Source: Blastocladiella emersonii ATCC 22665 (taxonomy: Eukaryota > Fungi > Blastocladiomycota). From it: 64,000 nucleotides of DNA. Under the pieces are notes generated by a model that did not search any database, was not told where the DNA came from, and was given only the letters and a program-made list of their open reading frames with translations. Both the position numbers and the translations under genes were made by a program. The stretch lies in contig JANHCV010000013.1 in NCBI GenBank assembly GCA_025594325.1, positions 434,001 through 498,000 of the forward strand, written 5' to 3'. Of the stretch, positions 1-64,000 are shown piece by piece; positions within the stretch are counted from its first letter, which is position 1, and every line of letters begins with the position of its first letter.

Positions 1-149
1 TGTAAACTTTACAGCTGGCGTTGCCCATGTTGTTGATATCGTGGAAGTCTAGGTTGGTGGCTTACTATTAGGGACCGCGCTTGGAGGGGGGAGGCCACCC
101 TGATTTTTATAGGCCGAGGGCACAGGTACGTTGGTGCTTCGTTATAGCA

Positions 150-368
150 CTGCACGGTGGCCGCACAAGATCTGCTCTCACCACCGCGCGGTGGACACAG
201 CTGCTCTCACCACCGCGCGGTGGCCACAGCTGCTCTTACCACCGCGCAGTGGCCGCACAGCAGCTGCCCTTATTACCGCGCGGCGGCCGCACAACGTCTG
301 CTCTCACCACCGCGCGGTCGCTGCACAACGTCTGCTCTCACCACCGCGCGGTGGCCGCACAGCGTCTG
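150..368. repeat. Tandem array of about 6 units (29-34 bp), each with the palindromic core CCACCGCGCGGTGG
   Basis: Core exact at 181-194, 210-223 and 341-354, variants near 239, 273 and 307; each preceded by CTGCTCTCA-like sequence. Confidence 0.9.
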
Positions 369-591
369 CCTACAACAAGTACTTGAACGGCCGCTGCTCG
401 TCCGCGCTCCTCCGCTCAACATCTCCTCTGCTATTCCACGATCGTTGCAGGCTTCAAGCTCAGCAAAACAAGTTTACATTCCCTTTGGCGTTACTGGCAT
501 CACTTTCTCGAGTCGTTCCATTGGACGCAACCTTCAAGCCAAGCAAGCTTTACGGTTGTGTGTTTGCTTTGGTGTGTACATTTTCGCCGTC

Positions 592-1914
592 ATGAACAAG
601 GGCGCCGATTCTGCGGTCCCCAACGCGGGCCTTCAACAGGCTTCTGGAGGTGCAGCTGGCCTTCTTGGGCGCCGTTCTCAAGCTGCTTTTCTTTATCGCG
701 TCATGTCCGTTGACGAGCTTCTTGCACAGCCCGTTCGTGTCGCGGCTGGTCAAGCTCTGTCCCAGGTCTGGTTTTCCGAGTCGCTTAAACACACGCAAAA
801 GTTTCTTCCCAAACGACTTAGCCAGGTCGCTGCTGGAACCTGGAACCCTGTGAGTGCTGTCCGTTTCACAGTTCCACGCAAGGTGTACCAAGCGATCCGT
901 GAGCAGGCAATGTCGCAGCGCAACATCTCTCAGTTTCTCGGGCATCAAAATTCTCAGTTCAATTTCGAGCAACTGCTTCAGCTTCCCAAGGACAGCCCGC
1001 TGACCAAACCTGGTGCCCTTCTTGGAAAGGGGCCCAAGGCAAATTTGTACCTTGGCGTTGAGGATGGCAAAAAGCTTACGCAGGCCATTAAGCTCGTTGA
1101 AGTTGCAGGTCCGCTGCCTCTTGGGTCTCCAGTCGATTCCATTAAAAGCAGCTCGTTTCATCACAGGGCCGTTATCAACCCAAACGGTACTGTCGACTTC
1201 AAGCCAGTGAAAAGCCTTCGAAAATTCTTTGCCGATCACCCCAAGTCTCTTAAATGTGTTGGCGCGACCATCGACCTTGTTCTATTTGGTGTGGCGCTTG
1301 GTACAAGCATTGCAACGGGTGACCCACGTCCTGCTGTTGAAACTGCGGTGACTATTGCTGGAGCGGCCGGAGCTGCCACAATCGCTTCCGCTTATGCTCC
1401 CATTGTTGGCGCTGCAGCTGTTGCGGGACCCTTAGCCGCTGCAGTGGGGGTGGCTATGGTGATTTCGCTGGTGTTTGACCTCCTCTGGCCCTGCACGAAC
1501 CCTGTTTATCATGTGCCAGTTGCACCAGGGCCGGGCCCCCCTAACATCATGCGGCAGGCCATTTCTATGAGCAGCTTGCCTGGTATGCAGCAGGCGATCC
1601 GCTTGATCCCGCAAGGGCCTCCTCAGGTCATGACAAGTGTTTTCCCTCTCCGCGGCCAGCCTGTCTTGTTCGAACAAGCTGCTCGGGAGCCCTTGGAATG
1701 TGCAATGGTTCGGGTCGAGTCCTCACAGCTTGAGAAAGGCGAGGTGGTCATTGGAGTCTTTGGAGAGAGCGACGATCCAAACGCCGAAGTGGTTGTTGTC
1801 TCCACTGACGTGGAAACGGCGGAAACTGGATTCATGCTGACTGAAACGGTCGCTGGCACGAAAGACGGCAAGGTCGTGGTCAGGCTCTCAAACCTGATCA
1901 ATGTTGACAAGTAG
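592..1914 (+). CDS. Intronless hypothetical protein (440 aa) with hydrophobic Gly/Ala-rich helices
   Basis: Within track ORF 157..1914. The first plausible ATG after the repeat array is at 592 (MNKGADS). T-richer codon use than neighbouring host genes; hydrophobic tract VLFGVALG...VISLVFDLLW. Confidence 0.6.
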   Translation: MNKGADSAVPNAGLQQASGGAAGLLGRRSQAAFLYRVMSVDELLAQPVRVAAGQALSQVWFSESLKHTQKFLPKRLSQVAAGTWNPVSAVRFTVPRKVYQAIREQAMSQRNISQFLGHQNSQFNFEQLLQLPKDSPLTKPGALLGKGPKANLYLGVEDGKKLTQAIKLVEVAGPLPLGSPVDSIKSSSFHHRAVINPNGTVDFKPVKSLRKFFADHPKSLKCVGATIDLVLFGVALGTSIATGDPRPAVETAVTIAGAAGAATIASAYAPIVGAAAVAGPLAAAVGVAMVISLVFDLLWPCTNPVYHVPVAPGPGPPNIMRQAISMSSLPGMQQAIRLIPQGPPQVMTSVFPLRGQPVLFEQAAREPLECAMVRVESSQLEKGEVVIGVFGESDDPNAEVVVVSTDVETAETGFMLTETVAGTKDGKVVVRLSNLINVDK

Positions 1915-2257
1915 CGCAGAGATTGTGCGGGATTCGTGTTGTTGACAATGAGTTTTGTTTCATTTATTTGAGGTTTGTTTTCATACGACCTCGAGCGCGG
2001 CGCGAGACGAGAGCGCGTCTGAAATGGGTCAATGTGGCGCGTCGCGTCCCTCAGCCACTCACGTGCTGGCTGATCCTTGTCTTTGCTGCCGCAGGTCGCC
2101 TTGCTCCAGCACTGCTTGCTTCAGAATCGCTTGGTTCAGTCTTAGTTCAATGATCGAGGGTTTAGACACCTACCGCTCCGTATTGCCCGCTGAGAAAAGA
2201 CGACTACGAGACGGGATCAGTGCAATGAAAGCCGCACGACAACTACATCCAATACAT

Positions 2258-4568
2258 CTAATCAACCGACATGTCATCCATCGACCCAGGCACCACCCGT
2301 GCCGCCATCCTCACAATCCGCTCCACAACCCCCGCCGCCTCAAAATCGCCCTTCTTCCTGCACACCGCCCCCGCCTCGCGCGCCGCCTCGACCGCGCCCT
2401 TTGGCATATCCCACCGCCGCGCCGCAAGCACAGGCGCGAGCAGCTTCCACGCCCACATCGGGATCCCTGCGTGCCACGCGATCGCGCGGTCGAGGACGAA
2501 CCCGGGCGCGTGCGTCAGGAGGACGGGCAGGAGCGCGTGCGTCACGGCGGGCGTCAGGTCGCACAGCGAGCCCCGCGACAGCAGCCGCGTGACGAGCTGC
2601 ACGACGGCCTGCGACTGCGCGGCCGCGCGGACCGTGTGCTGCGCGGTCTCGAGGAGGCCGGGGAACGTCGCGAGGAGCGTGTCGAGCGCGCTCGCCGCGT
2701 CGGCCGCGCGCGTCGCGTCGGTCCCGTCGTCCGCGAGCGCGTCGAGGAGGACGAGCCGCGCGGCGGCGAGCTGGCGCGCGGGCTTGTCGCGGAGCGCGGC
2801 GGCGAGGTTGGGCGGGAGCGGCGAGGGTGCGGTGGTGAGGACGGCCGTGATGACGATGGCGAGGCCCGGGTGGGTGGTGGTGAGTTTCGGGTCCTCGGCG
2901 AATAGGCACGCGTCGTTGACGAGGTGCGCGCGGTCGGCGGCGGTGTTGCACGCGCCAGGAGCCAGGGCGCGTAGTCGGCGGTCGACATGAGGTTCTCGAA
3001 CGACGGGTCGAGGACCGAGATGGGGTTCAGGCCCAGCAGGCGCAGGGCGTGGAATAGCTGCGGGAACTCTTGCGGGTCCGGGCGGAGCCACTTGTCAAAG
3101 AAGACTGCGCAACAGCACGCGGTTAGTCCACGCCACAGGAAAAGGAGTGAGCAGCGAACGTACTGAGTGCCGTAGACATCTTGATCTGCTCCGCATTGAG
3201 CGCCTTGCGCATAATCTCGACAATTCCGAGCTGCCCGGCCGCGACCGACGCGGGGAACACGTACGACCAGGACTCCTCCTCCATGACGCCCGCGGCAGCG
3301 ATCGCGGGGATCGCGCCGAGCTCGCCGTGCGACACGAAGTGGATCAGCCGCGTGATGACCTTCTTGTGGGTCGGCGACCCGTACTTTTTCGCGAGCGGCA
3401 CGTCGTACTCGGTCGCGAGCGGCACGAACACGGACACGGCGAGATGTGGTGCCGTGACAAAGAACGCGAGACTCGGGTCGCGCGCGCGGTCGAGCGTCCA
3501 CCCGAGCGCCGTAAGGCGGCGGAGCAGCGGCGGGACGACGGCGGCCGCGTCGCGGTGCAGCATGTCGATGCGCGACAGGAACAGCGTGTAGATGGGCGAC
3601 GCCGACGCGAGCTTCGCGAACTCGAGCGGCTCGATGCCCGCGACCGCCAACACCGCGTCGAACGCAGGCACGTTCCACAGGACGAGCGCCGCGACCGCGA
3701 GCGCCGCGCCGTACGTCATGGCGTGCTCGGGCGCGAGCCGGTCGGCGGCTTCCGCGAGCGCGCCGCGGACCCGCTGGCTCGTTGTCAGCCACAGGCGCGA
3801 CCAGGTGGTCAGCGGCGCGCGCGCGGTGCGCAGGCCCGGGTCGAGGCGGTACAGGTGCGCGAGCGACCAGCGCAGGCCGGCGAGGTCGTTGGCGTACAGG
3901 AAAAAGTAGGGCAGCATCATGCCCTCGGGCGCGGCGCGCAGGCCGAGCGAGGCGTGCAGCGACGCGGGCGGGGCGTCGAGCAGCGGGCGGAGCGACTCGA
4001 AGAGCGTCGAGGTACCGCCCGTCGCCAAAGTCGCGGGCTGCGGCTTGGCGGCGGGCCGGCGCTTCGCGTTGCGTGCGCTCTTGGACCCGGCGGGCCGTCT
4101 CGCGGGCGCCTGCTTCTTGCCGCCGCCGCTGCCGACGCGCATCTGCGCGACGCCGTCGGCGACCGCATCGACCCCCGCCCCGCCACCGCGGTAGAAGGCA
4201 GCAACCACGTCCTCATCCCCAAACGGGTGCGGGAATTTGATCCCCTTGCCGCCCTTGAACACGTCGCACCCGTCGCTCAGCCCGGCGGCGAAGCGCGAGC
4301 GGAGGTAGGCGGCGAACGGGACGCGCAGCTGGCGGGCGGCGGGGAAGCCGGCGTCGGTGGCGTCAGCGAAGCGGGTGTCGAGCGAGTCGGGCGAGTAGCT
4401 GGCGAGGGTGCGCAGGGTCCAGGTGCACCGGGCGAGCGGGGAGCGGGCGGCGGTCGCGAGGCAGCGCGAAGACGTGGCGGCCCGGGTGCGGGTGGTGGAC
4501 AGCGCGAGGACAGTGTTGAGCACGCGCGGCGGGAGCAAGTTCAGAGACGAGTGCTTGGGCTTTTTCAT
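2258..4568 (-). CDS. Host hypothetical protein, one intron plus an apparent frameshift
   Basis: ATG at 4568 (MKKPKHSS). Intron 3105-3163 with GTACGT donor, CTAAC branch and CAG acceptor. Coding sense switches frame near 2955 (…DYAPWLLA / ACNTAADRAHLV…). Confidence 0.6.
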
Positions 4569-4739
4569 GGTGAATGCATAGAGTAGTGGTAGGTGGGGGA
4601 GAGGGGAACGGGTGTGGGCGGCGATTGGGCGTTTGAACGTCGACCCCGCCGACCACCGACCAACACCGACAACAGCAAGGGAATAAACTGAGATATGTAT
4701 TATAGTAAATAACTGAACAGACACACGCGGACAAACCAC

Positions 4740-5786
<1,047 letters not shown>

Positions 5787-5794
5787 TCAACACC

Positions 5795-7051
5795 ATGGAC
5801 GAGAAGACCAAGCGCCTCGGCTTCGCCATCGTCGAGTTCCTGACGGCGTACGGCGGCGCCGACCACGTGTCGGACGAGGACCGCGAGTCGCTCGAGGTCG
5901 CCTCGCAGTGCCTGCAGGAGGTCTTCAAGGTCGACGCCGCCGACGCCGACCAGGCCAAGCTCTACTCGATCAAGCCGCACTCGCTCGCCACCGTCTTTGA
6001 CGTCTACCTCAAGACCGTCGCCGCCAAGAAGGCCCCCACTGCCGCTGCGCGCTCGGCCCCTGCCGCTGCTGCCGCGCCCGCCACCCCCGCCGTCGTCTCC
6101 GACGCCGACGCCAAGCGCGCCGAGGAGCTCAAGGCCGCGGGCAACAAGCTCGTCGCCGAGCGCAAGTACGCCGACGCCGTCGACAAGTACACGGCCGCCA
6201 TCGCCCTCAACCCCAACAACGCCATCTACTTCTCGAACCGGTACGGCATTCCCTCCCCCCTAAACCCTCCCCCACCTCCCGCTCACACACTCCCAACCCC
6301 CGCCACAGCGCCGCCGCCAACTCGGGCTACGGCAACCACGACGCCGCCGTCGACGACGCGCACGCCGCGCTGCGCATCGACCCCAACTTCAGCAAGGCCT
6401 ACTCGCGCCTCGGCCACGCCCTGTTCGCGCTCGCCCGCTTCCAGGACGCCCACGACGCCTACGCCAAGGGGCTCGAGCTCGACCCTACCAACGCCGCCAT
6501 GAAGCAGGCCCTCGCCCAGGTCAAGTCCAAGCTGCCCATCGTCACCGAGCCCGAGTCGCCCGCCGCTGACGCCGAGGAGGAGGAGAGCGAGGAGGACGAG
6601 GCCGCTGCGGTTGACAGCACGCCCCGCGGTGCGCCCGGTGCTGGCGCGGGTGCCGGCGGTATGCCCGACCTCGCGGGTCTCCTCAACAACCCCGGCCTCA
6701 TGTCCATGGCCCAGCAGATGATGGCCAACAACCCCGGCCTCGCCCAGATGGCTCAGCAGTTCATGGGCGGTGCTGGCGGCGCTGGTGCCGGTGCTGGTGG
6801 TGCGGGCGGTCTCGGCGATATGCTCAACAACCCCGCGCTCATGAACATGTACGTTATTCCCGCGACTCCCGCTCGGATTGAATACCGACTGACCTCCCCT
6901 CGTCGACCTGTGTAGGGCGCAGCAGGCCATGCAGGACCCCAACATGATGGCCAACCTCGCCTCCATGATGGGCGGCGCCGGTGGTGCCGGTGCCGGTGCC
7001 GGCGGCGCGCCGCGCGGCGGCCGTGGTGGCCGCGGTCGCGGGGGTCGCTAA
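5795..7051 (+). CDS. SGT2: Small glutamine-rich TPR co-chaperone (Sgt2/SGTA)
   Basis: N-terminal dimerisation motif ESLEVASQCL. TPRs AEELKAAGNK…YFSNR|AAA…KAYSRLG. Met/Gln-rich STI1-like tail. Introns 6241-6308 and 6849-6915; stop TAA 7049-7051. Confidence 0.93.
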
Positions 7052-7119
7052 GCCGGTCTCCCTTTCGGTTCCCCATTTTGCACGTCGTACATACTATAAA
7101 CTTGTGTATCAACCACCTC

Positions 7120-8220
7120 TCAAACGTGCTTGGCCGCGCGCGCCTCGGCGCGGAACACGCAGAAATAGAGCGGGCCCCACCCGTCGGCCGTGTCGGGCAG
7201 CACGATCCACCCGAGCTTGGTCGCCTCGCCCAGCGGCAGCTTGCGCCGCACCACGGAAATGTCGACGTGCATGTACCACGCGTCGTCTTCTTCATCGAAC
7301 TCGTCATAGGTATCGCCCTCGTCCTCGTCCTCCTCGTCGTCATCCGACAGATCCGCGGCCGCACGGCGCGCCGCGTGCTTGCGCGAGTACCGCTTACGCA
7401 TCTTAGCGATCCGCGCAAGCACCTTCTTCGCGACCTCGTCGTTCTCGGCGTCGGCGATCGAGCACGTCGCGTACACCAGCGTGCCGCCGGCCTGGAGCAC
7501 CGCGAGCCCGCTCCACAGCAGCTTCTGCTGGCGCACGCTCGCGTGGCGGTTGCGCGACGCCGACCATTTCGCGAGCTCGCCCGCGTCGTGCAGCACGTGG
7601 CGCTCGCTCGAGCACGGCGCGTCGATCAGGACCTTGGTGAACCGCCGGTGCCCGCGCGCAAACGCCGCCCCGTTCATCCCCGTCACCGTCAGCTGCCCGT
7701 GCAGGCGCTCGGGCAGGTGCGCGTGCAGCACGTCGACGAGCCGCGCGCGGCGGTCGACCGACGGTTCGTTGGCCGTCAGGGACCCGCGCGCCGCGAGTTT
7801 CGGGTCCGCGCCCGGCGCGCCGAGCAGGCGGAACAGGATGTTGAGCGACTTGCCGCCGGGCGCCGCGCACATGTCGAGCACGCTGTCCCCCGGCACCACG
7901 CGCAGCGCCTCGACCGCCGCCATGCTCGCCAGGTCCATGCAGTAGTACGCAAACTTGTTGAACACGTCGCGCTCGGGGCGCGCGAACGGGTACCCGCGGT
8001 CGCCGTCCGTCGCCGTCGTCGTGATCGCCGTCACCTGCAGCCACGGGACGCGGGACAGCGTGCCCGTCGCTTTGGCGAGGAGGGAGCGCACGACTGCGGG
8101 CTCGGCGAACGGGTTGATCAGCACCGCGTGCCGCGTCGGCGCCTTGAGCGCCGGGAGCAAGGTGGACCAACGGTCCGCGCCGTAGTGCTCGGAAAAGTGC
8201 GCGTTGAAGGCGCGTGACAT
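7120..8220 (-). CDS. NOL1/NOP2/Sun-family RNA m5C methyltransferase, NSUN3/NSUN4-like
   Basis: VLDMCAAPGGKS, VLIDAPCS, LVYATCS…ENDEV and GPLYFC motifs; ATG at 8220. Confidence 0.9.
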   Translation of the reverse strand: MSRAFNAHFSEHYGADRWSTLLPALKAPTRHAVLINPFAEPAVVRSLLAKATGTLSRVPWLQVTAITTTATDGDRGYPFARPERDVFNKFAYYCMDLASMAAVEALRVVPGDSVLDMCAAPGGKSLNILFRLLGAPGADPKLAARGSLTANEPSVDRRARLVDVLHAHLPERLHGQLTVTGMNGAAFARGHRRFTKVLIDAPCSSERHVLHDAGELAKWSASRNRHASVRQQKLLWSGLAVLQAGGTLVYATCSIADAENDEVAKKVLARIAKMRKRYSRKHAARRAAADLSDDDEEDEDEGDTYDEFDEEDDAWYMHVDISVVRRKLPLGEATKLGWIVLPDTADGWGPLYFCVFRAEARAAKHV

Positions 8221-8712
8221 TGCAAATGGGGTGTGGGGTGGGGGTAGGGGGAGAGAAGGTCGGCGCGCCGAAGTGTGGCGGAGTTGACGCTGGTCGCACG
8301 TCAGGTGACCGGTCGCCAGGTGGCTTTCGTGATCACGCGGTATAAGCGACGCGTCCCCCGCACAGCTGTCGCAGGAGAGTGACCTCAGGAAATGCGCGAC
8401 GCATTCGAGGCATAATGTTGGATGGTCAATGTAGCGCCCGGAGAGAAGTCGGGGACGCTTTTTTTTACGGAGTCGCACTGACGGTAAATCGACCATGTAG
8501 GAATGAGCGACGCGTACGGGCGCGGTGCTGACAGTAAATGCATTGAACACGGCGAAAGAGCGACGCGTTCGCAGTACAGTGCCGACAGTAAATTGATGGC
8601 AGGGGGAGTGAGCGACGCATGAGGAAACGGGAAACGCTGACAGTAACGACTCTTCTATAAACAAACAACCGCCGTGACGGGAAGGCCAGTTGTATTTTCA
8701 GCAGAACATCAA

Positions 8713-10092
8713 TCATTCGTAATCCCCATCGCGCAAACCATGACATTTGCCAGCACCACGACGCAAGTCACCCGAGAAGTGAGCACCAAGCATTGCGCAA
8801 AGCAGCTGCTTCGCAGCATTGGCTTCGCGCACGAGTTCCAGGGAGCTCTGCTTTGTCTCTTCCGCTTCCAGGATGAAGGTGGTGAGCCAAGAGAGCGCGT
8901 GGGCAACAGCGGGTGTCAAAAATGCAGCCGTGCTTGGTTCAGTTGGAAGAACTCGCAGGACAATTTTGAAGACATCGGAATGCTGAGCATGTAGAAGGGC
9001 AAACGCCTTTGGGTAGCCAGCAACAACGTGCAAGGGCGAATCCCCCGCGTCCGCGTCAGCTGTCGAATTCCTCCAGCCTTGCGAGTACAGGCAACCCATA
9101 ACACGAGCCAATTTCTCATGTGTCGGCAGACCCAGCTGTAACCGGGGAGAAGTGTTGTGGCGTGGTTGAAACAGCCACATGGAGGCCCAATCCGTCGAGA
9201 GGTCCATGACAAGGTTTGTGTGGTTTTCGCTGAACTGGGGGCGCGAGAGGAACTGGAGCGGCTCAAATTGCCAAGCAGCAATCGCAATGAAAGTGAGTAG
9301 AGTAGATCAGTAAATCGAGGTGCAAACCTGGGGTAAGGGGGGGGGGAAGATGAGGTAGGTAGAGTAGGAGCTGAGCTCGAGTTCGGCGAGAACGGGTTCG
9401 AGAACGCCGGCCTGGCCCGTAGTGACAGCGTGTACCGCGACCAGAAAGTAGACGACAAGTGGGTGCTGGTACAGCTGGCTCGGATGGGCCGATTTCGCGC
9501 TCTCGACAAGCGCGACAATGTCAAAAGGCGACATAGTGGCAGGCTCGTCCAAAGCTTGGTCAGGCGGCAAGCGAGCGGCCGTGCTCGCCGAGACGCAACG
9601 AATGAGAGAACGCATCAAGGTTTCGGCGCTGCGGTAGCAAGGGGTCAACGACGCATGCTCAAGATGACGATCGAACTGAACGGGTATTTCCCACCGCAAC
9701 CTGAGAGAAGCATTGAGAGTTGACAGGACACTGCCGATTTGATTGGCATCAAAGCCCCCCGGTAAGCTTTACAGTTGGTCGGTATCCAAGTCGGCATCTG
9801 AGACGCGGTCAGATTGACCTTTATCGTCGTCATTGACTTCGTCGTTTGCATCAACATTCTCGCCCTCGTTAGAGAAGCCGCCGAGTTGATTGGGAGCTGA
9901 ACTGGCGGCGAGGCGGGCGTTTTGCTTTGCTTGTTTGACAGAGGAGCAAGAGATTTCGCCGAGTATCCAGTTGGAGAGGACGAGGGTGTTTGAAGCTAGG
10001 AGAGAGGTCGCCCGCGAGGCAAGCGGGATCGCGACCTGGGGCGATGCTAGACGCCCAACGACGACGGCGACCGCGGGCGGCACGAAGCTCAT
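8713..10092 (-). pseudogene. Fragmented paralogue (copy A) of the gene at 12331-14821
   Basis: MSFVPPAVAVVVGRLASPQVAIPLASRAT matches MSFADLPAEVAVVIRQLARPRLAIPLASRAT; HALSWLTTF…LLCAMLGAHFS matches HAISWLTTF…LLCAMLAAHFS. Split over ORFs 9769..10341, 9307..9699, 8916..9524 and 8713..9207. Confidence 0.75.
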
Positions 10093-10517
10093 GGTGTGAG
10101 AACGTGGTGATCGATAATCTAGTTGCATGGATTGCTTCATGGGAGTGCTGTGGGAGGGAGCGAGAGTCTGCGGAGACGCGCTGCGAGTGTTCGTGGGAAT
10201 CGCATCAAGTCCGCCGCCCTCGCTCGCGTGACTGTGGCGCAACACGCCTTTTCTAGCGACCGCCCAAGTCCACCAGCGCGATCTCTTGAAGGTCTGCTGC
10301 AGTGCTGGCCTCTCGTCACGTTCGCAACTTGATGACAACACAGCCTCGTGAGTGGCGCTTTGTCGGCGCCACTGGCCGCGGTGGCACGCTCAAACCGTCC
10401 CGCGCTCCCTCGCAGCTATCACCTAACACAGCAACACGTAGCGTCATGAACTCGCATGATTTATCAACTCCCGGCAACGCGCCCAGCACCGACACGCGGC
10501 CCTAACCGTCGCCGTTC

Positions 10518-12188
10518 GTGCCCGCGCGCCGCCTCGGGCCCAACGACGTGAGCGGGGTCGCGGCGCTGACGCCGTACGCGATGCGCACCGCGCTGGAGCG
10601 CCGACTCGATCGGATCGCCGAGGCCGTCCGCGGCAAGCAGCACTGTGCGCGCAAGTTTGCGGGCAACTCCGCGCTGCGCGCCAAGTGGCATCAGGAGCTC
10701 GTTGAGCAGGTGCCGACCCGGACCTTGTTGATTATGTGTTCCCCGAGCTCGCGGTCGTCGCTGAGCATGATCCGACGGCCGCAAGGCCATGTAACGTGTT
10801 TGCCAGCGACGACGCGGTTCCCGAAGACTTGCGCGCGCAGTTTGTCGATTTGGTGCGCGGCGGGCTGGAAGACGTGCCGCCCGAGCAGCGCGACTGGACC
10901 CGGGATCGAACGGCCAGATTCTCGATCTCATGAACCCGTCCCTGTTTCTCGTTGTCTACAACCGCACCCGCTTGGACCAGGACTACCGCTTGCACATCCT
11001 GCTTCCCTCCTTGACAGCCACCGCGACTACCATCGCCGAAGCGCCGCACGAGACGCCGCCCTTCACATCGACAGCGTACCAGTGGCTCCCCGCCGACTTT
11101 GCCGTCGACGAGTCCGGCCGCACGCGCTTCACTTCGTACATAAACGACCTGCACCCGTATGACCACGTCGACCTGTACGACTTCGCCATGCTGCCGCTGT
11201 TTGAGCGCATGCTCACGCGCCTCCGCGGGCCGCTCCCGAACCGCACCAAGATTATCGTTCGCCGCGTGGTGACGGGCCTTGCCGAAACGGACCATGATCT
11301 GGGCGACGGGGCGGCGGATAACGGCGACGCGCGGAAAATGCAGTTGCCAGCGGCGAAATTGACGACGAGGAGGAGGAGCCGGAGATTGTGTACTACGACC
11401 CGTACGGCATTAGTAACGGGCGCGTCCTCGTGCCGCCGACGCTGCCAACGAAGCTCCTTGACTTTCACGCCCTGGTCACAGCCGCGTCGCGATCCCGCGT
11501 CTCGCTGCGCGGCCGCTCGATGCAGGTGATCGTCAAGCCGGCCAACATCCACCTGACCCCCGAGACCCCCAAGTACGCGGGCGACGCGTGGCACGTCGAG
11601 GTTATGGAAAACGAGCGCATCGTCGCGACGGGCCTGTAATATTACGACGTCGACAACATCACGACGTCACGGCTCGCGTTCCGCGCCTTCGTGCAGCCGC
11701 CCGACTCGCCGGGCAACGAGCACGAGGAAATGTATACCATCTACCGGCTCCGCCACCGCGACCAGCTCAACGAGCCCGTCGGCGCCGTCACCGCGCACCA
11801 CGGCCGCGTCGTCGTGTTCCCCAACACGCACCAGCACCGCGCGTTGCCGTTCAAGCTTGCCGACGCGGCCCGGCCCGGCCACCGCAAGATCGTCGCGTTC
11901 TTCCTCGTCGACCCGAACGCGCCGGTCACATCGGCCGCGTCGGTTCCGCCGCAGCAGCTCGAGTGGGCGATGTGCGACGAGGCGCTCGTTACGGCCGCGC
12001 TGGCTGCAGCAGGCGAGCCCGAGGGCGAGACGGATGCTGTGAAGGCGGTCCGTGCCGCGTACCCTGGGCTCATGACGCTCGATGAGGCCAAGGAGCACCG
12101 CGCCGCGCTCATGAAGGAGCGGCCACAGTTCGCCGTTGATCATAACAATTGCGTGTTCACGGTGCCGTTCAACATTTGCGAACACTAG
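10518..12188 (+). pseudogene. DUF4246-family (2OG-Fe(II) oxygenase-like) gene, disrupted
   Basis: YQWLPADFAVD…SYINDLHP, QVIVKPANIHLTPE..KY.G..WHVE, GRVVVFPN.HQH, GHRKIVAFFLVDP, VPPQQ and MTLDEAKEHR motifs. Several frame changes and an in-frame TAA at 11637-11639 (GL*YYD). Confidence 0.85.
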
Positions 12189-12330
12189 ATACATTCATAC
12201 TCGCTCAATGGAATCACGGTGCAAGCAGACCACCTTTCACAGAACGCAGTTGAGGCGATGTAAATGAAATTTGAATGTTGAAACGGAGAACCAAGTGGCA
12301 ACAACAAGAAGGAAGCATCAGGACGACGAA

Positions 12331-14821
12331 TCAAGACGAGGGCGGAGTGCGACGCTGGAATTTCGCGCACATATCGTGGCTCCGCTTTGCAAGAACGCAC
12401 TCACGGAGATTGACATACCCTGCCGTGAGACGGATCAGCTCGGTGATGTGCTCATGTTTCGCGTAACGGTCACCTTCGACGAGCTCGGCGACTTGCTTGA
12501 GAGTCATGGCACGAAGCAATGCGCCATCGCGGAGCGTCCGCGTGAGCAGCGGCGAAAATGGCCACATCTCAGAGAGAAGACCAGTAAGAAACTGGGGTGC
12601 CTTTGCCCCCATCGCGTCGACGATGAACGCGGAGGTACTGCCTGTCGCGCTTTTGGAGCAGCATGTGTTCGCCCCTTCATGATCCAGCGCCCGCTCGTGC
12701 TCGCGCTGAACGGGAGAAACGAAGGTTGAGAGGAACGGCAGCATGTTCGTGCCGCTATCAATCAAGTCGAGAAGGACGAGGAACGCGTCGCGCCAAGCTG
12801 GCTGATACGAGAGCGGACAGTTCGGACACACGGTCAGGCTGGAAGTAGCTGGGAAGACGAGATCCAAATGGGACGAGAAGTGGGCTGCGAGCATCGCACA
12901 GAGCAGCGACTCGGCACCGTTACGTTCGCGCACAAGTTCCAGCGAGTACGCCTTGGTCTCAGCGGCTCCCAGGGCAAAGGTCGTGAGCCAAGAAATCGCA
13001 TGTGCAGTCGCGGCAGACGAAAAAGCAGCCTTGTCTGGCTTAGAAGGAAGAATGCGCAAAACAATGCCGAAAACGTCAAGTCGATTAGCCTTGGGGTCGT
13101 CTGCGCCGAGAAGCAGAGCAATGGCTCCAAAGCGATCGAGTGTCTTGTTCTTGTCCTCGTCACCGCTGAAAAGCTCAAGGCCAAGGCGATCAATCAAATC
13201 GGACGAACCGGTCGTGCGCGCAAGATGGACGACCATGTCAGCAACATGAGGTTTGGCGTCAAGCTTCAGGCAAATGCGATCAAAGACTTGACGCAAAAAG
13301 GGGGCCGTTAGATGTTTTTCACAAAACGAGACGATGGTGGAAAAGAGTGAACGTACGACTGATGAGAAGCTTGTCCCAGTAGGAATCATAAGGGGCGACA
13401 GCCATGCGAATCTCCACCACCTGATTAGTTTGTTTGAGACTGAGAGCATCCTCAAGCGCGTGGACAAAGAATTCCGGTCCAACGAGTCCAAAGGGAAGCA
13501 GACAAACAACATCGTCAAACGGGTACCGCCGGTCAACGTAAAGTTTGGTCATGTAAGCTACAAAGTTGGCCCTGTGAAGAATGTTGAGATCCTTTTCAAC
13601 CTTTTCGCGGTGCTGAGCGCATAGGAGGGCAAGAGCCTTAGGATACTCGGCTACGACGTGTAGTGGCGCAACCTTGTCACACGCGTAAGACGTTGAGTTG
13701 TACCAGTCACGTGAAAACAACCAGCCTACGACACCGGCCAGGCCCTCAAACGTTGGCAGGCTCAGTGGCGTTCGGTGAGAGGAACTACGGCGATTTTTAA
13801 ACAGCCACAGGGACGGGTACTTCGCTGCGAGGTCGACAGCAAGTTTAGCGTGGTTTTCGCTGTACTGAGGGCGAGTGAGAACTTGAAGCGACTCAAATTG
13901 CCACGAAGCGATCGCAGTAAACGTGAGAAAATCGGGAAAGCGAGGATTAAAGCTGGCGAAGGCAAAGACGTAGTGGCATGTGCTGCTGGTAAGCTTGGGA
14001 ATATCAAGCATTTGGAACCACGGGTACCACTCGAGTGCAACTGCAAGCATTTGCGGACAAGTGCGCTCCAATTCGGACAAAATCGATTCAAGGAAGTGGG
14101 CATGGCCCGTGATGACCGCGTGCACAGCCAACAGAAAGTGTACGGCCAACGGATGCTGGAAGAGCTGGCTTGGGCGGGCCAATTTCGCACGACGGACAAT
14201 CGAGTAAAGGCGGTCCTTGTTGAACGTTTGGTTAAGCGGCAGGCGAGCGACAGCGCGCGCGGATAAGCAACGGGTGAGAGCACGCATCAAGGATTCAGCG
14301 CTGCTGCGGCGAGCGTCAAGCAATAAGTCCTCACCACGATGGTCAGACTGAGTCAGCACTTGCCACTGCGAGCGGAGAGAAGCGTTGAGTGTTGACCAGA
14401 CGCTGTCGATTTGCTTGGCGTCCGGGAAGCTTTTGGATTGGTCGGTAGCCGAGCTATCATCAGCAAGACCGTCCAAATCCTTGTCATCGTCATCATCGCT
14501 GTCGTTTTCGTCGTCGTCGCTTTCCTCTTCGTCGTTTTCCGCATTGTCATTTTCATCAGCGTTGGCGTCATCGTCGTCGGCGTCATTGTCAGAGAAGCCT
14601 TCGACTTGCTTGGGAGCTGGACTGGCAGAGAAGCGAGAGATTTGCGTTGGGGCTGGGTTGATTGCGAAGCGAGAGATTTCGCTGATCATCCAGCTGGAGA
14701 GCACAATGATGTCCGAAGCCACGACATAGGTCGCCCGCGAAGCAAGCGGGATTGCGAGCCGAGGCCGTGCGAGCTGCCTGATGACGACAGCGACTTCGGC
14801 CGGAAGGTCGGCGAAGCTCAT
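12331..14821 (-). CDS. Lineage-specific protein with F-box-like N-terminus (copy B), split over two overlapping ORFs
   Basis: ATG at 14821 (MSFADLPAEVAVVIRQL), acidic tract, ORF to 13319. Homology to copy A continues in ORF 12331..13536, implying an intron or frameshift near 13.4 kb. Confidence 0.6.
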
Positions 14822-15055
14822 GGTGCATAGACGCGGAGGTTGATGACTCGGTTGCATGGAGTGATTCATGAAGGTGGTGAGTTATGTTGCATGGGAGCGG
14901 GGGGAGAGGACGTTGATGCGAGGGGCTGGTGGGAAAGCAGGCGTTTTGCGGCGTGGCGCCACACGTGCCACGTTGCTATGGGTGGCATTGAACCCGCCAC
15001 ATGTTGTTGGCTTGCCCTCTCTCCACGCTCGCATGTACACCTCGATATGAAGCCC

Positions 15056-15070
15056 ATGAACCGGAAGCTG
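15056..15070 (+). pseudogene. 5' stub (MNRKL) of the host gene interrupted by the virus
   Basis: ATG AAC CGG AAG CTG joins in frame to CCG CAG CTG CCG ATT GAG (33746 onward) when the element and one AGCTG are removed. Confidence 0.8.
15066..15070 (+). other. Left target-site duplication AGCTG
   Basis: Identical AGCTG at 33741-33745; both abut the TIR ends. Confidence 0.92.
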
Positions 15071-15096
15071 TGCCGTATCCCTTAAGGGATACGGCA
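15071..15096. repeat. Perfect 26-bp terminal palindrome TGCCGTATCCCTTAAGGGATACGGCA
   Basis: Self-reverse-complementary. The arm GGGATACGGCA recurs at 15227-15237. Confidence 0.98.
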
Positions 15097-15542
15097 TGGG
15101 CTGACCCACCACCACCCAGGCTGACCAATTGCTTACCCCAAGCGGTTGGCGGCAGTCACTCGGGCTAACCACGTGATTGGCAATGCGTTACCCCGAGTAA
15201 TATATTGAGATTTGCCAAATGCCCCAGGGATACGGCACGGGGGCGGGTGGCGGGTGGGTCACGTGGATCACGTGCAGATGAATGGCGCATGGGCACGGCT
15301 GCGAGTCAATCTGTGAGACAAGTCCAAGAGCAGATCCCTGAGCCCGTCCCTGACCAACCGCTCGGGCTGACCATTGCTTACCCCGAGCGGTCGGCGGCAG
15401 CTGGCAAGCGCAGCGAGACGAAGAGCAGCGCAGCTGCGGCTACCCACTGACAGAGTTCCATGGTCTGGTCCCTGACCTGACCCCCAAGCCCATCCCCGAC
15501 CACCTGCCGCAAGCGGCTGCTATGAAGCCACTCACCGTAAAG

Positions 15543-15612
15543 GTTCCACTTTCATGGCATATTACGACAGAGTATATATATACACTACCCTTTTTTGCCA
15601 TGAAAGTGGAAC
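15543..15612. promoter_or_regulatory. 17-bp inverted repeat flanking a 36-bp AT-rich spacer (candidate replication origin)
   Basis: GTTCCACTTTCATGGCA (15543-15559) and TGCCATGAAAGTGGAAC (15596-15612), with a spacer containing AGTATATATATACAC. Mirrored at 33199-33268. The structure is observed; the function is inferred. Confidence 0.55.
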
Positions 15613-16237
15613 TTTCAAAGACAAGAGGTCAGGGTACAGGGGGGGGGGAAGGTTGAGGACAAGGGAGCGTCTTAGCAGCATCAATGTATTGGGCAGGACA
15701 GGGGTCAGGGCAAGGGAGCGTCTTAGCAGGCAGCGTCTTAGCAGGCAGGAAGGCAGCGTGGCAGGTCGTGGAGTGTCTTAGAGCTCGTTGTTGTCCAGCT
15801 CGAGGACAAAGGTCAGGGACTGCTACGGGGTGGTCGTCCAGCTTGCCCAGTGAGCCGCGTGGCTGGTGAACTGACCAACCGCGTGGCTGGGGAATTAGCG
15901 CTATCCCTTGCCCTATAAGAACCCCCCACTGCCCCCCTCCCCAGACCTGCTCTCCACCACCCACAACAGAAGCCATGACACAGATTCACTGCCTCAAGCC
16001 CCTGCTGAGCGCGTATAGGCCATCTTGCTGCAATGAGCCCAACGCACTCACAGGACTTTTGGTATGGGTGTCATGGCCAACGTTGTGGGTGGTCAAAGTG
16101 TACGGCACAAGACGTACAGGGCTATCTGCTGTGCACGGCAATAGACTCGGTTGCTTGTGTCAGGACATGGAGCGCTGCGTGGACTTGCTACCCGTGCAGT
16201 TGCACCATGGACCTTTCTTCCTTTATCCTGTTGGCGC

Positions 16238-16592
16238 TGTGTGGTCAATGAGCTTTGGTCTGTGCTGGTGTCCTGGTGTGGTCGATGCGCTTTGGTCTGT
16301 GTGGGTGTGCTGTGTGGTCGATGAGCTTTGGTCTGTGCTGGTGTCCTGGTGTGGTTGATGAGCTTTGGTCTGTGTTGGTGTCCTGGTGTCCTGGTGTCCT
16401 GGTGTCCTGGTGTCCTGGTGTGCTGGTGTACTGTGTGGTCAATGAGCTTTGGTCTGTGCTGGTGTACTGTGTGGTCGATGAGCTTTGGTCTGTGCCAGTG
16501 TACTGTGTGGTTGATGAGCTTTGGTCTGTGCCAGTGTACTGTGTGGTTGATGAGCTTTGGTCTGTGCTGGTGTACTGTGTGGTCGATGAGTA
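16238..16592. repeat. About 9 copies of a 36-bp tandem repeat with a nested 9-bp GTGTCCTG(G) sub-array
   Basis: Unit ~CTGTGTGGTCGATGAGCTTTGGTCTGTGCTGGTGTA; TCCTGGTG-type short repeats at about 16378-16420. Confidence 0.92.
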
Positions 16593-17264
16593 CTTGGCGA
16601 TGATGCCCTGCTCCACACTGGAACTTTGATTAGTGGTTGGCCACCATGAAAGGAGACTCCAGTGTGGGGCAGTCTGGGGGCTGCCTGGCCAGCAGCTCCT
16701 GGACGGGGGCGGAGCACCCATTGCTACGTTATGTCATTGCAGGGGCTGTGGTCACGTGACCAGTTGCCATGGACTGTTTGGTGGTGATGATGGAAGCGCG
16801 TTCAACGCACAAGTCTTTGACTTCTTCTCTGAACCTTCAGTAACCCATGCGCGGCTGCATCCTTGACATCACTCCCCTGCCTCAGCCGCCGTGCAACCAC
16901 TTGGAGCCACCTTGGTGGGTCTATGACAACTGGCTCCTGCTGGCCACGGTAGTTTACCCATGCTGTTGTCACACGTACACTGACTGCTATCATGGCTACA
17001 CCAGTGACAGCAACCAGTGAGAGTCTTCAAGGTAGCATTCACTGTTAACTTGAAGGGGCGCTTACTCAAAGCGCACAGCGTACACGACTTTGACACCGGG
17101 TGGACTTGCGTCTCAGATGGCCGTGTACTGGCTCAGGGACTTTGGCCCTGGTGTGGTTGGAGAAGGTGTACGGGGTGGTGACAAAGTGCAGCCAGTAGCC
17201 TGGTTCATGGTGTTGTCTCTTACTACGTTGTCGGGAAAATAAACACATTGCGCTGACGCGTTGC

Positions 17265-17375
17265 TTAGTCTACGGCGCGAATATCTTTGAGCGCGCTGGA
17301 GGTGTACCCAATGATGGCAAGGTTGGCCACAAGGCTGACCACGTTGGCTGCAAGGACAAGTGTCTCAAGGATCAT
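17265..17375 (-). CDS. Viral 36-aa hydrophobic micro-protein (not in the ORF track)
   Basis: MILETLVLAANVVSLVANLAIIGYTSSALKDIRAVD*. It directly follows the penton gene and is preceded by the conserved intergenic T-tract. Confidence 0.55.
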   Translation of the reverse strand: MILETLVLAANVVSLVANLAIIGYTSSALKDIRAVD

Positions 17376-17405
17376 TTTACATGTACACAGCAAAAAAGTC
17401 GCAGC

Positions 17406-18152
17406 TCAGATGAACGCGAGCTCGATGTAGAAGGGTTGCCCCAGGAAGTCAACAGAGCGCAGGTTCTCGTCCACCACGTCAACGTCAATGGAGTCTATCA
17501 GCTGCAGTGTGCCTCGCGCGTCAAAGCGAAAGTAGTCGCTCATGTGTGGCCCGTGCTCGAACCAGCTCCCAAACGGCTGTGTGACATGGATACTGCACAG
17601 CACACCATTATCCTGCGGGTACGCCGAGAACATGTTGTCTGCAAGGCGGCTGCCCAGGTTGCACGAGTACACATGCAGCAGGTTGATGGGAGAGATGTTC
17701 ACCAGAGACGTCCCGTACTGGACCTTGCTGTAGCTGTAGCTGCTGACAAAGCCCATGTGCGTGTTCAGCGCAGCGGCCCCTGTCCCAACAGTGAAGTTGC
17801 AGGTGTCATTGGCAATGCGCATCTTCTGTGTGGTGGAGTCAACCTGCACGTCCCATGTGCCCTGCCACAGAAGACTTGACGGCGCGTTGTTGAGCAGGCT
17901 CTTGAGCGTTGACATGAACGTCTCAACTGTGTAGTTGCCGTCAGGGACAGTGATGGTCCCTGGGAAGGTCACACTGCCACGGCTCTGTGTCAGGTACACC
18001 TTGTTGGCCTTGGAGTTGACTGTGTGCCAGCTGTTACAGAGGTACGCTGAGTTGACCTTGACGCCGCTCACAGACACAGCCCGCGGGAGGTACAGCACAC
18101 CGTTCTTGAGGTCGCGGCTGCAGATGGTCAGTGTCTTGTAGGAGCCAGTCAT
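17406..18152 (-). CDS. Minor capsid protein (penton, single jelly-roll), PLV type
   Basis: TLTICSRD…, NSWHTVN…ITVPDGNYT…LKSLLN, INLLHVYS and IDVDVVDENLRSVDFLGQPFYIEL follow the PLV/Polinton penton pattern; close to the MCP gene. Confidence 0.85.
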   Translation of the reverse strand: MTGSYKTLTICSRDLKNGVLYLPRAVSVSGVKVNSAYLCNSWHTVNSKANKVYLTQSRGSVTFPGTITVPDGNYTVETFMSTLKSLLNNAPSSLLWQGTWDVQVDSTTQKMRIANDTCNFTVGTGAAALNTHMGFVSSYSYSKVQYGTSLVNISPINLLHVYSCNLGSRLADNMFSAYPQDNGVLCSIHVTQPFGSWFEHGPHMSDYFRFDARGTLQLIDSIDVDVVDENLRSVDFLGQPFYIELAFI

Positions 18153-18173
18153 TTAAGTAAGGCTTAGAAGATA

Positions 18174-18440
18174 TTATTGCACTGCCGTGCCTGTGTCATT
18201 GTCGTCTGTCTCAAAGATCTCACTTGTTGGCCGGTTGTACCATGTGTGGATGTCCTGGGCCAGGTCAGTGCCCTTGGACACGAGCTGTGCCACAGACGAC
18301 ACGGCAGGGTTGTGTGAGCGCTCAAAGAACTTGGACACGGTCTTGACTCCCTTGAGCATGGTGGGGAGATGCTTGTTCACAAAGCCACCTACTTGGCCAA
18401 GCACGTTGCTGAAGTTGGTCCACAGGTTCCTGAAGATCAT
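18174..18440 (-). CDS. Viral 88-aa protein with predicted amphipathic N-terminal helix
   Basis: MIFRNLWTNFSNVLGQVGGFVNKHL…; fills the gap between MCP and penton; preceded by the conserved motif. Confidence 0.75.
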   Translation of the reverse strand: MIFRNLWTNFSNVLGQVGGFVNKHLPTMLKGVKTVSKFFERSHNPAVSSVAQLVSKGTDLAQDIHTWYNRPTSEIFETDDNDTGTAVQ

Positions 18441-18479
18441 TGCGTTTAACTGTACGCAAGAAAAGAATGCACGTGGGGC

Positions 18480-19700
18480 TTACTTGTAGAGGTTGACCTC
18501 GCCGGTTGGGAGAAACTCGTACACAATGTCAACACCAACAAAGGCGTCAACACGCTGGTTTGGGACAGTGCTTGAGGTGAGGATGATCTGCATGTCCACG
18601 GCCTGGCTCTTGCAAGACTTGTCGCCGCTGACAATGGTACGGGATGACTCGAGGTTGCGGCCAATGCAGAAGGTCCCCTCAGCTGGCGCATTGTACTTGT
18701 CCACTGACATGCCTGCACCAATGACATGGCCATGGAAGGCGTTGGACAGCTCTACAAAGGCCTCTGAAGCGTAGTTGTCACAGCGGACAGGCTTCTGGGG
18801 GAAGAGACAGCCACTTATGCTGAACTGGTACGTTGCAATGGTCTTGGCACGGAGGAACGAGTCCTTGGCATTGTCATTGAGCACTGCGTTGTCGCGGAAC
18901 GACACCAGCACGTCCTTTTGTGACGCACTGCGGTCAGAGACGTTGAGCGTAGAGTTGGGCACCGAGTAGTTGAGGAAGTGGTGGTTGTACGTTGTGCCGT
19001 AGAGCTTGAGACCCTGCTTCTTGAAGGCAGCGTCCATGACGGCGATCTGCTGGTCATTGAGCTTGATCAGGTCAGACACAATGCACACGTCCTTGACACT
19101 GTAGCTTGGGATGGCATTGTTCTTGACCACACAGGCATCTGCACCAGGAGCCAGGGTGAACTCGACGCAGATACCACCAAGGTACTTCATGGGCAGATGC
19201 TTCTGGTTGGACAGCAGTGCAGACTTGATGGGCAGCATGTACCGGTGAAGTCCAGATGACACAGCAAAGCGGTCAGCCCCAGTGGCAAAGTAACCCTGGG
19301 CCACGCCGAGGCATGAGTCCTTGAGGTGCTGCGGGACAGTCACGTCAGCCTCAATGCGCTGACGCAGGTTGTAGTAGGGAAGCTCTTCAAGCAGGGCTCC
19401 ACCCGCGCTGTAGACTCGCACACGGTCAATGATGCTGAAGATGCTATCACAGAAGGCGACGTTGGCGTCTGCAGTCTTGGCACTGAACTGCAGGAACGTG
19501 CAGTGGGTGTCCATCATGTCATTGCGCGGGGGCAGGAGGACACTGATAGTGTTGCCAGGTGCAAACTCAGGGCCGCCCTGTGCAGTGAACTGGACAGTCT
19601 GACGCTCGGCATACACAGACTCCTTGGGCAGGTTAAACGTCATCTCTGGCGGCAGAGTCTTTGACAGGACCTGGGAGAACTGGGCATTGGTGGAAGACAT
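18480..19700 (-). CDS. Major capsid protein (double jelly-roll), PLV type, about 406 aa
   Basis: EFAPGNTISVLLP…MDTHCTFLQF…SIIDRVRVYSAGGALLEELPYYN and C-terminal FCIGRNLE…SG…VDAFVGVDIVY. Likely start MSSTNAQF at 19700. Confidence 0.88.
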   Translation of the reverse strand: MSSTNAQFSQVLSKTLPPEMTFNLPKESVYAERQTVQFTAQGGPEFAPGNTISVLLPPRNDMMDTHCTFLQFSAKTADANVAFCDSIFSIIDRVRVYSAGGALLEELPYYNLRQRIEADVTVPQHLKDSCLGVAQGYFATGADRFAVSSGLHRYMLPIKSALLSNQKHLPMKYLGGICVEFTLAPGADACVVKNNAIPSYSVKDVCIVSDLIKLNDQQIAVMDAAFKKQGLKLYGTTYNHHFLNYSVPNSTLNVSDRSASQKDVLVSFRDNAVLNDNAKDSFLRAKTIATYQFSISGCLFPQKPVRCDNYASEAFVELSNAFHGHVIGAGMSVDKYNAPAEGTFCIGRNLESSRTIVSGDKSCKSQAVDMQIILTSSTVPNQRVDAFVGVDIVYEFLPTGEVNLYK

Positions 19701-19743
19701 GGCGTGTGTTACTGAAGCACAAGAAAAAAAGTCGCTGCGTCGC

Positions 19744-20544
19744 TTAGTCCTTGATGATCCACTCACTGAAGCTGTCTACCAGCCTGTACTTGGGACTGTT
19801 CTGGTTGTTGACACCAAGGAAGCGTTGCTTGGTGTTGCCCTCTGAGCGGGTGTCAAAGAGCTGCTCAATGATCACCTCAAACTCCTTGAGCGAGAACTGC
19901 GACCCGATCTCCTTGTGCAGTGTCTTGACCTCTGTCTTGTCATAGATGGGGTACACAACGCTGTAGCTGCAGTTGATGCGCAGTGTCTTGGGCAGAGCAC
20001 ACCAGCGCTGCACGCCAATGATGCAGCTGATCTTGAGGTGTCGCGAGTTGCACAGGAAGTTGGTCAGCGTCTTGTGGGACAGCAGCTTGAGGCCCAGCAC
20101 GTCGTCAATGATCAGCAGCTGGTCCTGCAGTGCCTTCTTTCCCTGGTCTTCAAAGGTCTTGGTCAGGTCTTTGCGCATCTTGAGCAGCGTGGGGATGAAC
20201 AGCTCTGGGTCCGTGACAATGCACAATGGCTTCACCTTGAGCTGGTTTGGGTTGTGCTCCTGTGGATCAAGTACATTGTGCTGCTTCTTGGGTGGTCGCA
20301 GGATCGCCTGTGAGGCAATGTACTCGTACTTGTCATCAGCGTGGAAGGTGGGGTTGAAGACCCAGATGTTGTCAAAGCGTCCCTTGTAGAACTGCGGGAA
20401 GCACACAAGGTTGGCAATCAGTGTTGACTTGCCCTGACCCTTGGCGCCAATGACGTTCATGGTGAAGGGGTGCTTGGGGATGGGCGAAGGCTGGTTGTTG
20501 TTGTTCCTGGTGAAGCCGTTGTCAATGGCCACAATGTTGTACAT
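19744..20544 (-). CDS. A32/FtsK-HerA-family DNA packaging ATPase
   Basis: Walker A VIGAKGQGKST, Walker B LLIIDD, RHLKIS…VQ…LPKTLRIN. Likely start MYNIVAID at 20544. Confidence 0.93.
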   Translation of the reverse strand: MYNIVAIDNGFTRNNNNQPSPIPKHPFTMNVIGAKGQGKSTLIANLVCFPQFYKGRFDNIWVFNPTFHADDKYEYIASQAILRPPKKQHNVLDPQEHNPNQLKVKPLCIVTDPELFIPTLLKMRKDLTKTFEDQGKKALQDQLLIIDDVLGLKLLSHKTLTNFLCNSRHLKISCIIGVQRWCALPKTLRINCSYSVVYPIYDKTEVKTLHKEIGSQFSLKEFEVIIEQLFDTRSEGNTKQRFLGVNNQNSPKYRLVDSFSEWIIKD

Positions 20545-20569
20545 CTTACTGTACCCCAAGACAAAAGGT

Positions 20570-22288
20570 TCACGCCCATCCAAGGTCAGTGACAATGCCA
20601 CTGCGCTTGGGGACTTCGCGCACTTGCTTGACTGGTCGCTCAGGGAGCTTCTGGTGACGCTTGATCTGGGGTGCTGTCAGGCCACTGCCAGCCGACGTCT
20701 TCTCTGTGAACAGCTTCGCGTCCAGGGGCTTCTTGTAGCCCAGTTGCTTGAGGATCTGTTCGAGTAACATCTCTGTCTTCTTACTACTACCCTCGGAATT
20801 GTTCTTGGGCGCGTCTGCAAGCTGTCGGATGAGCTGCTCCAGGTTGCTGGTGTCCAGGACCTGTGGCTGTGCTGGCGGCTGCATTGTGTCCAGCTTGCTG
20901 CCCAGGTCCTGGAGTGTCTTGTTCACAGCAGCATTGGACTCTGTCTGTCCCTGGATGGCGCTCTGGACACCTGTTGCAAGCTGGCCAATGAGTCCCTGCT
21001 GGTTGGTCAGGGCAGTTGACATGCCGCTTGCAATCTCAGACACCAGTGCACGGTTCCCTGCGTCAATCTGTCGCACAAAGGCGTTGCGCTCTGCACGCAG
21101 TGTGTCCACAATGTTAGCTGCAAGGTTGGCAAAGGTCTCAAGTGCCAGTCCTTGGGCGTTCTTGGACTGCTCAATCAGGGCCATGTACGCCTGGTACTGC
21201 ATGACCTGACTGTTCGCAAACTGGCCAGCAATGACGTCCAGCGCAGCCATCACGCTGGGGTCGCTGTTGTACTGCACCATGATCTGTGTACGCAGGTCAT
21301 TGTTCTGCTGGTAGCAGTTCTGCTCGTACTGTGTGATGTACTGCCGCATGTCGTAGTTCTGCGTGTTGTCCTGCTGGAAGCTGCTGTAGACGTATTGATT
21401 GAACTGCTGAAAGTTCTGGACAATGTCGACCTCCATGTTGTCTGTTGTGGTCAGTGCCTGCTCTGGGTTGTAGACCTGGATGTCCTTGGAGCCTTCAATC
21501 ATCCGAGACTTGTTCATGGTGGGATGTACGTGTGTGTCATTGTACACAGAGCCGCGCTGTGGAAAGTCCTGTCTGTAGCTGGGAGGGACAACAACCAGGT
21601 TGCATGTGCCATCGTCGAGCCGGGGTGGAAGGTCATTGCCGCCGTTGTTGTCATTCTGGATCAAGTAACATCCAGGGATCATGCCAGCGTACTCTGGGAT
21701 GTCCTGGCCAACGTAGTCACCAGCGTCCACAGGGTACTCTTCAGGGACAACTGGGCGGACAGGTACGGGCAAGAGATGGTCAGGCACACGCTGCCCTGCT
21801 GTCTCAAGCATCTCAGCAAGTTTGTCCAAGGTGTCCTGTGGCCTCTGTGAGCCTATGCCAGAGTCTTGTGTGCTTAGGACGTCTGGTGTGTCTGCGCCTG
21901 TGTCAGAGTCTGGCGTGCCTTCCTGTGCAACAGGAACACGTTGGATGCCACTGCTAACGCTTGTGCTTGCTTGCTTGATGGTGTCATAGACGTGCTGCAT
22001 GACGCTCTCTGAGTCTTGCCCCATGATCTCTCCATTGTGTCTCAGGAACAGCATCCCTGATTGCTTGCCCTCAAAGTCGTCTGCATAGCTCTCTGGTGTG
22101 ACAGCGTAGTCAAAGGCAAGGATGTACGGGACCCACACAGTGAGGAACTCCTTGGCTGTGGGGAAAGTGTACGCGCGTTCATCAATGGTGGCCTTGATCC
22201 TCTGGCCAGGCATGCGCTCTGCAGTGATATGACTGTTTGTCTTGGCTGCAACGTCTTCCAGTTGCTTGGTGATGGGTCTTCGTGTCAT
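20570..22288 (-). CDS. Viral hypothetical protein (about 572 aa), Gln/Asn-rich with coiled-coil C-terminal half
   Basis: Long ORF; likely start MTRRPITKQ at 22288 after the conserved motif. No family recognised. Confidence 0.8.
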   Translation of the reverse strand: MTRRPITKQLEDVAAKTNSHITAERMPGQRIKATIDERAYTFPTAKEFLTVWVPYILAFDYAVTPESYADDFEGKQSGMLFLRHNGEIMGQDSESVMQHVYDTIKQASTSVSSGIQRVPVAQEGTPDSDTGADTPDVLSTQDSGIGSQRPQDTLDKLAEMLETAGQRVPDHLLPVPVRPVVPEEYPVDAGDYVGQDIPEYAGMIPGCYLIQNDNNGGNDLPPRLDDGTCNLVVVPPSYRQDFPQRGSVYNDTHVHPTMNKSRMIEGSKDIQVYNPEQALTTTDNMEVDIVQNFQQFNQYVYSSFQQDNTQNYDMRQYITQYEQNCYQQNNDLRTQIMVQYNSDPSVMAALDVIAGQFANSQVMQYQAYMALIEQSKNAQGLALETFANLAANIVDTLRAERNAFVRQIDAGNRALVSEIASGMSTALTNQQGLIGQLATGVQSAIQGQTESNAAVNKTLQDLGSKLDTMQPPAQPQVLDTSNLEQLIRQLADAPKNNSEGSSKKTEMLLEQILKQLGYKKPLDAKLFTEKTSAGSGLTAPQIKRHQKLPERPVKQVREVPKRSGIVTDLGWA

Positions 22289-22326
22289 GGTGGTTACTGT
22301 ATGAAGCGAAAATAAACCCTGGGCAA

Positions 22327-22469
22327 GGTACACTTTGCACCTGTCTGTGGTACACTTTGCACCGTCAAGGGTACACTTTGCACCTGTCTGTGGTACACTT
22401 TGTACCGTCAAGGGTACACTTTGCACCTGTCTGTGGTACACTTTGTACCGTCAAGGGTACACTTTGTAC
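22327..22469. repeat. 7 copies of GGTACACTTTGYAC with alternating 22/21-bp spacing (43-bp higher-order unit)
   Basis: Copies at 22327, 22349, 22370, 22392, 22413, 22435 and 22456; linkers alternate CTGTCTGT and CGTCAAG. Confidence 0.93.
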
Positions 22470-22680
22470 GTTGTGCATTGCGCTTGGCGTTGAGTGCCTT
22501 GTAGATGCGGATCTTGACGCGCTCTGCCCGTGCTGCCTCACTGTCAACGTGGACAAAGCGACTGGCCTTGCAGTCCCTCTTCTGTAGCCACTTGGCCTTG
22601 TCCTTGTCGCTCTTGTTGTACCAGTTGGATGGCACAGGGAACGTCCCTGCAAGGTGTTCACGCCACTCATCAAGGGACAT
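22408..22680 (-). CDS. Small basic viral hypothetical protein (about 90 aa)
   Basis: MSLDEWREHL…KAKWLQKR…RIYKALNAKR; the C-terminus runs into the repeat array; start codon uncertain. Confidence 0.45.
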   Translation of the reverse strand: MSLDEWREHLAGTFPVPSNWYNKSDKDKAKWLQKRDCKASRFVHVDSEAARAERVKIRIYKALNAKRNAQRTKCTLDGTKCTTDRCKVYP

Positions 22681-22723
22681 GTCCTGGTACTCTGAGCAAT
22701 TCATTTCTTGCACTAAGTTAAAC

Positions 22724-24580
22724 ATGGTCAAGAATATATTCAACGTGTCTACCAACGTGTCACCAACAGTGTCGGCCACAGGTGTCTCAGACGTGTCCAA
22801 GGCATATGTTGATGCTGCCATCAGTGCTGTCTATGCCACAGTTGGTGCACCTGTCGCTGGGCCTGGACTCAGCGTGTCAGGGACAACTGTCTCTGCCAAG
22901 GTCAATGACCAGACACTGGGTGTTGGTCCAAGCGGTCTCTATGTCAAGTCAATCAGTACGGCCCAGCTCCTGCCAGCCAGCGTCACAGCAGACAAGCTTG
23001 TGAGTGTCACAGCTGCACAGGTCACAGGTAAGCTTGTTGATGCACAGCTGGACACTGTGTCAGCATCCAAGGTCACTGGTGTGCTCAGTGCGTCCAGCCT
23101 TCCTGTGCTTGGGACAGCGTCCATTGCAGATGGCTCTGTGACAGACGCCAAGGTTGCCTCAGTGTCTGGGTCCAAGCTGGTTCCAGGAAGTGTCTCAACA
23201 CCTGCTCTTGCAGACGCCTCAGTGACAGACGCCAAGGTTGCGTCTGTGTCCGGGTCCAAGCTGGTTCCAGGGACTGTCAGCACAGCAGCACTTGCAGACA
23301 CCGCAATAACAGATGTCAAGGTTGCCTCAGTGTCTGGGTCCAAGCTGGTTCCAGGGACTGTCAGCACAGCTGCCCTTGCAGACGCTGCTGTCACCAACGC
23401 CAAGCTGGCCACTGGTATAGACGGTGCAAAGCTCAACGTGTCATCTGTGGGAACAGCACACCTTGCAGCAGGGTCAGTCACCAATGCCAAGGTCACAGAT
23501 GTGTCTGCCACCAGGCTGACAGGGACGCTTGATCCTGCACGCATTGCAGACAGTTCACTGACCAATGCCAAGCTGGCCACTGGGATAGACGCTGCCAAGT
23601 TGTCTGGGACCATTGACCTTGCACGACTGCCTGACGTGTCCAGCAAGGTGTCAAGTGTCAACGGAGCCATTGTCACTGGGACGCTCCCCCAGTCCACCCT
23701 TGGACTTGGCAGTGTCTTTACCTTTGCCAGTACTGTGGACAGCACATCAACGTCCACTGGGGCAGTCACTGTGGCAGGTGGCCTTGGTGTGGGCAAGCAG
23801 CTCACTGTGCCAAACGTCCTTGTCCGGAACACAGTCAGTGCAAATGTGGTCTTTGACTCTGCTGCCAACACACTCACATACATTGACTTCAAGCAAGCAG
23901 GTGTCCTGAAGAGCAACCTGGCATGCACTGCACTGGGCACCATTGAGATTGCTTCAGCAACCAATGGTGGTGTGTCCTTGGCTGCAGGTGGCGGCAACGT
24001 GGTTGTGGGCTCGGCGACGCTTGGCACAGAAAAGCTCCGTGTCAATGGCACTGGTCGCTTCACAGGGCAGCTCACCCTTGACCTCGCTCCAGTGGCAGGC
24101 ACTGACGCAGCAAACAAGGCGTACGTTGACTCGCGGTCTGGCATGACCCGGTACGTCGCTCAGGCTGAGCACCGCTCTACAAACGGAGTGACCACAGGTG
24201 GCAAGATCATTGGCAGCACAGCATCGACGGGCCCGGCCACCTTTGCGTTCCAGTCCACGGCAGGCGCGTTCACGTCTGTGATCAATGGATGTGTCAAACC
24301 CCCTGTCAGTGGCTACTACCTCGTCCATGCAAAGGGCTATTACGCAAACGGCACGCTCCCTGGAGCCCACACTGTGAACTTTGCGCTGTACAATATGACG
24401 GACATGATTGCAGTGTCACTTGTCACCGGGTGCCGCGCTGAAGGCAACGTCCAGTTCCTTCAGTTCTTGAGCATTGAGTACCTTGACGCGGCCAAGAGCT
24501 ACTCTTTCATCTGGATCCCGTCGGTCGCAGTTGCCAACAACTGCCAGGTCATCATTCAAAGCCACTGGACCCTGCTCTAA
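22724..24580 (+). CDS. Fibre/spike-like virion protein (about 618 aa) with phage-tail-fibre-type repeats and a putative C1q/TNF-like head
   Basis: 28-aa repeats ADASVTDAKVASVSGSKLVPG.VST.AL (84-bp DNA period), VTNAKLATGID.AKL, DAANKAYVD and C-terminal PVSGYYLV. Start MVKNIFNV at 22724. Confidence 0.75.
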   Translation: MVKNIFNVSTNVSPTVSATGVSDVSKAYVDAAISAVYATVGAPVAGPGLSVSGTTVSAKVNDQTLGVGPSGLYVKSISTAQLLPASVTADKLVSVTAAQVTGKLVDAQLDTVSASKVTGVLSASSLPVLGTASIADGSVTDAKVASVSGSKLVPGSVSTPALADASVTDAKVASVSGSKLVPGTVSTAALADTAITDVKVASVSGSKLVPGTVSTAALADAAVTNAKLATGIDGAKLNVSSVGTAHLAAGSVTNAKVTDVSATRLTGTLDPARIADSSLTNAKLATGIDAAKLSGTIDLARLPDVSSKVSSVNGAIVTGTLPQSTLGLGSVFTFASTVDSTSTSTGAVTVAGGLGVGKQLTVPNVLVRNTVSANVVFDSAANTLTYIDFKQAGVLKSNLACTALGTIEIASATNGGVSLAAGGGNVVVGSATLGTEKLRVNGTGRFTGQLTLDLAPVAGTDAANKAYVDSRSGMTRYVAQAEHRSTNGVTTGGKIIGSTASTGPATFAFQSTAGAFTSVINGCVKPPVSGYYLVHAKGYYANGTLPGAHTVNFALYNMTDMIAVSLVTGCRAEGNVQFLQFLSIEYLDAAKSYSFIWIPSVAVANNCQVIIQSHWTLL

Positions 24581-25689
24581 AGCCCGCGGTCCCACTTTTC
24601 TTGGACTCGGACTGGGACGCGCCTGACCTGGGTCGAGGGCTCCCTTGGCATGACCGGGGTGCGCGCAGCAGGGAGCCTTGGGAGACTTGGACCTACGCGC
24701 TGCCTTGTTGGCGGGTCCTGGGTCGCTGTGACTGGCTGGACGTCGCTGCGTGGATAGAAGCCCTTCAAGTCACCAACCTTGTACAATGGGTTGCTCACAC
24801 TAGAGCCCTTGCGGACAGCTGTGACTTGGTGCACTGTGGACGTCCATACTGGCTTTCCCTTTGCTTCCATGGCTGTCTTGTACGGCTCACGGACACGTAC
24901 CTGTGTTCCAACTTTGAGCAGCGCACTGAGTGGGTCACCCTCTGGCTTGCCCTTGGCAGCACGGATGGCCTTGAGTGTGTCCTTGGCAGCGTCTTGCGGC
25001 ATGTCATGGAAGTCATTGGGCGCCTTGCCTGTAGCTCTGGACTTGCTGCTGTTGATCACGGACTCTATGGTCTCAAGGTGCTTTGGCCAGTTGTTGTTGC
25101 CTTCAATGGACAGCCACGGTGTCAGCATCCTGCAAATGGTCCCGTTCATACGCTCAACTACTCCCTGACTGTATGGCACACCTGCCTTGCCTTTGATGTG
25201 CTTTGCGCCTGTCCCCGCTTCAATGCCATTGAACTCTGTGCCATTGTCTGTCTGGATGGTTGCTGGTGTCAGGTTGTGCTTGGAGACAACGTCGTCCCAT
25301 GCCTGCCGTGTCAGGTCCTTGGTCTTGACTGGACGCAGGAACACGCGTCGAGTTGCCAAGTCTACACAGGTAAGAATGTACCTGAACCCGTTGAAGGTAC
25401 CTTTCTTGCCCATGTCTATGAGGTCCAGCTGCCAGTTGCAGCCAGGACTGGTGGACACAATGCTTTGGATGTTGCGCCGCTTCTGTGGTGCACACTTGTA
25501 CTGCTGCCACACAGACTGCTCATTGAGCCACCTCTCCAGCTGTGCGCGGTACACGTGGTCACCAGTGTTCTCTCTGGACACAATGTCAAAGAGCCAACAG
25601 ATACCAACACCAACATTGCCGCGCTTGTAGTACAAGTCTGTCAGGAACGCTTGCTGTGCGTCTGTGAGTGGTGCTTTGTGTGGATACAT
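24577..25689 (-). CDS. Retroviral-like (rve, DDE) integrase of Polinton type
   Basis: WQLDLIDM…LTCVDLATR, IQTDNGTEF and PYSQGVVERMN give a D-D-E triad. Polinton-type C-terminus VGTQVRV…KGKPVWT…YKV.D.KGFYPRSDVQPV. Its stop overlaps the fibre stop (CTAA). Confidence 0.93.
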   Translation of the reverse strand: MYPHKAPLTDAQQAFLTDLYYKRGNVGVGICWLFDIVSRENTGDHVYRAQLERWLNEQSVWQQYKCAPQKRRNIQSIVSTSPGCNWQLDLIDMGKKGTFNGFRYILTCVDLATRRVFLRPVKTKDLTRQAWDDVVSKHNLTPATIQTDNGTEFNGIEAGTGAKHIKGKAGVPYSQGVVERMNGTICRMLTPWLSIEGNNNWPKHLETIESVINSSKSRATGKAPNDFHDMPQDAAKDTLKAIRAAKGKPEGDPLSALLKVGTQVRVREPYKTAMEAKGKPVWTSTVHQVTAVRKGSSVSNPLYKVGDLKGFYPRSDVQPVTATQDPPTRQRVGPSLPRLPAARTPVMPREPSTQVRRVPVRVQEKWDRGL

Positions 25690-25712
25690 TACATTACGGC
25701 AACAAAACAAGG

Positions 25713-26654
25713 TCAGACAAGGTAGTGGGCCACGGCGACAGGTACGCTGTGACCCATCTCAGCAGCACGCTTGGCCACGGCCTCATACGCGTCCTTGTTC
25801 TCACTGGTGCTGATGCGGCGGATCTGCTGGACACCGCACCCCTTGAAGCCAACGTCCTGTGCTGCCAGCGCAATGGTCTTGGACCAGTCTTTGCGGACCT
25901 TGGCGTTGACCTGAGCATCACAGACGTTGTCCAGGCTGTGGTTGTAGAAGACCAGGTCATGGCCATCAGCAAGACGCTTGGCAATGATGCGCTCAAGGGC
26001 TGCAGCAACCTTGGGGTCAGCAATGACATGCGAGAACCCGTAGCCACGGCCATCTGTCTTGACGCACACAGGGCCGGCCAGCGTCTTGGTCTCGGGGTTG
26101 TAGCTTGGGTACTTGTCACTGGGCTTGGTGGTCAGGAACGCAAGGTCACTGCGGGTTGCACAGACGACTTGGAGGTACAGACGCAGAGCACGCATTGTGC
26201 CAGACACCTGGTATGTGTCCCAGTTCTCAGCAGCAACAACAGCAGCCAGCAAGTCTTCACGGCTTGGGAGTGCACCAGTCTCCACAGCCTTGCGCGCGTC
26301 AAGGTGAGCTTCAGCGTCCTGCTTCTTGGCCTGCGTGTACTGTGCAGCAAGGTTGTTGTTGCCATTCCACTTGCAGTACTTGGCCAGCGCCTTGAGCGTC
26401 TCAACCTGCAGACCCTGTGCCTTGTCTGTGCCCTTGGTTGCACGGTACGTCTCCACAGCCTTTGTCATACTGTTGACGTCCTCAATGGCCAGCCCCGACT
26501 TGCAGAACGCAGTCAGCACGCAACACAGCTTGGACTGGTCATCGGCACTGAGCTGGGACACTTGGCCGTACTTGTTCACCACAGGCTCACTGGCACACGC
26601 CTTGATGGATTCCTCGGTCATCTGCGCGTACTTGACCTGGGGATCAGTGTCCAT
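25713..26654 (-). CDS. Tyrosine recombinase-like protein (about 313 aa)
   Basis: Putative catalytic set: R (ATRSDL), K (CVKTDG), QQIRR at the HxxR position, and terminal MGHS…AHY. The ORF stays open upstream to a GTG at 26714. Confidence 0.72.
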   Translation of the reverse strand: MDTDPQVKYAQMTEESIKACASEPVVNKYGQVSQLSADDQSKLCCVLTAFCKSGLAIEDVNSMTKAVETYRATKGTDKAQGLQVETLKALAKYCKWNGNNNLAAQYTQAKKQDAEAHLDARKAVETGALPSREDLLAAVVAAENWDTYQVSGTMRALRLYLQVVCATRSDLAFLTTKPSDKYPSYNPETKTLAGPVCVKTDGRGYGFSHVIADPKVAAALERIIAKRLADGHDLVFYNHSLDNVCDAQVNAKVRKDWSKTIALAAQDVGFKGCGVQQIRRISTSENKDAYEAVAKRAAEMGHSVPVAVAHYLV

Positions 26655-26984
26655 GGGCTCGCCAGACTCGTTGGCGGGGGTGTCATCGGAACTGTGATTG
26701 CAGTCACGTGACACTGCAGCCAGCGCGGCGAGGCTGGTCTCGATTTGCCGTCACACAGCCTTTGGCTGGCACCGGCGCAGGGCTTTGCCCTCTCGCCCTT
26801 GCCCAGACTTGCGCCGCGCACGCTCTCGCACTCCCTGACCAAATCGTGCAACTCGCCCGCCTCCCAGCATGCATGCGGACGCTTGCCGACCCTGCGCTCC
26901 GGGCACGGTGATGTTCAGGTTGCGCATGATGGCGAGGTCGATGAAAAATTTTTTTTTAAGGCGGCCAGCGTCGCTTCGTCGAGT

Positions 26985-27850
26985 TGATTATCAGCGCCGC
27001 TTTGTTGGGTTGAAGTTCAACGTCGCCTTGTTGTGTTGATGACCAGCGTCGATTGATGACCAGCGTCGACTTGTCGGGTCAATGATCAGCGCCGCCTTGT
27101 TGGGTTGACAATGAGCATCGCCTTGTTGCGTTGATGTCCAGCGTTGCCTTGTTCAGTTGGAGTTCAGCGTCGTCTTGTTGCGTTGAAGTTCAGCGTCGCC
27201 TTGTTGCATCAAAGCTCAGCGTCACCTCGTTGCGTTGACGACCAGCGTTGTTGCATTGACAACCAGCGTCACCTCGTTGCATTGTGATCAGCGTCGCCTT
27301 GTTGGGTCGTGATCAACGTCGCCTTGTTGCATTAATGATCAGCGTCAGCTCGTTGTGTCAATGACTAGCGTCGCCTTGTTGCGTTGATGGCGAGCGTCGC
27401 CTTGTTGCGTCAATGACCAGCGTCGCCTTGTTGCGTTGATGACCAGCGTCGCCTTGTTGCGTCAATGACCAGCGTCACCTTGTTGCGTCGATGACCAGCG
27501 TCACCTCGTTGTGTCAATGACAAGCGCTGCTTTGGTGAGTTGTTGGTCAGCGTCGCCTCGTTGAGTTCAAGTCCAACGCGTCTTTGTTGAGTTCGTGATC
27601 AGCAGCGCCTCGTTGCGTCAATGACCAGCGTCGCCTCATTGCGTTGCGTTGATGATCAGCGTTGCCTTATTGGGTTGACAATCAGCGCTGCGTTGTGTCT
27701 ACGACCAGCGTCACCTTGTTGAGTTTGTAATCAGCGTCGCCTTGTTGAGTTCGTAATCAGCGTCGCCTTGTTGCGTTCATGATCAGCGTTGCCTCGTTGC
27801 TTTCATGATCAGCGTTGCCTCGTTGCATTGATTGCCAGCGTCGCCTCGTT
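26985..27850. repeat. About 33 degenerate copies of a 26-bp tandem repeat, consensus CAGCGTCGCCTTGTTGCGTTGATGAC
   Basis: Period 26 is clear at 27421/27447/27473; no ORF of 60 aa or more lies in 26988-28053. Confidence 0.92.
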
Positions 27851-28476
27851 CCATTGCTGAGCGACGCCGCGCCACGCAACACTGATTGAAGAAGAGATGA
27901 TGATCGAGTGCTGCGCTTGAGAGTCGACAAACAAACGAGTTGAGTTAGCTCAGACTACGCTGAATTCGTCATAGCAAAACTATTGCGTTCCTGTCAAGAT
28001 TCTGCCCCAACATATGGTTGCTCATCTCTATTGCGACACGATCAAGGCAAGGATCAGGGGCTGCGACTCAACTCAGCCGCGCTGCTGCTGCTGTTGCCGC
28101 ATAACATGCTGCGCAGAGCGACAGTGACAAGGTAACACGTAAGGTGAACCGCCAACTTGGCGCGGATGCGGCTAAAGTCGCACAGCAACCAAGAAACGTC
28201 ATTGACACATGAAGAAGCAACAACAGAGTACATATTTGTTGCGGGTTGACTTTGATTCAGCGAGGGCGCGCGAGGGAGAAAGGGCGAGGGGACGCGTTCA
28301 GCCACTCACGTGACATGATGAGGCAAGCCCAAATGTGACAATCAACGCCAGACCCGGTGGCGGAGCAGGTGGTGGAGGCACGGTTGCAGATGCGGTAGGC
28401 GGAGGTGCAGGACCAGAAGGCGAAAGCGACCTGGGTGCGACTGTTGAGGACAAGGTGTTTGAAGTAAGTGCAGCGC

Positions 28477-28842
28477 TTACGTGCGCGTTGAACGGCGGCA
28501 CGCGTGTTGAAAGTTCAGCGCGGTCGTTGGATCGTTGTTGATGAGGGCGAGGCGGAGAGCTGAGAGAGAGGACGGGTCGCGCAGATCTGCGGCGGACAGC
28601 GACAGCGACGTGAGCAGTCCATGGTATGCATCAATCAGCTCATGGAGCTTCTTGCCGACAGGTTCAGGGGCGCGTGTATGAGCAGAATGCTGAGCGAGCC
28701 ATGCGGCAGCGTGTCAAGCGGCAGCAGCGCGGTGGCCGTGCGACGCGAAGGTGGCGTAGTTGCTCGAGTCGGGGCAAAGCCAGTCGACAAGGCGGTCACA
28801 CTCCTCCGCGGTCCACCTTGGCCGACTCTCGTGTTGCGGCAT
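28477..28842 (-). pseudogene. Myb/SANT-like DNA-binding protein with one in-frame stop
   Basis: MPQHESRPRWTAEECDRLVDWL…NY…AAAA*HAAAWL…R.PEPVGKKLHELIDAY; TGA at 28714-28716, and the same frame continues to TAA at 28477. Confidence 0.55.
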
Positions 28843-28933
28843 GTTACAGCCGCTCAAGTTTTCGTTTCGTGGAGGAGAAGTGGAGTGCGCAACGTCGCCT
28901 GAGCCAAAGTCGCGAGCAAGCCGCAAAACGCGT

Positions 28934-29182
28934 TCAGCCACAGTCACGTGACATGTATGACGTGATGAAACCAAGTGAAATCCGCCAAAAGCACGTGACA
29001 CAGACCGAGACTTTCGAAGGGGCCACCCAATATTTCAGGGCAAAGCCCTGCACTCCCTTGAACCGCTCATCAAAGGACGCCAGCAGCGGCTTGATACCAT
29101 CGAGCACTTGGTGCACTACGTTGGCGGTAACGTGCTGAGCAACAACCTTGGGCACCTGGGACACGAGCGCTTCGAGAGACAT
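28934..29182 (-). CDS. Small viral hypothetical protein (82 aa)
   Basis: MSLEALVSQVPKVV…; preceded by CTTCTTTTCTGGGGCTACGGTAAGATG, closely similar to the ATPase upstream motif. Confidence 0.55.
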   Translation of the reverse strand: MSLEALVSQVPKVVAQHVTANVVHQVLDGIKPLLASFDERFKGVQGFALKYWVAPSKVSVCVTCFWRISLGFITSYMSRDCG

Positions 29183-29271
29183 CTTACCGTAGCCCCAGAA
29201 AAGAAGGCGTCACTGACTCAAGTGCGTTTGGCGGTATCGTTAAATATATTGTGCGTCAATGGTAGGACACC

Positions 29272-29766
29272 ATGTACTACGACAGCGACAGCGACAGCCA
29301 TGTCCCCAACCCCCTTGATGAGTTCCTGCTTAGCATTGCTTACTGCAGAGGCAAGGTGGTTGACTTTGACAAGGTGAAGGCCTTGACCATGGACGCTGCA
29401 CGCAAGGCATGGCTGGGCAATGACAAGTCTCTGGCAGAGGCCATGAAGACGCTGCGTGTTGTTATTGCCCGTCTTGCAGTGTTGCAGCACGTCCAAGGGG
29501 CGCCTGTGAAGACACAGCAGCTGTACGACAGCACGTCAATGAAGCGGCTCCTGCCAGACATCCCCTTGAAGAAGGGTGCTCCCTCAATTGACTTTGACCA
29601 GCTTGCACAGGACTTTCCTCTGGACACGTCCGAGTGGGATGCCATCAAGGTAGAGTACCAAGACTGGCTCAAGAAGCAGTCTTCCAAGCGACTTGCCCGG
29701 CTGTGTGTGCGCCCAGAGCGGAAGCCCAAGAAGAAGGCTGAGAGCGACTCTGACCTGAGCAAGTGA
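29272..29766 (+). CDS. Viral hypothetical protein (164 aa) with basic NLS-like C-terminus
   Basis: Clean ORF with viral codon use; RPERKPKKK. Confidence 0.7.
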   Translation: MYYDSDSDSHVPNPLDEFLLSIAYCRGKVVDFDKVKALTMDAARKAWLGNDKSLAEAMKTLRVVIARLAVLQHVQGAPVKTQQLYDSTSMKRLLPDIPLKKGAPSIDFDQLAQDFPLDTSEWDAIKVEYQDWLKKQSSKRLARLCVRPERKPKKKAESDSDLSK

Positions 29767-29772
29767 ACACAC

Positions 29773-29920
29773 CAGGACGGGACAAGGACACAATGCACAG
29801 GACGGGACAAGGACACAATGCACAGGACGGGACAAGGACACAATGCACAGGACGGGACAAGGACACGATGCACAGGGCAGGCCAACCAGGACGGGACAAC
29901 GACACAGTGCACAGGACAGG
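29773..29920. repeat. 25-bp tandem repeat (CAGGACGGGACAAGGACACAATGCA), 4 copies plus a degenerate copy
   Basis: Copies at 29773, 29798, 29823 and 29848. Confidence 0.92.
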
Positions 29921-30021
29921 CCATGCCAACAAGGGCTCCCGGGGCACAGTCATTAACGCTAAATCCTGCGCGTTTAAACGCACCTGTCCTGTCACCCTTT
30001 CTGTTACCTCATCATAACAAC

Positions 30022-33000
30022 ATGGTCTGCAATCAGGTTCCCAGTAAACATGGCACCGCCTTTGGTCTCAAGTGGTTCCATGGCAAGGATGGTGGCGACA
30101 GCGACATGGGCCCTCAGCGCACGCTCTTGTCCGAGCTGCAAGACAACGAGACAGTCATCAAGCGCCTCGTTGACAAGGGCGTCGACAACCACAGCCAACC
30201 CAAGGCGGCGCACTACTTTGCCAAGGTCAAGACAGCTGACCTGGCCGGGCTCCTTGACAAGAACTGCTGCATCCAGGAGATGGTCCACCCCAATCGCCTG
30301 TCCAAGGTCTACTTTGACATTGACTGCCCAGGCAACCGCAAGGACGTGACCCTGGACGTCATCAAGAAGGTCATCCTGACCCAGGTCCCCAGCGCCAACC
30401 TCCAGGTCTGCAGCTACGAGACGGACCTCAAAAAGTCATGGCACATTGTCCTCAGCAACTACACGGCCACGCTCAAGGACATGCCGTTCCTGAAGCTGTT
30501 CTGCAGCCACCCCGACCATGTCAAGCTTGGCTTTGACTCCAGCGTGTACAGCAAGCACCGCTTCATGAAGTGCATCAACCAGTCCAAGCCCAAGAAGACG
30601 CCCAGCGTGTGGATCTCGGGTAACAAGGACCGCCTGTCCAAGCACTTGATCCAGTGCGACTTTGACCCCAACTGCGCGTCGGTCTTGGACCTGTCCTTTG
30701 AAGAGGTTGTGACTGCCAAGGCCAAGGAAGCGCGGACCAAGCGCCACGTGGGTCGCCTTGACTACGACCTTGACATCCCCGAGTTCAAGGACGTGCAGAT
30801 CGACCCCGACTTCTTGTACTACGACGCCACGCCACTCGAGATCCTCCACAACATCCCCATCAGCCCCGAGAACGCGTTCCACAACAACGTGACCTGGCGG
30901 ATCATGACATGGGCCATGCGCAAAGGGGTCACATTTGACCAGTTCTGGGCGTGGACGTCGCAGCAGGACAACTCGGCTCAGCGCATGCAAAAGTACTGGG
31001 GCCGATGGAACGAGATTGCCAGCAACGACAACTACCAGGTGCTGGACACGTTTGTCAAGGCCATCTTCTACAAGTGGTTCCCAGCCGCGTTCAAGTCCAA
31101 GGCCATGGCCAAGTTTGAGCAGTCGCTTGAGGTACCGGTGGACGTGACCAGCCCCAACCAGTTCCTGTCCTGCAACAACATTACCCTGGCCAAGTTCAAC
31201 GTGCTGGCCACGGGCATGGGCTCCAACAAGATGGGCGCTGTTTGCGACTACATTGCCAAGTACCCAGACGCGCAAGTGGTCTGGATCACACCTCGCATCA
31301 CCCTGGCCCACAACACCGAGGGTCGAGCCTGCGAACAGAAGCTTGGCTTTGTCAACTACTGCAGCATCAAGGACAAGAAGACACTGGGGGATCACAAGCG
31401 ACTCATTGTCTCGCCGTGCTCGCTGCACTACTTGACCAAGCCCTACAACATTGTTGTGGTGGACAAGTCTGAGACGGTCCTCAAGATGTTCCAGGACGCC
31501 AAGTTGCACACAACCACCATTCGCAACAACCTCGAGGCCAACCTCAAGGCCTTCAAGACGCTGTGCGAGCACAAGGGCAGCAATGGTATCTTCATGGACG
31601 CGTTTGTCACAAACCTGACCATGGACGTCCTCCGCTCCTTTACTGTCGAGCACAACATCAAGACCATACTCCATGGTAAGATCAAGGTGATCACAAACAC
31701 GCTCGGCAAGAATTTTGAGCCGCACAAGATGAGCCTCATCACCGACGACAAGGACAACGAGAAGTCCGCCGAAGACATCATGGAGAGCAACATCATTGCC
31801 GACCTCAAGGCCAACAAGAAGCTCTACCTCTTCCTCCCACGACCATGCAAGACGTCAACCAAGTGGTCGGTGCAGACCTTTGGCGAGTACCTCGAGCGGG
31901 TCTTTGCCAAGGAGACGTGGAAGATTGGCAAGCAGATCAAGCTCTACCACGGCGACCGCCCCAACCACGAGGACAAGGAACTCATTGACCCTGACTCTGT
32001 GTGGGGCGACAATACGGTCCGTATAGTCATCGCCAACCTCAAGATCACTGTGGGGGTCAACTTTTTGAAGCCATACGTCTTCCACAAGGTGTACGCGCGC
32101 TACAAGTCCTGGGTCCCTGCCCGCGACTTCTTCCAGGCAATCTACCGCGTGCGCTACCCCATTGACAACGAGATCGTGTTCATGATCAGCCATGGTTGCC
32201 GCGGCGCGTACATGAACAAGTTACAGGTCATTGACTTGGACTCGGTCGGCAAACTTCACCGGGCTATTGTCAAGAACACGGATCTCGAGAACGAGATGGC
32301 CGCTGTGACCTTCTGCCTCAAGGTCTTTGACGCCTTCCGCAAGGTCATCAACATTGTCATGGACAACTCCCCCAAGTACTACTACAAGGCGCACCCCGAG
32401 ATTAAGGATGTCATGACGTTGGGCTGGTCTTTTGAATGGGCAAACGTCCAGCTACCGTCCAAGGAGATCATGCGCGCCTACTGCAAAGGTACCATCAAGG
32501 ACCCGGACTGGACCATCTCCCTCTCCGTCCGCAAGGCCTTCTTCATCCGCAAGTTCAATGGTCTGAGCATGGACAACATGAAGATCATCTGGGACGACAA
32601 CGCGGAGAGCTTCATGGAGCGTATCCAGCACTTTTACACCAAGGACAAGGGCCACGTCCTGCAAAAGCTCCTGGAACACAACGACATGGACCTCCGCACG
32701 TCCAAGGAGTTCAACATCCAGGCCACCATCCCCGCCAAGTTTGAAGCAGACATCCACAAGTACTTCAAGAAGCTTGGGTATTACAAGTGTGACACAGCAA
32801 CAGTCCTAAACAGGCTTCTCAGCACTTACTTTAACAAGTGCCTTGCTGTGCCAGACAAGGACGAACCCCGGGTCTCAGTACGCGGCAAGAAGTACAGTAA
32901 CCTGAAGTGGACAGACAACATTCTGTACTTTGTCATGTACGAGACCTGGACCCCACCCCCGGCCAATCTGGCCCCGTTTGTCCTGGAGATGGACGAGGAC

Positions 33001-33033
33001 GAGGACAACAACGAGGACAACAACGAGCTCTAA
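30022..33033 (+). CDS. AEP primase(-polymerase) fused to a herpes UL9/origin-binding-protein-like SF2 helicase (about 1003 aa)
   Basis: AEP motifs YFDID, SWHIV and DSSVYSKHRFMKCINQSK. Helicase motifs TGMGSNKM, VVWITPRITL, VVVDKSE, FMDAF, LYHGD, ITVGVNF and FQAIYRVR. Likely start MVCNQ at 30022; the last codons lie inside the right TIR. Confidence 0.85.
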   Translation: MVCNQVPSKHGTAFGLKWFHGKDGGDSDMGPQRTLLSELQDNETVIKRLVDKGVDNHSQPKAAHYFAKVKTADLAGLLDKNCCIQEMVHPNRLSKVYFDIDCPGNRKDVTLDVIKKVILTQVPSANLQVCSYETDLKKSWHIVLSNYTATLKDMPFLKLFCSHPDHVKLGFDSSVYSKHRFMKCINQSKPKKTPSVWISGNKDRLSKHLIQCDFDPNCASVLDLSFEEVVTAKAKEARTKRHVGRLDYDLDIPEFKDVQIDPDFLYYDATPLEILHNIPISPENAFHNNVTWRIMTWAMRKGVTFDQFWAWTSQQDNSAQRMQKYWGRWNEIASNDNYQVLDTFVKAIFYKWFPAAFKSKAMAKFEQSLEVPVDVTSPNQFLSCNNITLAKFNVLATGMGSNKMGAVCDYIAKYPDAQVVWITPRITLAHNTEGRACEQKLGFVNYCSIKDKKTLGDHKRLIVSPCSLHYLTKPYNIVVVDKSETVLKMFQDAKLHTTTIRNNLEANLKAFKTLCEHKGSNGIFMDAFVTNLTMDVLRSFTVEHNIKTILHGKIKVITNTLGKNFEPHKMSLITDDKDNEKSAEDIMESNIIADLKANKKLYLFLPRPCKTSTKWSVQTFGEYLERVFAKETWKIGKQIKLYHGDRPNHEDKELIDPDSVWGDNTVRIVIANLKITVGVNFLKPYVFHKVYARYKSWVPARDFFQAIYRVRYPIDNEIVFMISHGCRGAYMNKLQVIDLDSVGKLHRAIVKNTDLENEMAAVTFCLKVFDAFRKVINIVMDNSPKYYYKAHPEIKDVMTLGWSFEWANVQLPSKEIMRAYCKGTIKDPDWTISLSVRKAFFIRKFNGLSMDNMKIIWDDNAESFMERIQHFYTKDKGHVLQKLLEHNDMDLRTSKEFNIQATIPAKFEADIHKYFKKLGYYKCDTATVLNRLLSTYFNKCLAVPDKDEPRVSVRGKKYSNLKWTDNILYFVMYETWTPPPANLAPFVLEMDEDEDNNEDNNEL

Positions 33034-33740
33034 GACACTCCACGACCTGCCACGCTGCCTTCCTGCCTGCTAAGACGCTGCCTGCTAAGACGCTCCCTTG
33101 CCCTGACCCCTGTCCTGCCCAATACATTGATGCTGCTAAGACGCTCCCTTGTCCTCAACCTTCCCCCCCCCCTGTACCCTGACCTCTTGTCTTTGAAAGT
33201 TCCACTTTCATGGCAAAAAAGGGTAGTGTATATATATACTCTGTCGTAATATGCCATGAAAGTGGAACCTTTACGGTGAGTGGCTTCATAGCAGCCGCTT
33301 GCGGCAGGTGGTCGGGGATGGGCTTGGGGGTCAGGTCAGGGACCAGACCATGGAACTCTGTCAGTGGGTAGCCGCAGCTGCGCTGCTCTTCGTCTCGCTG
33401 CGCTTGCCAGCTGCCGCCGACCGCTCGGGGTAAGCAATGGTCAGCCCGAGCGGTTGGTCAGGGACGGGCTCAGGGATCTGCTCTTGGACTTGTCTCACAG
33501 ATTGACTCGCAGCCGTGCCCATGCGCCATTCATCTGCACGTGATCCACGTGACCCACCCGCCACCCGCCCCCGTGCCGTATCCCTGGGGCATTTGGCAAA
33601 TCTCAATATATTACTCGGGGTAACGCATTGCCGATCACGTGGTTAGCCCGAGTGACTGCCGCCGACCGCTCGGGGTAAGCAATTGGTCAGCCTGGGTGGT
33701 GGTGGGTCAGCCCATGCCGTATCCCTTAAGGGATACGGCA
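33015..33740 (-). repeat. Right terminal inverted repeat (726 bp), with terminal palindrome at 33715-33740
   Basis: Reverse complement of 15071-15796 with 3 mismatches. Confidence 0.97.
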
Positions 33741-33745
33741 AGCTG
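33741..33745 (+). other. Right target-site duplication AGCTG
   Basis: Matches 15066-15070. Confidence 0.92.
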
Positions 33746-34702
33746 CCGCAGCTGCCGATTGAGATCGTCGAGGAGATCATCGTGGCGGCCTTCTGGGCCG
33801 ACCTCTTGACGCCGATGCCGTGGCGGTATACGCGCGTTTGCGCCAGGCTGCGCACGGCTGCGACGAACCGTCCTGAAGCACTCGCCGTCGCTCCAACTAT
33901 GCGGACGGGCAACCTGCCGCTGCTGCGCGAGCTCGTATGGCACCGCGACCGCGACGTCCTCCGCTACTCGCCAAAGACAATAAGCGTGATCTCGGGCGAG
34001 GGCCGCGTCGACGTGCTCGACTGGTGGCTGCGCGGGTCGGGGCTTAGTCACCACCATGAGCTCAACGCGCTTGAAGCGGCGAGCTGCGCGGGCAAGGTTG
34101 CTGTACTGCAGTGGTGGCTCGACTCGGGGCCCAAATTCGAGTGAGGCAAGGAAGCCGTCGATCTCGCCGCGAAAGCGGGCCACGTCGCTGTGCTCGAATG
34201 GTGGCGCCGCTCGGGGCTCAGGTTCAAGTACTCGCACCTTGCCTTGGCTGGGGCCGCCGTGTGGGGACGCAATGCTGTGTTCCAGTGGTTCACTCGCTTG
34301 GGACTCAAGCTCAAGTCTGATCTCGTCGGTCACTTTGCGACCCAGTCGAAGCGCGTCGATGCACTCAGATAGTGCAGGGCCAAGAACATCGAGCTTTCAC
34401 CTGAGTTGATGTCGCTGGAGCAAGCGTGCAGCAATGGTGACCTTGTTGTTCTCGAATTTTGGTTCCGCGAGTTCCCCAGCAAGATGCGCGCCATGAACTG
34501 GTCTGCCGCCCACACCGCGGCCGCATGGCACAAAGGGAGACCGGCCCAAGGCCAAAAACCCTCCAACCCGGCTGCCCCAAATCTCGACCCACCTGGCGGT
34601 AGCGGAGCGTGTGAGCGTGCTCCGCAGCTCAGCGCATGTCGCCGCACACCCTCTGGGAGCGGTTCGTGTGCTCTGGAAACGACGCGTCGATCTATCATGT
34701 GA
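33746..34702 (+). pseudogene. Remainder of the interrupted host F-box-like plus ankyrin-like repeat gene
   Basis: PQLPIEIVEEII, then repeats GRVDVLDWWL.GSGL, GKVAVLQWWLDSG, GHVAVLEWWRRSGL and GDLVVLEFW. Track ORFs 33683, 34190 and 34406 share one frame, separated by stops at 34142 and 34370. Confidence 0.85.
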
Positions 34703-34835
34703 TGTCCGCGTGCCGCGGGTCAGCCCCGAAGGTCGCCGTCGTCAAGTCCCCCTGCCGTCGTCATCGCGACGTCCGCCGCCACTCCCCGCGCACTCCCCTC
34801 ACCTCTCATTTAATACCACGTAAACTTCATGCAAT

Positions 34836-36515
34836 ATGCTCAGGGCTATCCATGTACCTGAAGTCCTCGAGCGGATTCTTGTTTATGCGATCGAACAACA
34901 CGACGACCCAGAGGACACGGCGGGGCTGCTCGAGTACGCTCGTGTGCTGCCGCGAGCGCTCGCCCCGCGTATCGATGTCGCACTTCTCGAAACTGCTTCA
35001 AACCTCTCGGTTGACGGCGCGACCGGGCGCGGTAACGTACTGGCTCTCAGAAAGCGGGCCGAGCTTAGGCTCAAGCTCACCAGCTGCTCCATTGACGCGC
35101 TTGAAGCCGCCATCCGAGGAAATCATCTCGAAACACTCGAGTGGTGGCGTGCCTCTGGATTACTTGATGTCAGCGACGTCAAAGATTACCTAGACTTGTG
35201 CGACTACTACTCGTCAAGCCCATACGCTGCGCTCGGAATCCCATACGACGAAGAACTCTTTCATCAGAACTCGTACCGCAGCGAATTTATCATCGGCGAC
35301 CCGCCCCAGCTGCTTGCCGTGGACCGAGGCATCTACGATTTGTACCTCGACATCGCTCTAGGCAACATTGCGGACCTCATCATTCAGTCGCAACCAATCT
35401 CAATGGCCGGCATCAGCTTACTCAACGCCGCCATGGCGAATCCGCGGCAAGCGCTCGAGCTGGTTGCCGTGAACGAGTCTACCGTCGACCTGACACGTTT
35501 CCTTGCCCTGCGCTTTCCGCAGTCGGTGCGCACGGTCCAATACATGGGCGACTGGCTTGGCTGCTTGCTGACGTCCGCACCGACTCAACTTGCACCAGTA
35601 CGATGGCCGTCGGGCCTTGAGTCGCTGATCCTTCGTGCAAGGGGACTTTCGGTAGCGGCTCCTTACCTCTTGCTTGAACTCCCCATGACCCTCCGATCCC
35701 TCATGGTTTCGGATAGCATGCTGGACGAGCAAGTCCTTTTCAAGATTGCACAAGTGCTTCCCCCCTTCCTCAAGGAGCTCAAGCTCAGTTCGTGTAAGTT
35801 GACTGTCGATGGATTCCTGACGATTATTCCTCGCCTTCCCGCCACGCTTGAGAAATTGTCAATCTGGCAGCTGCAAAGCAGCGTGCAATTCGGCGTCCAG
35901 TCAGTAACTGACCTGCTTGACAAGCGACCCGCCGTGCTCCCCCTGCTCCTCACCGCCCTTGATCTTTCGGGCAAAGAGTTGACGTCACGGTTGATTCGAG
36001 TCCTGGGCCCTTCCCTTCGCTACCCACTCAAGACCCTCGCTCTGCGCTTCAAGAACGCCGAGAACAGTGCAATCGCCGAGCTCGCCAATGTGTTCCCTCC
36101 GAACCTCAAAGCATTCGTGACCCGCGGCTGCAAAATATCACACGCAGCGATCATGCGACTGATTCCGTGCCTCCCTCGTACACTTACCAAGCTCGACCTT
36201 AATGATTCCGAGCTTGAGTTGGCAGGCGCCGCGCTTCTTGCACATCGCATCCCGCCCCGACTCGCGGAACTGTACCTGCGTTCGACGAAGCTTGACGACG
36301 CGGCTGTCGCCGTCCTTGCTCCTGTGCTCCCGCAGATGTTGATCAGGTTGAACTTGGCAATGAACTCGATCACTGACGTTGGCGCGGATATTCTTGCCAA
36401 TCATTTACCGCCTGGTCTTGCCGCACTTTCGATGGGATGCAATGAATTATCAGATGTCGCAGAGTCGAAACTCGTCACCGCTGCTCCGCTGATTTCAAAC
36501 GTCCATTACGTGTGA
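34836..36515 (+). CDS. F-box-like, ankyrin-like and RNI-type leucine-rich-repeat protein (559 aa)
   Basis: VPEVLERIL, NHLETLEWWRASGL, and LRRs LKELKLSSCKL, LTALDLSGKEL, LTKLDLNDSEL and LIRLNLAMNSITDVGA. Confidence 0.85.
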   Translation: MLRAIHVPEVLERILVYAIEQHDDPEDTAGLLEYARVLPRALAPRIDVALLETASNLSVDGATGRGNVLALRKRAELRLKLTSCSIDALEAAIRGNHLETLEWWRASGLLDVSDVKDYLDLCDYYSSSPYAALGIPYDEELFHQNSYRSEFIIGDPPQLLAVDRGIYDLYLDIALGNIADLIIQSQPISMAGISLLNAAMANPRQALELVAVNESTVDLTRFLALRFPQSVRTVQYMGDWLGCLLTSAPTQLAPVRWPSGLESLILRARGLSVAAPYLLLELPMTLRSLMVSDSMLDEQVLFKIAQVLPPFLKELKLSSCKLTVDGFLTIIPRLPATLEKLSIWQLQSSVQFGVQSVTDLLDKRPAVLPLLLTALDLSGKELTSRLIRVLGPSLRYPLKTLALRFKNAENSAIAELANVFPPNLKAFVTRGCKISHAAIMRLIPCLPRTLTKLDLNDSELELAGAALLAHRIPPRLAELYLRSTKLDDAAVAVLAPVLPQMLIRLNLAMNSITDVGADILANHLPPGLAALSMGCNELSDVAESKLVTAAPLISNVHYV

Positions 36516-38292
36516 CAGCAGCTATTTTTCAAATCGAACCCAAATGTTACTTCGGTCTTTGCCCGAAAAAATAGCTAGTCCCTGTCTAACACCGATAGTG
36601 TTACGCTCGCTGAATGGAATCCGCGCTCATTCGGCTAGCAGCCCACGGTCAGTAGGCTCGAAGTCACACGTGAACTACGATCCAGTTCGCGGCACGGCAC
36701 TTGCACCCGCAACCGTGTGACGCGTAGAGCGAACATGTGCGATACGCGAGGTCATGGAGAAACATGGCCCCTTCACGCCCCTCGTACGACGGTCGAGGCC
36801 CTTGAGTGCATTGGAAACGTCCATCAAAAATCCTTCTCGTCCCGCACTGCCGCGGAAGCGCGAGCACAAACTTGCGCGAGATCAGGTCGACTATGGCCAC
36901 TCCGCGATGGATATGGCCACGACGACCTCAACGACGGACGGTCGTTACGTCATGTGGTTTCGCGCTCGTTCTACAATTGAATCTTAGCCAGAATGCGATG
37001 CAGTTTCCATTCCGCGCGATCCGGGGCCGAATGCCCACCGTCGAGTGACGCACGAGCGCTCGCGAGCCGCTCGCGAGTTACACGAGCCACGCCATCCGCA
37101 TGATGACGTACAAGACTCGTTGAGCACACGACTTGCCGCCGTTTGAACGACAGCGCTCAGCACGGCGCAAGCGCCCTACTTAGCGTGGTATTTCACCCTC
37201 GATTGAAAACATAACGCAAAGCGGTTAGGTGGCTCGAGTATAATATAACCAGACGCTGACTGCTGTCAAGTTCGTGGAAAATGACAGGCGCGTTCCGCGT
37301 GTGGTGTGGCGCATCGCGTCGCTGCGAGACACACGTGATATCGCGACGCGTCTCCCGCGTCTCCCGCGTCTCTTCCTGCCACGCGTGCTGGCTGACTTCA
37401 CAAACCGGGTCGGAAATGGCCCAAAGAGTAAAACTAAATGATCAGAACGAGTTTATTTGAATCCGGGGAGCGTGCCGCTGGTGCGCTCGGGGAGGGACTG
37501 ACATGCGTCAGCCCGAGAGTGATGTGTTGGATATGCTCCCAAGCTAATCGACAAAAGTCGATCCAGGATACCCAACTCACTGCGTCCCGGACTGCGGTCT
37601 CGACCCAACCCTTACACACCAGCGCCCCACAACTTCTTGCTTGCAGACCCAGGCTAAACCACCGCCGACACGTTGCTCACATGAATGGTTCCACACGCAC
37701 GACGTGCTTATCCTGCCGCTTCGACATCGCGACTACATGTGATGTGAATGCATCGAGAAGCAACGCCATCGCATCCCACATTCTGCTTGTCCGCTGCTGT
37801 CGCTGCGGTGTGGGCGTCGAAGCGATGTCTTTTTGCAGGGGTCCCCTTGCAATTGCTACGATTCTCCGGGTAGCAGCTGTTCCAGACACGCGAGATGCTC
37901 GACGACGCGAAGGAATCGCTGTACGCACGCCCACTCGCGTAATGAGAAGAGACGCCTTTGCACGGCGAGAGTGAACTGCGTGACGCGAACTTGAGCCCTC
38001 GACCGGAGACCCACCGCAAATTGTTCAGGTGCTTCAATTGCGAAAATACCGACGATGAAGAGCGTTCATGAGGAGCTTCTGTATGCGCTGGAGCAACCCA
38101 GTCAACCCACGCGTCGATCAAACACGTGTTAAGCGCGAAACATGAGACACGCACGCGTCGCTGCGGCCGTTTGAGCCGCAGCATACCTCGCTCACCGCTC
38201 CCTAACAAAACCACTCCCAAGACCCCCGATCGAGCTGTGCAAAATACATTATCAGATTATTCCTCGTTCGTTCCTACAGTACACCCGCCATT

Positions 38293-41200
38293 TCACTGGC
38301 TGTTGAGCGAGCTGCTGCTACCCGCCCTGCCGCCGGACGTCTGCATCGACTCGCGCATGCGGGCGAGCCGCTCGCGGAGCTGCGTGACGGTCGCCGTAGT
38401 GTTGGTCCCGCCGGGCGTGGTGCTTCTCGCGATCCCGCTCGCGACGGCCATGGGAGTCGGCGACGGCATGGCCATGGACGTTGCCCTGGCACCACCCGGG
38501 ACACCGTGGCCGCCGTACTGCTGCTGCTGCTGCTGCGTCTGCTGCTGCTCGAGGAGCTTGAGGTTGCGCTTGATGTACCCCATGAAGAACTCGCCGTGGG
38601 ACGCGATGTTGTCGTCGACGAGCGCCTGCATGTGCGGGTACGCGAGCTGGAACTGGTACAGCTCGAAGATGCCCTCCTTGGACTGGTCCTTTTTCCCGAT
38701 CTTGGAGAAAATCGCCATGAGCTTGTCAAAGGCCTCCTTGTCGGCGGCGGCGGTCGCCTCACGCGCCGCGAGCGCCGCCATGACGGTCTCGGTCCCGCTG
38801 CCCGCGGATGCCGCGGCCGCCGCGAACGCCGCGCTCGACGCGTAGCTGCGGTGGGACATGGCGCTGCCCGGCCGCTGCATCGCGGGCGACCCGAGACCGG
38901 CGCCGGCACCGGCGCCGTAGTGCTGCTGCTGGTACTGGTGCTGCTGGTGCGCCTCGGACGCGTCGGCGACGCTGCCCGACCGGCTGCCACCAGTCAAACT
39001 CGCGGCGGACCCGTACTGCGACCCGGGCAGACTGGACGCGGACCCCATGGTACCGCCCGCGGCCGCAGCGCGCTTGCGCGCCTGCGACGCAAGCAGGTTC
39101 TTGGTGTAGGTGAACACGTAAGCGTCGTCCTTGTCGTCGACGAGGTGGAAGTGGTCGAGGATGGCGTCGCCGTACGCGAGCGAGAGTTCCGAGAGCATGG
39201 TCTTGATGGTGCGGATGGGCACGTCGCCGAGCGGGGTCTCGCGGCGGCGCCAGTCGGCGGCCTGGATGTGCTCGAGGAAGAAGTGGATGTCGCGGAGCAG
39301 CTCGGCAACGTTGACCTTGCCGTCCTCCTTGAGGTACGTCGGCAGCATGCGGATCACCTTCCACAGGCACTTCATGGTGAGCTCCGCGTACTTGACCTGC
39401 TCGCCCGTCTGGAGCACGGGCAGCGCGTCGCCGAGCATGCGCAGCAGGACCGCGAAGATCTGGTTGGCCGGCGACTTGTCGAGGATGCGGACCATGAGCA
39501 TGTTGAGCGCCTTGACGAGCTGCACGCCCGACGACCGGTTCGGCAGGTCCGCGTCCAGCAGCCGCGTGAGGAGCTCGGTCATGAGCTGGCCGAGCGTGTC
39601 GAGGGAGACACTGCACGCGAGCAGCGGCGCGTCAAAGAACTGCAGCAGCGTGTGGAGGAGGTGCTTGCACAGGCGCATGACGGGCGCCGTGTCGGCGGCC
39701 GTGAACGCGAGCCGGATCTGCAGCGCGACCGCGTTGACGAGCTGGTCGGCGTGCCCGACGAGCAGCTGCGGGTTGTTCGGGATGATCTTCTCGACCTGCC
39801 GCAGCGCGTCGAGCGCCTGGTGCGCGTCCGCCGCCGTCACCTGCGTCACCAGCAGGTCCATGAGCGTGCCGTGCTGCTGCGGCGCCGGCTCGTACCGCGA
39901 AGAGTAGCTCGACACGTCCACGCGCTCGGGCGTGAGGGCGAAGTGCGTCGCCGCGGGAGCAGCGGGTGGCGCGGCGTATTGGCTCGCGGGCCGCGAGGGC
40001 ACGGCGAACTGCGACTGCGGGGCGGCAGCGGCCGGTGGTGGTGCGGGCGCGGCGACCTGCTGCTGCTGGCGGAGCATGGGCGACTGGAGCTGCTGCTGCT
40101 GCTGCTGGGCCTGCATGAACGGCGACCCGAACTGGCCCTGCTGCTGCTGCTGCTGCGGCTGCTGGAACTGCTGGTTGCCGTACCCGAACCCGCCGCCGCT
40201 GCCGAACTGGGACTGCATCGGCGACTGCATCTGCTGGTGCTGCTGGTGCTGCTGCTGCCCGTACCCGCCGAACTGCATCTGCTGCTGCTGTTGTGGCGGC
40301 GCCTGCTGCTGCTGGTACCCGCCGAACTGGTTCTGCTGCTGCGGTTGGCCGAACTGGTTCTGCTGCTGCTGCGGCTGGCCAAACCCGTTGCCGCCGAACT
40401 GGCCCTGCGGCTGTTGCTGGCCGTAGCCGCCGAACTGCGGCTGCTGTTGCTGCTGCCGCTGCTGCTGGCCGTATCCGCCAAACTGCGGCTGCTGCTCGAC
40501 CTCGGGCGCGCCGCCGTACGCCGCGTACGGGTCCTGCTGGACCATATGGTTACGGACCGACGGTACGGGCGGGCTCATGGGCGCCTGCGCCTGCTGCTGG
40601 TGCTGCGGGGCGAACGCGGCGGGCATCTCCTGCGGCGGCATCGCGGCGGCTACGGGTGCGCCGTACAGCGACTCGCGCGAGCCCGCCGCGCCGGCCGCCC
40701 CAAACCGCGGCGCGCGCGGCGTGTTGCGCAGCGGCGCGGTATCGACGTCCATGACGTCTCTGCCGGGCGTGGGCGGGGTTTCGGGGACGCCGGCGCGCTT
40801 GATTTTCTGCTGGAGCATCGACTTTTCCTTTTCGGGGAGCCGGCCGACGAGCTTGTACATCTGGGTCTCGCCGACGGCGCGGGCGATTTCGACGAGGGTG
40901 TTGAGCGCCGCGGTGCGGACCGTGGCCTCGCGCTCGGCGACAAAGGCGGCGATGGCGGGGACGGTTTTGGCGTTGCAGCAGCCGAACCCGTTCCGGGCGA
41001 TCATGGCGCCGAGCTCCTCGATGCACTCGGCGCGCATGCGGGCGTTCTTGGACTCGGTGGCCTTGACGAGCAGCATGAACAGTTTCGCGGGCGCGTACAG
41101 CTTGTTGAGGTTGACGAGCAGCTGGCGCGTGCGCGCGCGCACCGTCTCCTTGTTGTCGCCGAGTTTCCCCAAAAACGACGGGAAGAAGGCGTTGGCCTCG

Positions 41201-43766
41201 TAGTCGGACAGCGAGTGGCCGTGCTCGTCGAGGAGCGCGGTCAGGTGGTCGACGACGTCGAGACACTTCAGGACGATCGTCGTCGACGTGTCCTGGAACC
41301 GCAGCGTCAGGTACTTGAGGATCACGTCCGCGTGGTGCAGGCAGTCCGTGTCGCGGGCGACCAGGAACCCGTCGATCGCCGTCAGGCCCGCCATGAACTC
41401 GCGCTCCTTGTAGTGGCCCGTCGAGAATAGCAGCGCGACGAGCTGCGGCGTGAAACACGCGGCGGCCTGCTCCCGCAAAAACTCGACGAGGTCGGGACGC
41501 AGACCGTCCAGCACCCACTTGCCCGCGCCGCGGTCGTCGCCCGCGCGCTTGATCTTGGCCTTCGGGTCGCCCGCGAGCGGCGCGAGCTCGTCGCGCGGCG
41601 CCGCGGCCGCGGGCGCAGAGGACACGGGCGGCTGCATCATGGACATGGGCCGCTGCCTCGCCGCGCCGGGACCCGCCGACGCCGCGCTGGACGGGCGCGC
41701 CATGGCGGACGCGGGCCGCGCGGGCGGACCGCCGGCGACGGACCCGGGCCGTTTCGCTCCACCCAGCACCGGCCGGCGCACCGCGGAGACGGGCGGGGAC
41801 TCGACCATCATGGCGTCCTCGTCGTACGCGGGGGCCGCGGAGGCGGGTGGTGGTGCGGGCGGCGGGACGACGCCGCCGTTCTTGGCGGCGTCGCGCTCGG
41901 CCTTGGCGCGGAGCCGTTCGGCCTCGCGGGCCTTCATGCGGGCGGCGAGGTGCGGCGGGAGGCGGGCGGCGGGGGCGTCGGCGGGCGGTGGGGCGTCGCT
42001 CGTGTCCATGTCCACGTCGTCGAAGGCCGGTTGCGGCGGCGGCGGAGCCGCGCGGGCGCCGAGACCGGGCCGCGCCATCCCGGCGGCGGGTGGTGGCCGC
42101 GCCGCGACGGCGGGTTTGGCCTTCTTGACGCCCTTGATCTCGACCTTGTCGACAAACTCGGTGACCTTGGTCTTCTTGACGCCGTCGAGTTTCTCGAGCG
42201 CGGCGGCGAGCGGGCGTTCGCCGACGAGCTTGATGAGGCACGCGAGACCTTCGGCGGCGGCCTCGCGGACGTCGGCCTGGGAGTCGTCCATGAGCTTGAT
42301 GAGGGCGTCGACGATGGCCTTGAGCTCGGCCTTGCCCGGTAGCGCGCGCGTCTCCTTGAGGCAGCGGACGAGGAACCGCACGGCCTCGCCCTTGACGGAC
42401 GGGTTCTTGTGCGCGAACACGGCGAGGGTGTCCTCGACGTTGGCGTCGAGCGAGGTCTACATGCACGCGGGTCAGCGAGTGTCGGGGACCGCGGTCTCGA
42501 AAGAGAAAAAAAACGTACCGCGGCGAAGACAGCGTCGAGCGCGGCACAAATCGGGACCAGGACATTGGCGCGCTTCTCCTTACACTTTTCGAGGAGCGGC
42601 GGGACGACGGCGTGGCGGTACGTGGCGAACCCACCCCTCAACCCCTTGGCGAGGGCGCCGACGCACTGGACGGCGGCAATGACGACGTTGATGTTGGCGT
42701 CCTTGTTGATGGTCTTGACGAACACGGAGACGAGCTCGTGGAACCGGTCGTCCTTGATGCGCGGGGTGTTGAGGACGGCGAGCAGGTCGGTGAGGGCCTC
42801 CTTGCGCTCGGCCCACTTTTTCGAGGCCACGTTCTCGAAGAAGCCGGCGGGCAGGTTGCGCAGCACGTCAACGGGCTCGGCGAGGTCGTACTCGTCCATG
42901 GGCGCGGCGCCGCCCGCGGCATCCGCGTCCTCCATCATGGCGTCGTCGGCGCCGGCGGCCTCGGCGGCCTCCTTGGCGCGGCGCGTGAGGCGGGTGGGCG
43001 TGAGGCGGGCGCCGCCGGTCGCGGCGAAGGCGTCCTCGAGCTCCTTTTTCTGGACGGGCTTGAGGTCCTCCAAAAAGTTGGCGATGACGGGGCCGAGGTA
43101 GCCGTGGAGGGCGACGGTCAGGAGTGTGGTCTCGGCGCGCACGTTCTTGTCGGGGTGCGAGAAGAGCTTGGCGAGGTGCTTGATGAGCGGTTTGGGCGGG
43201 ATGACCTGGATGCCGAAGGCGACGACGAGGTCGCGGAGGAGGGCGACGGCGGCGGCCACGAGTTTGGGCAGCTTGTGCGTGAACGCGGCGACGAGCGGCT
43301 CGGTGACGGGATCCCCGACCTCGGCAATCTCGAGGGCGAACATGAAGGCGGCGGCGGCGCTCTCGCGCGTCTTCTGGCGCGTGCTGTTGATGGACTTCTC
43401 GACGAGCGCCTTGAGGATGCCGGGGATCACGGGGAGCGCGGCGGGCGTCGGGGCAAACTCCATGAAGGTGGCAATGGCGAGCACGGCCGTCTCCTGCGCG
43501 GCCATGTTGGTGTCGACGGCCATCTTGCGCAGGTCCGACGCGTAGCGGGAGTACACGGGCGACGTCTCGGGCGACGTGCGGAACGTCTTGGCCAGCTCCT
43601 CGTAGCCCGACTGGCGCGCCTTCCAGTTCTACTTGGCGGTGGGGAGTGAGTGATCGGGATGGGATGAGCGTCTCGATGAGTGCGGGTCCCGCACCTTGTG
43701 GGCGAGGCGGTCGCCCAGCGGGACCCGGGAAAAGTCGATCTCCTCGGGCGCGCCGGTCTCGTTCAT
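38293..43766 (-). CDS. STU2: XMAP215/ch-TOG/Dis1-family microtubule polymerase (about 1780 aa)
   Basis: DRLAHK|NWKARQSGYEEL, KKWAERKEAL, HKNPSVKGE and EADANAFFP-like TOG HEAT repeats. Introns 43629-43694 and 42457-42518. Confidence 0.95.
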
Positions 43767-44145
43767 GGTCGTAGTTGGTGGTGGTGATGGGGTTGATGCG
43801 CGGGGCGGCGATCAGGTCGGTCGGTGGTGCATGTGCGTCGTCGCGCTCAAATCGCGTGTCGGTGCAGCCAGCAGCGATCGGGCAGGCAGTTGCAAGAGGT
43901 GTGGAATCCGTGAGCTTCGTCGTGCGTCGTGCGTCGTGATGGGGGCGGGACGGGCCGGCGGGAGGAGAGTGGCGCAGAGCAGCGACGCGCCGCGATGGGA
44001 TCGCTGCCTTCCCGAAACCCCCCTCGCGCCGCGTCACGTGCCAAGGTGTGACGCCGGTCGCACTTTTGCCGGGGAGCGCGTCTCTCTCGCTTCGTTTCGG
44101 GTTCGGCGCGTCCTGCCCTCTCCCTGCACCCTCAACGAAACAACC

Positions 44146-45393
44146 ATGGAACAACCCGCACCACCACCAACGACCTGCACCGTGTGCGCCGCCGCGTCCC
44201 CGAAATACAAGTGCCCGCGGTGCCTTCGCCGCACCTGCTCGGTCGCGTGCGTGCGCGCGCACAAGTCGCGCGATTCCTGCAGCGGCGAGCGCAGCAAGAC
44301 CGACTACGTGCCGCTGCAGAGCTACACGGAGACGCACCTGTACAGCGACTACGCGCTGCTCGAGGACGCGGCGCGGACCGCCGACGTGGCCGCGCGCAGC
44401 CGGCACTCTGGCCCGCTCGCGCGGGCCGCGCGCCCGAATACGTTCAAGCTCGCGCCGCGCCACCGCCACCTGCTCGCGGGCGCCGGGAAACGGCGCGTCC
44501 CACTGCGGTTCATGTCGCGCGGCATGTCGCGCGCCGAGGCCAACGCGTCCCGGTTCGACGCGCGGTCGGGCGAGATGTTCTGGTCCGTCGAGCTCGTCCT
44601 GCCCGCGGTGGGTGTATCCGTCGTGCTCGACCCCGTCATCGACACCACGACCGTCGCGGGGTGCCTCGACCCGCTGCTCGCCGCCCACTCGCCCGTGGCG
44701 CTGCGCCACCCGGCCGCGCACCGCGCCGCTTTAGGGTTGCTGGGCGAGGCAGACCGCGCCGAGCTGTACTACTACTGGAAGCGGCCGGTCCCGCAGCGTG
44801 GCGACGACCCGAAACGCGTCTACCTGCCCGTCTCGTTCGAGGCCCCGCTCGCCGACACCCTCATCGGGTGCCCCGTGCTCGAGTTCCCGACCCTCGTCGT
44901 CACCACCGAGCCGCTCGCGCCCAACCTGCTCGTCGTCCCGCGCGCTGACGCGGATCCCGAGGCGGAAATGGACCTGGACGCTGCCGAGGAGGAGCCGCCA
45001 TCTGCGGTTGCCTCGGCGGGCGACGACGGCGAGGAGGGCGAGATCGCTGACCTCGCCGCGAGCGACGACGACGACTCTTCCTCTTCGTCCGTCGGCACGT
45101 CCGCCGCGTCCTCGCCCGCACCTTCGAGCCCACCAACTCGCCCCACCTCCGCCGCCAGCACCGCCGCGCTGCCACCGAAACCCACGTCCGCCGCCCCCAC
45201 CCCCACGGCGGCGCCCGCGCACGCGTCCCTCCCCGCGCGTCCCGCATGGCCCGCCGTCCCTTCCACCTCAGCGCAGCAGCGGCTCCCGTCGACGGCCGAA
45301 GTCGTGTCCATGTGGCAATCCCTCGCGCCCGCGGCCCACGCGCGCGTGCACTCGGCGCTCAACGCCGACTTCAACAAGGACGGTGCGCATTGA
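44146..45393 (+). CDS. BCD1: Box C/D snoRNA biogenesis protein Bcd1/ZNHIT6 (zf-HIT)
   Basis: CTVC…KYKCPRC…CSVACVRAHK…CSGER…YSDYALLE; RGMSR…N.S…FWSVE. Confidence 0.9.
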   Translation: MEQPAPPPTTCTVCAAASPKYKCPRCLRRTCSVACVRAHKSRDSCSGERSKTDYVPLQSYTETHLYSDYALLEDAARTADVAARSRHSGPLARAARPNTFKLAPRHRHLLAGAGKRRVPLRFMSRGMSRAEANASRFDARSGEMFWSVELVLPAVGVSVVLDPVIDTTTVAGCLDPLLAAHSPVALRHPAAHRAALGLLGEADRAELYYYWKRPVPQRGDDPKRVYLPVSFEAPLADTLIGCPVLEFPTLVVTTEPLAPNLLVVPRADADPEAEMDLDAAEEEPPSAVASAGDDGEEGEIADLAASDDDDSSSSSVGTSAASSPAPSSPPTRPTSAASTAALPPKPTSAAPTPTAAPAHASLPARPAWPAVPSTSAQQRLPSTAEVVSMWQSLAPAAHARVHSALNADFNKDGAH

Positions 45394-45436
45394 GGTGGCA
45401 CGAATAAATATACTACTACTGACTTGACTGCGTCAA

Positions 45437-46420
45437 TCAACACCACATCGCGAAACACCCAACCCCCTCCTTCCTCTTCTTCCCGCCCGCGCGCGGCGTG
45501 TACCGGTGCGCCGACCCCGCGGTCCCGCCCCACGGATCGAAGTCGTACGGGTTTTCGTCGGAGAGCGGGGCCGCGGTCCAGAGGATCGAGTAGGTGCGCG
45601 CCTCGCGCTGTTTTCCGGAAGCGGGTGGGTCGGCGGTCAGGTACAGCGCCGCGAGCCGGTCCGTCGCTGGATCCACGGGCGCGGGCGAGGGCACCCGCCA
45701 CGTGGGCAGCGGCGGTGGTGGCGCGGCCGGGTGCCACGGCGGCGGCGGCGCGAACGGCGACGCGGCGCCGCTGCTGGCGGGTCCGCGCCATCTCGGCGGT
45801 GGGGCGGGCCACTCGCGGCCGCCGTCGGCGTCAGCACGCGGCCATCCGTACCCGCCGGACCGCGACCGCGCGAACGCCGGGGGCGGCGGCGGCGGCGGCG
45901 CACCGCCACGACCCGCATCCACTTGCGGCGGAGTCCACCGCCTCGCCCCGGCGCGCGTGTACGACGCGGGCGGTGGCGGCGGCGGCGGCGGCGGGTCCCC
46001 TACGCGCCGCCGTTGCCGCTCGCGATCGCGGTCACGCTCGCGGCGTCGCTCAGACCCGGATGACGCCGAGCCCGCGTCCCCTTCATCATTCACCCTGCGC
46101 TGCTGCTCCCTCCGCCGCGGCGGCGCCGCGGGCCACCCCGCCTCGTCCTCTTCGGGGTAGTACCGCCGCCGCGTGCCGCCCGTCGGCCGGCGCAAGGGGA
46201 CGGGCGCGACCTGCGACTTGCGCGGGTCCGAGGACGCGGGGCGGCGGTGGCGGCGGGGTGGGGGCGGTTGTGGTGGTGGGAGGTCGGTGGATGAGGAGGT
46301 CGAGGATTCGTCCGAGTAGCGTGGTTCGCGCGGCCGATGACGACGGCGGCGCGGAATGGGTTCGTCGTCAACGTCGTCGGGCCGGCGCCGCGCGCGCGAC
46401 GCCGCGGTCGAGCGGTCCAT
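45437..46420 (-). CDS. Pro/Arg-rich hypothetical protein
   Basis: ORF from MDRSTAAS at 46420; low complexity; the 3' structure is uncertain. Confidence 0.45.
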   Translation of the reverse strand: MDRSTAASRARRRPDDVDDEPIPRRRRHRPREPRYSDESSTSSSTDLPPPQPPPPRRHRRPASSDPRKSQVAPVPLRRPTGGTRRRYYPEEDEAGWPAAPPRRREQQRRVNDEGDAGSASSGSERRRERDRDRERQRRRVGDPPPPPPPPPASYTRAGARRWTPPQVDAGRGGAPPPPPPPAFARSRSGGYGWPRADADGGREWPAPPPRWRGPASSGAASPFAPPPPWHPAAPPPPLPTWRVPSPAPVDPATDRLAALYLTADPPASGKQREARTYSILWTAAPLSDENPYDFDPWGGTAGSAHRYTPRAGGKKRKEGVGCFAMWC

Positions 46421-46619
46421 GAGAGAGTGTAGCGTGTGTGGTGAGGAGGAGAGTGGAGGGCAGGGCGTGGGAAGGCGAGGGGAGGTAGGATCGGGGCGCT
46501 GCAGGGGAAAGGGAGGGAGAGTGGAGGTAAGGTCGGCGGCCGCGCACAGCTCCACTTTCTTCTCGGCCCGTTCGCGAACAGCCACGGAGGGAGAGAACAG
46601 CATGTATCAACCCAGAGAA

Positions 46620-47369
46620 TCAGAAGATAATGTCCGCGTCCTCGTCGTCGTGGAGGACGCTCGCGGCGTGCTGCTCGACCTCGGGCTCCGCCTCGAGGCG
46701 GGCAACCCGCACGGCCTCGTCGGCGGCGCGGTCGCGCTTCTTCTTGCCCTGGACCTTCTTGAGGCGGAAGAACTCCTCGCGGTCCATTTCGTCGAGCTCG
46801 GACGTGATGTACTTGATCGTGTTCTCGACGCGCGGGATGATGACAAACTCGATGGCGTTGACGCGGCGGTTCGTGACCTTGATCACCTCGTCGAGGATCA
46901 CGAACGCCGTCTGCAGCGAGGCGAGCTCGACGAGCTGCGCGACCGCCTTGGCGTACACGTCCTTGGCGCGCGCGATCTGCTGCCCGCCGCGCCCGAGCCC
47001 CGTCAGCTCGAAGGCGTTGCCGCCCTCGCTGTACAGCTCGAACGCCGGCAGCATCACCCCCGACACGTTCTCCTGCTTGGTGCGCACGCGCAGCTGCGCC
47101 TGGCGCACCGCCGACTGCACCGCGAACGAGATGTCGCCCGTCGCGTACGTCACCTCGGCCAGGGAGAACGCCGCGCCCTGCATCAGCTTGCCCATCTTGC
47201 GCTTGGCCTCGTCGATCTTGCCCAGGATCGCCCGGAACCGCTTGGTCAGCGCCTCGGACTTGCGCTTCAGCAGCGAGTGGCCCGTCTGCGCCCCCTTGAG
47301 CCGCAGCTTCATGGTCGTCAGCGCCATGCGCGTCGGGAACACGGCCAGCCGCTGGTTGTTGCCCGACAT
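46620..47369 (-). CDS. VMA8: V-type ATPase subunit D
   Basis: [32 protein letters not shown]…[17 protein letters not shown]…[17 protein letters not shown]. Confidence 0.98.
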
Positions 47370-47537
47370 CTTCGTTGCGGGGAGTTTCGTGGGAGGTGGT
47401 CGATGCGTGGGTGCTCCGTGGCAGTGGTGGCGGACCGGGAAGGCGATGAGCGACGCGTTCCGTTGACGCGCCTCTCTCCCTTCGCCGCCCACCGCCGTCA
47501 GCTGACGCGTATGTGCTCGTAACCACCGCGTTTTGTA

Positions 47538-48732
47538 TTACCAGCCCGTCCACACTGCCGTCCACATCCTCGCCTTGTTCTTCCCAATCGCCCCCAACCA
47601 CTCACAGTCTCCCACCTCGCCATCGCCGCCAGCGGGAGCACCGTACACGACCCGCTTCTGCGTCGCCGACCCGACCCGCGCTGCCGCCACCCACTCGCGC
47701 AGGTCGACGCTCGGTTCCGCCACCGCGTGCACCGTCGCGGCCGCGTGGCACGTCATGGGGTCGTCTACACGTTCGGCGTGAGTCGGGGTGTTTGGTGCGA
47801 GGGCGCGCGGGGAGCATGGACGGACCTTGGTACGCGAGCATCGTACACCCGTACCCGCCCGGGTGCGCCGTGTACATCTCCCGCAAGGGTTCGCCGTGCA
47901 GCGACGAGAGGACTGCGACTTCGGCGCGGAACGAGGGTGCGAAGAAGTTGCGCGAGTTTTGGGGGAGCGCGAGCGCGGCGAGGAGAGAGGCGGGCGAGGA
48001 GATCTCGGTCGTGCCGTCGTGCCACGCGAGCGTGATCGCGCCTACACCGCCAAACGAGTCAGTACATCACGCGACGCTGAGAGCGAAGAACACGCACCTT
48101 GACTGAGCAGGTACACGACCTCCGCCGGTCCGAGGTACAGCGGGAGCCCGCCGTCCGGGAGCATGCCGTCGCCCATCTCGCCAGCGGCGGCCGCGGCGCC
48201 TTTCCCGGCCTTGCCGCGGTCGCGCCGGACCGTCCCGATCAGGGTGCCCGGGACGCGCCATGTGCTGCGGAGGGTCAGGACGGCTGGTGGGGGTTGGTGG
48301 CGGTTCGGAGGACGAGGCGGGAGTGGGTGAGGGAGGGTTGTGTGTGTCCGCCGCCGCGCCGAATCGAGGTTTAGGGGTCAGCCGCGCATCCTCGGCGATG
48401 TGATGCAGCGGGCGCGTGGGCTGATGTCAACGGCAGAGCCGTCCAAACACCGAGGCGCAGTTCCTCGTGTGATGGGGGCACGGTCGGGGGAGAGGGAGTC
48501 GGTGCGGGGGTAAGAAGCAGGATGATGGTGCATGGCGCGATCCGTGCTCATGTATACTCGAAGAGCGGAGACGAAGCCACGCAGACGAAAGGCTGCAAGT
48601 ACCTCGCGGATCCCACACCAGCCCGCCGAGGTCGGCCGCGGCCCGGTACGGCGGAGCGCGGGCGGGCACGACGCGAATCGCCGGTGCCGGGTTCAAGGTT
48701 GCGGGCGGCTGTTCCATCGTAGAAGGCTTCAT
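47538..48732 (-). CDS. SEN34: tRNA-splicing endonuclease subunit, Sen34-like, multi-exon
   Basis: Manual splice: GLVWDPR|AVLTLR…GVPGTLIG…GLPLYLGPAEVVYLL|…PGGYGCTMLAYQ|DDPMTCHA…AARVGSATQKRVV, with putative Y-H-K triad. An apparent frameshift lies near 48262. Confidence 0.7.
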
Positions 48733-49585
48733 TGCATAGACTGTGGTTCAAGCTCAGGGGCACGGGGGGAGGAGTGCAGAGGAGCCTGACGCTCGCGTCG
48801 GAACGGCGGCGACGTCGAACAAGCGCCGCCGCCGCATCACGTGCGGTCACTGAGGATAGCCAACGCGGAGGAGCAAGGCAAGGTTTTCAGCCAAACCGGG
48901 TGGAGTATGCGTCACAAGGAGCATATTACTTGCGGCGTCTCCGTTACAGGTGCGTGCAGAGCTTCGTTTGACGTTGGGATCCCTGGTCGTGCGTGCTCGC
49001 GCGACGAAGCCAAGCGCCGCGAAACGCAGCCCTTTGAGTATGTACGCCAGGCGCGACCTGATCAGCGCATCAGTCCGCAATCGGTGCCGGTTCACGTGTA
49101 GGCGGCCTACATCACGCTTTGGAGTTCGGACTCGCTAGCCCAGGAGACACGGCGACAAACCAAGCGCCGGTCGTGGCCCGGCTCGCAAGTGGTCAAGAAC
49201 AATTTAGAGTAGGCTCGGCTATACGGCTCCGCATCAGCGCCCAGTGGAGAAGGCCGACGCGCCCGACGTACTGTGCGGTGTACAGGGTATGCGGTGGTCG
49301 CACGTTTTTCCTTTCCGCATGAGCGATGCGCGTGTGCGGTGCGGTCCCGTGCACCTGCCCTTTTCTTCTTCTCGGTCCATGCACGTTGCTCAAAGCGTGC
49401 TCGGCGCGGTGTACATGGTCTTCAAGGTGTGAGTTGGCCGTGCACCGCGCCCTCTCTCTCCCGCGCTCGCCTGCGTCCCCTCCCGCCATCGGCGTGCCTC
49501 CCAGCTGAGCCTCGTCGCCTCGCCACCACCGCGCCGGACGTGATCGACGCGTCTCCGAGCCAGCGATACCGTTACCCGAAGCAAG

Positions 49586-51583
49586 ATGGCGCGCCGATCC
49601 CGCTCCAACGCACGGCGCTCGCGCCAGCCGCCCAGCGAGCGGATCTGCCCCTCGCTGCTCTCCCCTCGGGGTACGTGCCATGTCGTGGACACTAAATTTG
49701 TGGATCCGAGCGTCATGGAGATTTGCTTCGATGACCAGGCTTCACTGTTCATGACCGAACGATCCGAAACTCACGCACACATGCAACCGCGCAATCTCTA
49801 GCTCGAGAGACTCTGGAGCAGCTCAAGATCGCGTACCCGGCCTTCGACATTTCCATCTATGCCAACGGCAGCCTGGTGCTCGAGTCGACCGAGGATGGCT
49901 CGCGGCCGATCGTGTGTCCCGCGTGCGACATGGACTTGTACGTCTCGCTCTCAGATCCGGAAGCCATCATCCTGTGGCTTACCCTCCAACTCGCCCGCAA
50001 CCGCCACGTAGCAAGCGCTCGAACGACCTCGCGCGCCACTTCCACACGTCGCACGCCAGCGGGACGCTGCCCTTCGGCTGCGTCGCGGGCTGCACGCGGC
50101 GCACCAACCGCCGCGACCACTTTCTCGAGCACCTGCGCCGCAACCCGGCCTCGTGCGCGCTGACGATCCTCTTGGAGCTTGCGCGCGATACGACGGCCGA
50201 GGGCCAGCCCGACCGCGACGAGGATCTCATGTCGACCATGCTTGCCTTGTTCCCCGTGTCGCAGCCCGAGGAGTTGTCTGGCGATGGTGCTCGTCCTTTC
50301 ACAGTCGCGACCGCACCTACTACGGCAGCAACGCTTTCCCCGGCAGAGTATCTACCCCGCCTTGTCCACGAGCTCGGCGCCAAGGAGCTCAACTCGGCGC
50401 TCGAGGACCTCACCGAGGACGAGGTGCCTGACGGACTGCCGTTCCCGCTTACCGTCGGTACGTTTGATCACTTGCTCCGTGGGTCGTGAAAATCGACCCA
50501 TTCGACTCGCTTTGCCAAGGCCTTTGACTGACCAACGTTTGCTCGCGTCGTGTATGGCTTTCAGCCGCCTTTGGCGTGGCGCTTCCCGAGCGCGTTGCGA
50601 CGAGGACGAGCGCGGGGCGGGCGTCGACGACTGGTCGCGAGGACGAGTCGGGCTCGGCGGCCGTGGAAGAGGCCCCGCTTGAGTGCCCGGAATCCTCGCC
50701 CGATGCTTCGCTGACAAGGGTGGCTTCCGTGGCCGCAGCGGCGGTGCAGCAGGTTTTTGACGACGGCTCAGCCTCCAGCAGTGGCGGCGATGCGGTCGGC
50801 GCGGCCTCGGCTTCATCGAGTACTGCAGGTTCTGGTCCGCGGGATGCCGCGTCGACTCCGCCGCCACCGCCACCGGCTTTCGCTTCCACGCTCAACGGCT
50901 TACCCATGGACATGCCTTTCCTCTTGTTTGATCCGAGCACGAGCAGCGCTGGTGCGGCTGCTACTGCTGTTAAAGGCGCGGGCGCGCACGGTGGCGACAA
51001 CACACTGCTTGGGCTCGCGCAATTCCTCCTCGGCGGCGAAAATGCCTGGCAGGCCTTGTCGTCGTTTGGCATCGACAAACCTGGCGATGCGGATCTGCCC
51101 AGCGGTGATCGTCTGTCCTCGGCTTCGCACTTGGACACAGCGGATTCCAGCGACCCCGTGGCCAGCGCCGCAGCCGCGGCCGCCGCGGCCGCGTTCAAGC
51201 CAGGCTTCGCCGACTTGGGTACTGGCAGCGACGCGTTTCTCTCTGGACACGGGCCCATGCTTGGGTCGTCGCCCGCGTCACCAAGCTTCGCGTTTGCAAG
51301 CTCGCCGACGACTATGTCCATGGACACTGGCGCACCGTTTGGCGCTGCGCCATTTGTGCCACGGGGCCGGCTGCAGCTGTTGCTGGTCGACGAGTGCGAT
51401 GCGGAGCGGCTCTTGGATTGCGCGCGGGCGGCGGGGATCTCCATCTCTCTGTCGCAGTCAACCACGTTTGCGCCGTTCATGCCCGTCCCGTCGCCAACGC
51501 CATCAAACGCGACGCAGCTCCTCGGGCCCGCTAGGGGTGTGGATGGTCGCGGCGGGCCGAGCGCGCGGTGGACGCCGTACTAG
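49586..51583 (+). CDS. C2H2 zinc-finger transcription factor, multi-exon
   Basis: CPACD…|KRSNDLARHF..H and C..GC…RRDHFLEH after removing GTACGT…TAG introns; Ser/Ala-rich C-terminal exon 50576..51583. Exon boundaries approximate. Confidence 0.6.
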
Positions 51584-52102
51584 CTAGATTGTGTGTTTGT
51601 TCATGTCCGTCGTGTCAATGCATGATTGCAGCAATAGGTTATCACCGGGTGGGGTCATCAATCGATAATATTTCGACCGGCAGGACTGAGAGTATGCAAC
51701 CGTGATTGCGGCAGTGATCTCGACTCCGATCCGCTCCGCCAACGACAACTACATGTTCGGAGCATCGCTCGTGTCGCCCGCGACGAGCGTGATGGCAAGT
51801 TTGATTGTAGCGCTCGCGTCGGCGGGGCCGCAGCTTTTCCAATGGCAAATCTGAAGCAAAGCGCCAACGACCAAGCAAGTTCGGCGTAGAGCTAGGCTGA
51901 GAAAGTTACTGTAAGGGACCGGCAAGAGCAGTCACAGCGACAGTACAGAGCGGAGACATGAGCGCCGCGACCGAGCCACTGTGCGGTGCGAACGACTTGG
52001 CGCCGGCCGTGCACCGCGCCGCTGCCTCCTGCGTCGAGTCGCTCCAACTCGGTCCTCGCTCCGCTCCCTTGCTACGAACTGCAGCGAACTACCACGAATC
52101 AA

Positions 52103-55100
52103 ATGCTGTCGTCATCGCTCAAACCGGGCGACGGCGCGCTCGCCACCACGGGCCCCGAGTCCGTCCCCACCGCCGATACCAACACCAACAACAACAACAA
52201 CAACAACACCATGAAGAAGCACGAGATCAAGCACGCCGAGACCCGCGCGTCCGTCGAGGCCACGCTCGACGCCATCCAGTCGGACGAGGCCAAGGCGCAG
52301 CGCGAGAAGCGCCGCCGCCGCGCCGAGCGACAGGCCCGCATCAACCACGTTGTGGGCCACGCCGCGACGGGCGTCTCGGCCTCGGCGCTCTCGGCGCTCG
52401 GCGAGGTCAAACCCCATCTGGCCGACATCAAGGAGCTCGTCGACACCAAGGAGCTGGCCAAGGCCGTCGCCGCGTACCACCCGGCCACGTACCCGATCGT
52501 CGCCTTCATCGAGGCGGGGCTGAAGCCGTACATGAAGCTCGTCAAGGGCATGCAGCGCGAGCTCTCGCGCACGCTCGACCTGGCCAACGAGATCGAGCGC
52601 CGCAGCATGGACATTCTGCAGCTGTGCGGCATCGTGCTCGAGGTGTACGCCGACCCAGCCATCACCAAGATCATCAGCAAGGCGCAGGAGAAGGCCATTG
52701 TCAAGCTCATCGGCAAGATCGACGGCAAGGTCCGCGACGCGACTGTCGCGCTCGAGGAGCTCGACAACTCGGGCAACGTGCGCCTGATGCTGTCGGGCCA
52801 GTCGAAGGAGCTCGGCATCACCCTCGGCCAGGTCAATGCGGTACGCGCGCTCTTGTCACGCTCGCTCGCGCACTCCATCGTGTTCGGACGTGACCGATCA
52901 AAACGCTCACCCTCCGCCTCGACACGCGCACGCAAACAAATCCTGTAGACGATCATGAGCGCCCAGTCGCAGCTGCACGCGCACGTCTCGAGCAGCATGC
53001 TCGCGCTGCTCAACCACCAGGGCGCATCCGCGGGCAAGCTCAAGGAGAACCTCGCCACGCAGACCGGGCTGATCCGCGGCCAGGGCGACCGCATCGACGC
53101 GCTCGCCCGCATCGCCAAGGACCTCGCCAAGACCGACGCCAAAATGGACGCGGCGCTGCGCGGGACGCGCGAGGCCGTTGCCGCTGTCGACAACCGCGCC
53201 GGGTTCTGGAAGGCCATCACCAACCCGGGGCTCGCCCGGCTGTGGGGCCGCGTCGTCGGCCTGAGCGGCGGCGGCATGGTGTGCACCGCCGACGACTTTC
53301 TTATGACGCTCGAGGACCTGCTCACCGACCGCGTCGACGCGTGGATCGGCTTGCTGACGCGCGGCAAGGTCCCCGTCACGCTCGCCGACCTCGGGTACAC
53401 GACGCCCGCGTCCGACGGGATCGTAACCGTCAGCGCCATCGAGGCGCTGTTCCCGCACCGGTACGCGGGCAGCGCCGAGATCGCCGACCTGCTCGGGTGG
53501 CGCGCGTTCGCGTGGGTCCCCGCCGTCAACGACGCGGTCCGCCGCATCGACGATCTCGCCGCGTCGGCCGTCACGTTCCGCGCGGCGGCGCTGGCAGCGC
53601 AGAACGTCGCGCAGCGGCTCGCGGCCGACCTCAAGGCTGCGTGGGGCGTCAAGAAGGCGCTCGAGCGCAAGCTCGGCAATCTGCGCATCCAGATCAGCCC
53701 GGCCATTACGTCGCAGTGCCTGCCGCCCAAATACGCTGCGCTCGCCGATGCGCTCGACGCAGTCGCCCGGTTGCTCGCCGAGGGCCAGGTCGCCGCCGCG
53801 ACGCAGTCGCACGTCTGGACCGAGGCGCCCGAGCAGCTCGCTGTCAAGTACGCGGGCGAGATTGGTGCGCAGCTTGGCGCCGCGGCGGCGGCTGCGCTGG
53901 CCATGGGTCTCCCCAAGAACAGCTCGGCGGCGAGCGCCCTCGCCGCGTACGACGCGGCCAAGGTCTCTGCGCAGGCCGAGGCGGCGATGCGCGCCGAGAC
54001 CGAGGTGTTTGACCAGATGCTCGACCTCACGTTCGGTGCCGAGGACGGTGACGGCGACGACGGTGGTGCGCTCGCGGCGCGCTCGTTCGACGCGGCCTTC
54101 CAGCTGTCGTGGGACGACCTGACTGCAACTACCGCGTCGCGCGTCGACGCGCAGCAGCACTTGCGCACGCCGCACCCGTGGGGCCTCGCCCAGCTGTACG
54201 GCGCCGAGCCCGTTATGGTGTCTCGGTACCCGGCCAAGCTCGTGCGCGACGGGCTCGGCAGCGTCGCGATCCAGTATGCGCACGCGCCGACGCAGCGCAG
54301 CCTGCTTCGCGTGTACGGCGTCCTGCCGCCGTCGCCCGCGACCAACGGCGACTGGGCCGTCGTCTCCGAGCCGTACGAGCTTCTTGGCCCGCAACCGCTC
54401 GATTCGCTCGACTTGCTCGGAGGTATCGCCGTCGCCCGCGCCGCGGTGAGCGCCGCAGCTGCCATCCGGGCCGCGCAGCTCGGCACGAACCAGGCGCTCT
54501 TCCCGCAGCTTTTTGACGAGCACCACCTCGTCGCGGTGCGCAACGCCCTCGGTCAGCTCGTCGTCAAGTTGGTCCCGCCGGGTCTCGACACGGCTTCTAC
54601 TTCCTCGATCTCAACCGCTTCGGGTGTCGACAACACTTCTCCCGCTGCCGCCACGCTTGGCCGGGACGCGGCTCGCGGCTCGCTTCACCGTGCCTCGCTT
54701 TCCCACAACTCGCTTCCTCGCGGCGTAGAGACGGCTGCCCCCAAGATTAGTGCGATCGAGGATGTCGATGCGCTGTTCCGGACTGACGACCAGGCGCTCG
54801 CCTCGTTTGTCGCTCGCGTCACGCTCGACGCGCATCCCGCCCCGGCTCGACCCACCGGCTTCCCGTATGCGACGCCGATTGCTGACAGCGACGACGACGA
54901 CGAGGACGGGGGCGAGCTTGGTGCTCGTGCCGCGCGTGTCGGTCGCAACGATGATCATCCCGGCGACGTACTTCGCGACCTTCGCCGTCACCTTGCTCGC
55001 CGCGTCCTTGACGGCACCGATGCCACGTCGCCCACGAGCGGGTCTCTCATGGACCAGATCCCGCTTCACCGCCAGCTTCTCGAAGATCTCGACGCCGCGC

Positions 55101-56080
55101 GCGCCACGTACCGCGCCATTGTCGAGTCCCCGCCGTCCGCCAGCTCGGTGGTCCTTCTTGCCGCCGACGGCCTGTCGTCGTCTTCGTCCTCACTCATTGA
55201 CTTTGACGCGCTCCCGAAGGCAGGTACTGCAGCCCGCATCAACACCGAGGACGACGGCCAGCCGCGACTGTCGGCCGACGAGGCGATGCGCAAGTACTAC
55301 GCGGCGCGCGCGACGATCCGCGGCTCGCGCGGCCCGCTGACGCAGCCCGACTTTGACGTCAACACCGTGTACCACTCGCTGATTGCGGCGGGCCAGTCGG
55401 GCCACCAGCCCATGGCGCTCGTCGCGGCGGCCGACCTCTTCTACTACGGCGCGATCCCGCGCGGGCCCGACTCGTGGCGCGTCGCGATGCGGCTGTACCA
55501 CACGGCGGCCGAGCAGGGCGCGCGGTACGCGCACGTCGGGCTCGGCGACCTTCTCTTCTTCAACCTGGTCGAGGACCCGCGGAGCGGGGCAACGACCGAG
55601 CAGCAGCCGCGGTCGCGCACCGAGATCCTGGCGGTCGCGGCCGAGCAGTACGAGCTCGCGCACCTCGCCGTGATCGACCCGGCGACGCGCGCGCTGCTCC
55701 TGCCGCGCGAGGTGGCCCGCGTCGAGTGCGGGCTCGGCGACGTCCTGTTTGAGCGCGCGCAGCTTGCGGCCGCCGCGGGCAACCCCGCGCTCGCCGACGA
55801 GCTCTGGCGCCGGGCGCGCCCGCACTACCACGAGGCCAAGGACGCGGACCCGCGGTGCAAGCGCGCGTTTGCGCGGCTCGCACTCTACTCCCTGCACGGG
55901 TACGGCGGCGAGACCAAGAGCGTGCGCGCAGCGTCCGTGCACCTCGCGTCGGCGCGCAGCACCGAAAACCCGATGCGGTCGCTGACCGCGCAGCTCGAGA
56001 CGTGCGTCGTCATCGACGACATGGATCACGCGGCTCACCTGCGCGCCGAGATCGCAGGGTGCACGATTCCCGACCACTGA
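52103..56080 (+). CDS. Large helical protein with C-terminal Sel1-like repeats (about 1290 aa)
   Basis: Intron 52841-52948 (GTACGC…TAG) joins ORFs 51986 and 52955 in frame; Sel1-like AMRLYHTAAEQG…A..GLG.L. Confidence 0.75.
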
Positions 56081-57830
56081 TTGTTGATTGACCCGACACG
56101 CGCTCAATGAGATCTGCCAAACGAAAAAGAAACGTGTGTTTATGTTGTTTTTTGATGGACTTTTGCTCTATGATTGAGTGACGGTGATCGTGGCTGAACC
56201 TGGTCCAAGTCCGGGCGTGCGAGCATCTTGAGTACGTCAGCGGTTCCAACGCTCTTATCGCCAAGCGCGAAGAGGCGCACCGAGCAGCAGAGCGGAAGCG
56301 GCCGAACATCAGCGCATTCCACTCGTCGTGACTCGAGCGCAACTAGCGAACACATGAGAAAGAGCTTAGCAGATGAAACCGGGCGGGGAGCAACGTATGC
56401 TCGTTGCGTCCGGGACGACGATATCGGCGAGCACCGTCAAGACCGCGACGGCGGTCACCCCCGGTCATTTGGTACGCTCATATTCCAAAGCGGTCGTCTT
56501 ACGCAAAGGTTGGGATGCGCCCAGCCGCACAATCAATGTGCAACCCTTTTTAGCGAGCGCAGCGAGAGCAGGAGCAAACTGATGCGCAGCTCGATACGTG
56601 GCGGTCTGAAAAACACCGCCCAGTCGGTTGAGGGTGGAGTACTCTAGCAAGAGCGATGCAGGCGCCGACACCGAAGTAGCGTCGGCTCGTGTGCGCGGGT
56701 GGTCACGAGCGGGCAGGATCCACGGCAATCGAGCGCCGCCACCTCGACTTCGAGGCGCGAAACGTCAATCGTATGAGAGTGGTAAAGTGGTGGAATTGGC
56801 CCAGTGCCCGAACTAAAGTGTGCGGGTACATAACGCAAGGAGGTCTCCCTGTCCAGGTTTTGCGGAAACGCAAGCGCCGCACGGGTTGCACGACGGAGTA
56901 GTCCTGGAGGTCCGGAGTGGTTTGCTTCAAGTTTTCATGTTGTTTGCATTTAGTGCCTGCCGCTGCAAGGGCGGAGGTGCGAGAGCATGCCAGCGTGCTC
57001 GAGGCGCTGGACGGCTCGATGGTGTTTTGAACTCGGGTTACATGATTGATCGTCGCGTCTCGCACCGCGTCTCTCGCCCCGCTCTTGCTTGCGAGTCTTC
57101 GACGATCCTCACCGCATTTTTCTCGGGAGGAAAACTCGTAGCGTTTACCTTTGGTGCCGGTCAGCGCGCCGTGGCCCAGGACGGAGCAGTCGCGTTGTCA
57201 ACTACCGAAATCTGTCGCGTCACACGTTCACGGCGTCTGCCCGGCCGGTGCGAACAACAGGGATGCGTTCTCGGCAATTTTGAGAGCCATGACATGAGCT
57301 TCCACAGTCATGTGTCGATTTTGGGACGGCCCACGATCACCCAAGACCTGACGTGCTCGGTAGACGTGCAGCAGATGGCAAAGTCTCGCGAACTCCCGAT
57401 ACATTCCTCCAAACACATCGTGTATCCATGGCCTCGACCCATCAGGACGAAAGGTTCTCTTCACACAGACAGAGGTATGGCGGCGCGCTAGTTCACACGA
57501 CGAACAGTGAATCTTGCAAGTGCGGGAAGGAAACATCTAAGAACGCGCGTTGCACTGTGAGAGGCCACGAAAGCGCGTGGTGCGTGGTGCCCGGCACTCG
57601 ATACTGTTCTGAGCACCGCGTGCGCGGATGCGGTGCGTGTGCGCGGGTGCCTGGCTCGGCCTCGTGTCGCGCTGACCGCGGCGGGCGCTGCACACCGCTT
57701 CGAGCACGGGTCGCGCTTATAAAACCCGCCCGCCTTCCAACTCGCATCGATTCTCCCCATCCTCGTATCCGAGGGAACCACGTAGCAGCCAAACCTACCC
57801 GCACCGCTTTCGACGCTCGCAACCCACAAG

Positions 57831-59895
57831 ATGATGACAACGGCGCCCGCTGCTGCCGCCGGCAACAACACCAACCCGCCGCCGTACTCGACCGAGGGCC
57901 TGTCCTACGTGTCCGTCGTGGTCCCCGCCGACAGCGCCGGCGGCGAGACGGTGCTCGCTCTCGAGCGCGGCGTCACCAAGTTCGCCAAGCTCGCCGCGTG
58001 GTCGCAGCCGCTCATGGAGGCGTCGGTCCGCCCGATCGTCAACAACACGGTCGCCGAGGCCGTGTCCAAGCCCGAGGATCTGGCTCGGCTGGCCGCCGAG
58101 AAGGCGTTGGTCGGGCTGCACTACCCCGGCCAGCGCATGTACCTCGGCAACGTTGTCGGGATGAAGCTGTTCCCGTGCATGAAGGCGATTCCGGCGCAGA
58201 GCTGGACCCTTGTCGTACGTTTTCGCCTTGATCCTTGGCTCCTTTTTGGTTGGATGGGATCGGCCGCGGCCTCGCTGTCCTTCCACGCTCGTTCGAGTCT
58301 ACACTACTCTGTTCTCGAACCCACGCTGACGCACTCGCTCGTAATCAACACGTCATGTGTAGGAAATGGCCGGCAAGCCTGGCGTCTACTCGCTCGTGTC
58401 CAGCGCCAAGCCCGAGTTCTCGCTGGGCATCAAGAACGGCAAGCCGGGCATGGTCCCGACGACCGAGACCGCGTCGCTGATCGGCATCTCGCTCCGCAAG
58501 CACATGCCGTCCGCGCCCGTGCCCAAGGTCAACGTCGCCGCCGCGCCCGCTGCGGTCGTTGCACCGGCTGCCGCTGCTCGTCCTGGTGTTCCCGCTGCCG
58601 CTGCTCGTCCTGGCGTCCCCGCGGGGCAAGCCGCCGCCAGTGCGGCTGCCGCAAAGAAGCCCACGCCGGCTGCCGCCATGGTGCTCGCGTCGGCCGACGA
58701 GGCCAAGCAGGCGCTCACGTCCGAGTCCGCGGGTTCAGCGCTGGCCAACTTCAAGAAGAAGGGCAACCACGGCATCGAGCTCGCGCTGCCCGCGGCCATC
58801 CAGTACAAGGACCGCGAGTCGTTCATCCTCGCCGCGTCGGCCGAGAAGGCCATGGGGCTCGACCTGGCCGTGGGCAAGGCCGACCCGCTGCGCGAGCCGG
58901 GCAAGATCGCCTTCTTCGAGTTCCTCGCCGTCGTCACCGACCCGAATGACGGCAGCAAGCCGACGCTCAAGCACCTCGACGGCAAGATGGGCCGCGAGCA
59001 GATCGTCGTGATCCTCGACTCGCGCTCGGGGCGGCTCCTGTCGGCCAACTCGGGCGGGCAGTTTGCGACCTCGGACGACGGCAACTCGGACGGCGTGCTG
59101 TGGCGCCTCACCAAGGACCCGAGCAGCCAGCTCGCCGTGTCGCTGACCCACTTCAAGTCGAACAAGCGGCTCGTGATCGAGCGGTCCAAGTCGGGCCGGT
59201 TCGCGCGCAACTCGCCGCTCGTGGCGCGCCTCAAGGGCGACGCGGTCAGCGGCATCGCCGGCGAGGACGCCATCTTCACGCTCGTGCCCGAGCGCGCGGC
59301 CAACTTTGACCTCCAGACCCAGTCGCGCGGCCTGCAGACCTTCAAGGAGAAGCTCAAGGAGAACGCGGGCATCGTCTCGCCGTTTGCCATGATGCTGGGC
59401 TCGATCGTTGGCGTGGCCGGGTTCGCCCACACGGTCAACAAGGACGCCGAGGACAAGGAGGACGGGCAGCGGGACGGAGCGGACGACAAGTCCAAGAACG
59501 ATGTCGATGAACAGGAGGAGCAGGAGGCGAGTCGCCAGCAGCGCGATGACGGTGCTGCCAAGGAGGAGGACGGCGACGAGAAGGATGCCGGTGTCGATGG
59601 TGAGGAGGAGGAGCTCGACAACGATGTTGATGGTGCTGACCTGGGCCGCACCTCGGGCCGGTTTGGAGACGGGACGTCGCACGACGCGAACGCAGGTGAT
59701 GGCGACCGCGACGGCGACCACGCCCGCTCGCGCGAGCAGGAAACCGAAGAGAAGGAAGAGGAGGAGGATGAGTCCGAGGATGACCATGACCTCGATCCAG
59801 TCGACGGCGACGAAGCCGATGTCGATGAGGAGGACGACAAGGACGAGGATGATGATGACGATGACGTTGACGTCAATGACGGGTGCGACGAGTGA
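57831..59895 (+). CDS. Hypothetical protein with possible beta-trefoil region, one hydrophobic helix and a long acidic tail
   Basis: Intron 58215-58362 joins ORFs 57831 and 58366 in frame. Confidence 0.65.
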
Positions 59896-60371
59896 GCATC
59901 TGTTCATTGTTGACGCGCGCGCGAGCGGCCTGACCAAAGTTCTCACGCTCATGAATAAAATACGATCAAAGCTTCGTTTGTGTTACTTGCTTCTCTACAC
60001 GTCGATGACCAGCAAGTCGGCGAGCCATCATGAGATAGCTCACGAACGGAACTGATCGCCGCCGTAAGGGTGAAGCATCGCTCGCGGATCCAACCACACA
60101 CGACATCGCGCCTTGGACCACCGCGTAAGTCCCTCGCGAGTGTGGCGCGGCGCGCGCACCGAGGATGGACGCCGTTGGCCACCACCACCATGATGTCTTT
60201 GCACCGTAGCGGCTAGCACCGCAAACAGGCGCGAGCACCGCACCGCTTGCCTCTTCACTGACCAGAGCGGTCCGCAGTTCCACCGTGCCAACAAATCCTC
60301 GCTCGCTCATACTCGAACGAAGGAAGATCGCATAGAAAGCGATACAATCCTCTCCTTACGAATCAGCGACC

Positions 60372-61328
60372 ATGGAACCACACTCAGTGATGAATGCGCC
60401 AATGGTCGGCGAGCCCACGCTCATGGAGTCCATGGACTTCAACCGCAGCACGATTCACTTGGCCGCGAGCCTTGCCCTCGCGCGGCTCGACGCGGCCGTC
60501 AACTCGTACACGCACTACCACCCGGGCTCGCTCGATGCCGCTGCGCTTCACCTTGAGCGCGAGCTGGCCGCCTCCTTTGCTGCGCTGACGGACGGATCCA
60601 CCTTTGCGGCGCCGTCTCCCGCCCACGCTGCCGCAAACGCTGAGACGCGGAGCTACCTCGCCGCAGTCATCTCGCGCACCGTCGTCGACCACTTTGTTGG
60701 CTGGTTCCCGAGCGGGAGCGCCAAGGTCCGCACCGACGCGCGCCGCCTGTGGTTCGACCTCTCGCGCAGCGAGCAGCGCGGGATCGGCCACCGCCCGCTG
60801 TGCGAGCAGCTGACCGCGCTCGTCGACCAGGTCGCCGAGGCCGCCATGGACGCCTTGCGCGAGTGCTGCGGCGGCGCAGACCCGCGCGCCCGCGCGGGCG
60901 ACGTGAAGCGGATCAAGAGTGCGACCGTCGCGCTCGCGCTCGCGTTTGCCGTTGTCCGCGTCGTGCACCCCAAGTACGTGCTCGAGTGGCCCGCGCCGCA
61001 CTCGCGCTTCGATCCGCAGCTGTCACAGCCGCCGGCCGGCTGCCTCTATCGGCCCCGCGGCGCCGAGCTGGATCTGGCCGCTGCGCGCGTCGCCTTTGCG
61101 CTCTTCCCGCACGTAAGCGCTGCTGGCACCGAGAAGCCGAACCTCGCCACGTACCGCGCCCTCGTCGTTGTCTATCCTTCCTCGACGCTGCTGCCGTCGC
61201 AGACGGGCTATGCCCCGACGAGCACTCAAACGGATCAAGTCTTCGACCAGCAGCCGCCGGTGAGCGAGCCCCTCGAACCAGTTCCGATTGTCGGCTCCCC
61301 GCTCTTCAAGCAGCTTCAGGAGCAGTGA
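60372..61328 (+). CDS. Hypothetical protein (318 aa)
   Basis: Intronless ORF with host-like codon use. Confidence 0.65.
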   Translation: MEPHSVMNAPMVGEPTLMESMDFNRSTIHLAASLALARLDAAVNSYTHYHPGSLDAAALHLERELAASFAALTDGSTFAAPSPAHAAANAETRSYLAAVISRTVVDHFVGWFPSGSAKVRTDARRLWFDLSRSEQRGIGHRPLCEQLTALVDQVAEAAMDALRECCGGADPRARAGDVKRIKSATVALALAFAVVRVVHPKYVLEWPAPHSRFDPQLSQPPAGCLYRPRGAELDLAAARVAFALFPHVSAAGTEKPNLATYRALVVVYPSSTLLPSQTGYAPTSTQTDQVFDQQPPVSEPLEPVPIVGSPLFKQLQEQ

Positions 61329-63691
61329 CACGGTACTGCTGCTGCCACCACCACTACCACCGGCTGTCGCCTGTCAACGGGGCCGCTCCAAGCTGTTGTG
61401 TTTATGAATCAATCAAATCAACGGTTACGCTGTGCGTATCTCGATAGAAAGCACGTCCAAACAGTCGGTTTGTGAGCTGGAGCGGGAGAGCTTTCTCCGC
61501 GACCTCGCACTCACCGACGCCCGAAAGTAGCACGAGTTACTCTTGCTACTGTAAGACTTGAGACGATCGGCGGCAAACGAATGGCGGCAATGCTTGAGAG
61601 CGAGAGGGACGCAGCGCGGGCTCTTAGCGGCGAGAGCGAAAGCATTGGAGATCGTGCGTGCTGACCGTGCCCGAGACGATAAACTTGACGATCTTGCCGC
61701 ACTCAGCGTCCTCGCCCATGAGCGGCACAGAGCTGAGCATTCAATCCGTATCGCCGCTAGGAGGAGCGTGGTCGGATCAAGCAAGACGGGAATAAGATGA
61801 CCAATACGCACAGTTTGCCAATTGCGACCAAATCCGGAGCAAAGACAAGGGCAAGAACGAGATCGCAGCGAGCAACCTCGTCAATCTGCGAGCAGAGTAG
61901 GGTGAGGTCGACGGCGAGCCGTCATGTCAAGCGAGTCGCCGTTGCAACGTCGCGGCGACGGGCAACGACTCGGAGTGCATTGGATCGATCGTAAGACCGG
62001 CACTTTCGAAGAGTGAGGCAGATGCAGAGTCCAAGACGCCGACGTCCAGAAATGTGTCGCGTGGGAAAGCAGGAACAGCGTGGTGGGATCGCCGCGAGCT
62101 GAGTCGTTCACCTTGGACCAAGTCGGCCGGCGGTGGGGCAAGCGACGGGAATGGCGTCCCAGTCGGTTGTTCATCGCGATGCATAGAGTCTTTCATCGTG
62201 GTATGCTCCATGCTGGGGTGACACGGCGAGCGAGCGTGCGACTGAGACGCGATGTGCGTGACGCGAGACGGTCTCACAAGCGCGCGCCACAGGTCTCAGC
62301 TGCTGCTGTCTCACATGCGCTCTCGCTCTCCTTCCCACGCTCGCTCACTCTGCCATGTAACGCCGCCACGATGAGCTCACACCATGCAACGCTTGCCTTA
62401 TGTGCTCCTCGAGAGGATGTGAGATCGTGCCATGCGACGTCCGCATCGTGCCCGCGCAGCACCGACCCCCACGACGTCGCCTGAGCTCGAGCCCGACTCC
62501 GAGTCCTCGTTACCCGCGCTCCCATGCCCTCGCTTGTACGACCGATGTCTCGCCCCCTCTGGGCCCCGCTATTGCCCTTGAGGCCAGCAATAGATGTTGG
62601 AGGGGAGTCTTTGAGCGTAGCACGTCCGAACCCTCAGTGGCGGACCGCTGCGGGTCGGCGATGCCTCGCCCTACGTCCTCCTCTTCTTCGCTGGCCGTTC
62701 CTACTTGCTTGACGAGGTGGTTTTGGGTTTGACCAGCGCGATCGCTTCTCCAGTCCCAAGCATCCATATGGACGGATGTTAGGCCTGACCGCCGGCTAGA
62801 GCAGCAACCTGAACCTGCGGCTGCGACGCTAAACCGATGCTCATGCCCAAGACTTTGATCGTGGGACGAATACCGCGCTTGAATGGTCGGTCAAGAGCAG
62901 CCTCGAGCCGAGCTGCATCGAGCTGCTCGTTTGAGCATTGTGTAAGCCGGATGAGCGACCAACAGCGAGGTCGCTAGTTTGGCTAGTCAGCGGGTATCTG
63001 GCCGCTGCTCGTGCGTTCGCCGCTTCTTGCGCGCCGTAACCCCTCAAGAAGGAATCGCGTCACTCTGTAATCCATTTATCAAGCTTCTCGCCCAGTCCTG
63101 CTCCGCTCGTCACCGCGGAGCTCTGTCTCTCGTCGCCCTGCTCTACCATTCCGCTCTTTCAGCCATCCTCGCTCTCTCGCTCGTCCCGCTCTGGTCGCGC
63201 TGGCCGTGATCGTCATCACCCTGCGCTCCCCGCTTCATACCCTATTCTCGGTCTCTTCTGCACCGACGCCGCTGCCGTCGCTGAGTTCGCTCTTCCTCCC
63301 TTCTCGATCGTGGAAATCCCTCGAGTACTGTTCATATACCTGACCCTCGTTGTGCTGGACCTTCTGCCTCTTCGCCGCGTCGCGTCGGGTCGGTTCGCGG
63401 TCGTGATCCGGTCGAGGCCGCGGATCCATTCTCTAGTATCGTGCTGCTGTCACTATCGGGAGCCTCTGCCGCGGAAAATTACGTTCCGTGGCCGCACTGC
63501 ATCGTCTTCTCGTGGACGTGCTCGCGTTGCCGCGCTGATTGGACGAGGCCTCGCTCACATGTTGATCGCTCGCGCGGGTCGGAGACTCAACGATTGAAAT
63601 GTGGTGATCGCATCAACAGATGCCGCTTGAAAGGCAGTTTGTTAACACGATCACGAAATAAACAAAGATAGAGCTGAGAATGCATCGGATA

Positions 63692-64000
63692 CTAGAAACC
63701 GTCAAGACCAGGCTGGGCAAAGGGGTTGAATGGGCAGATTTGGCGATACTCCGCGTTCTTGTTCGTTGGGTCAAACGCGCGGAGCATAATGGATGAATCC
63801 GAGAAGCTGAAATCGATCGGAAGCATCGTGCCCATCTCGTACAACCTGGGCGTCATGTTGCACTTGTACTGGACCTTGGCCATGACCTTGCAGGTTTCAT
63901 CGACAAACCGCGGCACCTCAGGCGCACGGGAAGCGTAGAGCGTAAACTCGACCATGGTTTGGCTGGGACCCGATGGGTGCAAGAACTTGCGAAGCGGTGC
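63692..64000 (-). CDS. C-terminal fragment of an Hsp70-like/actin-like ATPase (HSPA12-type), running off the window
   Basis: QTMVEFTLYAS…PRFVDE…FSFSDSSIMLRAFDPT resembles the HSPA12-like C-terminus. Confidence 0.45.
   Translation of the reverse strand, partial: APLRKFLHPSGPSQTMVEFTLYASRAPEVPRFVDETCKVMAKVQYKCNMTPRLYEMGTMLPIDFSFSDSSIMLRAFDPTNKNAEYRQICPFNPFAQPGLDGF

Follow-up and report, generated by a model that had tools for sequence, protein, structure and literature searches.

The window analysed here, a stretch of 64,000 nt from Blastocladiella emersonii ATCC 22665, harbours a provirus of 18,670 bp, which is framed by a 5-bp target site duplication (TSD) with the sequence AGCTG (15066-15070 and 33741-33745, forward strand). 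Directly inside the TSD, as the outermost bases of the provirus, lie two perfect 26-bp palindromes (15071-15096, with the TG/CA end in its outer arm, and 33715-33740). They are the tips of terminal inverted repeats (TIRs) of 726 bp each (15071-15796 on the forward and 33015-33740 on the reverse strand), which differ from each other at 3 positions. A third copy of an 11-bp palindrome arm is present inside the TIR (15227-15237, forward strand; mirror at 33574-33584), in a stretch that is thinly covered by sister copies and is perhaps specific to one subtype. The TIR also contains an inverted repeat of 76 bp, imperfect and AT-rich at its centre (15540-15615; mirror at 33196-33271). Spaced inverted repeats likewise occur in the non-coding ends of the relatives L048, L063, L080 and L082.

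The provirus disrupts a host reading frame at its 5' end (15048-15070 and 33741-34150), the remainder of which follows the right TSD copy. Deletion of the element together with one AGCTG copy restores this frame, and an in-frame stop is found further on. The frame is without a Pfam match; we take it to be F-box/ankyrin-like. In the host DNA to the left of the provirus there is a 152-nt direct repeat with 75% likeness between its copies (9929-10080 and 14652-14803), and a paralogue from elsewhere in the genome also aligns at 14666-14823.

The reverse strand of the element encodes a likely double-jelly-roll major capsid protein of 406 aa (18480-19700) and a 248-aa protein (17406-18152), for which Pfam was uninformative and which is a likely minor capsid protein by position and size. 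No Pfam match was obtained for the 406-aa protein; its look-alikes in the Atlas (0.97-0.98) carry DJR/Capsid families on 10-24% of their members, with a recognition score below the threshold. Seven of the eight named clusters of its relatives are from B. emersonii (81-96% identical), and one relative is from outside Blastocladiella. Also on the reverse strand are the genes for an A32-like packaging ATPase (19744-20544; Pox_A32, E 9e-13), for a retroviral-type (rve) DDE integrase (24577-25689; E 2e-7, slightly below the curated threshold) with intact catalytic residues D89, D148 and E179, and for a tyrosine recombinase (YR) of 313 aa (25713-26654). The forward strand encodes a fibre-like repeat protein (22505-24580; Phage_Tail_Tip, E 1e-6) and a predicted primase/PriCT-2 protein with a herpes UL9-like SF2 helicase (29818-33033). 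The latter had no Pfam match, and its look-alikes at 0.99 carry Herpes_ori_bp on 70% and 39% of their members and PriCT_2 on 52%. The 76-bp inverted repeat in the TIR may be an origin-like site for this UL9-type helicase. Tandem arrays are located between the viral genes at 26965-27895, 16200-16613, 22327-22469 and 29773-29936, with units of 26, 36, 21-22 and 25 nt, respectively.

The A32/FtsK ATPase, a size within 15-40 kb, the TIRs, the TSD and the integrase place the element among the Polinton-like viruses (PLVs). Protein-primed PolB (pPolB), a feature of Polintons/Mavericks, was not found: its motif is absent from all six frames of the element and Pfam PolB from the 10 ORFs scanned, in agreement with the earlier view, reached from the letters alone, that this is a virus without pPolB. 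The palindrome in the TIR beside the TSD and the RVE integrase with a non-pPolB replication gene are features that it shares with the elements described for Halocafeteria. All six named relatives of the YR, besides itself, are B. emersonii proteins; together with the capsid clusters they point to this aquatic fungus as the likely host, with many sister copies of the element. The same genome has another family of YRs (P0008, P0011-P0013), 35-36% identical to the YR of the window, and judging from these proteins the host may contain several PLV types.

The palindromes had been noticed in the sequence-only reading, and the follow-up confirms them. The 26-mer has exactly two copies in the window, and in 100 shuffles it was never matched, even with 3 mismatches tolerated. 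Twelve perfect palindromes of at least 14 bp exist in the window, among which the terminal pair alone exceeds 14 bp; about 0.002 palindromes with arms of at least 13 bp are expected in 64 kb. Both junctions are crossed by contigs of the sequencing runs X1 and X3 with zero differences, although this agreement is not independent if these runs are the window's own source. At both ends the flank contigs pass the palindrome by 2-3 nt into the TIR, up to 15098 at the left and from 33712 at the right.

Sister copies of the element were visible as loose ends. The right end gave 17 such rows, 13 of which continue into different host DNA, representing six or more distinct flanks. In line with the expectation that sister copies should keep the terminal palindrome, all 13 rows retain the outer arm with CA at positions 33739-33740 in the identical register, as GGCA, GACA or AACA; this set is biased, since armless ends may have been missed owing to their shortness. 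The commonest sister class has a depth of about 2000, as compared to about 145 per single copy (X3). This class differs from the copy in the window by one further letter, which may be a compensating change at 33717. One AACA copy seems to be altered in the outer arm alone. In a single contig of the shallowest run, the axis is one base longer; the other three runs do not contain this variant, and we consider it a likely error.

These data bear on the possibility that the palindromes are an assembly artefact or the result of accidental fold-back repair during insertion. Accidental annealing after strand breaks is raised in a recent preprint on related elements (10.64898/2026.07.28.741278). Such an origin is very improbable in our case, given that contigs of two runs contain both junctions without differences and that a fixed register and a terminal motif are common to the sister ends and to the relatives described below.

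Searches with the integrase resulted in 132 loci, of which 73 were used for the screen of neighbouring genes (L002, a duplicate, and others with weak partial matches were left out) and 97 for the screen of TG...CA palindromes. Near-palindromes of this type were present in 6 of the 97 loci. In four loci, which have three distinct ends (L063, L082 and L090=L091), the palindrome starts with TGTCG and finishes with CGACA. The palindrome is 60 bp long and perfect in L063, 60 bp long with one mismatch in L082, and 102 bp long in L090=L091. In each case it follows non-coding DNA downstream of the integrase and divides AT-rich, viral-like DNA from host-like DNA. These metagenomic proviruses have one end each on their contig and are thus known without TSD; moreover, they form one related family and may stem from one campaign. 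The pattern of the window's own palindrome had no match in the metagenome contigs or in the viral contigs.

Several other candidates were rejected. The repeats in L088, L093 and L118 are tandem arrays. L134 contains a 38-bp near-perfect palindrome (9633-9670) just upstream of the integrase, which is internal, with viral-like DNA on both sides, and possibly represents an origin or a junction. The sole match of a scan with the L063/L082 ends, in L135, is unpaired and lies inside an ORF of a contig without integrase or YR; it is attributed to chance. As a point against the hairpin model given below, twenty-two of the 24 tested GC change-points are without such a palindrome; the nine of these palindrome-free points that were inspected by eye resembled truncated elements, insertions or genes rich in GC and not intact ends. 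In L123, a GC-rich insert of approximately 3 kb (about 5480-8400) interrupts an AT-rich element with neighbouring YR and integrase genes.

L063 and L082, which are 75% alike over the integrase, were compared along their arms. Twenty-three arm pairs are unchanged, six are altered on both sides and still paired, and one is altered on one side only, so that six of the seven changed pairs are compensatory. The 60 nt interior to these palindromes are 28% alike in an ungapped comparison. Such co-variation would follow from a stage of the cycle in which the arms pair with each other as the strands of a single stem. At the base pair immediately interior to the palindrome, CA is not conserved, which identifies the outer CA as the attachment site. 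The central 4 nt, which would stay free in a simple fold-back, are self-complementary in the window (TTAA), in L063 and in L082 (TATA and GCGC), though all three differ; a symmetric centre in two of three relatives has a P of about 0.011. In L090/L091, the apex is asymmetric over 10 nt.

The palindrome could instead be just a symmetric protein-binding site, composed of two boxes for the integrase or the helicase at an ordinary open end which never forms a hairpin. The 11-bp arm repeated within the TIR at 15227-15237 is what one would expect of such a box. However, binding sites conserve their sequence, while here the middle and the centre change and still pair, and the palindrome length ranges from 26 to 102 bp. 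We therefore regard a mere binding site as unlikely.

Altogether, we think it probable that the palindromes are the unfolded remains of the covalently closed hairpin ends of a free genome, which were opened off-centre, at a fixed CA, by the rve integrase. The earlier mechanism, built around the YR, had omitted this integrase (24577-25689), and it is the enzyme which most likely made the proviral junction, considering its intact DDE triad, the TG...CA ends and the 5-bp TSD. According to our model, the free genome would be linear with hairpin tips, and replication through the tips would yield head-to-head junctions. The integrase would then nick after the CA, 13 nt past the axis, and could use for this either the hairpin or the junction formed by replication. 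The latter is favoured as the substrate, since the footprint of an integrase would hardly fit on a stem of 13 bp. Joining of the CA end to the host DNA would involve a stagger of 5 bp, and host repair would fill in both the TSD and the arm, so that either end becomes a palindrome that is duplex over its full length. Retention of the whole palindrome would mean that a resolvable junction is regenerated: cutting at the axis and resealing could free the provirus with hairpin ends. For this axis-cutting step the adjacent YR is a candidate; alternatively, a junction nuclease of the host or of a helper virus, or nicking and refolding, could accomplish it. Neither hairpin ends nor a free genome were observed, and strand-switch (fold-back) joints were not seen in the contigs of four runs from one sample, contigs being likely to drop them.

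The proposal of hairpin telomeres formed by the tyrosine recombinase thus fares differently in its two parts: the hairpin ends gain from the recurrence of terminal palindromes in related proviruses and from the co-varying arms, while the YR is a candidate for their maker. That the protein encoded at 25713-26654 is a tyrosine recombinase was correctly recognized from the letters and follows from its fold and its residues. R168, K199, R279, H302 and Y311 are conserved over 13 homologues, the exceptions being the gaps of a fragment and one substitution of R279; the first catalytic histidine is replaced by glutamine (Q276). The predicted structure has the layout of a core-binding and a catalytic domain. 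In a model with pLDDT 64, from which all the Z-scores given here were obtained and none from a second model with pLDDT 78, XerA and topoisomerase IB reached Z 9.2 and the telomere resolvase TelK Z 5.3; in the structural alignments of this low-confidence model, the rmsd was 4.4 over 143 aligned residues for TelK and 11.9 over 197 for XerA. The best predicted-structure matches of the pLDDT-78 model are giant-virus YRs (E 1e-4 to 6e-6; six matches at E 0.001 or below), and this model had no match at E 0.001 or better among solved structures. The comparison with protelomerases and with Cre-like recombinases that the first reading had called for gave a divided answer: against solved structures Foldseek placed TelA at rank 1-2 (E 0.003-0.011, TM 0.27-0.33), on a level with Cre (TM 0.44-0.48) and lambda integrase (TM 0.43), whose TM-scores are both higher.

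At the sequence level, none of the 13 homologues matches the telomere-resolvase Pfam family at E up to 5, and just two match Phage_integrase; a sequence search of the PDB with the YR gave no match to the telomere-resolvase family. Telomere resolvases are described as requiring symmetry between the scissile phosphates, whereas sites of the Cre type are asymmetric (PMC12270096). Symmetry across the centre exists in the window, L063 and L082, and not in L090. According to the same source (PMC12270096), a few mutations interconvert resolvase and recombinase activities, for which reason structure alone cannot decide between them. As judged from the models, a role of the YR as protelomerase is thus neither shown nor excluded. 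It is the leading candidate for the enzyme making the hairpins, which we consider possible rather than probable, and the asymmetric apex of L090/L091, unlike a resolvase product, counts against the YR step.

If the YR acted like Cre, it could recombine the two palindromes to yield a circle with a TIR-TIR junction and leave a solo palindrome behind, as had been suggested before. The junction, previously estimated at about 1.4 kb, is an inverted repeat of 1426 bp by our calculation. The integrase would then nick both far CAs of this junction, rebuilding two terminal palindromes, so that the same provirus ends are predicted. The domain layout and the higher TM-scores to Cre than to TelA (0.33 at best) would agree with such a reaction, and circular excision products are typical of YRs (10.64898/2026.10.13.758929). 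On the other hand, copying of a duplex junction gives the arms no reason to co-vary, and symmetric sites are without directionality. Further, no solo-palindrome allele branches off at the locus in the X1/X3 contigs, which drop rare variants, so the circle and its footprint are unsupported at this locus in the contigs of one sample. Taken together, this makes circular excision quite improbable.

A stronger competitor retains the hairpins and dispenses with the YR. They could arise by fold-back priming or by cruciform resolution through a nuclease of the host or of a helper giant virus, while the YR would have no role at the ends and would insert the element into the genome of a giant virus, as is usually assumed for virophages that have two integrases. 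This overlaps with our preferred explanation in everything apart from the enzyme, and the chance that the YR has no role at the ends is considerable, if somewhat short of even. It corresponds to model D of the Halocafeteria preprint, which also describes a palindrome-ended PLV without YR (10.64898/2026.07.28.741278), and a role in giant-virus integration is given to the YR in the paper on the Cafeteria virophages termed EMALEs (PMC8547959). The giant-virus YRs as the best predicted-structure matches and the asymmetric apex of L090 are in agreement with it. Together with the YR-less Halocafeteria PLV, this apex indicates that such ends can likely be maintained without a YR. Against it stand the symmetric centres in three of the four distinct ends and the 12 of 44 loci in which the YR is next to the integrase.

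This linkage was determined among the 44 loci with a strong integrase match. A YR is on the contig in 18 of them, within 300 bp of the integrase in 12; the 26 without YR are mostly short contigs, and where 1 kb is available on both sides, three of six loci have a YR. Before profile iteration, YR matches were obtained in 7 loci only. Among the palindrome-ended relatives, the YR adjoins the integrase in L063, and in L080, which over 1.8 kb shares 98.5% identity with L082, a YR gene occurs together with a fragment of a UL9-like helicase; no YR was seen in L091, over its 3 kb. The virophage-like L001/L002 (L001 10004-16177) combines rve integrase, YR, primase with UL9-like helicase and a TIR, and shows no recognisable terminus; with the L001 YR alone, the match to the YR-family profile was not significant. 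In viral contigs, no relatives of the YR, the capsid protein or the helicase were found.

The element touches on several open questions: by what means PLVs and virophages without pPolB replicate their ends and exit the host chromosome, and why many of them retain a YR beside an rve integrase. With a 26-bp site, two small enzymes, many sister copies and a culturable fungus, it makes each of them testable. It is tempting to speculate that the YR is a telomere resolvase of a eukaryotic virus, forming hairpins from dimer junctions and excising the provirus at its regenerated terminal palindromes, and that genome insertion, by off-centre opening of these ends, is the task of the DDE integrase; this would explain the two "integrases" in pPolB-less PLVs and virophages, but at present it is more doubtful than probable. 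If true, hairpin telomeres of the bacterial type and integration of the retroviral type would be united in one eukaryotic virus.

Parts of this picture have counterparts in known systems. Conversion of a hairpin into a terminal palindrome by a nick off the tip is familiar from the P-nucleotides of V(D)J recombination and from parvovirus terminal resolution; in contrast to these, a conserved CA would set the length here, and what results would be linked to host DNA. In phage N15, TelN is the telomere resolvase of a hairpin-telomere replicon, and we know of no hairpin-telomere replicon that integrates by means of a DDE integrase. The replicons with TelA, ResT and TelK resemble the element in having a YR-family enzyme beside a perfectly symmetric site (PMC12270096), and hairpin ends would solve end replication via dimer junctions; they differ in that the YR of the window is without their Pfam match and has a fold tied with Cre and lambda integrase. 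Polintons/Mavericks are similar in size (about 20 kb), TIRs, rve integrase, ATPase and capsid, while the element of the window lacks the pPolB motif and has palindromic ends.

For eukaryotic viruses, it was speculated that a YR resolves dimers at the hairpin ends of entomopoxviruses (PMC11296320), and YRs are associated with AEP and PolA replicases, a link called elusive (10.64898/2026.10.13.758929). Giant viruses of zoosporic fungi have been described, in a paper whose main text does not mention Blastocladiella (PMC13533422). Our literature search, which covered few subscription papers, found nothing on a PLV protelomerase or on these Blastocladiella elements. The mid-GC EMALEs of Cafeteria share the rve integrase with YR, the TIRs and short TSDs, and some EMALE types are also without pPolB and have a longer primase/helicase; they differ by virophage capsids and by the assignment of the YR to giant-virus integration, and "hairpin" does not occur in the main text of that paper (PMC8547959).

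The closest parallel is the Halocafeteria seosinensis preprint of July 2026, which describes palindromes beside TSDs in endogenous virophages of the subtypes 1, 2, 5 and 6 as well as in subtype 4 of the PLVs, associates them with replication not based on pPolB and with certain RVEs, and puts forward a model of hairpin priming after excision (10.64898/2026.07.28.741278). Those elements and ours are alike in the TIR palindrome at the TSD, the RVE integrase, the non-pPolB replication and the hairpin model. The example palindrome in Halocafeteria has 52 nt as compared to 26 here, and ours is a PLV with both RVE and YR in a fungal host; no Halocafeteria PLV with both is reported in the preprint's text, and subtype 4 is still palindrome-ended (10.64898/2026.07.28.741278). 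Thus, the palindromic end as such is already described, while co-variation of the arms, the conserved end for attachment, the link to the YR and a resolvase role for this enzyme appear to be absent from the text of the preprint; the end motif or the YR association may be contained in its figures or supplements. What the Blastocladiella element adds is the host group, the combination of genes, and comparative support for a hairpin stage.

Follow-up and report, generated by a model that had tools for sequence, protein, structure and literature searches.

The question raised by this locus is where, and with which protein, an integrated virus of the fungus Blastocladiella emersonii might begin to copy its DNA. 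The window, i.e. the whole 64,000-nucleotide stretch of B. emersonii ATCC 22665 DNA that was analysed, contains a Polinton-like virus (PLV), each TIR of which bears a 70-bp palindrome (Table 1). The initial annotation had likened this feature to HSV oriS, proposed it as the origin for a fused primase and UL9-like helicase encoded in the same element, and named a promoter as the alternative.

The element has the hallmarks of a PLV, including TIRs with a target-site duplication, an A32 ATPase and an integrase and recombinase. Integrated PLVs with an MCP, ATPase, helicase, TIRs and 5-7-bp duplications have been described in Spizellomyces and Allomyces (Bellas and Sommaruga 2021, PMC7805220), and the present element shares with these zoosporic-fungal PLVs its ATPase, helicase, TIRs and duplication and, probably, its MCP; cis-elements are not described in the relevant passages of that report, which is extended here by the palindromic ends and by the palindrome in the TIRs. 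The 406-aa putative capsid ORF matches no Pfam family, and its product clusters with proteins of ~444 aa from 14 environmental loci. None of the 13 element ORFs scanned gave a polymerase match, and no unassigned ORF is long enough for one; as no protein-primed PolB was found, the element is not a Polinton/Maverick in the strict sense. A host ORF, perhaps encoding an F-box/ankyrin protein, is interrupted by it after codon 8, with the halves at 15047-15070 and 33746-34144. An rve integrase and a tyrosine recombinase are both encoded (24577-26654), and another residue stands in place of the first His of the recombinase HxxR motif, both in the window copy and in all five homologues that cover the motif. 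Besides the 26-bp array, the ~31 copies of which could be iterons or an enhancer, there are non-coding tandem arrays with units of 36 bp (16237-16590), 21/43 bp (22327-22466) and 25 bp (29773-29923); a host-side array (148-359) has 29-34-bp units with internal palindromes.

Table 1. Features of the integrated element and its palindromes, in window positions.
Feature	Position	Strand	Remark
70-bp palindrome, left TIR	15543..15612	.	candidate origin or loading site
70-bp palindrome, right TIR	33199..33268	.	mirror of left copy
12-bp TATA-run palindrome on dyad	15572..15583	.	without variants among sister copies
Integrated Polinton-like virus, 18,670 bp, ends TG...CA	15071..33740	.	
Left TIR, 726 bp	15071..15796	.	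3 mismatches to right TIR
Right TIR, 726 bp	33015..33740	.	contains last 19 nt of helicase gene
Target-site duplication, 5 bp	15066..15070	+	second copy 33741-33745
Terminal palindrome, perfect, 26 bp, ending in CA	15071..15096 and 33715-33740	.	
AEP primase - UL9-type SF2 helicase - C-terminal domain, 1003 aa	30022..33033	+	stop inside right TIR
Tyrosine-recombinase-fold protein, 313 aa	25713..26654	-	model pLDDT 64.5
rve-type integrase, 370 aa	24577..25689	-	PF00665 E 2.2e-7, slightly short of curated cut-off
A32-type packaging ATPase	19744..20544	-	PF04665 E 9.4e-13
Probable major capsid protein, 406 aa	18480..19700	-	from size, position and clustering
Probable minor capsid protein	17406..18152	-	from position only; no family match
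Fibre-like repeat protein	22505..24580	+	
26-bp tandem array, ~31 copies	26965..27850	.	largest non-coding gap

The initial description of two inverted 17-bp boxes around a 36-bp AT-rich spacer in both TIRs proved exact, both in its coordinates and with respect to the mirror copy. In the left TIR, the arms (15543-15559 and 15596-15612) are exact reverse complements, and the spacer, which is centred on TATATATATA, is 72% A+T compared with 42% for the whole TIR, of which it is the most A+T-rich 36-mer. If one mismatch is allowed, the arms reach 15540-15615 (76 bp). The TATA run forms the middle of a 12-bp perfect palindrome whose centre coincides exactly with the dyad of the 70-mer, and the feature is thus better viewed as one imperfect palindrome of 70-76 bp. 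Its arms are the longest among perfect inverted repeats with a spacer of up to 100 bp in the 64-kb window, the next best being 14 bp; none of 5000 Markov simulations of the TIR yielded such an inverted repeat, and the DNA fold of the palindrome strand has a z-score of -8.75, with none of 200 shuffles as stable. The right-TIR copy (imperfect-palindrome score 36.6) starts 166 bp beyond the stop codon of the primase-helicase gene. Between the two TIRs there are 3 mismatches in 726 positions, all of them outside the palindrome, and owing to this near-identity the presence of the palindrome in both counts as one observation, not two. An Rfam search gave only matches to miRNA hairpins, far under their cut-offs. 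The sole TATAA of the element lies elsewhere, at 15914 (region 15887-15944), 60 nt before an ORF at 15975-16358; it is flanked symmetrically by a 7-bp inverted repeat, the left side of which resembles the environmental arm consensus described below, and the right side of the region is variable in sister copies.

The protein encoded next to the right-TIR palindrome had been read as an AEP primase joined to an SF2 helicase of the UL9 type, and this reading holds: ORF 30022-33033 is real, and profile and fold matches agree. A profile of 125 family members matches HSV-1 OBP/UL9 with an E-value of 6.5e-34 over OBP residues 87-415, i.e. the helicase region, and human PrimPol with an E-value of 2e-4 over the N-terminus. 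PF02399 scores above its cut-off in all five fungal homologues tested, and the 1003-aa protein of the window itself has no Pfam match. With the protein model (pLDDT 74), OBP supplied the top four Foldseek matches and the top match of a wide fold search (Z 22.2, rmsd 4.6, 381 residues aligned; next Z 18.4), and in a second-look fold list DEAD-box helicases tied with OBP. The nearest named homologues are from B. emersonii itself (7 of 12 matches, 57-91%), Allomyces and Geranomyces, and from other chytrids. The AEP-SF2 fusion is shared with mimivirus R8, ASFV pF1055L, mriyaviruses and ostreid herpesvirus (PMC11253617), in the relevant passages of which paper a cognate origin is not mentioned, and fold matches in BFVD include giant-virus AEP-SF2 proteins; unlike those giant-virus carriers, the family considered here is carried by virophages and PLVs with sizes of 15-25 kb, and it occurs in zoosporic fungi.

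Similarity to UL9 does not continue past the helicase region, ending near residue 791, apart from one fold row that extends to residue 988 at an rmsd of 23.4. UL9 recognises its boxes via a SAP-like subdomain and an RVKNL motif (PMC12543377; PMC13483431). RVKNL is absent from the window protein, with no R-x-K-x-hydrophobic match past residue 740; a profile of the C-terminal domain found no UL9 chain and the SAP-like DNA-binding subdomain was not detected. The C-terminal domain had no matches in PDB sequences, Pfam, the Atlas or the wide fold search, which does not imply a different fold; the idea that this domain is common to SF3 proteins was dropped after testing. The Walker A Thr (93% conserved) is Met in the window copy and the Walker B Glu (98%) is Lys, such that the helicase of the integrated copy is predicted to be inactive and its palindrome would need protein from another copy. 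CpG stands at 0.68 in the element versus 1.24-1.28 in the flanks, with a TG/CA excess of 1.5; this CpG loss and TG/CA excess, in a host rich in CpG, give the element the appearance of methylated, decaying DNA, and the CpG depletion and the Walker substitutions together lead us to read the integrated copy as decaying.

Sister copies of the TIR, from short contigs of one sample (4 runs) aligned to 15490-15670, bear on whether the palindrome's symmetry is kept. On one contig that spans both arms, a run of five adjacent changes (15553-15557) has its mirror image in five changes at 15598-15602. In a second variant, changes at 15550 and 15605 mirror each other, on separate contigs with depths of 484/486 and 18.0/17.8. 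The 12-bp centre is invariant, and the spacer flanks vary at many positions. A single contig of low depth (X4 record 28, depth 5.4) runs contrary to the pattern, with a change at 15550 that lacks its mirror such that the right arm is broken, and in another variant the whole 82 bp is replaced by sequence that is only partly visible. Apart from that low-depth contig and the replaced stretch, symmetry is kept in the sister TIRs. The five adjacent mirrored changes may reflect one template-switch event rather than selection; as template switching can make mirrored blocks, the sister variation shows that symmetry is kept, not why.

More distant members of the helicase family, which comprises 1964 representatives, were used to ask whether the layout recurs. 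Two sub-alignments led to 45 and 79 IMG/VR loci, of which 77 were analysed, one per contig and excluding 8 contigs with short or weak helicase matches. Control viruses were gathered by their ATPase or capsid gene: 88 of 155 loci were of at least 9 kb, the 67 shorter ones being left out. Removal of near-duplicates left 63 loci in each set. Neither the capsid protein nor the fungal helicase alignment, when used as an IMG/VR query, retrieved a relative. The IMG/VR set includes virophages with Sputnik-type capsids and PLVs, with a strict inverted repeat at the helicase gene in 19/25 and 7/14, respectively. Strict repeats within 600 bp of the gene occur at 54 of 134 helicase flanks versus 32 of 686 flanks of other ORFs, or 1.23 versus 0.20 per intergenic kb; these counts, like the others given here, are patterns and not independent trials, because the loci share ancestry and p-values would overstate them.

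When centred on their dyads, the palindromes of the relatives are ~70-76 bp long with a TATA-type centre, often CTATAAG or CTTATAAG, and their arms consist of alternating GC blocks and A/T tracts ~9-10 bp apart, often starting AAAAGTGG. Each locus has 1-5 dispersed copies in both orientations, with 2-5 in many viruses. Relative to the helicase gene, 27 copies lie 36-491 bp upstream of the start and 32 lie 24-498 bp after the stop, many of the latter starting less than 50 bp from it, and some relatives have copies on both sides. Of the 47 UL9-type loci that are visible in full, eight lack a palindrome scoring 24 adjoining the gene. Strong palindromes are present in four of five metagenome loci held out from training, and in a distant SF2-type relative (L137) palindromes occur in a ~700-bp TIR abutting the helicase gene. 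Loci with more similar helicases also have more similar arms (rho 0.52, 39 loci), the standardised coefficient being 0.49 versus 0.19 for sharing the same capsid type, and a PLV/virophage pair with 71% helicase identity has 81% arm identity. With the C-terminal domain the arms show no closer covariation (rho 0.44) than they do with the primase domain (0.53). Seven of the virophages (L105, L110, L111, L118, L119, L120 and L123) have two tandem major-capsid-like genes.

The palindrome layout thus recurs beside the helicase family, and it is rare beside other genes. In the control set, strict repeats occur at 4/14 UL9-type flanks, compared with 3/53 flanks of SF3 helicase genes (among which L195, L206 and L209, whose match to the helicase query is to its primase part, were counted), 4/74 of recombinase, 3/71 and 1/56 of capsid and 3/98 of ATPase genes. 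A looser palindrome score (at least 24) is reached at 60/110 UL9-type, 20/53 SF3 and 12/114 other flanks; among these high-scoring palindromes, the combination of a 60-90-bp length and a TATA dyad, the class into which the window palindrome (76 bp, TATA dyad) falls, is found in 43/60 (43/110 flanks) and 2/20 (2/53 flanks) of the UL9-type and SF3 cases, respectively. The SF3-side palindromes, a candidate origin class, are 100-140 bp long with short tandem repeats in their arms (e.g. L206, L207, L231 and L253). With an arm matrix built leaving each cluster out, scores of at least 20 occur at 36/110 UL9-type, 2/53 SF3 and 1/251 other flanks, and the arm consensus holds across helicase clusters of less than 45% identity. 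Genome-wide, matrix scores above 22 occur in 3/9 UL9-type, 1/27 SF3 and 0/27 other loci; as only three of the nine UL9-type controls pass, two thirds carry arms of other sequence.

Near-sisters that differ in their helicase were also compared. L190 and its sisters L189 and L195 have ATPases of 97.5 and 92.6% identity, and L141 and L171 have ATPases of 88% and recombinases of 78% identity; in each case the helicase differs and the palindrome differs with it, L171 having none, such that in both comparisons the palindrome occurs only with the UL9-type gene. The PLV ATPase tree requires at least four changes of helicase type. L176 combines an SF3 helicase with a canonical palindrome, 5.3 kb of its contig lying outside the analysed part. 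In L279 and L280 the palindrome resembles that of the UL9-type locus L291 and no such helicase was seen, their records being 43% and 70% complete and hence uninformative on the pairing.

What connects the fungal palindrome with the environmental class is geometry and position, because the window arms fail the environmental matrix (score -33, rank 13,106 of 18,586; a second scheme gave 5.7, the background level). When rescored post hoc against the element's own composition, the two TIR palindromes come top in the 18.7 kb, 6 bp off the dyad. In size, TATA dyad, block pattern and location 166 bp past the helicase stop the window site agrees with the environmental class, of which we infer that it is a diverged member. 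A search with the outer 9-bp arm pattern returned 22 viral loci; none encodes a relative of the element's proteins, and they were rejected as relatives and treated as chance.

The family-wide pairing of palindrome and helicase gene in distant relatives indicates that the palindrome is likely a start site for DNA copying, and we assign a rough probability of 0.6 to its being a replication origin or loading site of the primase-helicase. Of the original origin proposal, the recurrent pairing, the kept symmetry and the protein domains speak for the assignment; the origin function itself is inferred, and the helicase of this copy, being predicted dead, would not act on it. Two copies of the primase-helicase would engage the symmetric arms, either in duplex form, in the manner of UL9 and its boxes, or as an extruded stem of the kind proposed for pRN1, with roughly even odds between the two. 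The TATA-rich dyad would then melt, the helicase unwind and the AEP domain prime; as no polymerase gene was found, extension would fall to a host or helper-virus polymerase. Arm binding, dyad melting and priming are all proposed steps.

HSV oriS lies in an inverted repeat. Its inverted UL9 boxes surround an AT-rich spacer (PMC12543377), and the window palindrome is like that of HSV-1 in having inverted boxes with such a spacer, in its inverted-repeat location and in its association with a UL9-family SF2 helicase; the outer arm equals Box 1 (GTTCGCAC) minus one base, in the HSV orientation. The arms are, however, 17-20 bp long (~28 bp in relatives) and not 8 bp as the HSV boxes are, and none of the three HSV 8-mers (Box 1, GTTCGCAC, Box 2 and Box 3) occurs in either TIR. 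With respect to the third box of oriS, which pairs with Box 1 in the oriS* hairpin, there is no third 17-bp box; a 7-bp stem with a 3-nt loop (15601-15617) overlaps the right arm. Unlike HSV UL9, the protein has its own AEP primase, lacks RVKNL and a detectable SAP-like subdomain, and belongs to a virus without a polymerase gene. Membership of the herpes oriS/UL9 system, which the comparison with oriS had implied, is therefore not upheld, given the lack of an HSV box in the TIR, the absent RVKNL and UL9 similarity that ends at the helicase region.

An equally close analogue is the stem-loop origin of the archaeal plasmid pRN1, although the pRN1 helicase is a hexameric SF3 enzyme and that considered here is of the SF2 type. 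The pRN1 origin has a 21-nt stem and a 58-nt loop, lies 54 bp after the primase-helicase gene and is required for replication; its shape, not its sequence, is conserved across relatives, and a change restoring symmetry rescued replication (PMC4234260). The palindrome likewise combines a long stem and a large loop and closely follows the 3' end of a primase-helicase gene, and its shape is kept while the arms diverge, as judged by the mirrored changes (the one low-depth contig excepted) and constant geometry. It differs from the pRN1 origin, as described in that paper, the loop of which is without a TATA dyad and which is present as a single copy on a circle, in having that dyad, in lying in TIRs or as 1-5 dispersed copies and in having an arm consensus. 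If the origin reading is correct, as we think somewhat more probable than not, the palindrome would work like oriS or the pRN1 origin, and be a member of neither group. For PLVs, Barth et al. (2024) have proposed inverted repeats as origins for the adjacent primase-helicase and exchange of replicon modules (PMC11296320). The relevant passages of that paper define no sequence element, and its main text does not contain the terms 'palindrom', 'SF2' or 'UL9'; what is added here is a defined 60-90-bp element that goes with a single helicase family and that most SF3 sisters lack. In the main texts searched we found no description of a TATA-centred palindrome class; supplements may list such repeats.

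A transcriptional role, be it as a two-way TATA promoter or as an operator for the primase-helicase or another viral protein, is an unlikely alternative that has several points in its favour: the dyad is a TATA run, as are the CTATAAG and related centres of the relatives, 27 copies precede the helicase start, covariation with the helicase is expected of an operator bound by it no less than of an origin, and the 2-5 dispersed copies in many viruses also fit an operator or a small mobile repeat. A promoter sits poorly with the arrangement of the window, where the capsid cluster and the helicase gene point toward the TIRs and both palindromes lie downstream of genes, as do the 32 copies found after the helicase stop in the relatives. 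By type of gap, 20 of the 84 classifiable copies are convergent (i.e. between two 3' ends), 10 divergent and 54 tandem (background 35/30/122), with 10 at locus edges and only 3/97 within ORFs; occurrence in convergent and divergent gaps alike argues against both promoter and terminator. Moreover, a separate T-tract...CAGTAA motif lies 1-8 nt upstream of the ATG in five element genes (18464, 19727, 20566, 22312 and 29202, minus strand); this motif, defined post hoc, is present at 5/5 sites and absent from 45 kb of host DNA. The promoter alternative is thus disfavoured by gap placement and by a separate start-proximal motif. The T-tract...CAGTAA motif might function as an initiator or in late promoters, or else as the acceptor site at which a shared leader is spliced on. 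Mimivirus and Sputnik have hairpin terminators, and a palindrome acting as an RNA hairpin that ends or processes transcripts would explain the stable stem, the downstream location of both window copies and the many copies less than 50 bp from the helicase stop; against this, which we regard as the least probable of the alternatives, there are equal numbers of copies upstream of the gene and the 10 in divergent gaps, the loop is 11-36 nt long with a conserved TATA centre, and such palindromes are rare at capsid and ATPase genes.

Two further readings dispense with a role in gene expression. That the palindrome is a small selfish or passively copied repeat, made symmetric by template switching or gene conversion and riding with the helicase gene, would account for the 1-5 dispersed copies per locus in both orientations and for the block of five mirrored changes, which fits a single conversion event; we hold it to be more improbable than a transcriptional role, since size, TATA dyad and arm consensus are constant across the diverged helicase clusters, the palindrome is lost in near-sisters with a swapped helicase, and so few copies lie within ORFs. 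Less probable again is a target of the tyrosine recombinase, for excision, dimer resolution or hairpin formation. The sites of such enzymes usually have spacers of 6-8 bp, and the 11-36 bp found here are longer. The element does encode a recombinase-fold protein, copies flank the helicase gene on either side in some relatives, and PLV inverted repeats have been proposed as a recombination substrate as well as an origin (Barth et al., PMC11296320). Yet a palindrome is present at the helicase gene in 30/36 loci in which no recombinase was seen and in 16/27 with one (the loci being partial), recombinase flanks have few strict repeats (4/74), L171 lacks the site despite a recombinase 78% identical to that of L141, and the perfect 26-bp end palindrome is the better candidate for a recombinase target.

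Returning to the origin reading, an origin ~500 bp inside each end would need an end-completion step. The 26-bp end palindrome, which none of 5000 simulations reproduced and which a sister copy shares with a different flank, might represent either a hairpin end that has been opened or an end that primes itself. Among viral contigs with this or a related helicase, perfect head-to-head dimers over the whole visible length were found for L031/L083 (centre 3211 of L031), L137 (16104) and L299 (G003, centre 17327); together with the end palindromes they hint at hairpin ends, although dimers can be amplification artefacts. Phage N15 has hairpin ends. It also encodes an SF2 primase-helicase (PMC4889955). 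The model of the recombinase (pLDDT 64.5) matches Xer with Z 9.2 (rmsd 11.9, 197 residues aligned), tied with topoisomerase IB, and TelK with a lower Z of 5.3 (rmsd 4.4, 143 aligned); among the sister-contig joints listed, there is no strand-switch joint at the element end.

These considerations lead to a wider model, which is tentative and to which we give rather less than even odds. Virophages and PLVs would carry replicon cassettes, in which a TATA palindrome of 60-90 bp serves the AEP-UL9 helicases and iteron palindromes of 100-140 bp serve the SF3 helicases, with origin and helicase moving jointly between unrelated capsid lineages. The fungal palindrome would be a diverged member which, with the 26-bp ends, forms a polymerase-free, hairpin-ended linear replicon, and a minimal, precursor-like version of the oriS/UL9 arrangement.

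For virophages and PLVs without a protein-primed polymerase, the only proposal that we found for how replication starts is that of inverted repeats as origins (PMC11296320). With a defined 70-bp element and one protein, the origin idea becomes testable with two components, and the palindrome class provides a sequence-level handle on the swapping of replicons between capsid lineages. It also provides a candidate target class for the UL9-like primase-helicases of giant viruses, i.e. those of the mimivirus R8 and ASFV pF1055L type, and bears on the origin of the herpes oriS/UL9 arrangement.

Follow-up and report, generated by a model that had tools for sequence, protein, structure and literature searches.

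Most genes of a polinton-like virus integrated in the genome of Blastocladiella emersonii are preceded by a two-part DNA motif of fixed spacing. Anchored on a TAA, it consists of about eight T-rich bases, TCT, exactly 10 nt and the TAA, followed within 13 nt by the ATG. Judged from sequence, the motif is more probably a promoter than a splice site, and with slightly better than even probability it is a late-type promoter read by the transcription machinery of a helper giant virus. Coordinates refer to the window, that is, the whole 64,000-nucleotide stretch of strain ATCC 22665 that was analysed. The element, its terminal repeats and the motif sites are as follows.

15071..33740, no strand assigned: integrated polinton-like virus with TG...CA ends and a 5-bp target-site duplication (AGCTG).
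15071..15796, plus strand: left terminal inverted repeat of 726 bp, with a perfect 26-bp palindrome at its start and a hairpin at 15540-15615.
33015..33740, minus strand: right terminal inverted repeat, with a hairpin at 33196-33271 (RNA fold z -6.0).
16820..16843, plus strand: TCT-N10-TAA with CAG ahead of TAA, serving a putative 57-aa ORF (16847-17020).
17220..17243, minus strand: weak motif with CCC replacing TCT, serving a putative 31-aa ORF (17113-17208).
17377..17400, minus strand: motif with a TGC core and no AG, serving a putative 36-aa hydrophobic ORF (17265-17375).
18153..18176, minus strand: TCT-N10-TAAATG with no AG ahead of TAA, serving a putative minor capsid gene (17406-18152; label from size and position).
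18446..18469, minus strand: TCT-N10-TAA with the AG shifted one base earlier, serving an 88-aa ORF (18174-18440) whose start is common to sister-copy gene models.
19709..19732, minus strand: top-scoring site of all, serving the major capsid gene (18480-19700).
20546..20569, minus strand: motif serving the A32-like packaging ATPase gene (19744-20544).
22294..22317, minus strand: motif with a TCG core, serving a 572-aa ORF (20570-22288).
22698..22721, plus strand: plus half of a bidirectional site, serving a fibre-like gene (22724-24580).
22718..22741, minus strand: mirror-image motif with a TTAA core common to both strands and no AG ahead of TAA, at a 98-aa ORF (22408-22704).
25689..25712, minus strand: TGT-N10-TAATG with no AG, serving the rve integrase gene (24577-25689).
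29184..29207, minus strand: TCT-N10-TAA with CGG ahead of TAA, serving a start at 29182.
29242..29265, plus strand: variant W8-TGT-N10-TAG, 6 nt ahead of a 164-aa ORF (ORF164, 29272-29766).
29994..30017, plus strand: weaker TGT-N10-TAA with no AG, serving a 1003-aa putative primase-helicase (30022-33033; labelled by eye, without a Pfam hit). A mirror TGT-N10-TAA lies near this start, at 30006 on the minus strand.

The element is an integrated polinton-like virus, possessing a capsid, a packaging ATPase, an integration enzyme, terminal repeats and a target-site duplication, and at 18.7 kb it falls within the 15-30 kb size class of these viruses. The major capsid protein has a double jelly roll fold (pLDDT 89) and matches the PBCV-1 capsid (E 3e-18), and the ATPase matches Pox_A32 (E 9e-13). 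The integrase matches rve with an E value of 2e-7, narrowly below the curated cut-off, and the recombinase-like gene shows a tyrosine-recombinase-like fold with a weak E value of 3e-3; the body of this gene lies at 25713-26654 and its true start is likely at 29182. No RNA polymerase was recognised among the element ORFs. The GC content is 56%, and the CpG observed/expected ratio is 0.68 in the element versus 1.27 in the host. The capsid is 81-96% identical to many B. emersonii proteins, the recombinases of sister copies show 55-65% identity, and the element belongs to a multicopy family in this fungus. According to the available text of PMC7805220, integrated polinton-like viruses are known from the zoosporic fungi Spizellomyces punctatus and Allomyces macrogynus; they share with this element the capsid, ATPase, helicase, terminal repeats, an rve or tyrosine recombinase and a 5-7 bp target duplication. 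Unlike them, as described there, the present element carries an rve integrase and a recombinase-like gene together and forms a multicopy family. The word "promoter" is absent from the main text of that paper. Scans of viral contigs (capsid, ATPase, capsid alignment, distant capsid, recombinase alignment and putative primase-helicase) found no relative; of the metagenome scans, one was empty and the other returned two very distant loci. One of these, L002, has its own, different motif, TTTCATTTTT, with eight occurrences, of which five have an ATG within 60 nt, three of them with no intervening AG. The L002 motif is an analogy to the element motif and shows no conservation with it.

The ten motif strings quoted in an earlier note on this DNA were all recovered at their positions and strands, and its claim that the motif stands before most viral start codons held: a TAA lies within 15 nt upstream of 13 of the 16 element starts, as against 35 of 571 other element ATGs (Fisher's exact test, with no motif rule applied: p = 6.6e-13). 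The list in the note was correct as far as it went, and lacked four sites, at 16847(+), 18152(-), 22704(-) and the TAG variant at 29272(+). Its description of the motif as pyrimidine tract, AG and TAA stood for the T-rich tract and the TAA; the AG proved the weakest part, being present at 7 of 13 sites. The note had also proposed a comparison with host ATGs, and there the motif was rarer. Under a rule fitted afterwards (a T-rich 10-mer 16-22 nt before TAA, ATG within 12 nt), 13 of 587 element ATGs passed and none of 1056 host-side ATG triplets did, all ATGs being counted whether or not they are starts.

The spacing between the two parts is rigid. TCT occupies positions -13 to -11 from the TAA at 8 of 13 sites and T[CG]T does so at 10, whereas any other gap has at most three TCT (within-site permutation p <= 1e-4, corrected over positions and trimers). 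Across all 121 element TAAs, TCT was found eight times at a gap of 10 and zero to three times at each other gap from 5 to 15; none of 225 host TAAs has TCT at this gap. The frame of the TAA relative to the ATG is not constant across sites. A matrix built from the seven longest genes, with training anchors chosen by hand, ranked five held-out gene starts 5th, 7th, 10th, 12th and 14th among 37,338 element positions. Scores were 15.5-28.3 at the ten best sites in the element, compared with 11.0 for the best of 90,498 host positions, and leave-one-out ranks were 2-71. The significance of the motif rests on placement and not on its whole-window count. The bare TCT-N10-TAA string occurs eight times in the window, which is not above chance (shuffle mean 5.8; at least eight in 22 of 100 shuffles), but all eight copies are inside the element with an ATG at most 13 nt downstream (null mean 0.5; none of 300 element simulations reached eight). 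All motif counts come from one element copy at the DNA level.

The closest published counterpart is the mimivirus late promoter, common to the virophages Sputnik and Guarani, given in the available text of PMC6510173 as [AT](8)T[AC]TN(4)[AT](5)[AG]TA[TG]A. By that description both motifs have two parts, an 8-nt weak block being followed by a T[AC]T core and then by exactly 10 nt to TA, and in both systems the motif stands ahead of most genes of a small helper-type virus. At the element sites, T[AC]T-10 nt-TA is exact in 8 of 13, with 32 of 39 core letters and 79 of 104 block letters in agreement, and a purine precedes TA at 9 of 13 sites as in the mimivirus pattern. When the spacer was varied from N0 to N9, N4 was best (82 mismatches over 13 sites versus 99-119). 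A scan of the element with the published pattern placed five of the seven best matches outside the terminal repeats at gene starts in exact register. The best of these, with four mismatches, was the variant at 29242..29265(+), so that the scan recovered the ORF164 start that the TAA rule had missed. However, the resemblance does not amount to membership. The element sites have 4-9 mismatches, whereas one mismatch was allowed in the available text of PMC6510173; at none of the 13 TAA sites does [TG] follow TA; and within the terminal repeats, AT-rich stretches match the pattern equally well (four mismatches). Compared with that source, the element has TAA instead of TA[TG]A, a T/C-rich upstream block and a GC-rich spacer, and it is a polinton-like virus integrated in a fungus, unlike Sputnik and Guarani. 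The agreement in spacing could be coincidental, one helical turn being a generic distance.

Other late promoters resemble the motif in part. The late promoter of CroV, TCTA with AT-rich flanks, is present in mavirus and type-4 EMALEs according to the available text of PMC8547959 and PMC6723459; these share with the present element a TCT core before all genes, an rve-bearing integrated element and terminal inverted repeats, but TCTA itself occurs at only 1 of 13 element sites and a second fixed part, TAA, is needed here. The review PMC5294985, in the text available, describes a vaccinia late promoter with a T-containing core, a 5-7 bp spacer and TAAAT, and an ASFV p72 promoter with TATTT at -15 to -11 and TATATA at the start. 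Both have a T-rich core and a TAA-type initiator close to the ATG, as the element does; TAAAT, however, is found at 1 of 13 element sites, where the spacer is 10 nt and TCT is defined.

A helper-read promoter would work as follows. Factors would bind the T-rich/TCT core of a late-type promoter in front of each element gene, and initiation would follow one helical turn downstream, in or near the TAA, giving very short 5' leaders. Each gene would have its own start, although at most junctions the genes lie only 21-56 nt apart, and transcripts may run on to shared ends, possibly the terminal-repeat hairpin. AATAAA is absent from the sense strand of the minus-strand gene block, and the hexamer does follow some host ORFs. 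CAG or TAG ahead of TAA would be initiator context and no intron end. The element would stay silent in the nucleus until a giant virus brings late factors, Mycodnaviridae being the obvious candidates. Because the motif spacing matches the mimivirus late promoter, a giant virus is the probable activator that switches the element on. Helper late promoters are carried by Sputnik, Guarani, mavirus and type-4 EMALEs, as far as the available texts go (PMC6510173, PMC8547959, PMC6723459), and Blastocladiomycota are host to giant viruses that possess the late factor VLTF3 (PMC13533422), although the main text of the latter paper mentions neither B. emersonii nor an RNA polymerase. The motif also precedes the replication and integration genes, which counts against a plainly late class.

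The bidirectional site supports a promoter. The mirror copy overlaps the plus copy within 22698-22741 and serves a divergent gene; it was detected without any ATG criterion and lies 13 nt from the ATG of the 98-aa ORF. This second gene is real, since its sister-copy proteins, at 73% identity, share its start position. Such an overlapping mirror symmetry is natural for DNA-binding factors and unnatural for RNA signals. It argues against the proposal in the earlier note that the motifs are 3' splice acceptors, at which one long adenovirus-like transcript per strand, or a trans-spliced leader, would be joined to the AG ahead of each ATG. We regard splicing as improbable. At 7 of 13 sites YAG or AAG does stand immediately before TAA or one base further upstream, far above chance, and a promoter accounts for this AG solely as context; the T-rich tract upstream, an A that at several sites lies 15-22 nt upstream of the AG (a spacing like that in candidate host introns), gaps too tight for 3' ends and the missing sense-strand AATAAA between minus-strand genes would likewise suit splicing. 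However, no AG precedes TAA at the other six sites, among them those of the integrase, the minor capsid and the putative primase-helicase, and the AG occurs in two registers while TCT and TAA stay constant. Upstream information at the seven AG sites is 18.3 bits when anchored on TAA versus 15.8 bits on AG. The host-type branch point CT[GAC]A[CT] is found at one of these seven (chance 15%) versus 87 of 105 EST-defined host introns, by a hand count from the intron table. The base after the AG is T in all seven and the acceptor is CAG in five, whereas in the host the exons begin with mixed bases and roughly two in three acceptors are TAG (hand count). Neither a common leader nor a standout donor among the many GT sites was found. 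Counting against the promoter, a TAG between TAA and ATG at the mirror site could act as an acceptor. Sister-copy gene models that fuse adjacent ORFs by predicted introns (P0004, P0024, P0025 and P0183) are annotation models and not splicing evidence; where traced, they use internal junctions and never the motif AG. AG|TAA as the stop of a leader-encoded peptide was rejected because the frames vary, and the idea that TAA is the branch point for an AG beyond the ATG was discarded, since YAG is found at no fixed distance and homologues conserve the capsid start.

The note had offered as its alternative a late promoter or terminator read by a helper polymerase, of which the promoter half is the better supported. 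That the motif ends the upstream gene, as a terminator or 3'-end signal with a backup stop codon and a favourable translation context behind it, is very unlikely: a T-rich block follows the upstream stop at eight sites (gaps 21-119 nt), and a TTTTCTT half-site without TAA lies directly past the fibre gene stop, but the full motif is also present at divergent starts that have no gene end upstream of them (22704, 22724, 29182, 29272 and 16847), even the half-site is missing at five of six gene ends inspected, and the frame of the TAA is not constant. A less remote, though still doubtful, alternative is that host RNA polymerase II reads the same DNA promoter without a helper virus, alone or with an element-encoded activator, in which case the T-rich block would be the viral form of the pyrimidine-rich core promoter of fungi, and CAGT/TCAGT an initiator. 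Fixed spacing and bidirectionality fit either kind of promoter, the probable host starts of the window show C-rich pyrimidine tracts with an AC-rich context before the ATG, and CAGT, similar to the initiators of insects and of early baculovirus genes, is present at 5 of 13 sites. Against a host-read promoter stand the absence of the motif from the host ATGs and TAAs counted above, the identical register selected by the published giant-virus pattern, and the leaders of 0-13 nt with rigid spacing, a combination typical of giant-virus late promoters and not of Pol II genes. GTCACGTGAC boxes were dropped as a candidate signal; CACGTG occurs 14 times in the element and 12 times in the host, mostly in repeats or insert.

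The best clue that sequence offers to which giant virus awakens an integrated virophage or polinton-like virus is a promoter matched to the helper. For zoosporic fungi, giant viruses have been described only recently, and neither "promoter" nor "virophage" occurs in the main text of the paper naming them. The motif, precise and taken from a multicopy element of a laboratory model fungus, is a direct search key for the helper, and it provides a test of whether the geometry of the mimivirus late promoter is ancestral to the wider group. Splicing, if true, would be far stranger, and the sequence speaks against it. It is possible, at somewhat less than even probability, that B. emersonii harbours a multicopy provirophage-like family tied to a fungal giant virus (Mycodnaviridae) through its late promoter, in which the TCT-10 nt-TA geometry of mimivirus would be conserved. 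If so, the helper would be findable by motif search, and the fungal kingdom would have, in a model organism available in culture, a system of host, giant virus and virophage.

The element (15071-33740) is 18.7 kb long, is bordered on both sides by perfect 726-bp inverted repeats, ends in TG...CA and is flanked by a 5-bp duplication, AGCTG. Its gene products include an A32-like ATPase, an rve integrase and a fibre-like protein. A 406-aa protein has the predicted fold of a double-jelly-roll capsid (pLDDT 89; PBCV-1 capsid, E 3e-18); the leading fold matches of a 313-aa protein, all weak (E 3e-3), were only tyrosine recombinases and protelomerase TelA. The minor-capsid and primase-helicase labels are putative, assigned from size, position and inspection by eye. 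Hypothetical proteins of Blastocladiella emersonii, grouped in seven clusters, are 81-96% identical to the capsid. Therefore, the element likely represents a single copy in a multicopy family of polinton-like viruses. One of these clusters has 26 members, including models of neighbouring genes. CpG observed/expected in the element is 0.57-0.76, with TpG/CpA in excess, and 1.27 in flanking host DNA, which suggests that the element has long been exposed to cytosine methylation or that CpG has been selected against. On the host side, lower-GC ORFs are duplicated beside the insertion (8700-14900; pairs 8773/12874, 9544/14216 and 9929/14652; 71-75% identity), and a Pfam search of two long ORFs there gave no match. 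Short tandem-repeat arrays lie inside the element:

16203-16613, 36-bp units
22327-22469, 21-22-bp units, forming the end of a 98-aa ORF (ORF98), where sister copies differ
29773-29936, 25-bp units

Every supported gene start of the element is preceded by a rigid two-part DNA motif, which is a real feature and does not occur in the window's host DNA. Aligned on TAA, 13 sites have T T x T T T T C T as the prevailing letters of columns -19 to -11, with TCT (8/13) or T[CG]T (10/13) exactly 10 nt from TAA. Shuffling letters within sites reached eight TCT in at most 2 of 20,000 trials (maximum over positions and trimers). The earlier note had placed a pyrimidine tract, AG and TAA before most viral starts, and its ten quoted strings are all correct. 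The placement held: of the 16 element ATG starts on our own list, 13 have TAA no more than 15 nt upstream, compared with 35 of the remaining 571 ATGs in the element (p = 6.6e-13). The AG that it stressed is present at seven of the 13 sites and missing from the other six; it abuts TAA at five and lies one base earlier at two, and upstream information in these seven was 18.3 bits anchored on TAA versus 15.8 on AG. As to whether the motif is equally common before host ATGs, none of 1056 host ATG triplets passed a rule fitted after the sites had been seen (T-rich 10-mer 16-22 nt before TAA, ATG within 12 nt). A matrix built from the seven longest genes placed five held-out starts within the top 14 of 37,338 positions. 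The bare 16-nt pattern is not in excess in the whole window (8 observed, 5.8 expected); its placement before ATGs exceeds chance, being matched in 0 of 300 element simulations.

All three starts lacking TAA are explained. A TAG variant of the motif occurs at 29272, and 15975 opens an unsupported ORF with a TATA-like box ahead of it. The ATG at 26654 in the recombinase-like gene is likely internal, because the N-terminal segment in the models of sister copies (other B. emersonii members of the family, known as proteins) shares 57% identity with the 42 residues that begin at 29182, a start that carries the motif. A segment of ~2.3 kb (26777-29051) splits these 42 codons from the body of the gene (26711-25713). 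Its CpG observed/expected is host-like (~1.0-1.4, against ~0.6 on either side), its ends are 15-bp inverted repeats and it contains 26-bp tandem repeats. No clean target duplication was seen around the segment, which is probably a nested mobile element; a long intron is the alternative.

When ATG was left out of the search, an eighth exact site emerged at 22720(-). It mirrors the fibre site 22719(+) and shares a TTAA core with it, so that one divergent gene pair has the motif on both strands. The minus-strand copy, without AG before TAA, stands upstream of ORF98, whose sister-copy proteins are 73% identical and start at the identical position. A second mirror pair, 30006(-)/30015(+), has TGT-N10-TAA on each strand ahead of the putative primase-helicase; no convincing ORF was found on the minus strand after 30006.

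The earlier note preferred to read the sites as 3' splice acceptors, which we consider improbable. In favour of splicing, AG is commoner than chance allows, seven of eight intergenic gaps span 21-56 nt (the other is 119 nt), and the minus-strand gene block contains no AATAAA on its sense strand; these features fit separate starts with shared 3' ends equally well. Among host introns defined by ESTs, donors are of the GTACG type, acceptors are mostly TAG and, by our count, 87 of 105 introns contain a CT[GAC]A[CT] branch site (PMC2773782, supplement 1), whereas this branch point occurs at only one of the seven AG sites (15% by chance). The window's candidate host introns, five loci chosen by eye from 16 overlapping candidates with branch point not a criterion, agree with the EST-defined set: CT[GAC]AC lies 21-43 nt ahead of AG, and no T-run adjoins AG. 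At 22720(-), TAG falls between TAA and ATG and may serve as an acceptor.

The late promoter of mimivirus, common to Sputnik and Guarani, is given in PMC6510173 as [AT](8)T[AC]TN(4)[AT](5)[AG]TA[TG]A, and its T[AC]T-to-TA distance of 10 nt equals that of the element motif; this pattern was chosen for comparison after the spacing had been noticed. Of the spacers N0 to N9 tried in this pattern, N4 fitted the 13 sites best (82 mismatches versus 99-119). When the element was scanned with the pattern and the terminal repeats were set aside, five of the seven top matches fell in register at gene starts, and the TAG variant ahead of ORF164 matched most closely; AT-rich stretches of the terminal repeats match equally well. 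However, every element site has at least four mismatches, the [TG] position is unmet at 13/13 TAA sites, and one site of the 13 has TCTA (CroV, mavirus) and one has TAAAT (vaccinia). The motif thus likely acts in the manner of a giant-virus late promoter, without belonging to any published one.

Each terminal repeat contains a hairpin (15540-15615, 33196-33271; perfect stem of ~20 bp, TATATATATA loop, z -6.0) downstream of the two outward-pointing gene blocks. In mimivirus and Sputnik a hairpin acts as the polyadenylation signal (PMC6723459). The element hairpin recalls it, although its loop is long, and may be a candidate 3'-end signal or have an origin/replication role instead. That the motif itself is a terminator is highly improbable. 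Both element ends (15071-15096, 33715-33740) are a perfect 26-bp palindrome, and TelA ranks second among the weak fold matches of the recombinase-like protein (25713-26654). The free form may have hairpin ends that a telomere resolvase produces, with rve performing integration.

In the portions of the literature consulted, virophages and polinton-like viruses with helper-matched promoters are known, Spizellomyces and Allomyces carry integrated polinton-like viruses (PMC7805220), and a large protist survey left fungi out (PMC10120064). Within that literature, which covered few subscription papers, neither this family in Blastocladiella nor a promoter motif for fungal polinton-like viruses was reported. 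A distant AT-rich polinton-like contig (L002, 1-9332) encodes an ATPase, capsid-like genes and, by eye, a putative protein-primed polymerase, and repeats a TTTCATTTTT motif close to several gene starts.

The identity of the promoter's reader is the least certain part of the mechanism. Mycodnaviridae, which have hosts among the Blastocladiomycota and are relatives of Imitervirales, encode VLTF3 (PMC13533422), but the main text of that source names neither an RNA polymerase nor B. emersonii. Reading by host Pol II is conceivable and rather unlikely; we lean towards the late machinery of a helper giant virus. The T-rich/TCT core would be bound and transcription would initiate near TAA, giving element transcripts with short leaders that would run on to shared ends.

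Follow-up and report, generated by a model that had tools for sequence, protein, structure and literature searches.

A tyrosine recombinase beside the rve integrase of a Blastocladiella polinton-like provirus, and its possible role at perfect terminal palindromes

How integrated polinton-like viruses (PLVs) that lack a DNA polymerase B primed by protein (pPolB) get out of the chromosome and copy their ends is the question raised by a locus of the fungus Blastocladiella emersonii ATCC 22665. In the 64-kb stretch of contig JANHCV010000013.1 analyzed here (the window), genes for an rve integrase and for a tyrosine recombinase (YR) lie within a polinton-like provirus of 18,670 bp (positions 15071-33740). 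The initial annotation had placed the two recombinases side by side, co-oriented and 23 bp apart. Both ORFs and both domains were indeed found on the minus strand, with the YR gene upstream of the rve gene across a 23-bp gap.

The provirus is bounded by terminal inverted repeats (TIRs) of 726 nt each, with three mismatches between the left copy (15071..15796, plus strand, beginning with TG) and the right copy (33015..33740, minus strand, ending with CA). Immediately outside lie the two copies of a 5-bp target site duplication (TSD), AGCTG (15066..15070 and 33741..33745); the host frame continues across the site. TG..CA ends and a short TSD are hallmarks of rve enzymes. Since both features fit DDE/rve chemistry, the insertion can be accounted for without the YR, as the initial annotation had argued, and it is likely that the rve integrase made it. 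This protein (370 aa, 24577..25689, minus strand) carries a DDE triad and a Pfam rve domain (E 2.2e-7; 31.5 bits, just below the cut-off of 32.6). Residues D89, D148 and E179 are invariant in 5/5 aligned sequences, the D-to-E spacing is 31 versus about 35 in relatives, and no chromodomain match was obtained with Pfam or PHROGs.

Each provirus end consists of a perfect 26-bp palindrome (10+6+10; 15071..15096 on the left and 33715..33740 on the right), which is flush with the TSD and whose limit coincides with the TG or CA on either side. No perfect palindrome in the 64 kb is longer (fold z -6.3; 0/200 shuffles). Among the variant letters listed in contigs none falls within it; neighbouring TIR positions are variable, and several different flanks are seen. 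We infer that the palindrome is a candidate YR site or hairpin end. An internal 11-bp copy of the palindrome arm (15227..15237; mirror 33574-33584) is possibly an accessory binding site, and inverted 17-bp boxes flanking an AT-rich spacer (15540..15615; mirror 33196-33271; fold z -7.95) appear origin-like. No exact match to the 26-bp palindrome was found in IMG/VR.

The remaining gene content is that of a PLV: a double-jelly-roll (DJR) capsid protein (from a low-confidence model), an A32 ATPase, TIRs and a size in the 15-40 kb range. The 406-aa major capsid protein (18480..19700, minus strand) was recognized by its predicted structure, a model of low confidence (pLDDT 43) that matches DJR capsids (best BFVD E 6.7e-10; Z 10.5 with the PBCV-1 capsid). 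It gave no Sputnik-type Pfam match and has no relatives in IMG/VR. The packaging ATPase is encoded at 19744..20544 (minus strand; Pfam Pox_A32, E 9.4e-13). A 248-aa ORF beside the capsid gene (17406..18152, minus strand), for which neither Pfam nor PHROGs gave a match at E<0.1, likely encodes a minor capsid protein, judging by position only. A 572-aa ORF (20570..22288, minus strand) has no family by Pfam or PHROGs, and a 164-aa ORF (29272..29766, plus strand) no Pfam family. A repeat-rich protein (22505..24580, plus strand; 84-bp repeats; Pfam Phage_Tail_Tip across 43 aa, E 1.4e-6) is likely fibre-like. The sole large replication ORF (29818..33033, plus strand) likely encodes a fusion of a primase, which we take to be of the DxD type, and a UL9-like SF2 helicase. 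It has no Pfam match; Herpes_ori_bp occurs in 70% of the members of its nearest Atlas cluster (0.98), and its Walker A and B motifs look degenerate in this copy. The provirus shares the rve integrase, TIRs, short TSD, DJR capsid and A32 ATPase with Polintons/Mavericks. Polintons, however, have pPolB, whereas here a Pfam scan of 13 element ORFs retrieved no PolB match and the scanned provirus ORFs no protease match, and a primase-helicase and a YR are found instead.

The YR ORF (313 aa, 25713..26654, minus strand) comprises a core-binding and a catalytic domain. Its AlphaFold model (pLDDT 80.8) supports the tyrosine-recombinase fold: of the 29 best VIA rows, 28 belong to YRs, to proteins derived from YRs or to topoisomerase IB domains, including XerA (Z 9.9, rmsd 13.5, 235 residues aligned), XerH (Z 8.8, rmsd 5.4, 246 aligned) and Cre (Z 8.8, rmsd 5.9, 234 aligned), and the N-domain matches the lambda CB domain (Z 5.8, rmsd 3.3, 84 aligned). 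In Foldseek, the best PDB match was weak (E 0.017); BFVD gave five matches at E<=0.001, the best of which include giant-virus, Aureococcus virus and virophage proteins. The nearest Atlas clusters consist of Preplasmiviricota proteins. At the sequence level, the YR has no Pfam match and weak unrelated PHROG matches only; Phage_integrase matches 2/9 relatives (best E 0.0049), a profile search of PDB sequences returned two unrelated chains only, and no close relatives were seen in IMG/VR or JGI scans. The YR profile did not match the single Cre, lambda Int or TelN sequences (probability 0.2). Since direct profile alignment failed, the catalytic positions (R168, K199, R279, H302 and Y311) were assigned by motif spacing, conservation and fold. 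The gaps between them are 31/80/23/9, compared to 28/91/23/9 in Cre and 23/76/22/9 in lambda Int. The initial annotation had staked its reading on a YR fold and on R/K/R/H/Y falling at the catalytic positions; both were found.

It had also called atypical the QQIR sequence at the HxxR position (Q276), which does not hold up. Among the relatives examined, the first HxxR residue is Q, A, R, S, N or K and never His, so the idea that QQIR is special was rejected. In the YR superfamily this His is moderately conserved (about 87%) and is not required. In Cre, all substitutions of His289 but five (Asp, Glu, Lys, Arg, Trp) are active in vivo (PMC2943603), and Gln and Ala are therefore tolerated at this position.

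The 313-aa ORF is the C-terminal part of the gene. That it might be the whole YR gene was rejected: its start is an internal Met, and the frame continues upstream to an insertion (26655..26742, minus strand; tblastn with family members P0004 and P0018 extends to 26711-26729), beyond which lie the N-terminal codons. The insertion, which severs the first codons in this copy, is 2,309 bp long (26743..29051, minus strand) and has 15-bp palindromic subterminal inverted repeats (29037-29051 and 26777-26791), a 3' stem-loop, a central 26-bp tandem array and no TSD. Non-autonomous Helentrons (HINEs) are described as having 12-15 bp palindromic subTIRs, a 3' stem-loop, tandem repeats and no TSD (PMC4067079); by its sequence the insertion has this anatomy and is classed here as a putative HINE-like element. 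The separated N-terminus of about 44 codons (29052..29182, minus strand) is 52-57% identical to the N-termini of P0004, P0007 and P0018 (E<=5.6e-9). Joints from 26741/26742 to 29052 are present in contigs of 4/4 runs from one sample. The gene model of P0018 suggests that YR and rve may be spliced together.

The YR is a core gene of this provirus family, and its pairing with rve is a family trait. It lies within 3-6 locus tags of the capsid module at 19 of the 22 listed loci, and R/K/R/H/Y are all kept in 20/25 sequences of the family, even where identity falls to 35%. The R168C change is found in two sister copies. YR subfamilies are 35-65% identical, capsids 81-96%, and the palindrome looks fixed, so that enzyme and site show no covariation.

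Outside the family, the co-occurrence of rve, YR, palindromes and PolB, for which the initial annotation had proposed a survey of PLVs, was examined in environmental elements. The YR adjoins rve in 4/13 distinct environmental elements, a fraction inflated by seeding of the survey with two YR-adjacent rve genes, and none was seen in 8/13, several of which are fragments. The YR-then-rve order is common to three unrelated contigs with GC of 26-39%, which suggests that the tandem is a recurring module. PF03175 (pPolB) matched 0/11 environmental records, and wherever a replicase could be seen it is a Prim-Pol (L004/L005, L047). No terminal palindrome was found at the 10 contig ends of environmental rve elements checked, most of which are fragments. 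Two complete ITR records (G010 and G011) have rve and no YR or pPolB match, which means that an element with rve and no pPolB can do without a YR.

The gene pair and TSD-adjacent palindromes are already known, and the division of labour between rve and YR is what we predict here. The pairing is not new and had been published for virophages (PMC8547959; bioRxiv 10.64898/2026.07.28.741278). Mid-GC EMALE virophages of Cafeteria burkhardae resemble our provirus in being integrated and TIR-bounded and in encoding rve-INT and YR (PMC8547959). EMALEs, however, are virophages, whereas the provirus has a fungal host and a capsid with no Sputnik-type Pfam match. The words "palindrom" and "hairpin" are absent from the EMALE paper. 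In the accessible part of the Halocafeteria seosinensis study (10.64898/2026.07.28.741278), TSD-adjacent palindromes occur mainly in non-pPolB elements, as here, but the one shown is 52 nt versus 26 bp, and they are tied to hairpin priming, not to a YR; rve and YR occur together in a subset of virophages, and the PLVs do not encode both. According to other reports, YRs go together with AEP/PolA replicases and not with pPolB (10.64898/2026.10.13.758929), PLV inverted repeats have already been proposed as a substrate on which YRs act (PMC11296320), and OLV11-like and other PLV/virophage YRs are divergent, as ours is (PMC4642659). In OLV11-like elements the YR replaces rve, whereas the provirus keeps both. 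Literature searches outside subscription journals, figures and preprint supplements brought up no PLV YR assigned to a terminal palindrome and no report of these Blastocladiella elements.

We tentatively favor, at a probability of about 45%, a scheme in which the rve integrase integrates the provirus and the YR excises it, or resolves replicated end junctions, at the palindrome centre. YR dimers would occupy the 10-bp arms and cut through the 6-bp core. Cre/Xer-like chemistry, the likelier of two, would yield a circle whose junction holds one palindrome; the other outcome would be hairpin ends. The primase-helicase would replicate the freed genome from the origin-like TIR repeats. Nicking by rve after the CA that lies 13 nt beyond the symmetry axis would then convert circle or hairpin into 3'-CA-OH ends on a single-stranded palindrome, and strand transfer at a 5-bp stagger, together with filling-in by the host, would rebuild the full palindrome at each end. 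Such a route predicts a palindrome flush with the TSD, which matches the pattern seen. YR sites have an arm-core-arm layout, and the scheme is supported by the 10+6+10 palindrome having this layout of YR and resolvase sites, as well as by the palindrome's perfection, length, exact limits and lack of listed variant letters, by residue conservation, capsid-locus linkage, rve adjacency and non-pPolB replicases, and by the published statements on YR-linked replicases, TSD-adjacent palindromes and YR action at inverted repeats. The missing covariation, G010/G011 and the 8/13 environmental elements without YR count against it. Since the gene is split in this copy, its YR would have to start internally or be assisted in trans. 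Also speaking against the scheme, the YR gene lies 7-10 kb from the provirus ends rather than beside them, and terminal palindromes are described in Halocafeteria PLV subtype 4, although according to that study none of its PLVs has rve together with a YR.

A competing explanation, which we consider somewhat unlikely, assigns the two integrases to two targets, rve to the fungal chromosome and YR to the genome of a helper giant virus, into which it would insert a circular form via att. This is the published guess for virophages with both genes (PMC8547959; 10.64898/2026.07.28.741278), and OLV11-like YRs have been read in the same way (PMC4642659). Blastocladiomycota are infected by giant viruses (PMC13533422), giant-virus and virophage proteins are among the best BFVD matches, and the YR active-site spacing is integrase-like. 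It leaves the palindrome and the exit from the chromosome unexplained, however, and att site and helper virus are hypothetical. The YR might also be a passenger or transitional gene acquired with the primase-helicase module, with palindromes priming as hairpins and rve or host enzymes handling the ends alone. Models of module turnover (PMC11296320) and of hairpin priming without YR (10.64898/2026.07.28.741278) agree with this, as do rve elements without YR, the interrupted YR of this copy and the R168C sisters. Yet catalytic residues are kept across subfamilies 35% identical, the YR-then-rve order recurs in the three unrelated contigs, and where single copies are damaged, a general CpG decay of the provirus fits. 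We rate a passenger role as unlikely.

It is quite improbable, in our view, that the YR is an independently evolved resolvase excising a hairpin-capped linear (N15-like) genome, with rve opening the hairpin at CA, reinserting it and rebuilding the palindrome. TelN, TelK, TelA, ResT and the phaeovirus resolvase share with it YR-type chemistry (predicted here) and a non-His residue at HxxR, and resolvase palindromes have half-sites of about 13 bp, making the 26-bp palindrome at both ends a candidate target (PMC3558466, PMC13236599); the TelA site has 13-14 bp half-sites and a 6-bp stagger (PMC3558466). The phaeovirus resolvase site is internal and the integrase there is a YR, not rve, unlike in the provirus (PMC13236599). 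Measured by active-site spacing, the YR falls outside the hairpin telomere resolvases: its segment from second Arg to His is 23 aa, compared to 33 in TelN (R383-H416) and 28 in TelA (R366-H394), the two references by which we set the 28-33 aa range. PF16684 (ResT-TelK) matched none of 9 YR family members, protelomerases are absent from the best 50 VIA rows, which does not tell decisively against them, and TelA ranks 15 in Foldseek PDB (E 0.057); in Atlas, a resolvase cluster (0.96; 147 features shared) stands just below an integrase cluster (0.97). Finally, the lost His of HxxR, the lack of a Pfam YR match and the YR-derived regulators SroF, MrpR and Ndc10 among the fold matches would suit a catalytically weak or inactive DNA-binding regulator, but none of R, K, R, H and Y is missing, their spacing is as expected, and Cre tolerates Gln and Ala at the corresponding position (PMC2943603). 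We regard a purely regulatory protein as highly improbable.

The locus extends the rve and YR pair from virophages to a fungal PLV; should the YR turn out to be a second integrase only, it would amount to a known arrangement recorded in a new host. If the resolvase reading is true, it would be a closed rve-in, resolvase-out cycle in a eukaryotic integrating virus, replacing protein priming. Many copies of the family lie in a single fungal genome, and it supplies the two enzymes as well as a candidate site that is short and defined. With both enzymes and so short a site at hand, how integrated PLVs without pPolB exit the chromosome and replicate their ends becomes testable with one protein and a 26-bp oligonucleotide.

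The polinton-like virus (PLV) provirus at 15071–33740 (18,670 bp) carries terminal inverted repeats of 726 nt with 3 mismatches between left and right. Its borders are supported by the host flanks (15030–15070 and 33741–34144), which, each translated alone, share one reading frame across the target-site duplication (TSD). The interrupted frame begins in what we take to be an F-box-like manner. ORFs of F-box/LRR type resembling it lie at 13319–14869 and 34836–36515 (LRR from a Pfam scan, the F-box label being our assumption), and the same scan placed an XMAP215 gene in the flanks. Provirus ORFs include a DJR capsid (predicted structure with pLDDT 43, structural matches being DJR capsids), an A32 ATPase (Pfam), a fibre-like protein and a primase/UL9-like helicase (nearest Atlas cluster score 0.98); no PolB match was obtained among 13 provirus ORFs by Pfam scan. 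Intergenic tandem arrays occur inside the provirus at 16236–16590, 22327–22466 and 29773–29923 (units of 36, 21/43 and 25 bp), and an array of 29–34-bp repeats, several bearing a 14-bp palindrome, lies outside it at 148–359.

As the initial annotation had it, two recombinase genes adjoin on the minus strand: a tyrosine recombinase (YR, 25713–26654) followed, after 23 bp, by a retroviral-type DDE integrase (rve, 24577–25689). The rve triad is D89/D148/E179; its second D and its E lie 31 residues apart (~35 in relatives), a spacing equally short in the rve portion of P0018, another copy. At several sites the window rve carries Cys or Trp in place of the Arg or His of another copy. In the P0018 gene model YR runs in frame into rve (corresponding window region 25650–25720), so that copy shares the YR–rve order; the join itself could reflect either a genuine splice or an error of gene prediction.

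The YR has no match of its own in the Pfam scan. Its predicted structure (pLDDT 80.8, pTM 0.64) matched tyrosine recombinases and topoisomerase IB (XerA, Z 9.9; XerH, Z 8.8; Cre, Z 8.8), with a core-binding domain at the N-terminus in structural comparison. The best Foldseek PDB match had an E of only 0.017, and BFVD returned five matches at E ≤ 0.001, giant-virus proteins among them. Residues R168, K199, R279, H302 and Y311 are separated by gaps of 31/80/23/9, near those of Cre (28/91/23/9) and lambda Int (23/76/22/9). Fold and spacing uphold the proposed tyrosine-recombinase identity, and the protein is predicted to work like one. Its second Arg–His distance of 23 differs from 33 in TelN and, in the accessible part of PMC3558466, 28 in TelA; by this spacing it would not belong with the telomere resolvases. 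The structural comparison points neither way, TelA first ranking 15th among Foldseek PDB matches (E 0.057). Resolvase chemistry is covered in the available part of PMC12270096, and a resolvase in a giant-virus EVE in that of PMC13236599.

The QQIR variant, in which Q276 replaces His of HxxR, had been considered atypical. Within this group it is not, since no relative examined has His there: all 24 family sequences covering the position have Q or A, the distant relative P0010 has R, and five environmental YRs have S, S, N, K and Q. According to the available portion of PMC2943603, every Cre His289 substitution but five is active in vivo, and Gln occurs in ~1% of YRs; Lys and Arg are among the inactive substitutions, and both occur in relatives (two). 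A non-His residue at HxxR thus characterises the group and is consistent with activity.

The rve/YR pairing is real and appears to be family-wide. A YR lies within 3–6 locus tags at 19 of 22 listed capsid-module loci, a count that draws on 15 of the 26 members in the largest cluster and in which the gene next to the capsid stands in for 4 loci. Of 25 family sequences, 20 keep the full set of five catalytic residues, down to 35% identity; the others have R168C (two) or R279Q (one) or are halves of one split locus (two). Every named close relative of the YR or capsid carries the label Blastocladiella emersonii, which, with the XMAP215 gene in the flanks, makes a blastoclad fungus the likely host; distant relatives (P0010 and P0031; YR 27–29%, capsid 36%) on Logan contigs of 7–11 kb extend the lineage beyond this species. 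The window rve as query retrieved 39 IMG/VR loci, and in the three analysed, which had near-full coverage, YR adjoins rve in 2/2 distinct elements. A second scan gave 30 loci; 17 were analysed and 13 short weak matches set aside and, with L060 also set aside, 16 loci represent 13 distinct elements. Among these 13, the YR-then-rve tandem is present in three (L044, L045, L047), rve and YR are convergent in one (L052/L053), YR is elsewhere on the contig in one (L050) and no YR was found in eight, the YR+rve share being inflated by a query containing two YR-adjacent rve genes. None of 11 environmental records matched protein-primed PolB (pPolB), and two complete ITR records carry rve but gave no YR match. 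The convergent pair, overlapping, belongs to a virophage (L004/L005, the same as L052/L053) with a Sputnik-type capsid, Prim-Pol and SF2 helicase.

Each provirus end carries a 26-bp perfect palindrome flush with the TSD, the longest in the window, where other palindromes have 7-bp arms. In the contigs examined, no variant is recorded within it, whereas 15110–15147 varies, and several different flanks precede the palindrome. Its 11-bp arm repeats ~130 bp further inside. An origin-like inverted repeat at 15540–15615, mirrored at 33196–33271, consists of inverted 17-bp boxes flanking an AT-rich spacer, a layout that we take to resemble a herpes origin; the element also encodes the UL9-like helicase. 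The TG..CA termini and 5-bp TSD (AGCTG) fit rve chemistry, as originally noted.

We propose, with a probability of about 0.45, that rve inserts the element and YR acts at the palindrome centre to return the provirus to a circle or hairpin form. The donor would have held a single palindrome, at a circle junction or as a hairpin; rve would nick after CA, and host filling of the gap would rebuild the full palindrome at both ends. A palindrome ending exactly at the processed CA at both ends is expected from such steps. Regaining the donor form would require cutting the palindrome at its centre, a step that a YR could perform. Cre-like circle formation is likelier than hairpin formation by YR, which we regard as improbable. 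Against YR action at the palindrome, a Halocafeteria PLV has palindromes without both enzymes (available part of 10.64898/2026.07.28.741278), some rve elements lack both YR and pPolB, and no covariation between YR and palindrome was found.

Less probably, YR is a second integrase, serving a giant-virus genome; zoosporic fungi have giant viruses (PMC13533422), and OLV11-like YRs (PMC4642659) are described in the accessible parts of these papers. Somewhat less probable again is a YR that is a passenger of the replication module. A non-catalytic regulator is very improbable.

The window copy's YR is severed from its start: contigs from 4/4 runs (one sample) link 26741/26742 directly to 29052, and the displaced segment 29182–29052 has 52–57% identity to the N-terminus of longer YR paralogues. 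The frame picks up again below 26742, past a 2,309-bp insert. With 15-bp palindromic subterminal repeats, a 26-bp tandem array (~31 copies), a 3′ stem-loop (z −2.7, 4/200 shuffles) and no TSD found, this insert fits the anatomy of non-autonomous Helentron-like elements (HINEs) in the available part of PMC4067079. CpG o/e is 0.56–0.72 in the provirus vs. 1.24–1.29 in the flanks, and the nested insertion (1.19) is not depleted. The best-supported 40 of ~1,015 rows include 33 T>C/A>G differences, of which 29 are in TpG/CpA context vs. 43% background. Loss of CpG this strong, together with surplus TpG/CpA, suggests that the host methylates the virus. Helicase Walker A/B motifs look degenerate (GMGSNKM, VVDKS; 31204–31479) and, together with the Cys/Trp replacements in rve, indicate that the window copy may be inactive.

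Pairing and palindromes each have precedent. In the portions of the sources available, rve+YR pairing is reported in PMC8547959 and 10.64898/2026.07.28.741278, the latter also describing palindromes beside TSDs and a model of hairpin priming. YRs accompany AEP/PolA replicases in 10.64898/2026.10.13.758929; PMC11296320 takes up YR action at inverted repeats, and dimer resolution; and PLV genes in Allomyces and chytrids are reported in PMC7805220 and 10.64898/2026.06.19.733378. PMC10120064 did not include fungi in its scope, and in the available part of PMC9730499 “polinton” does not occur. Literature searches over such partial texts found no paper that names a terminal palindrome as the site of a PLV YR. 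What is new is the occurrence of pairing and palindromes together in a fungal PLV family, with a recurring YR–rve tandem and a testable model of how the element may get in and out.
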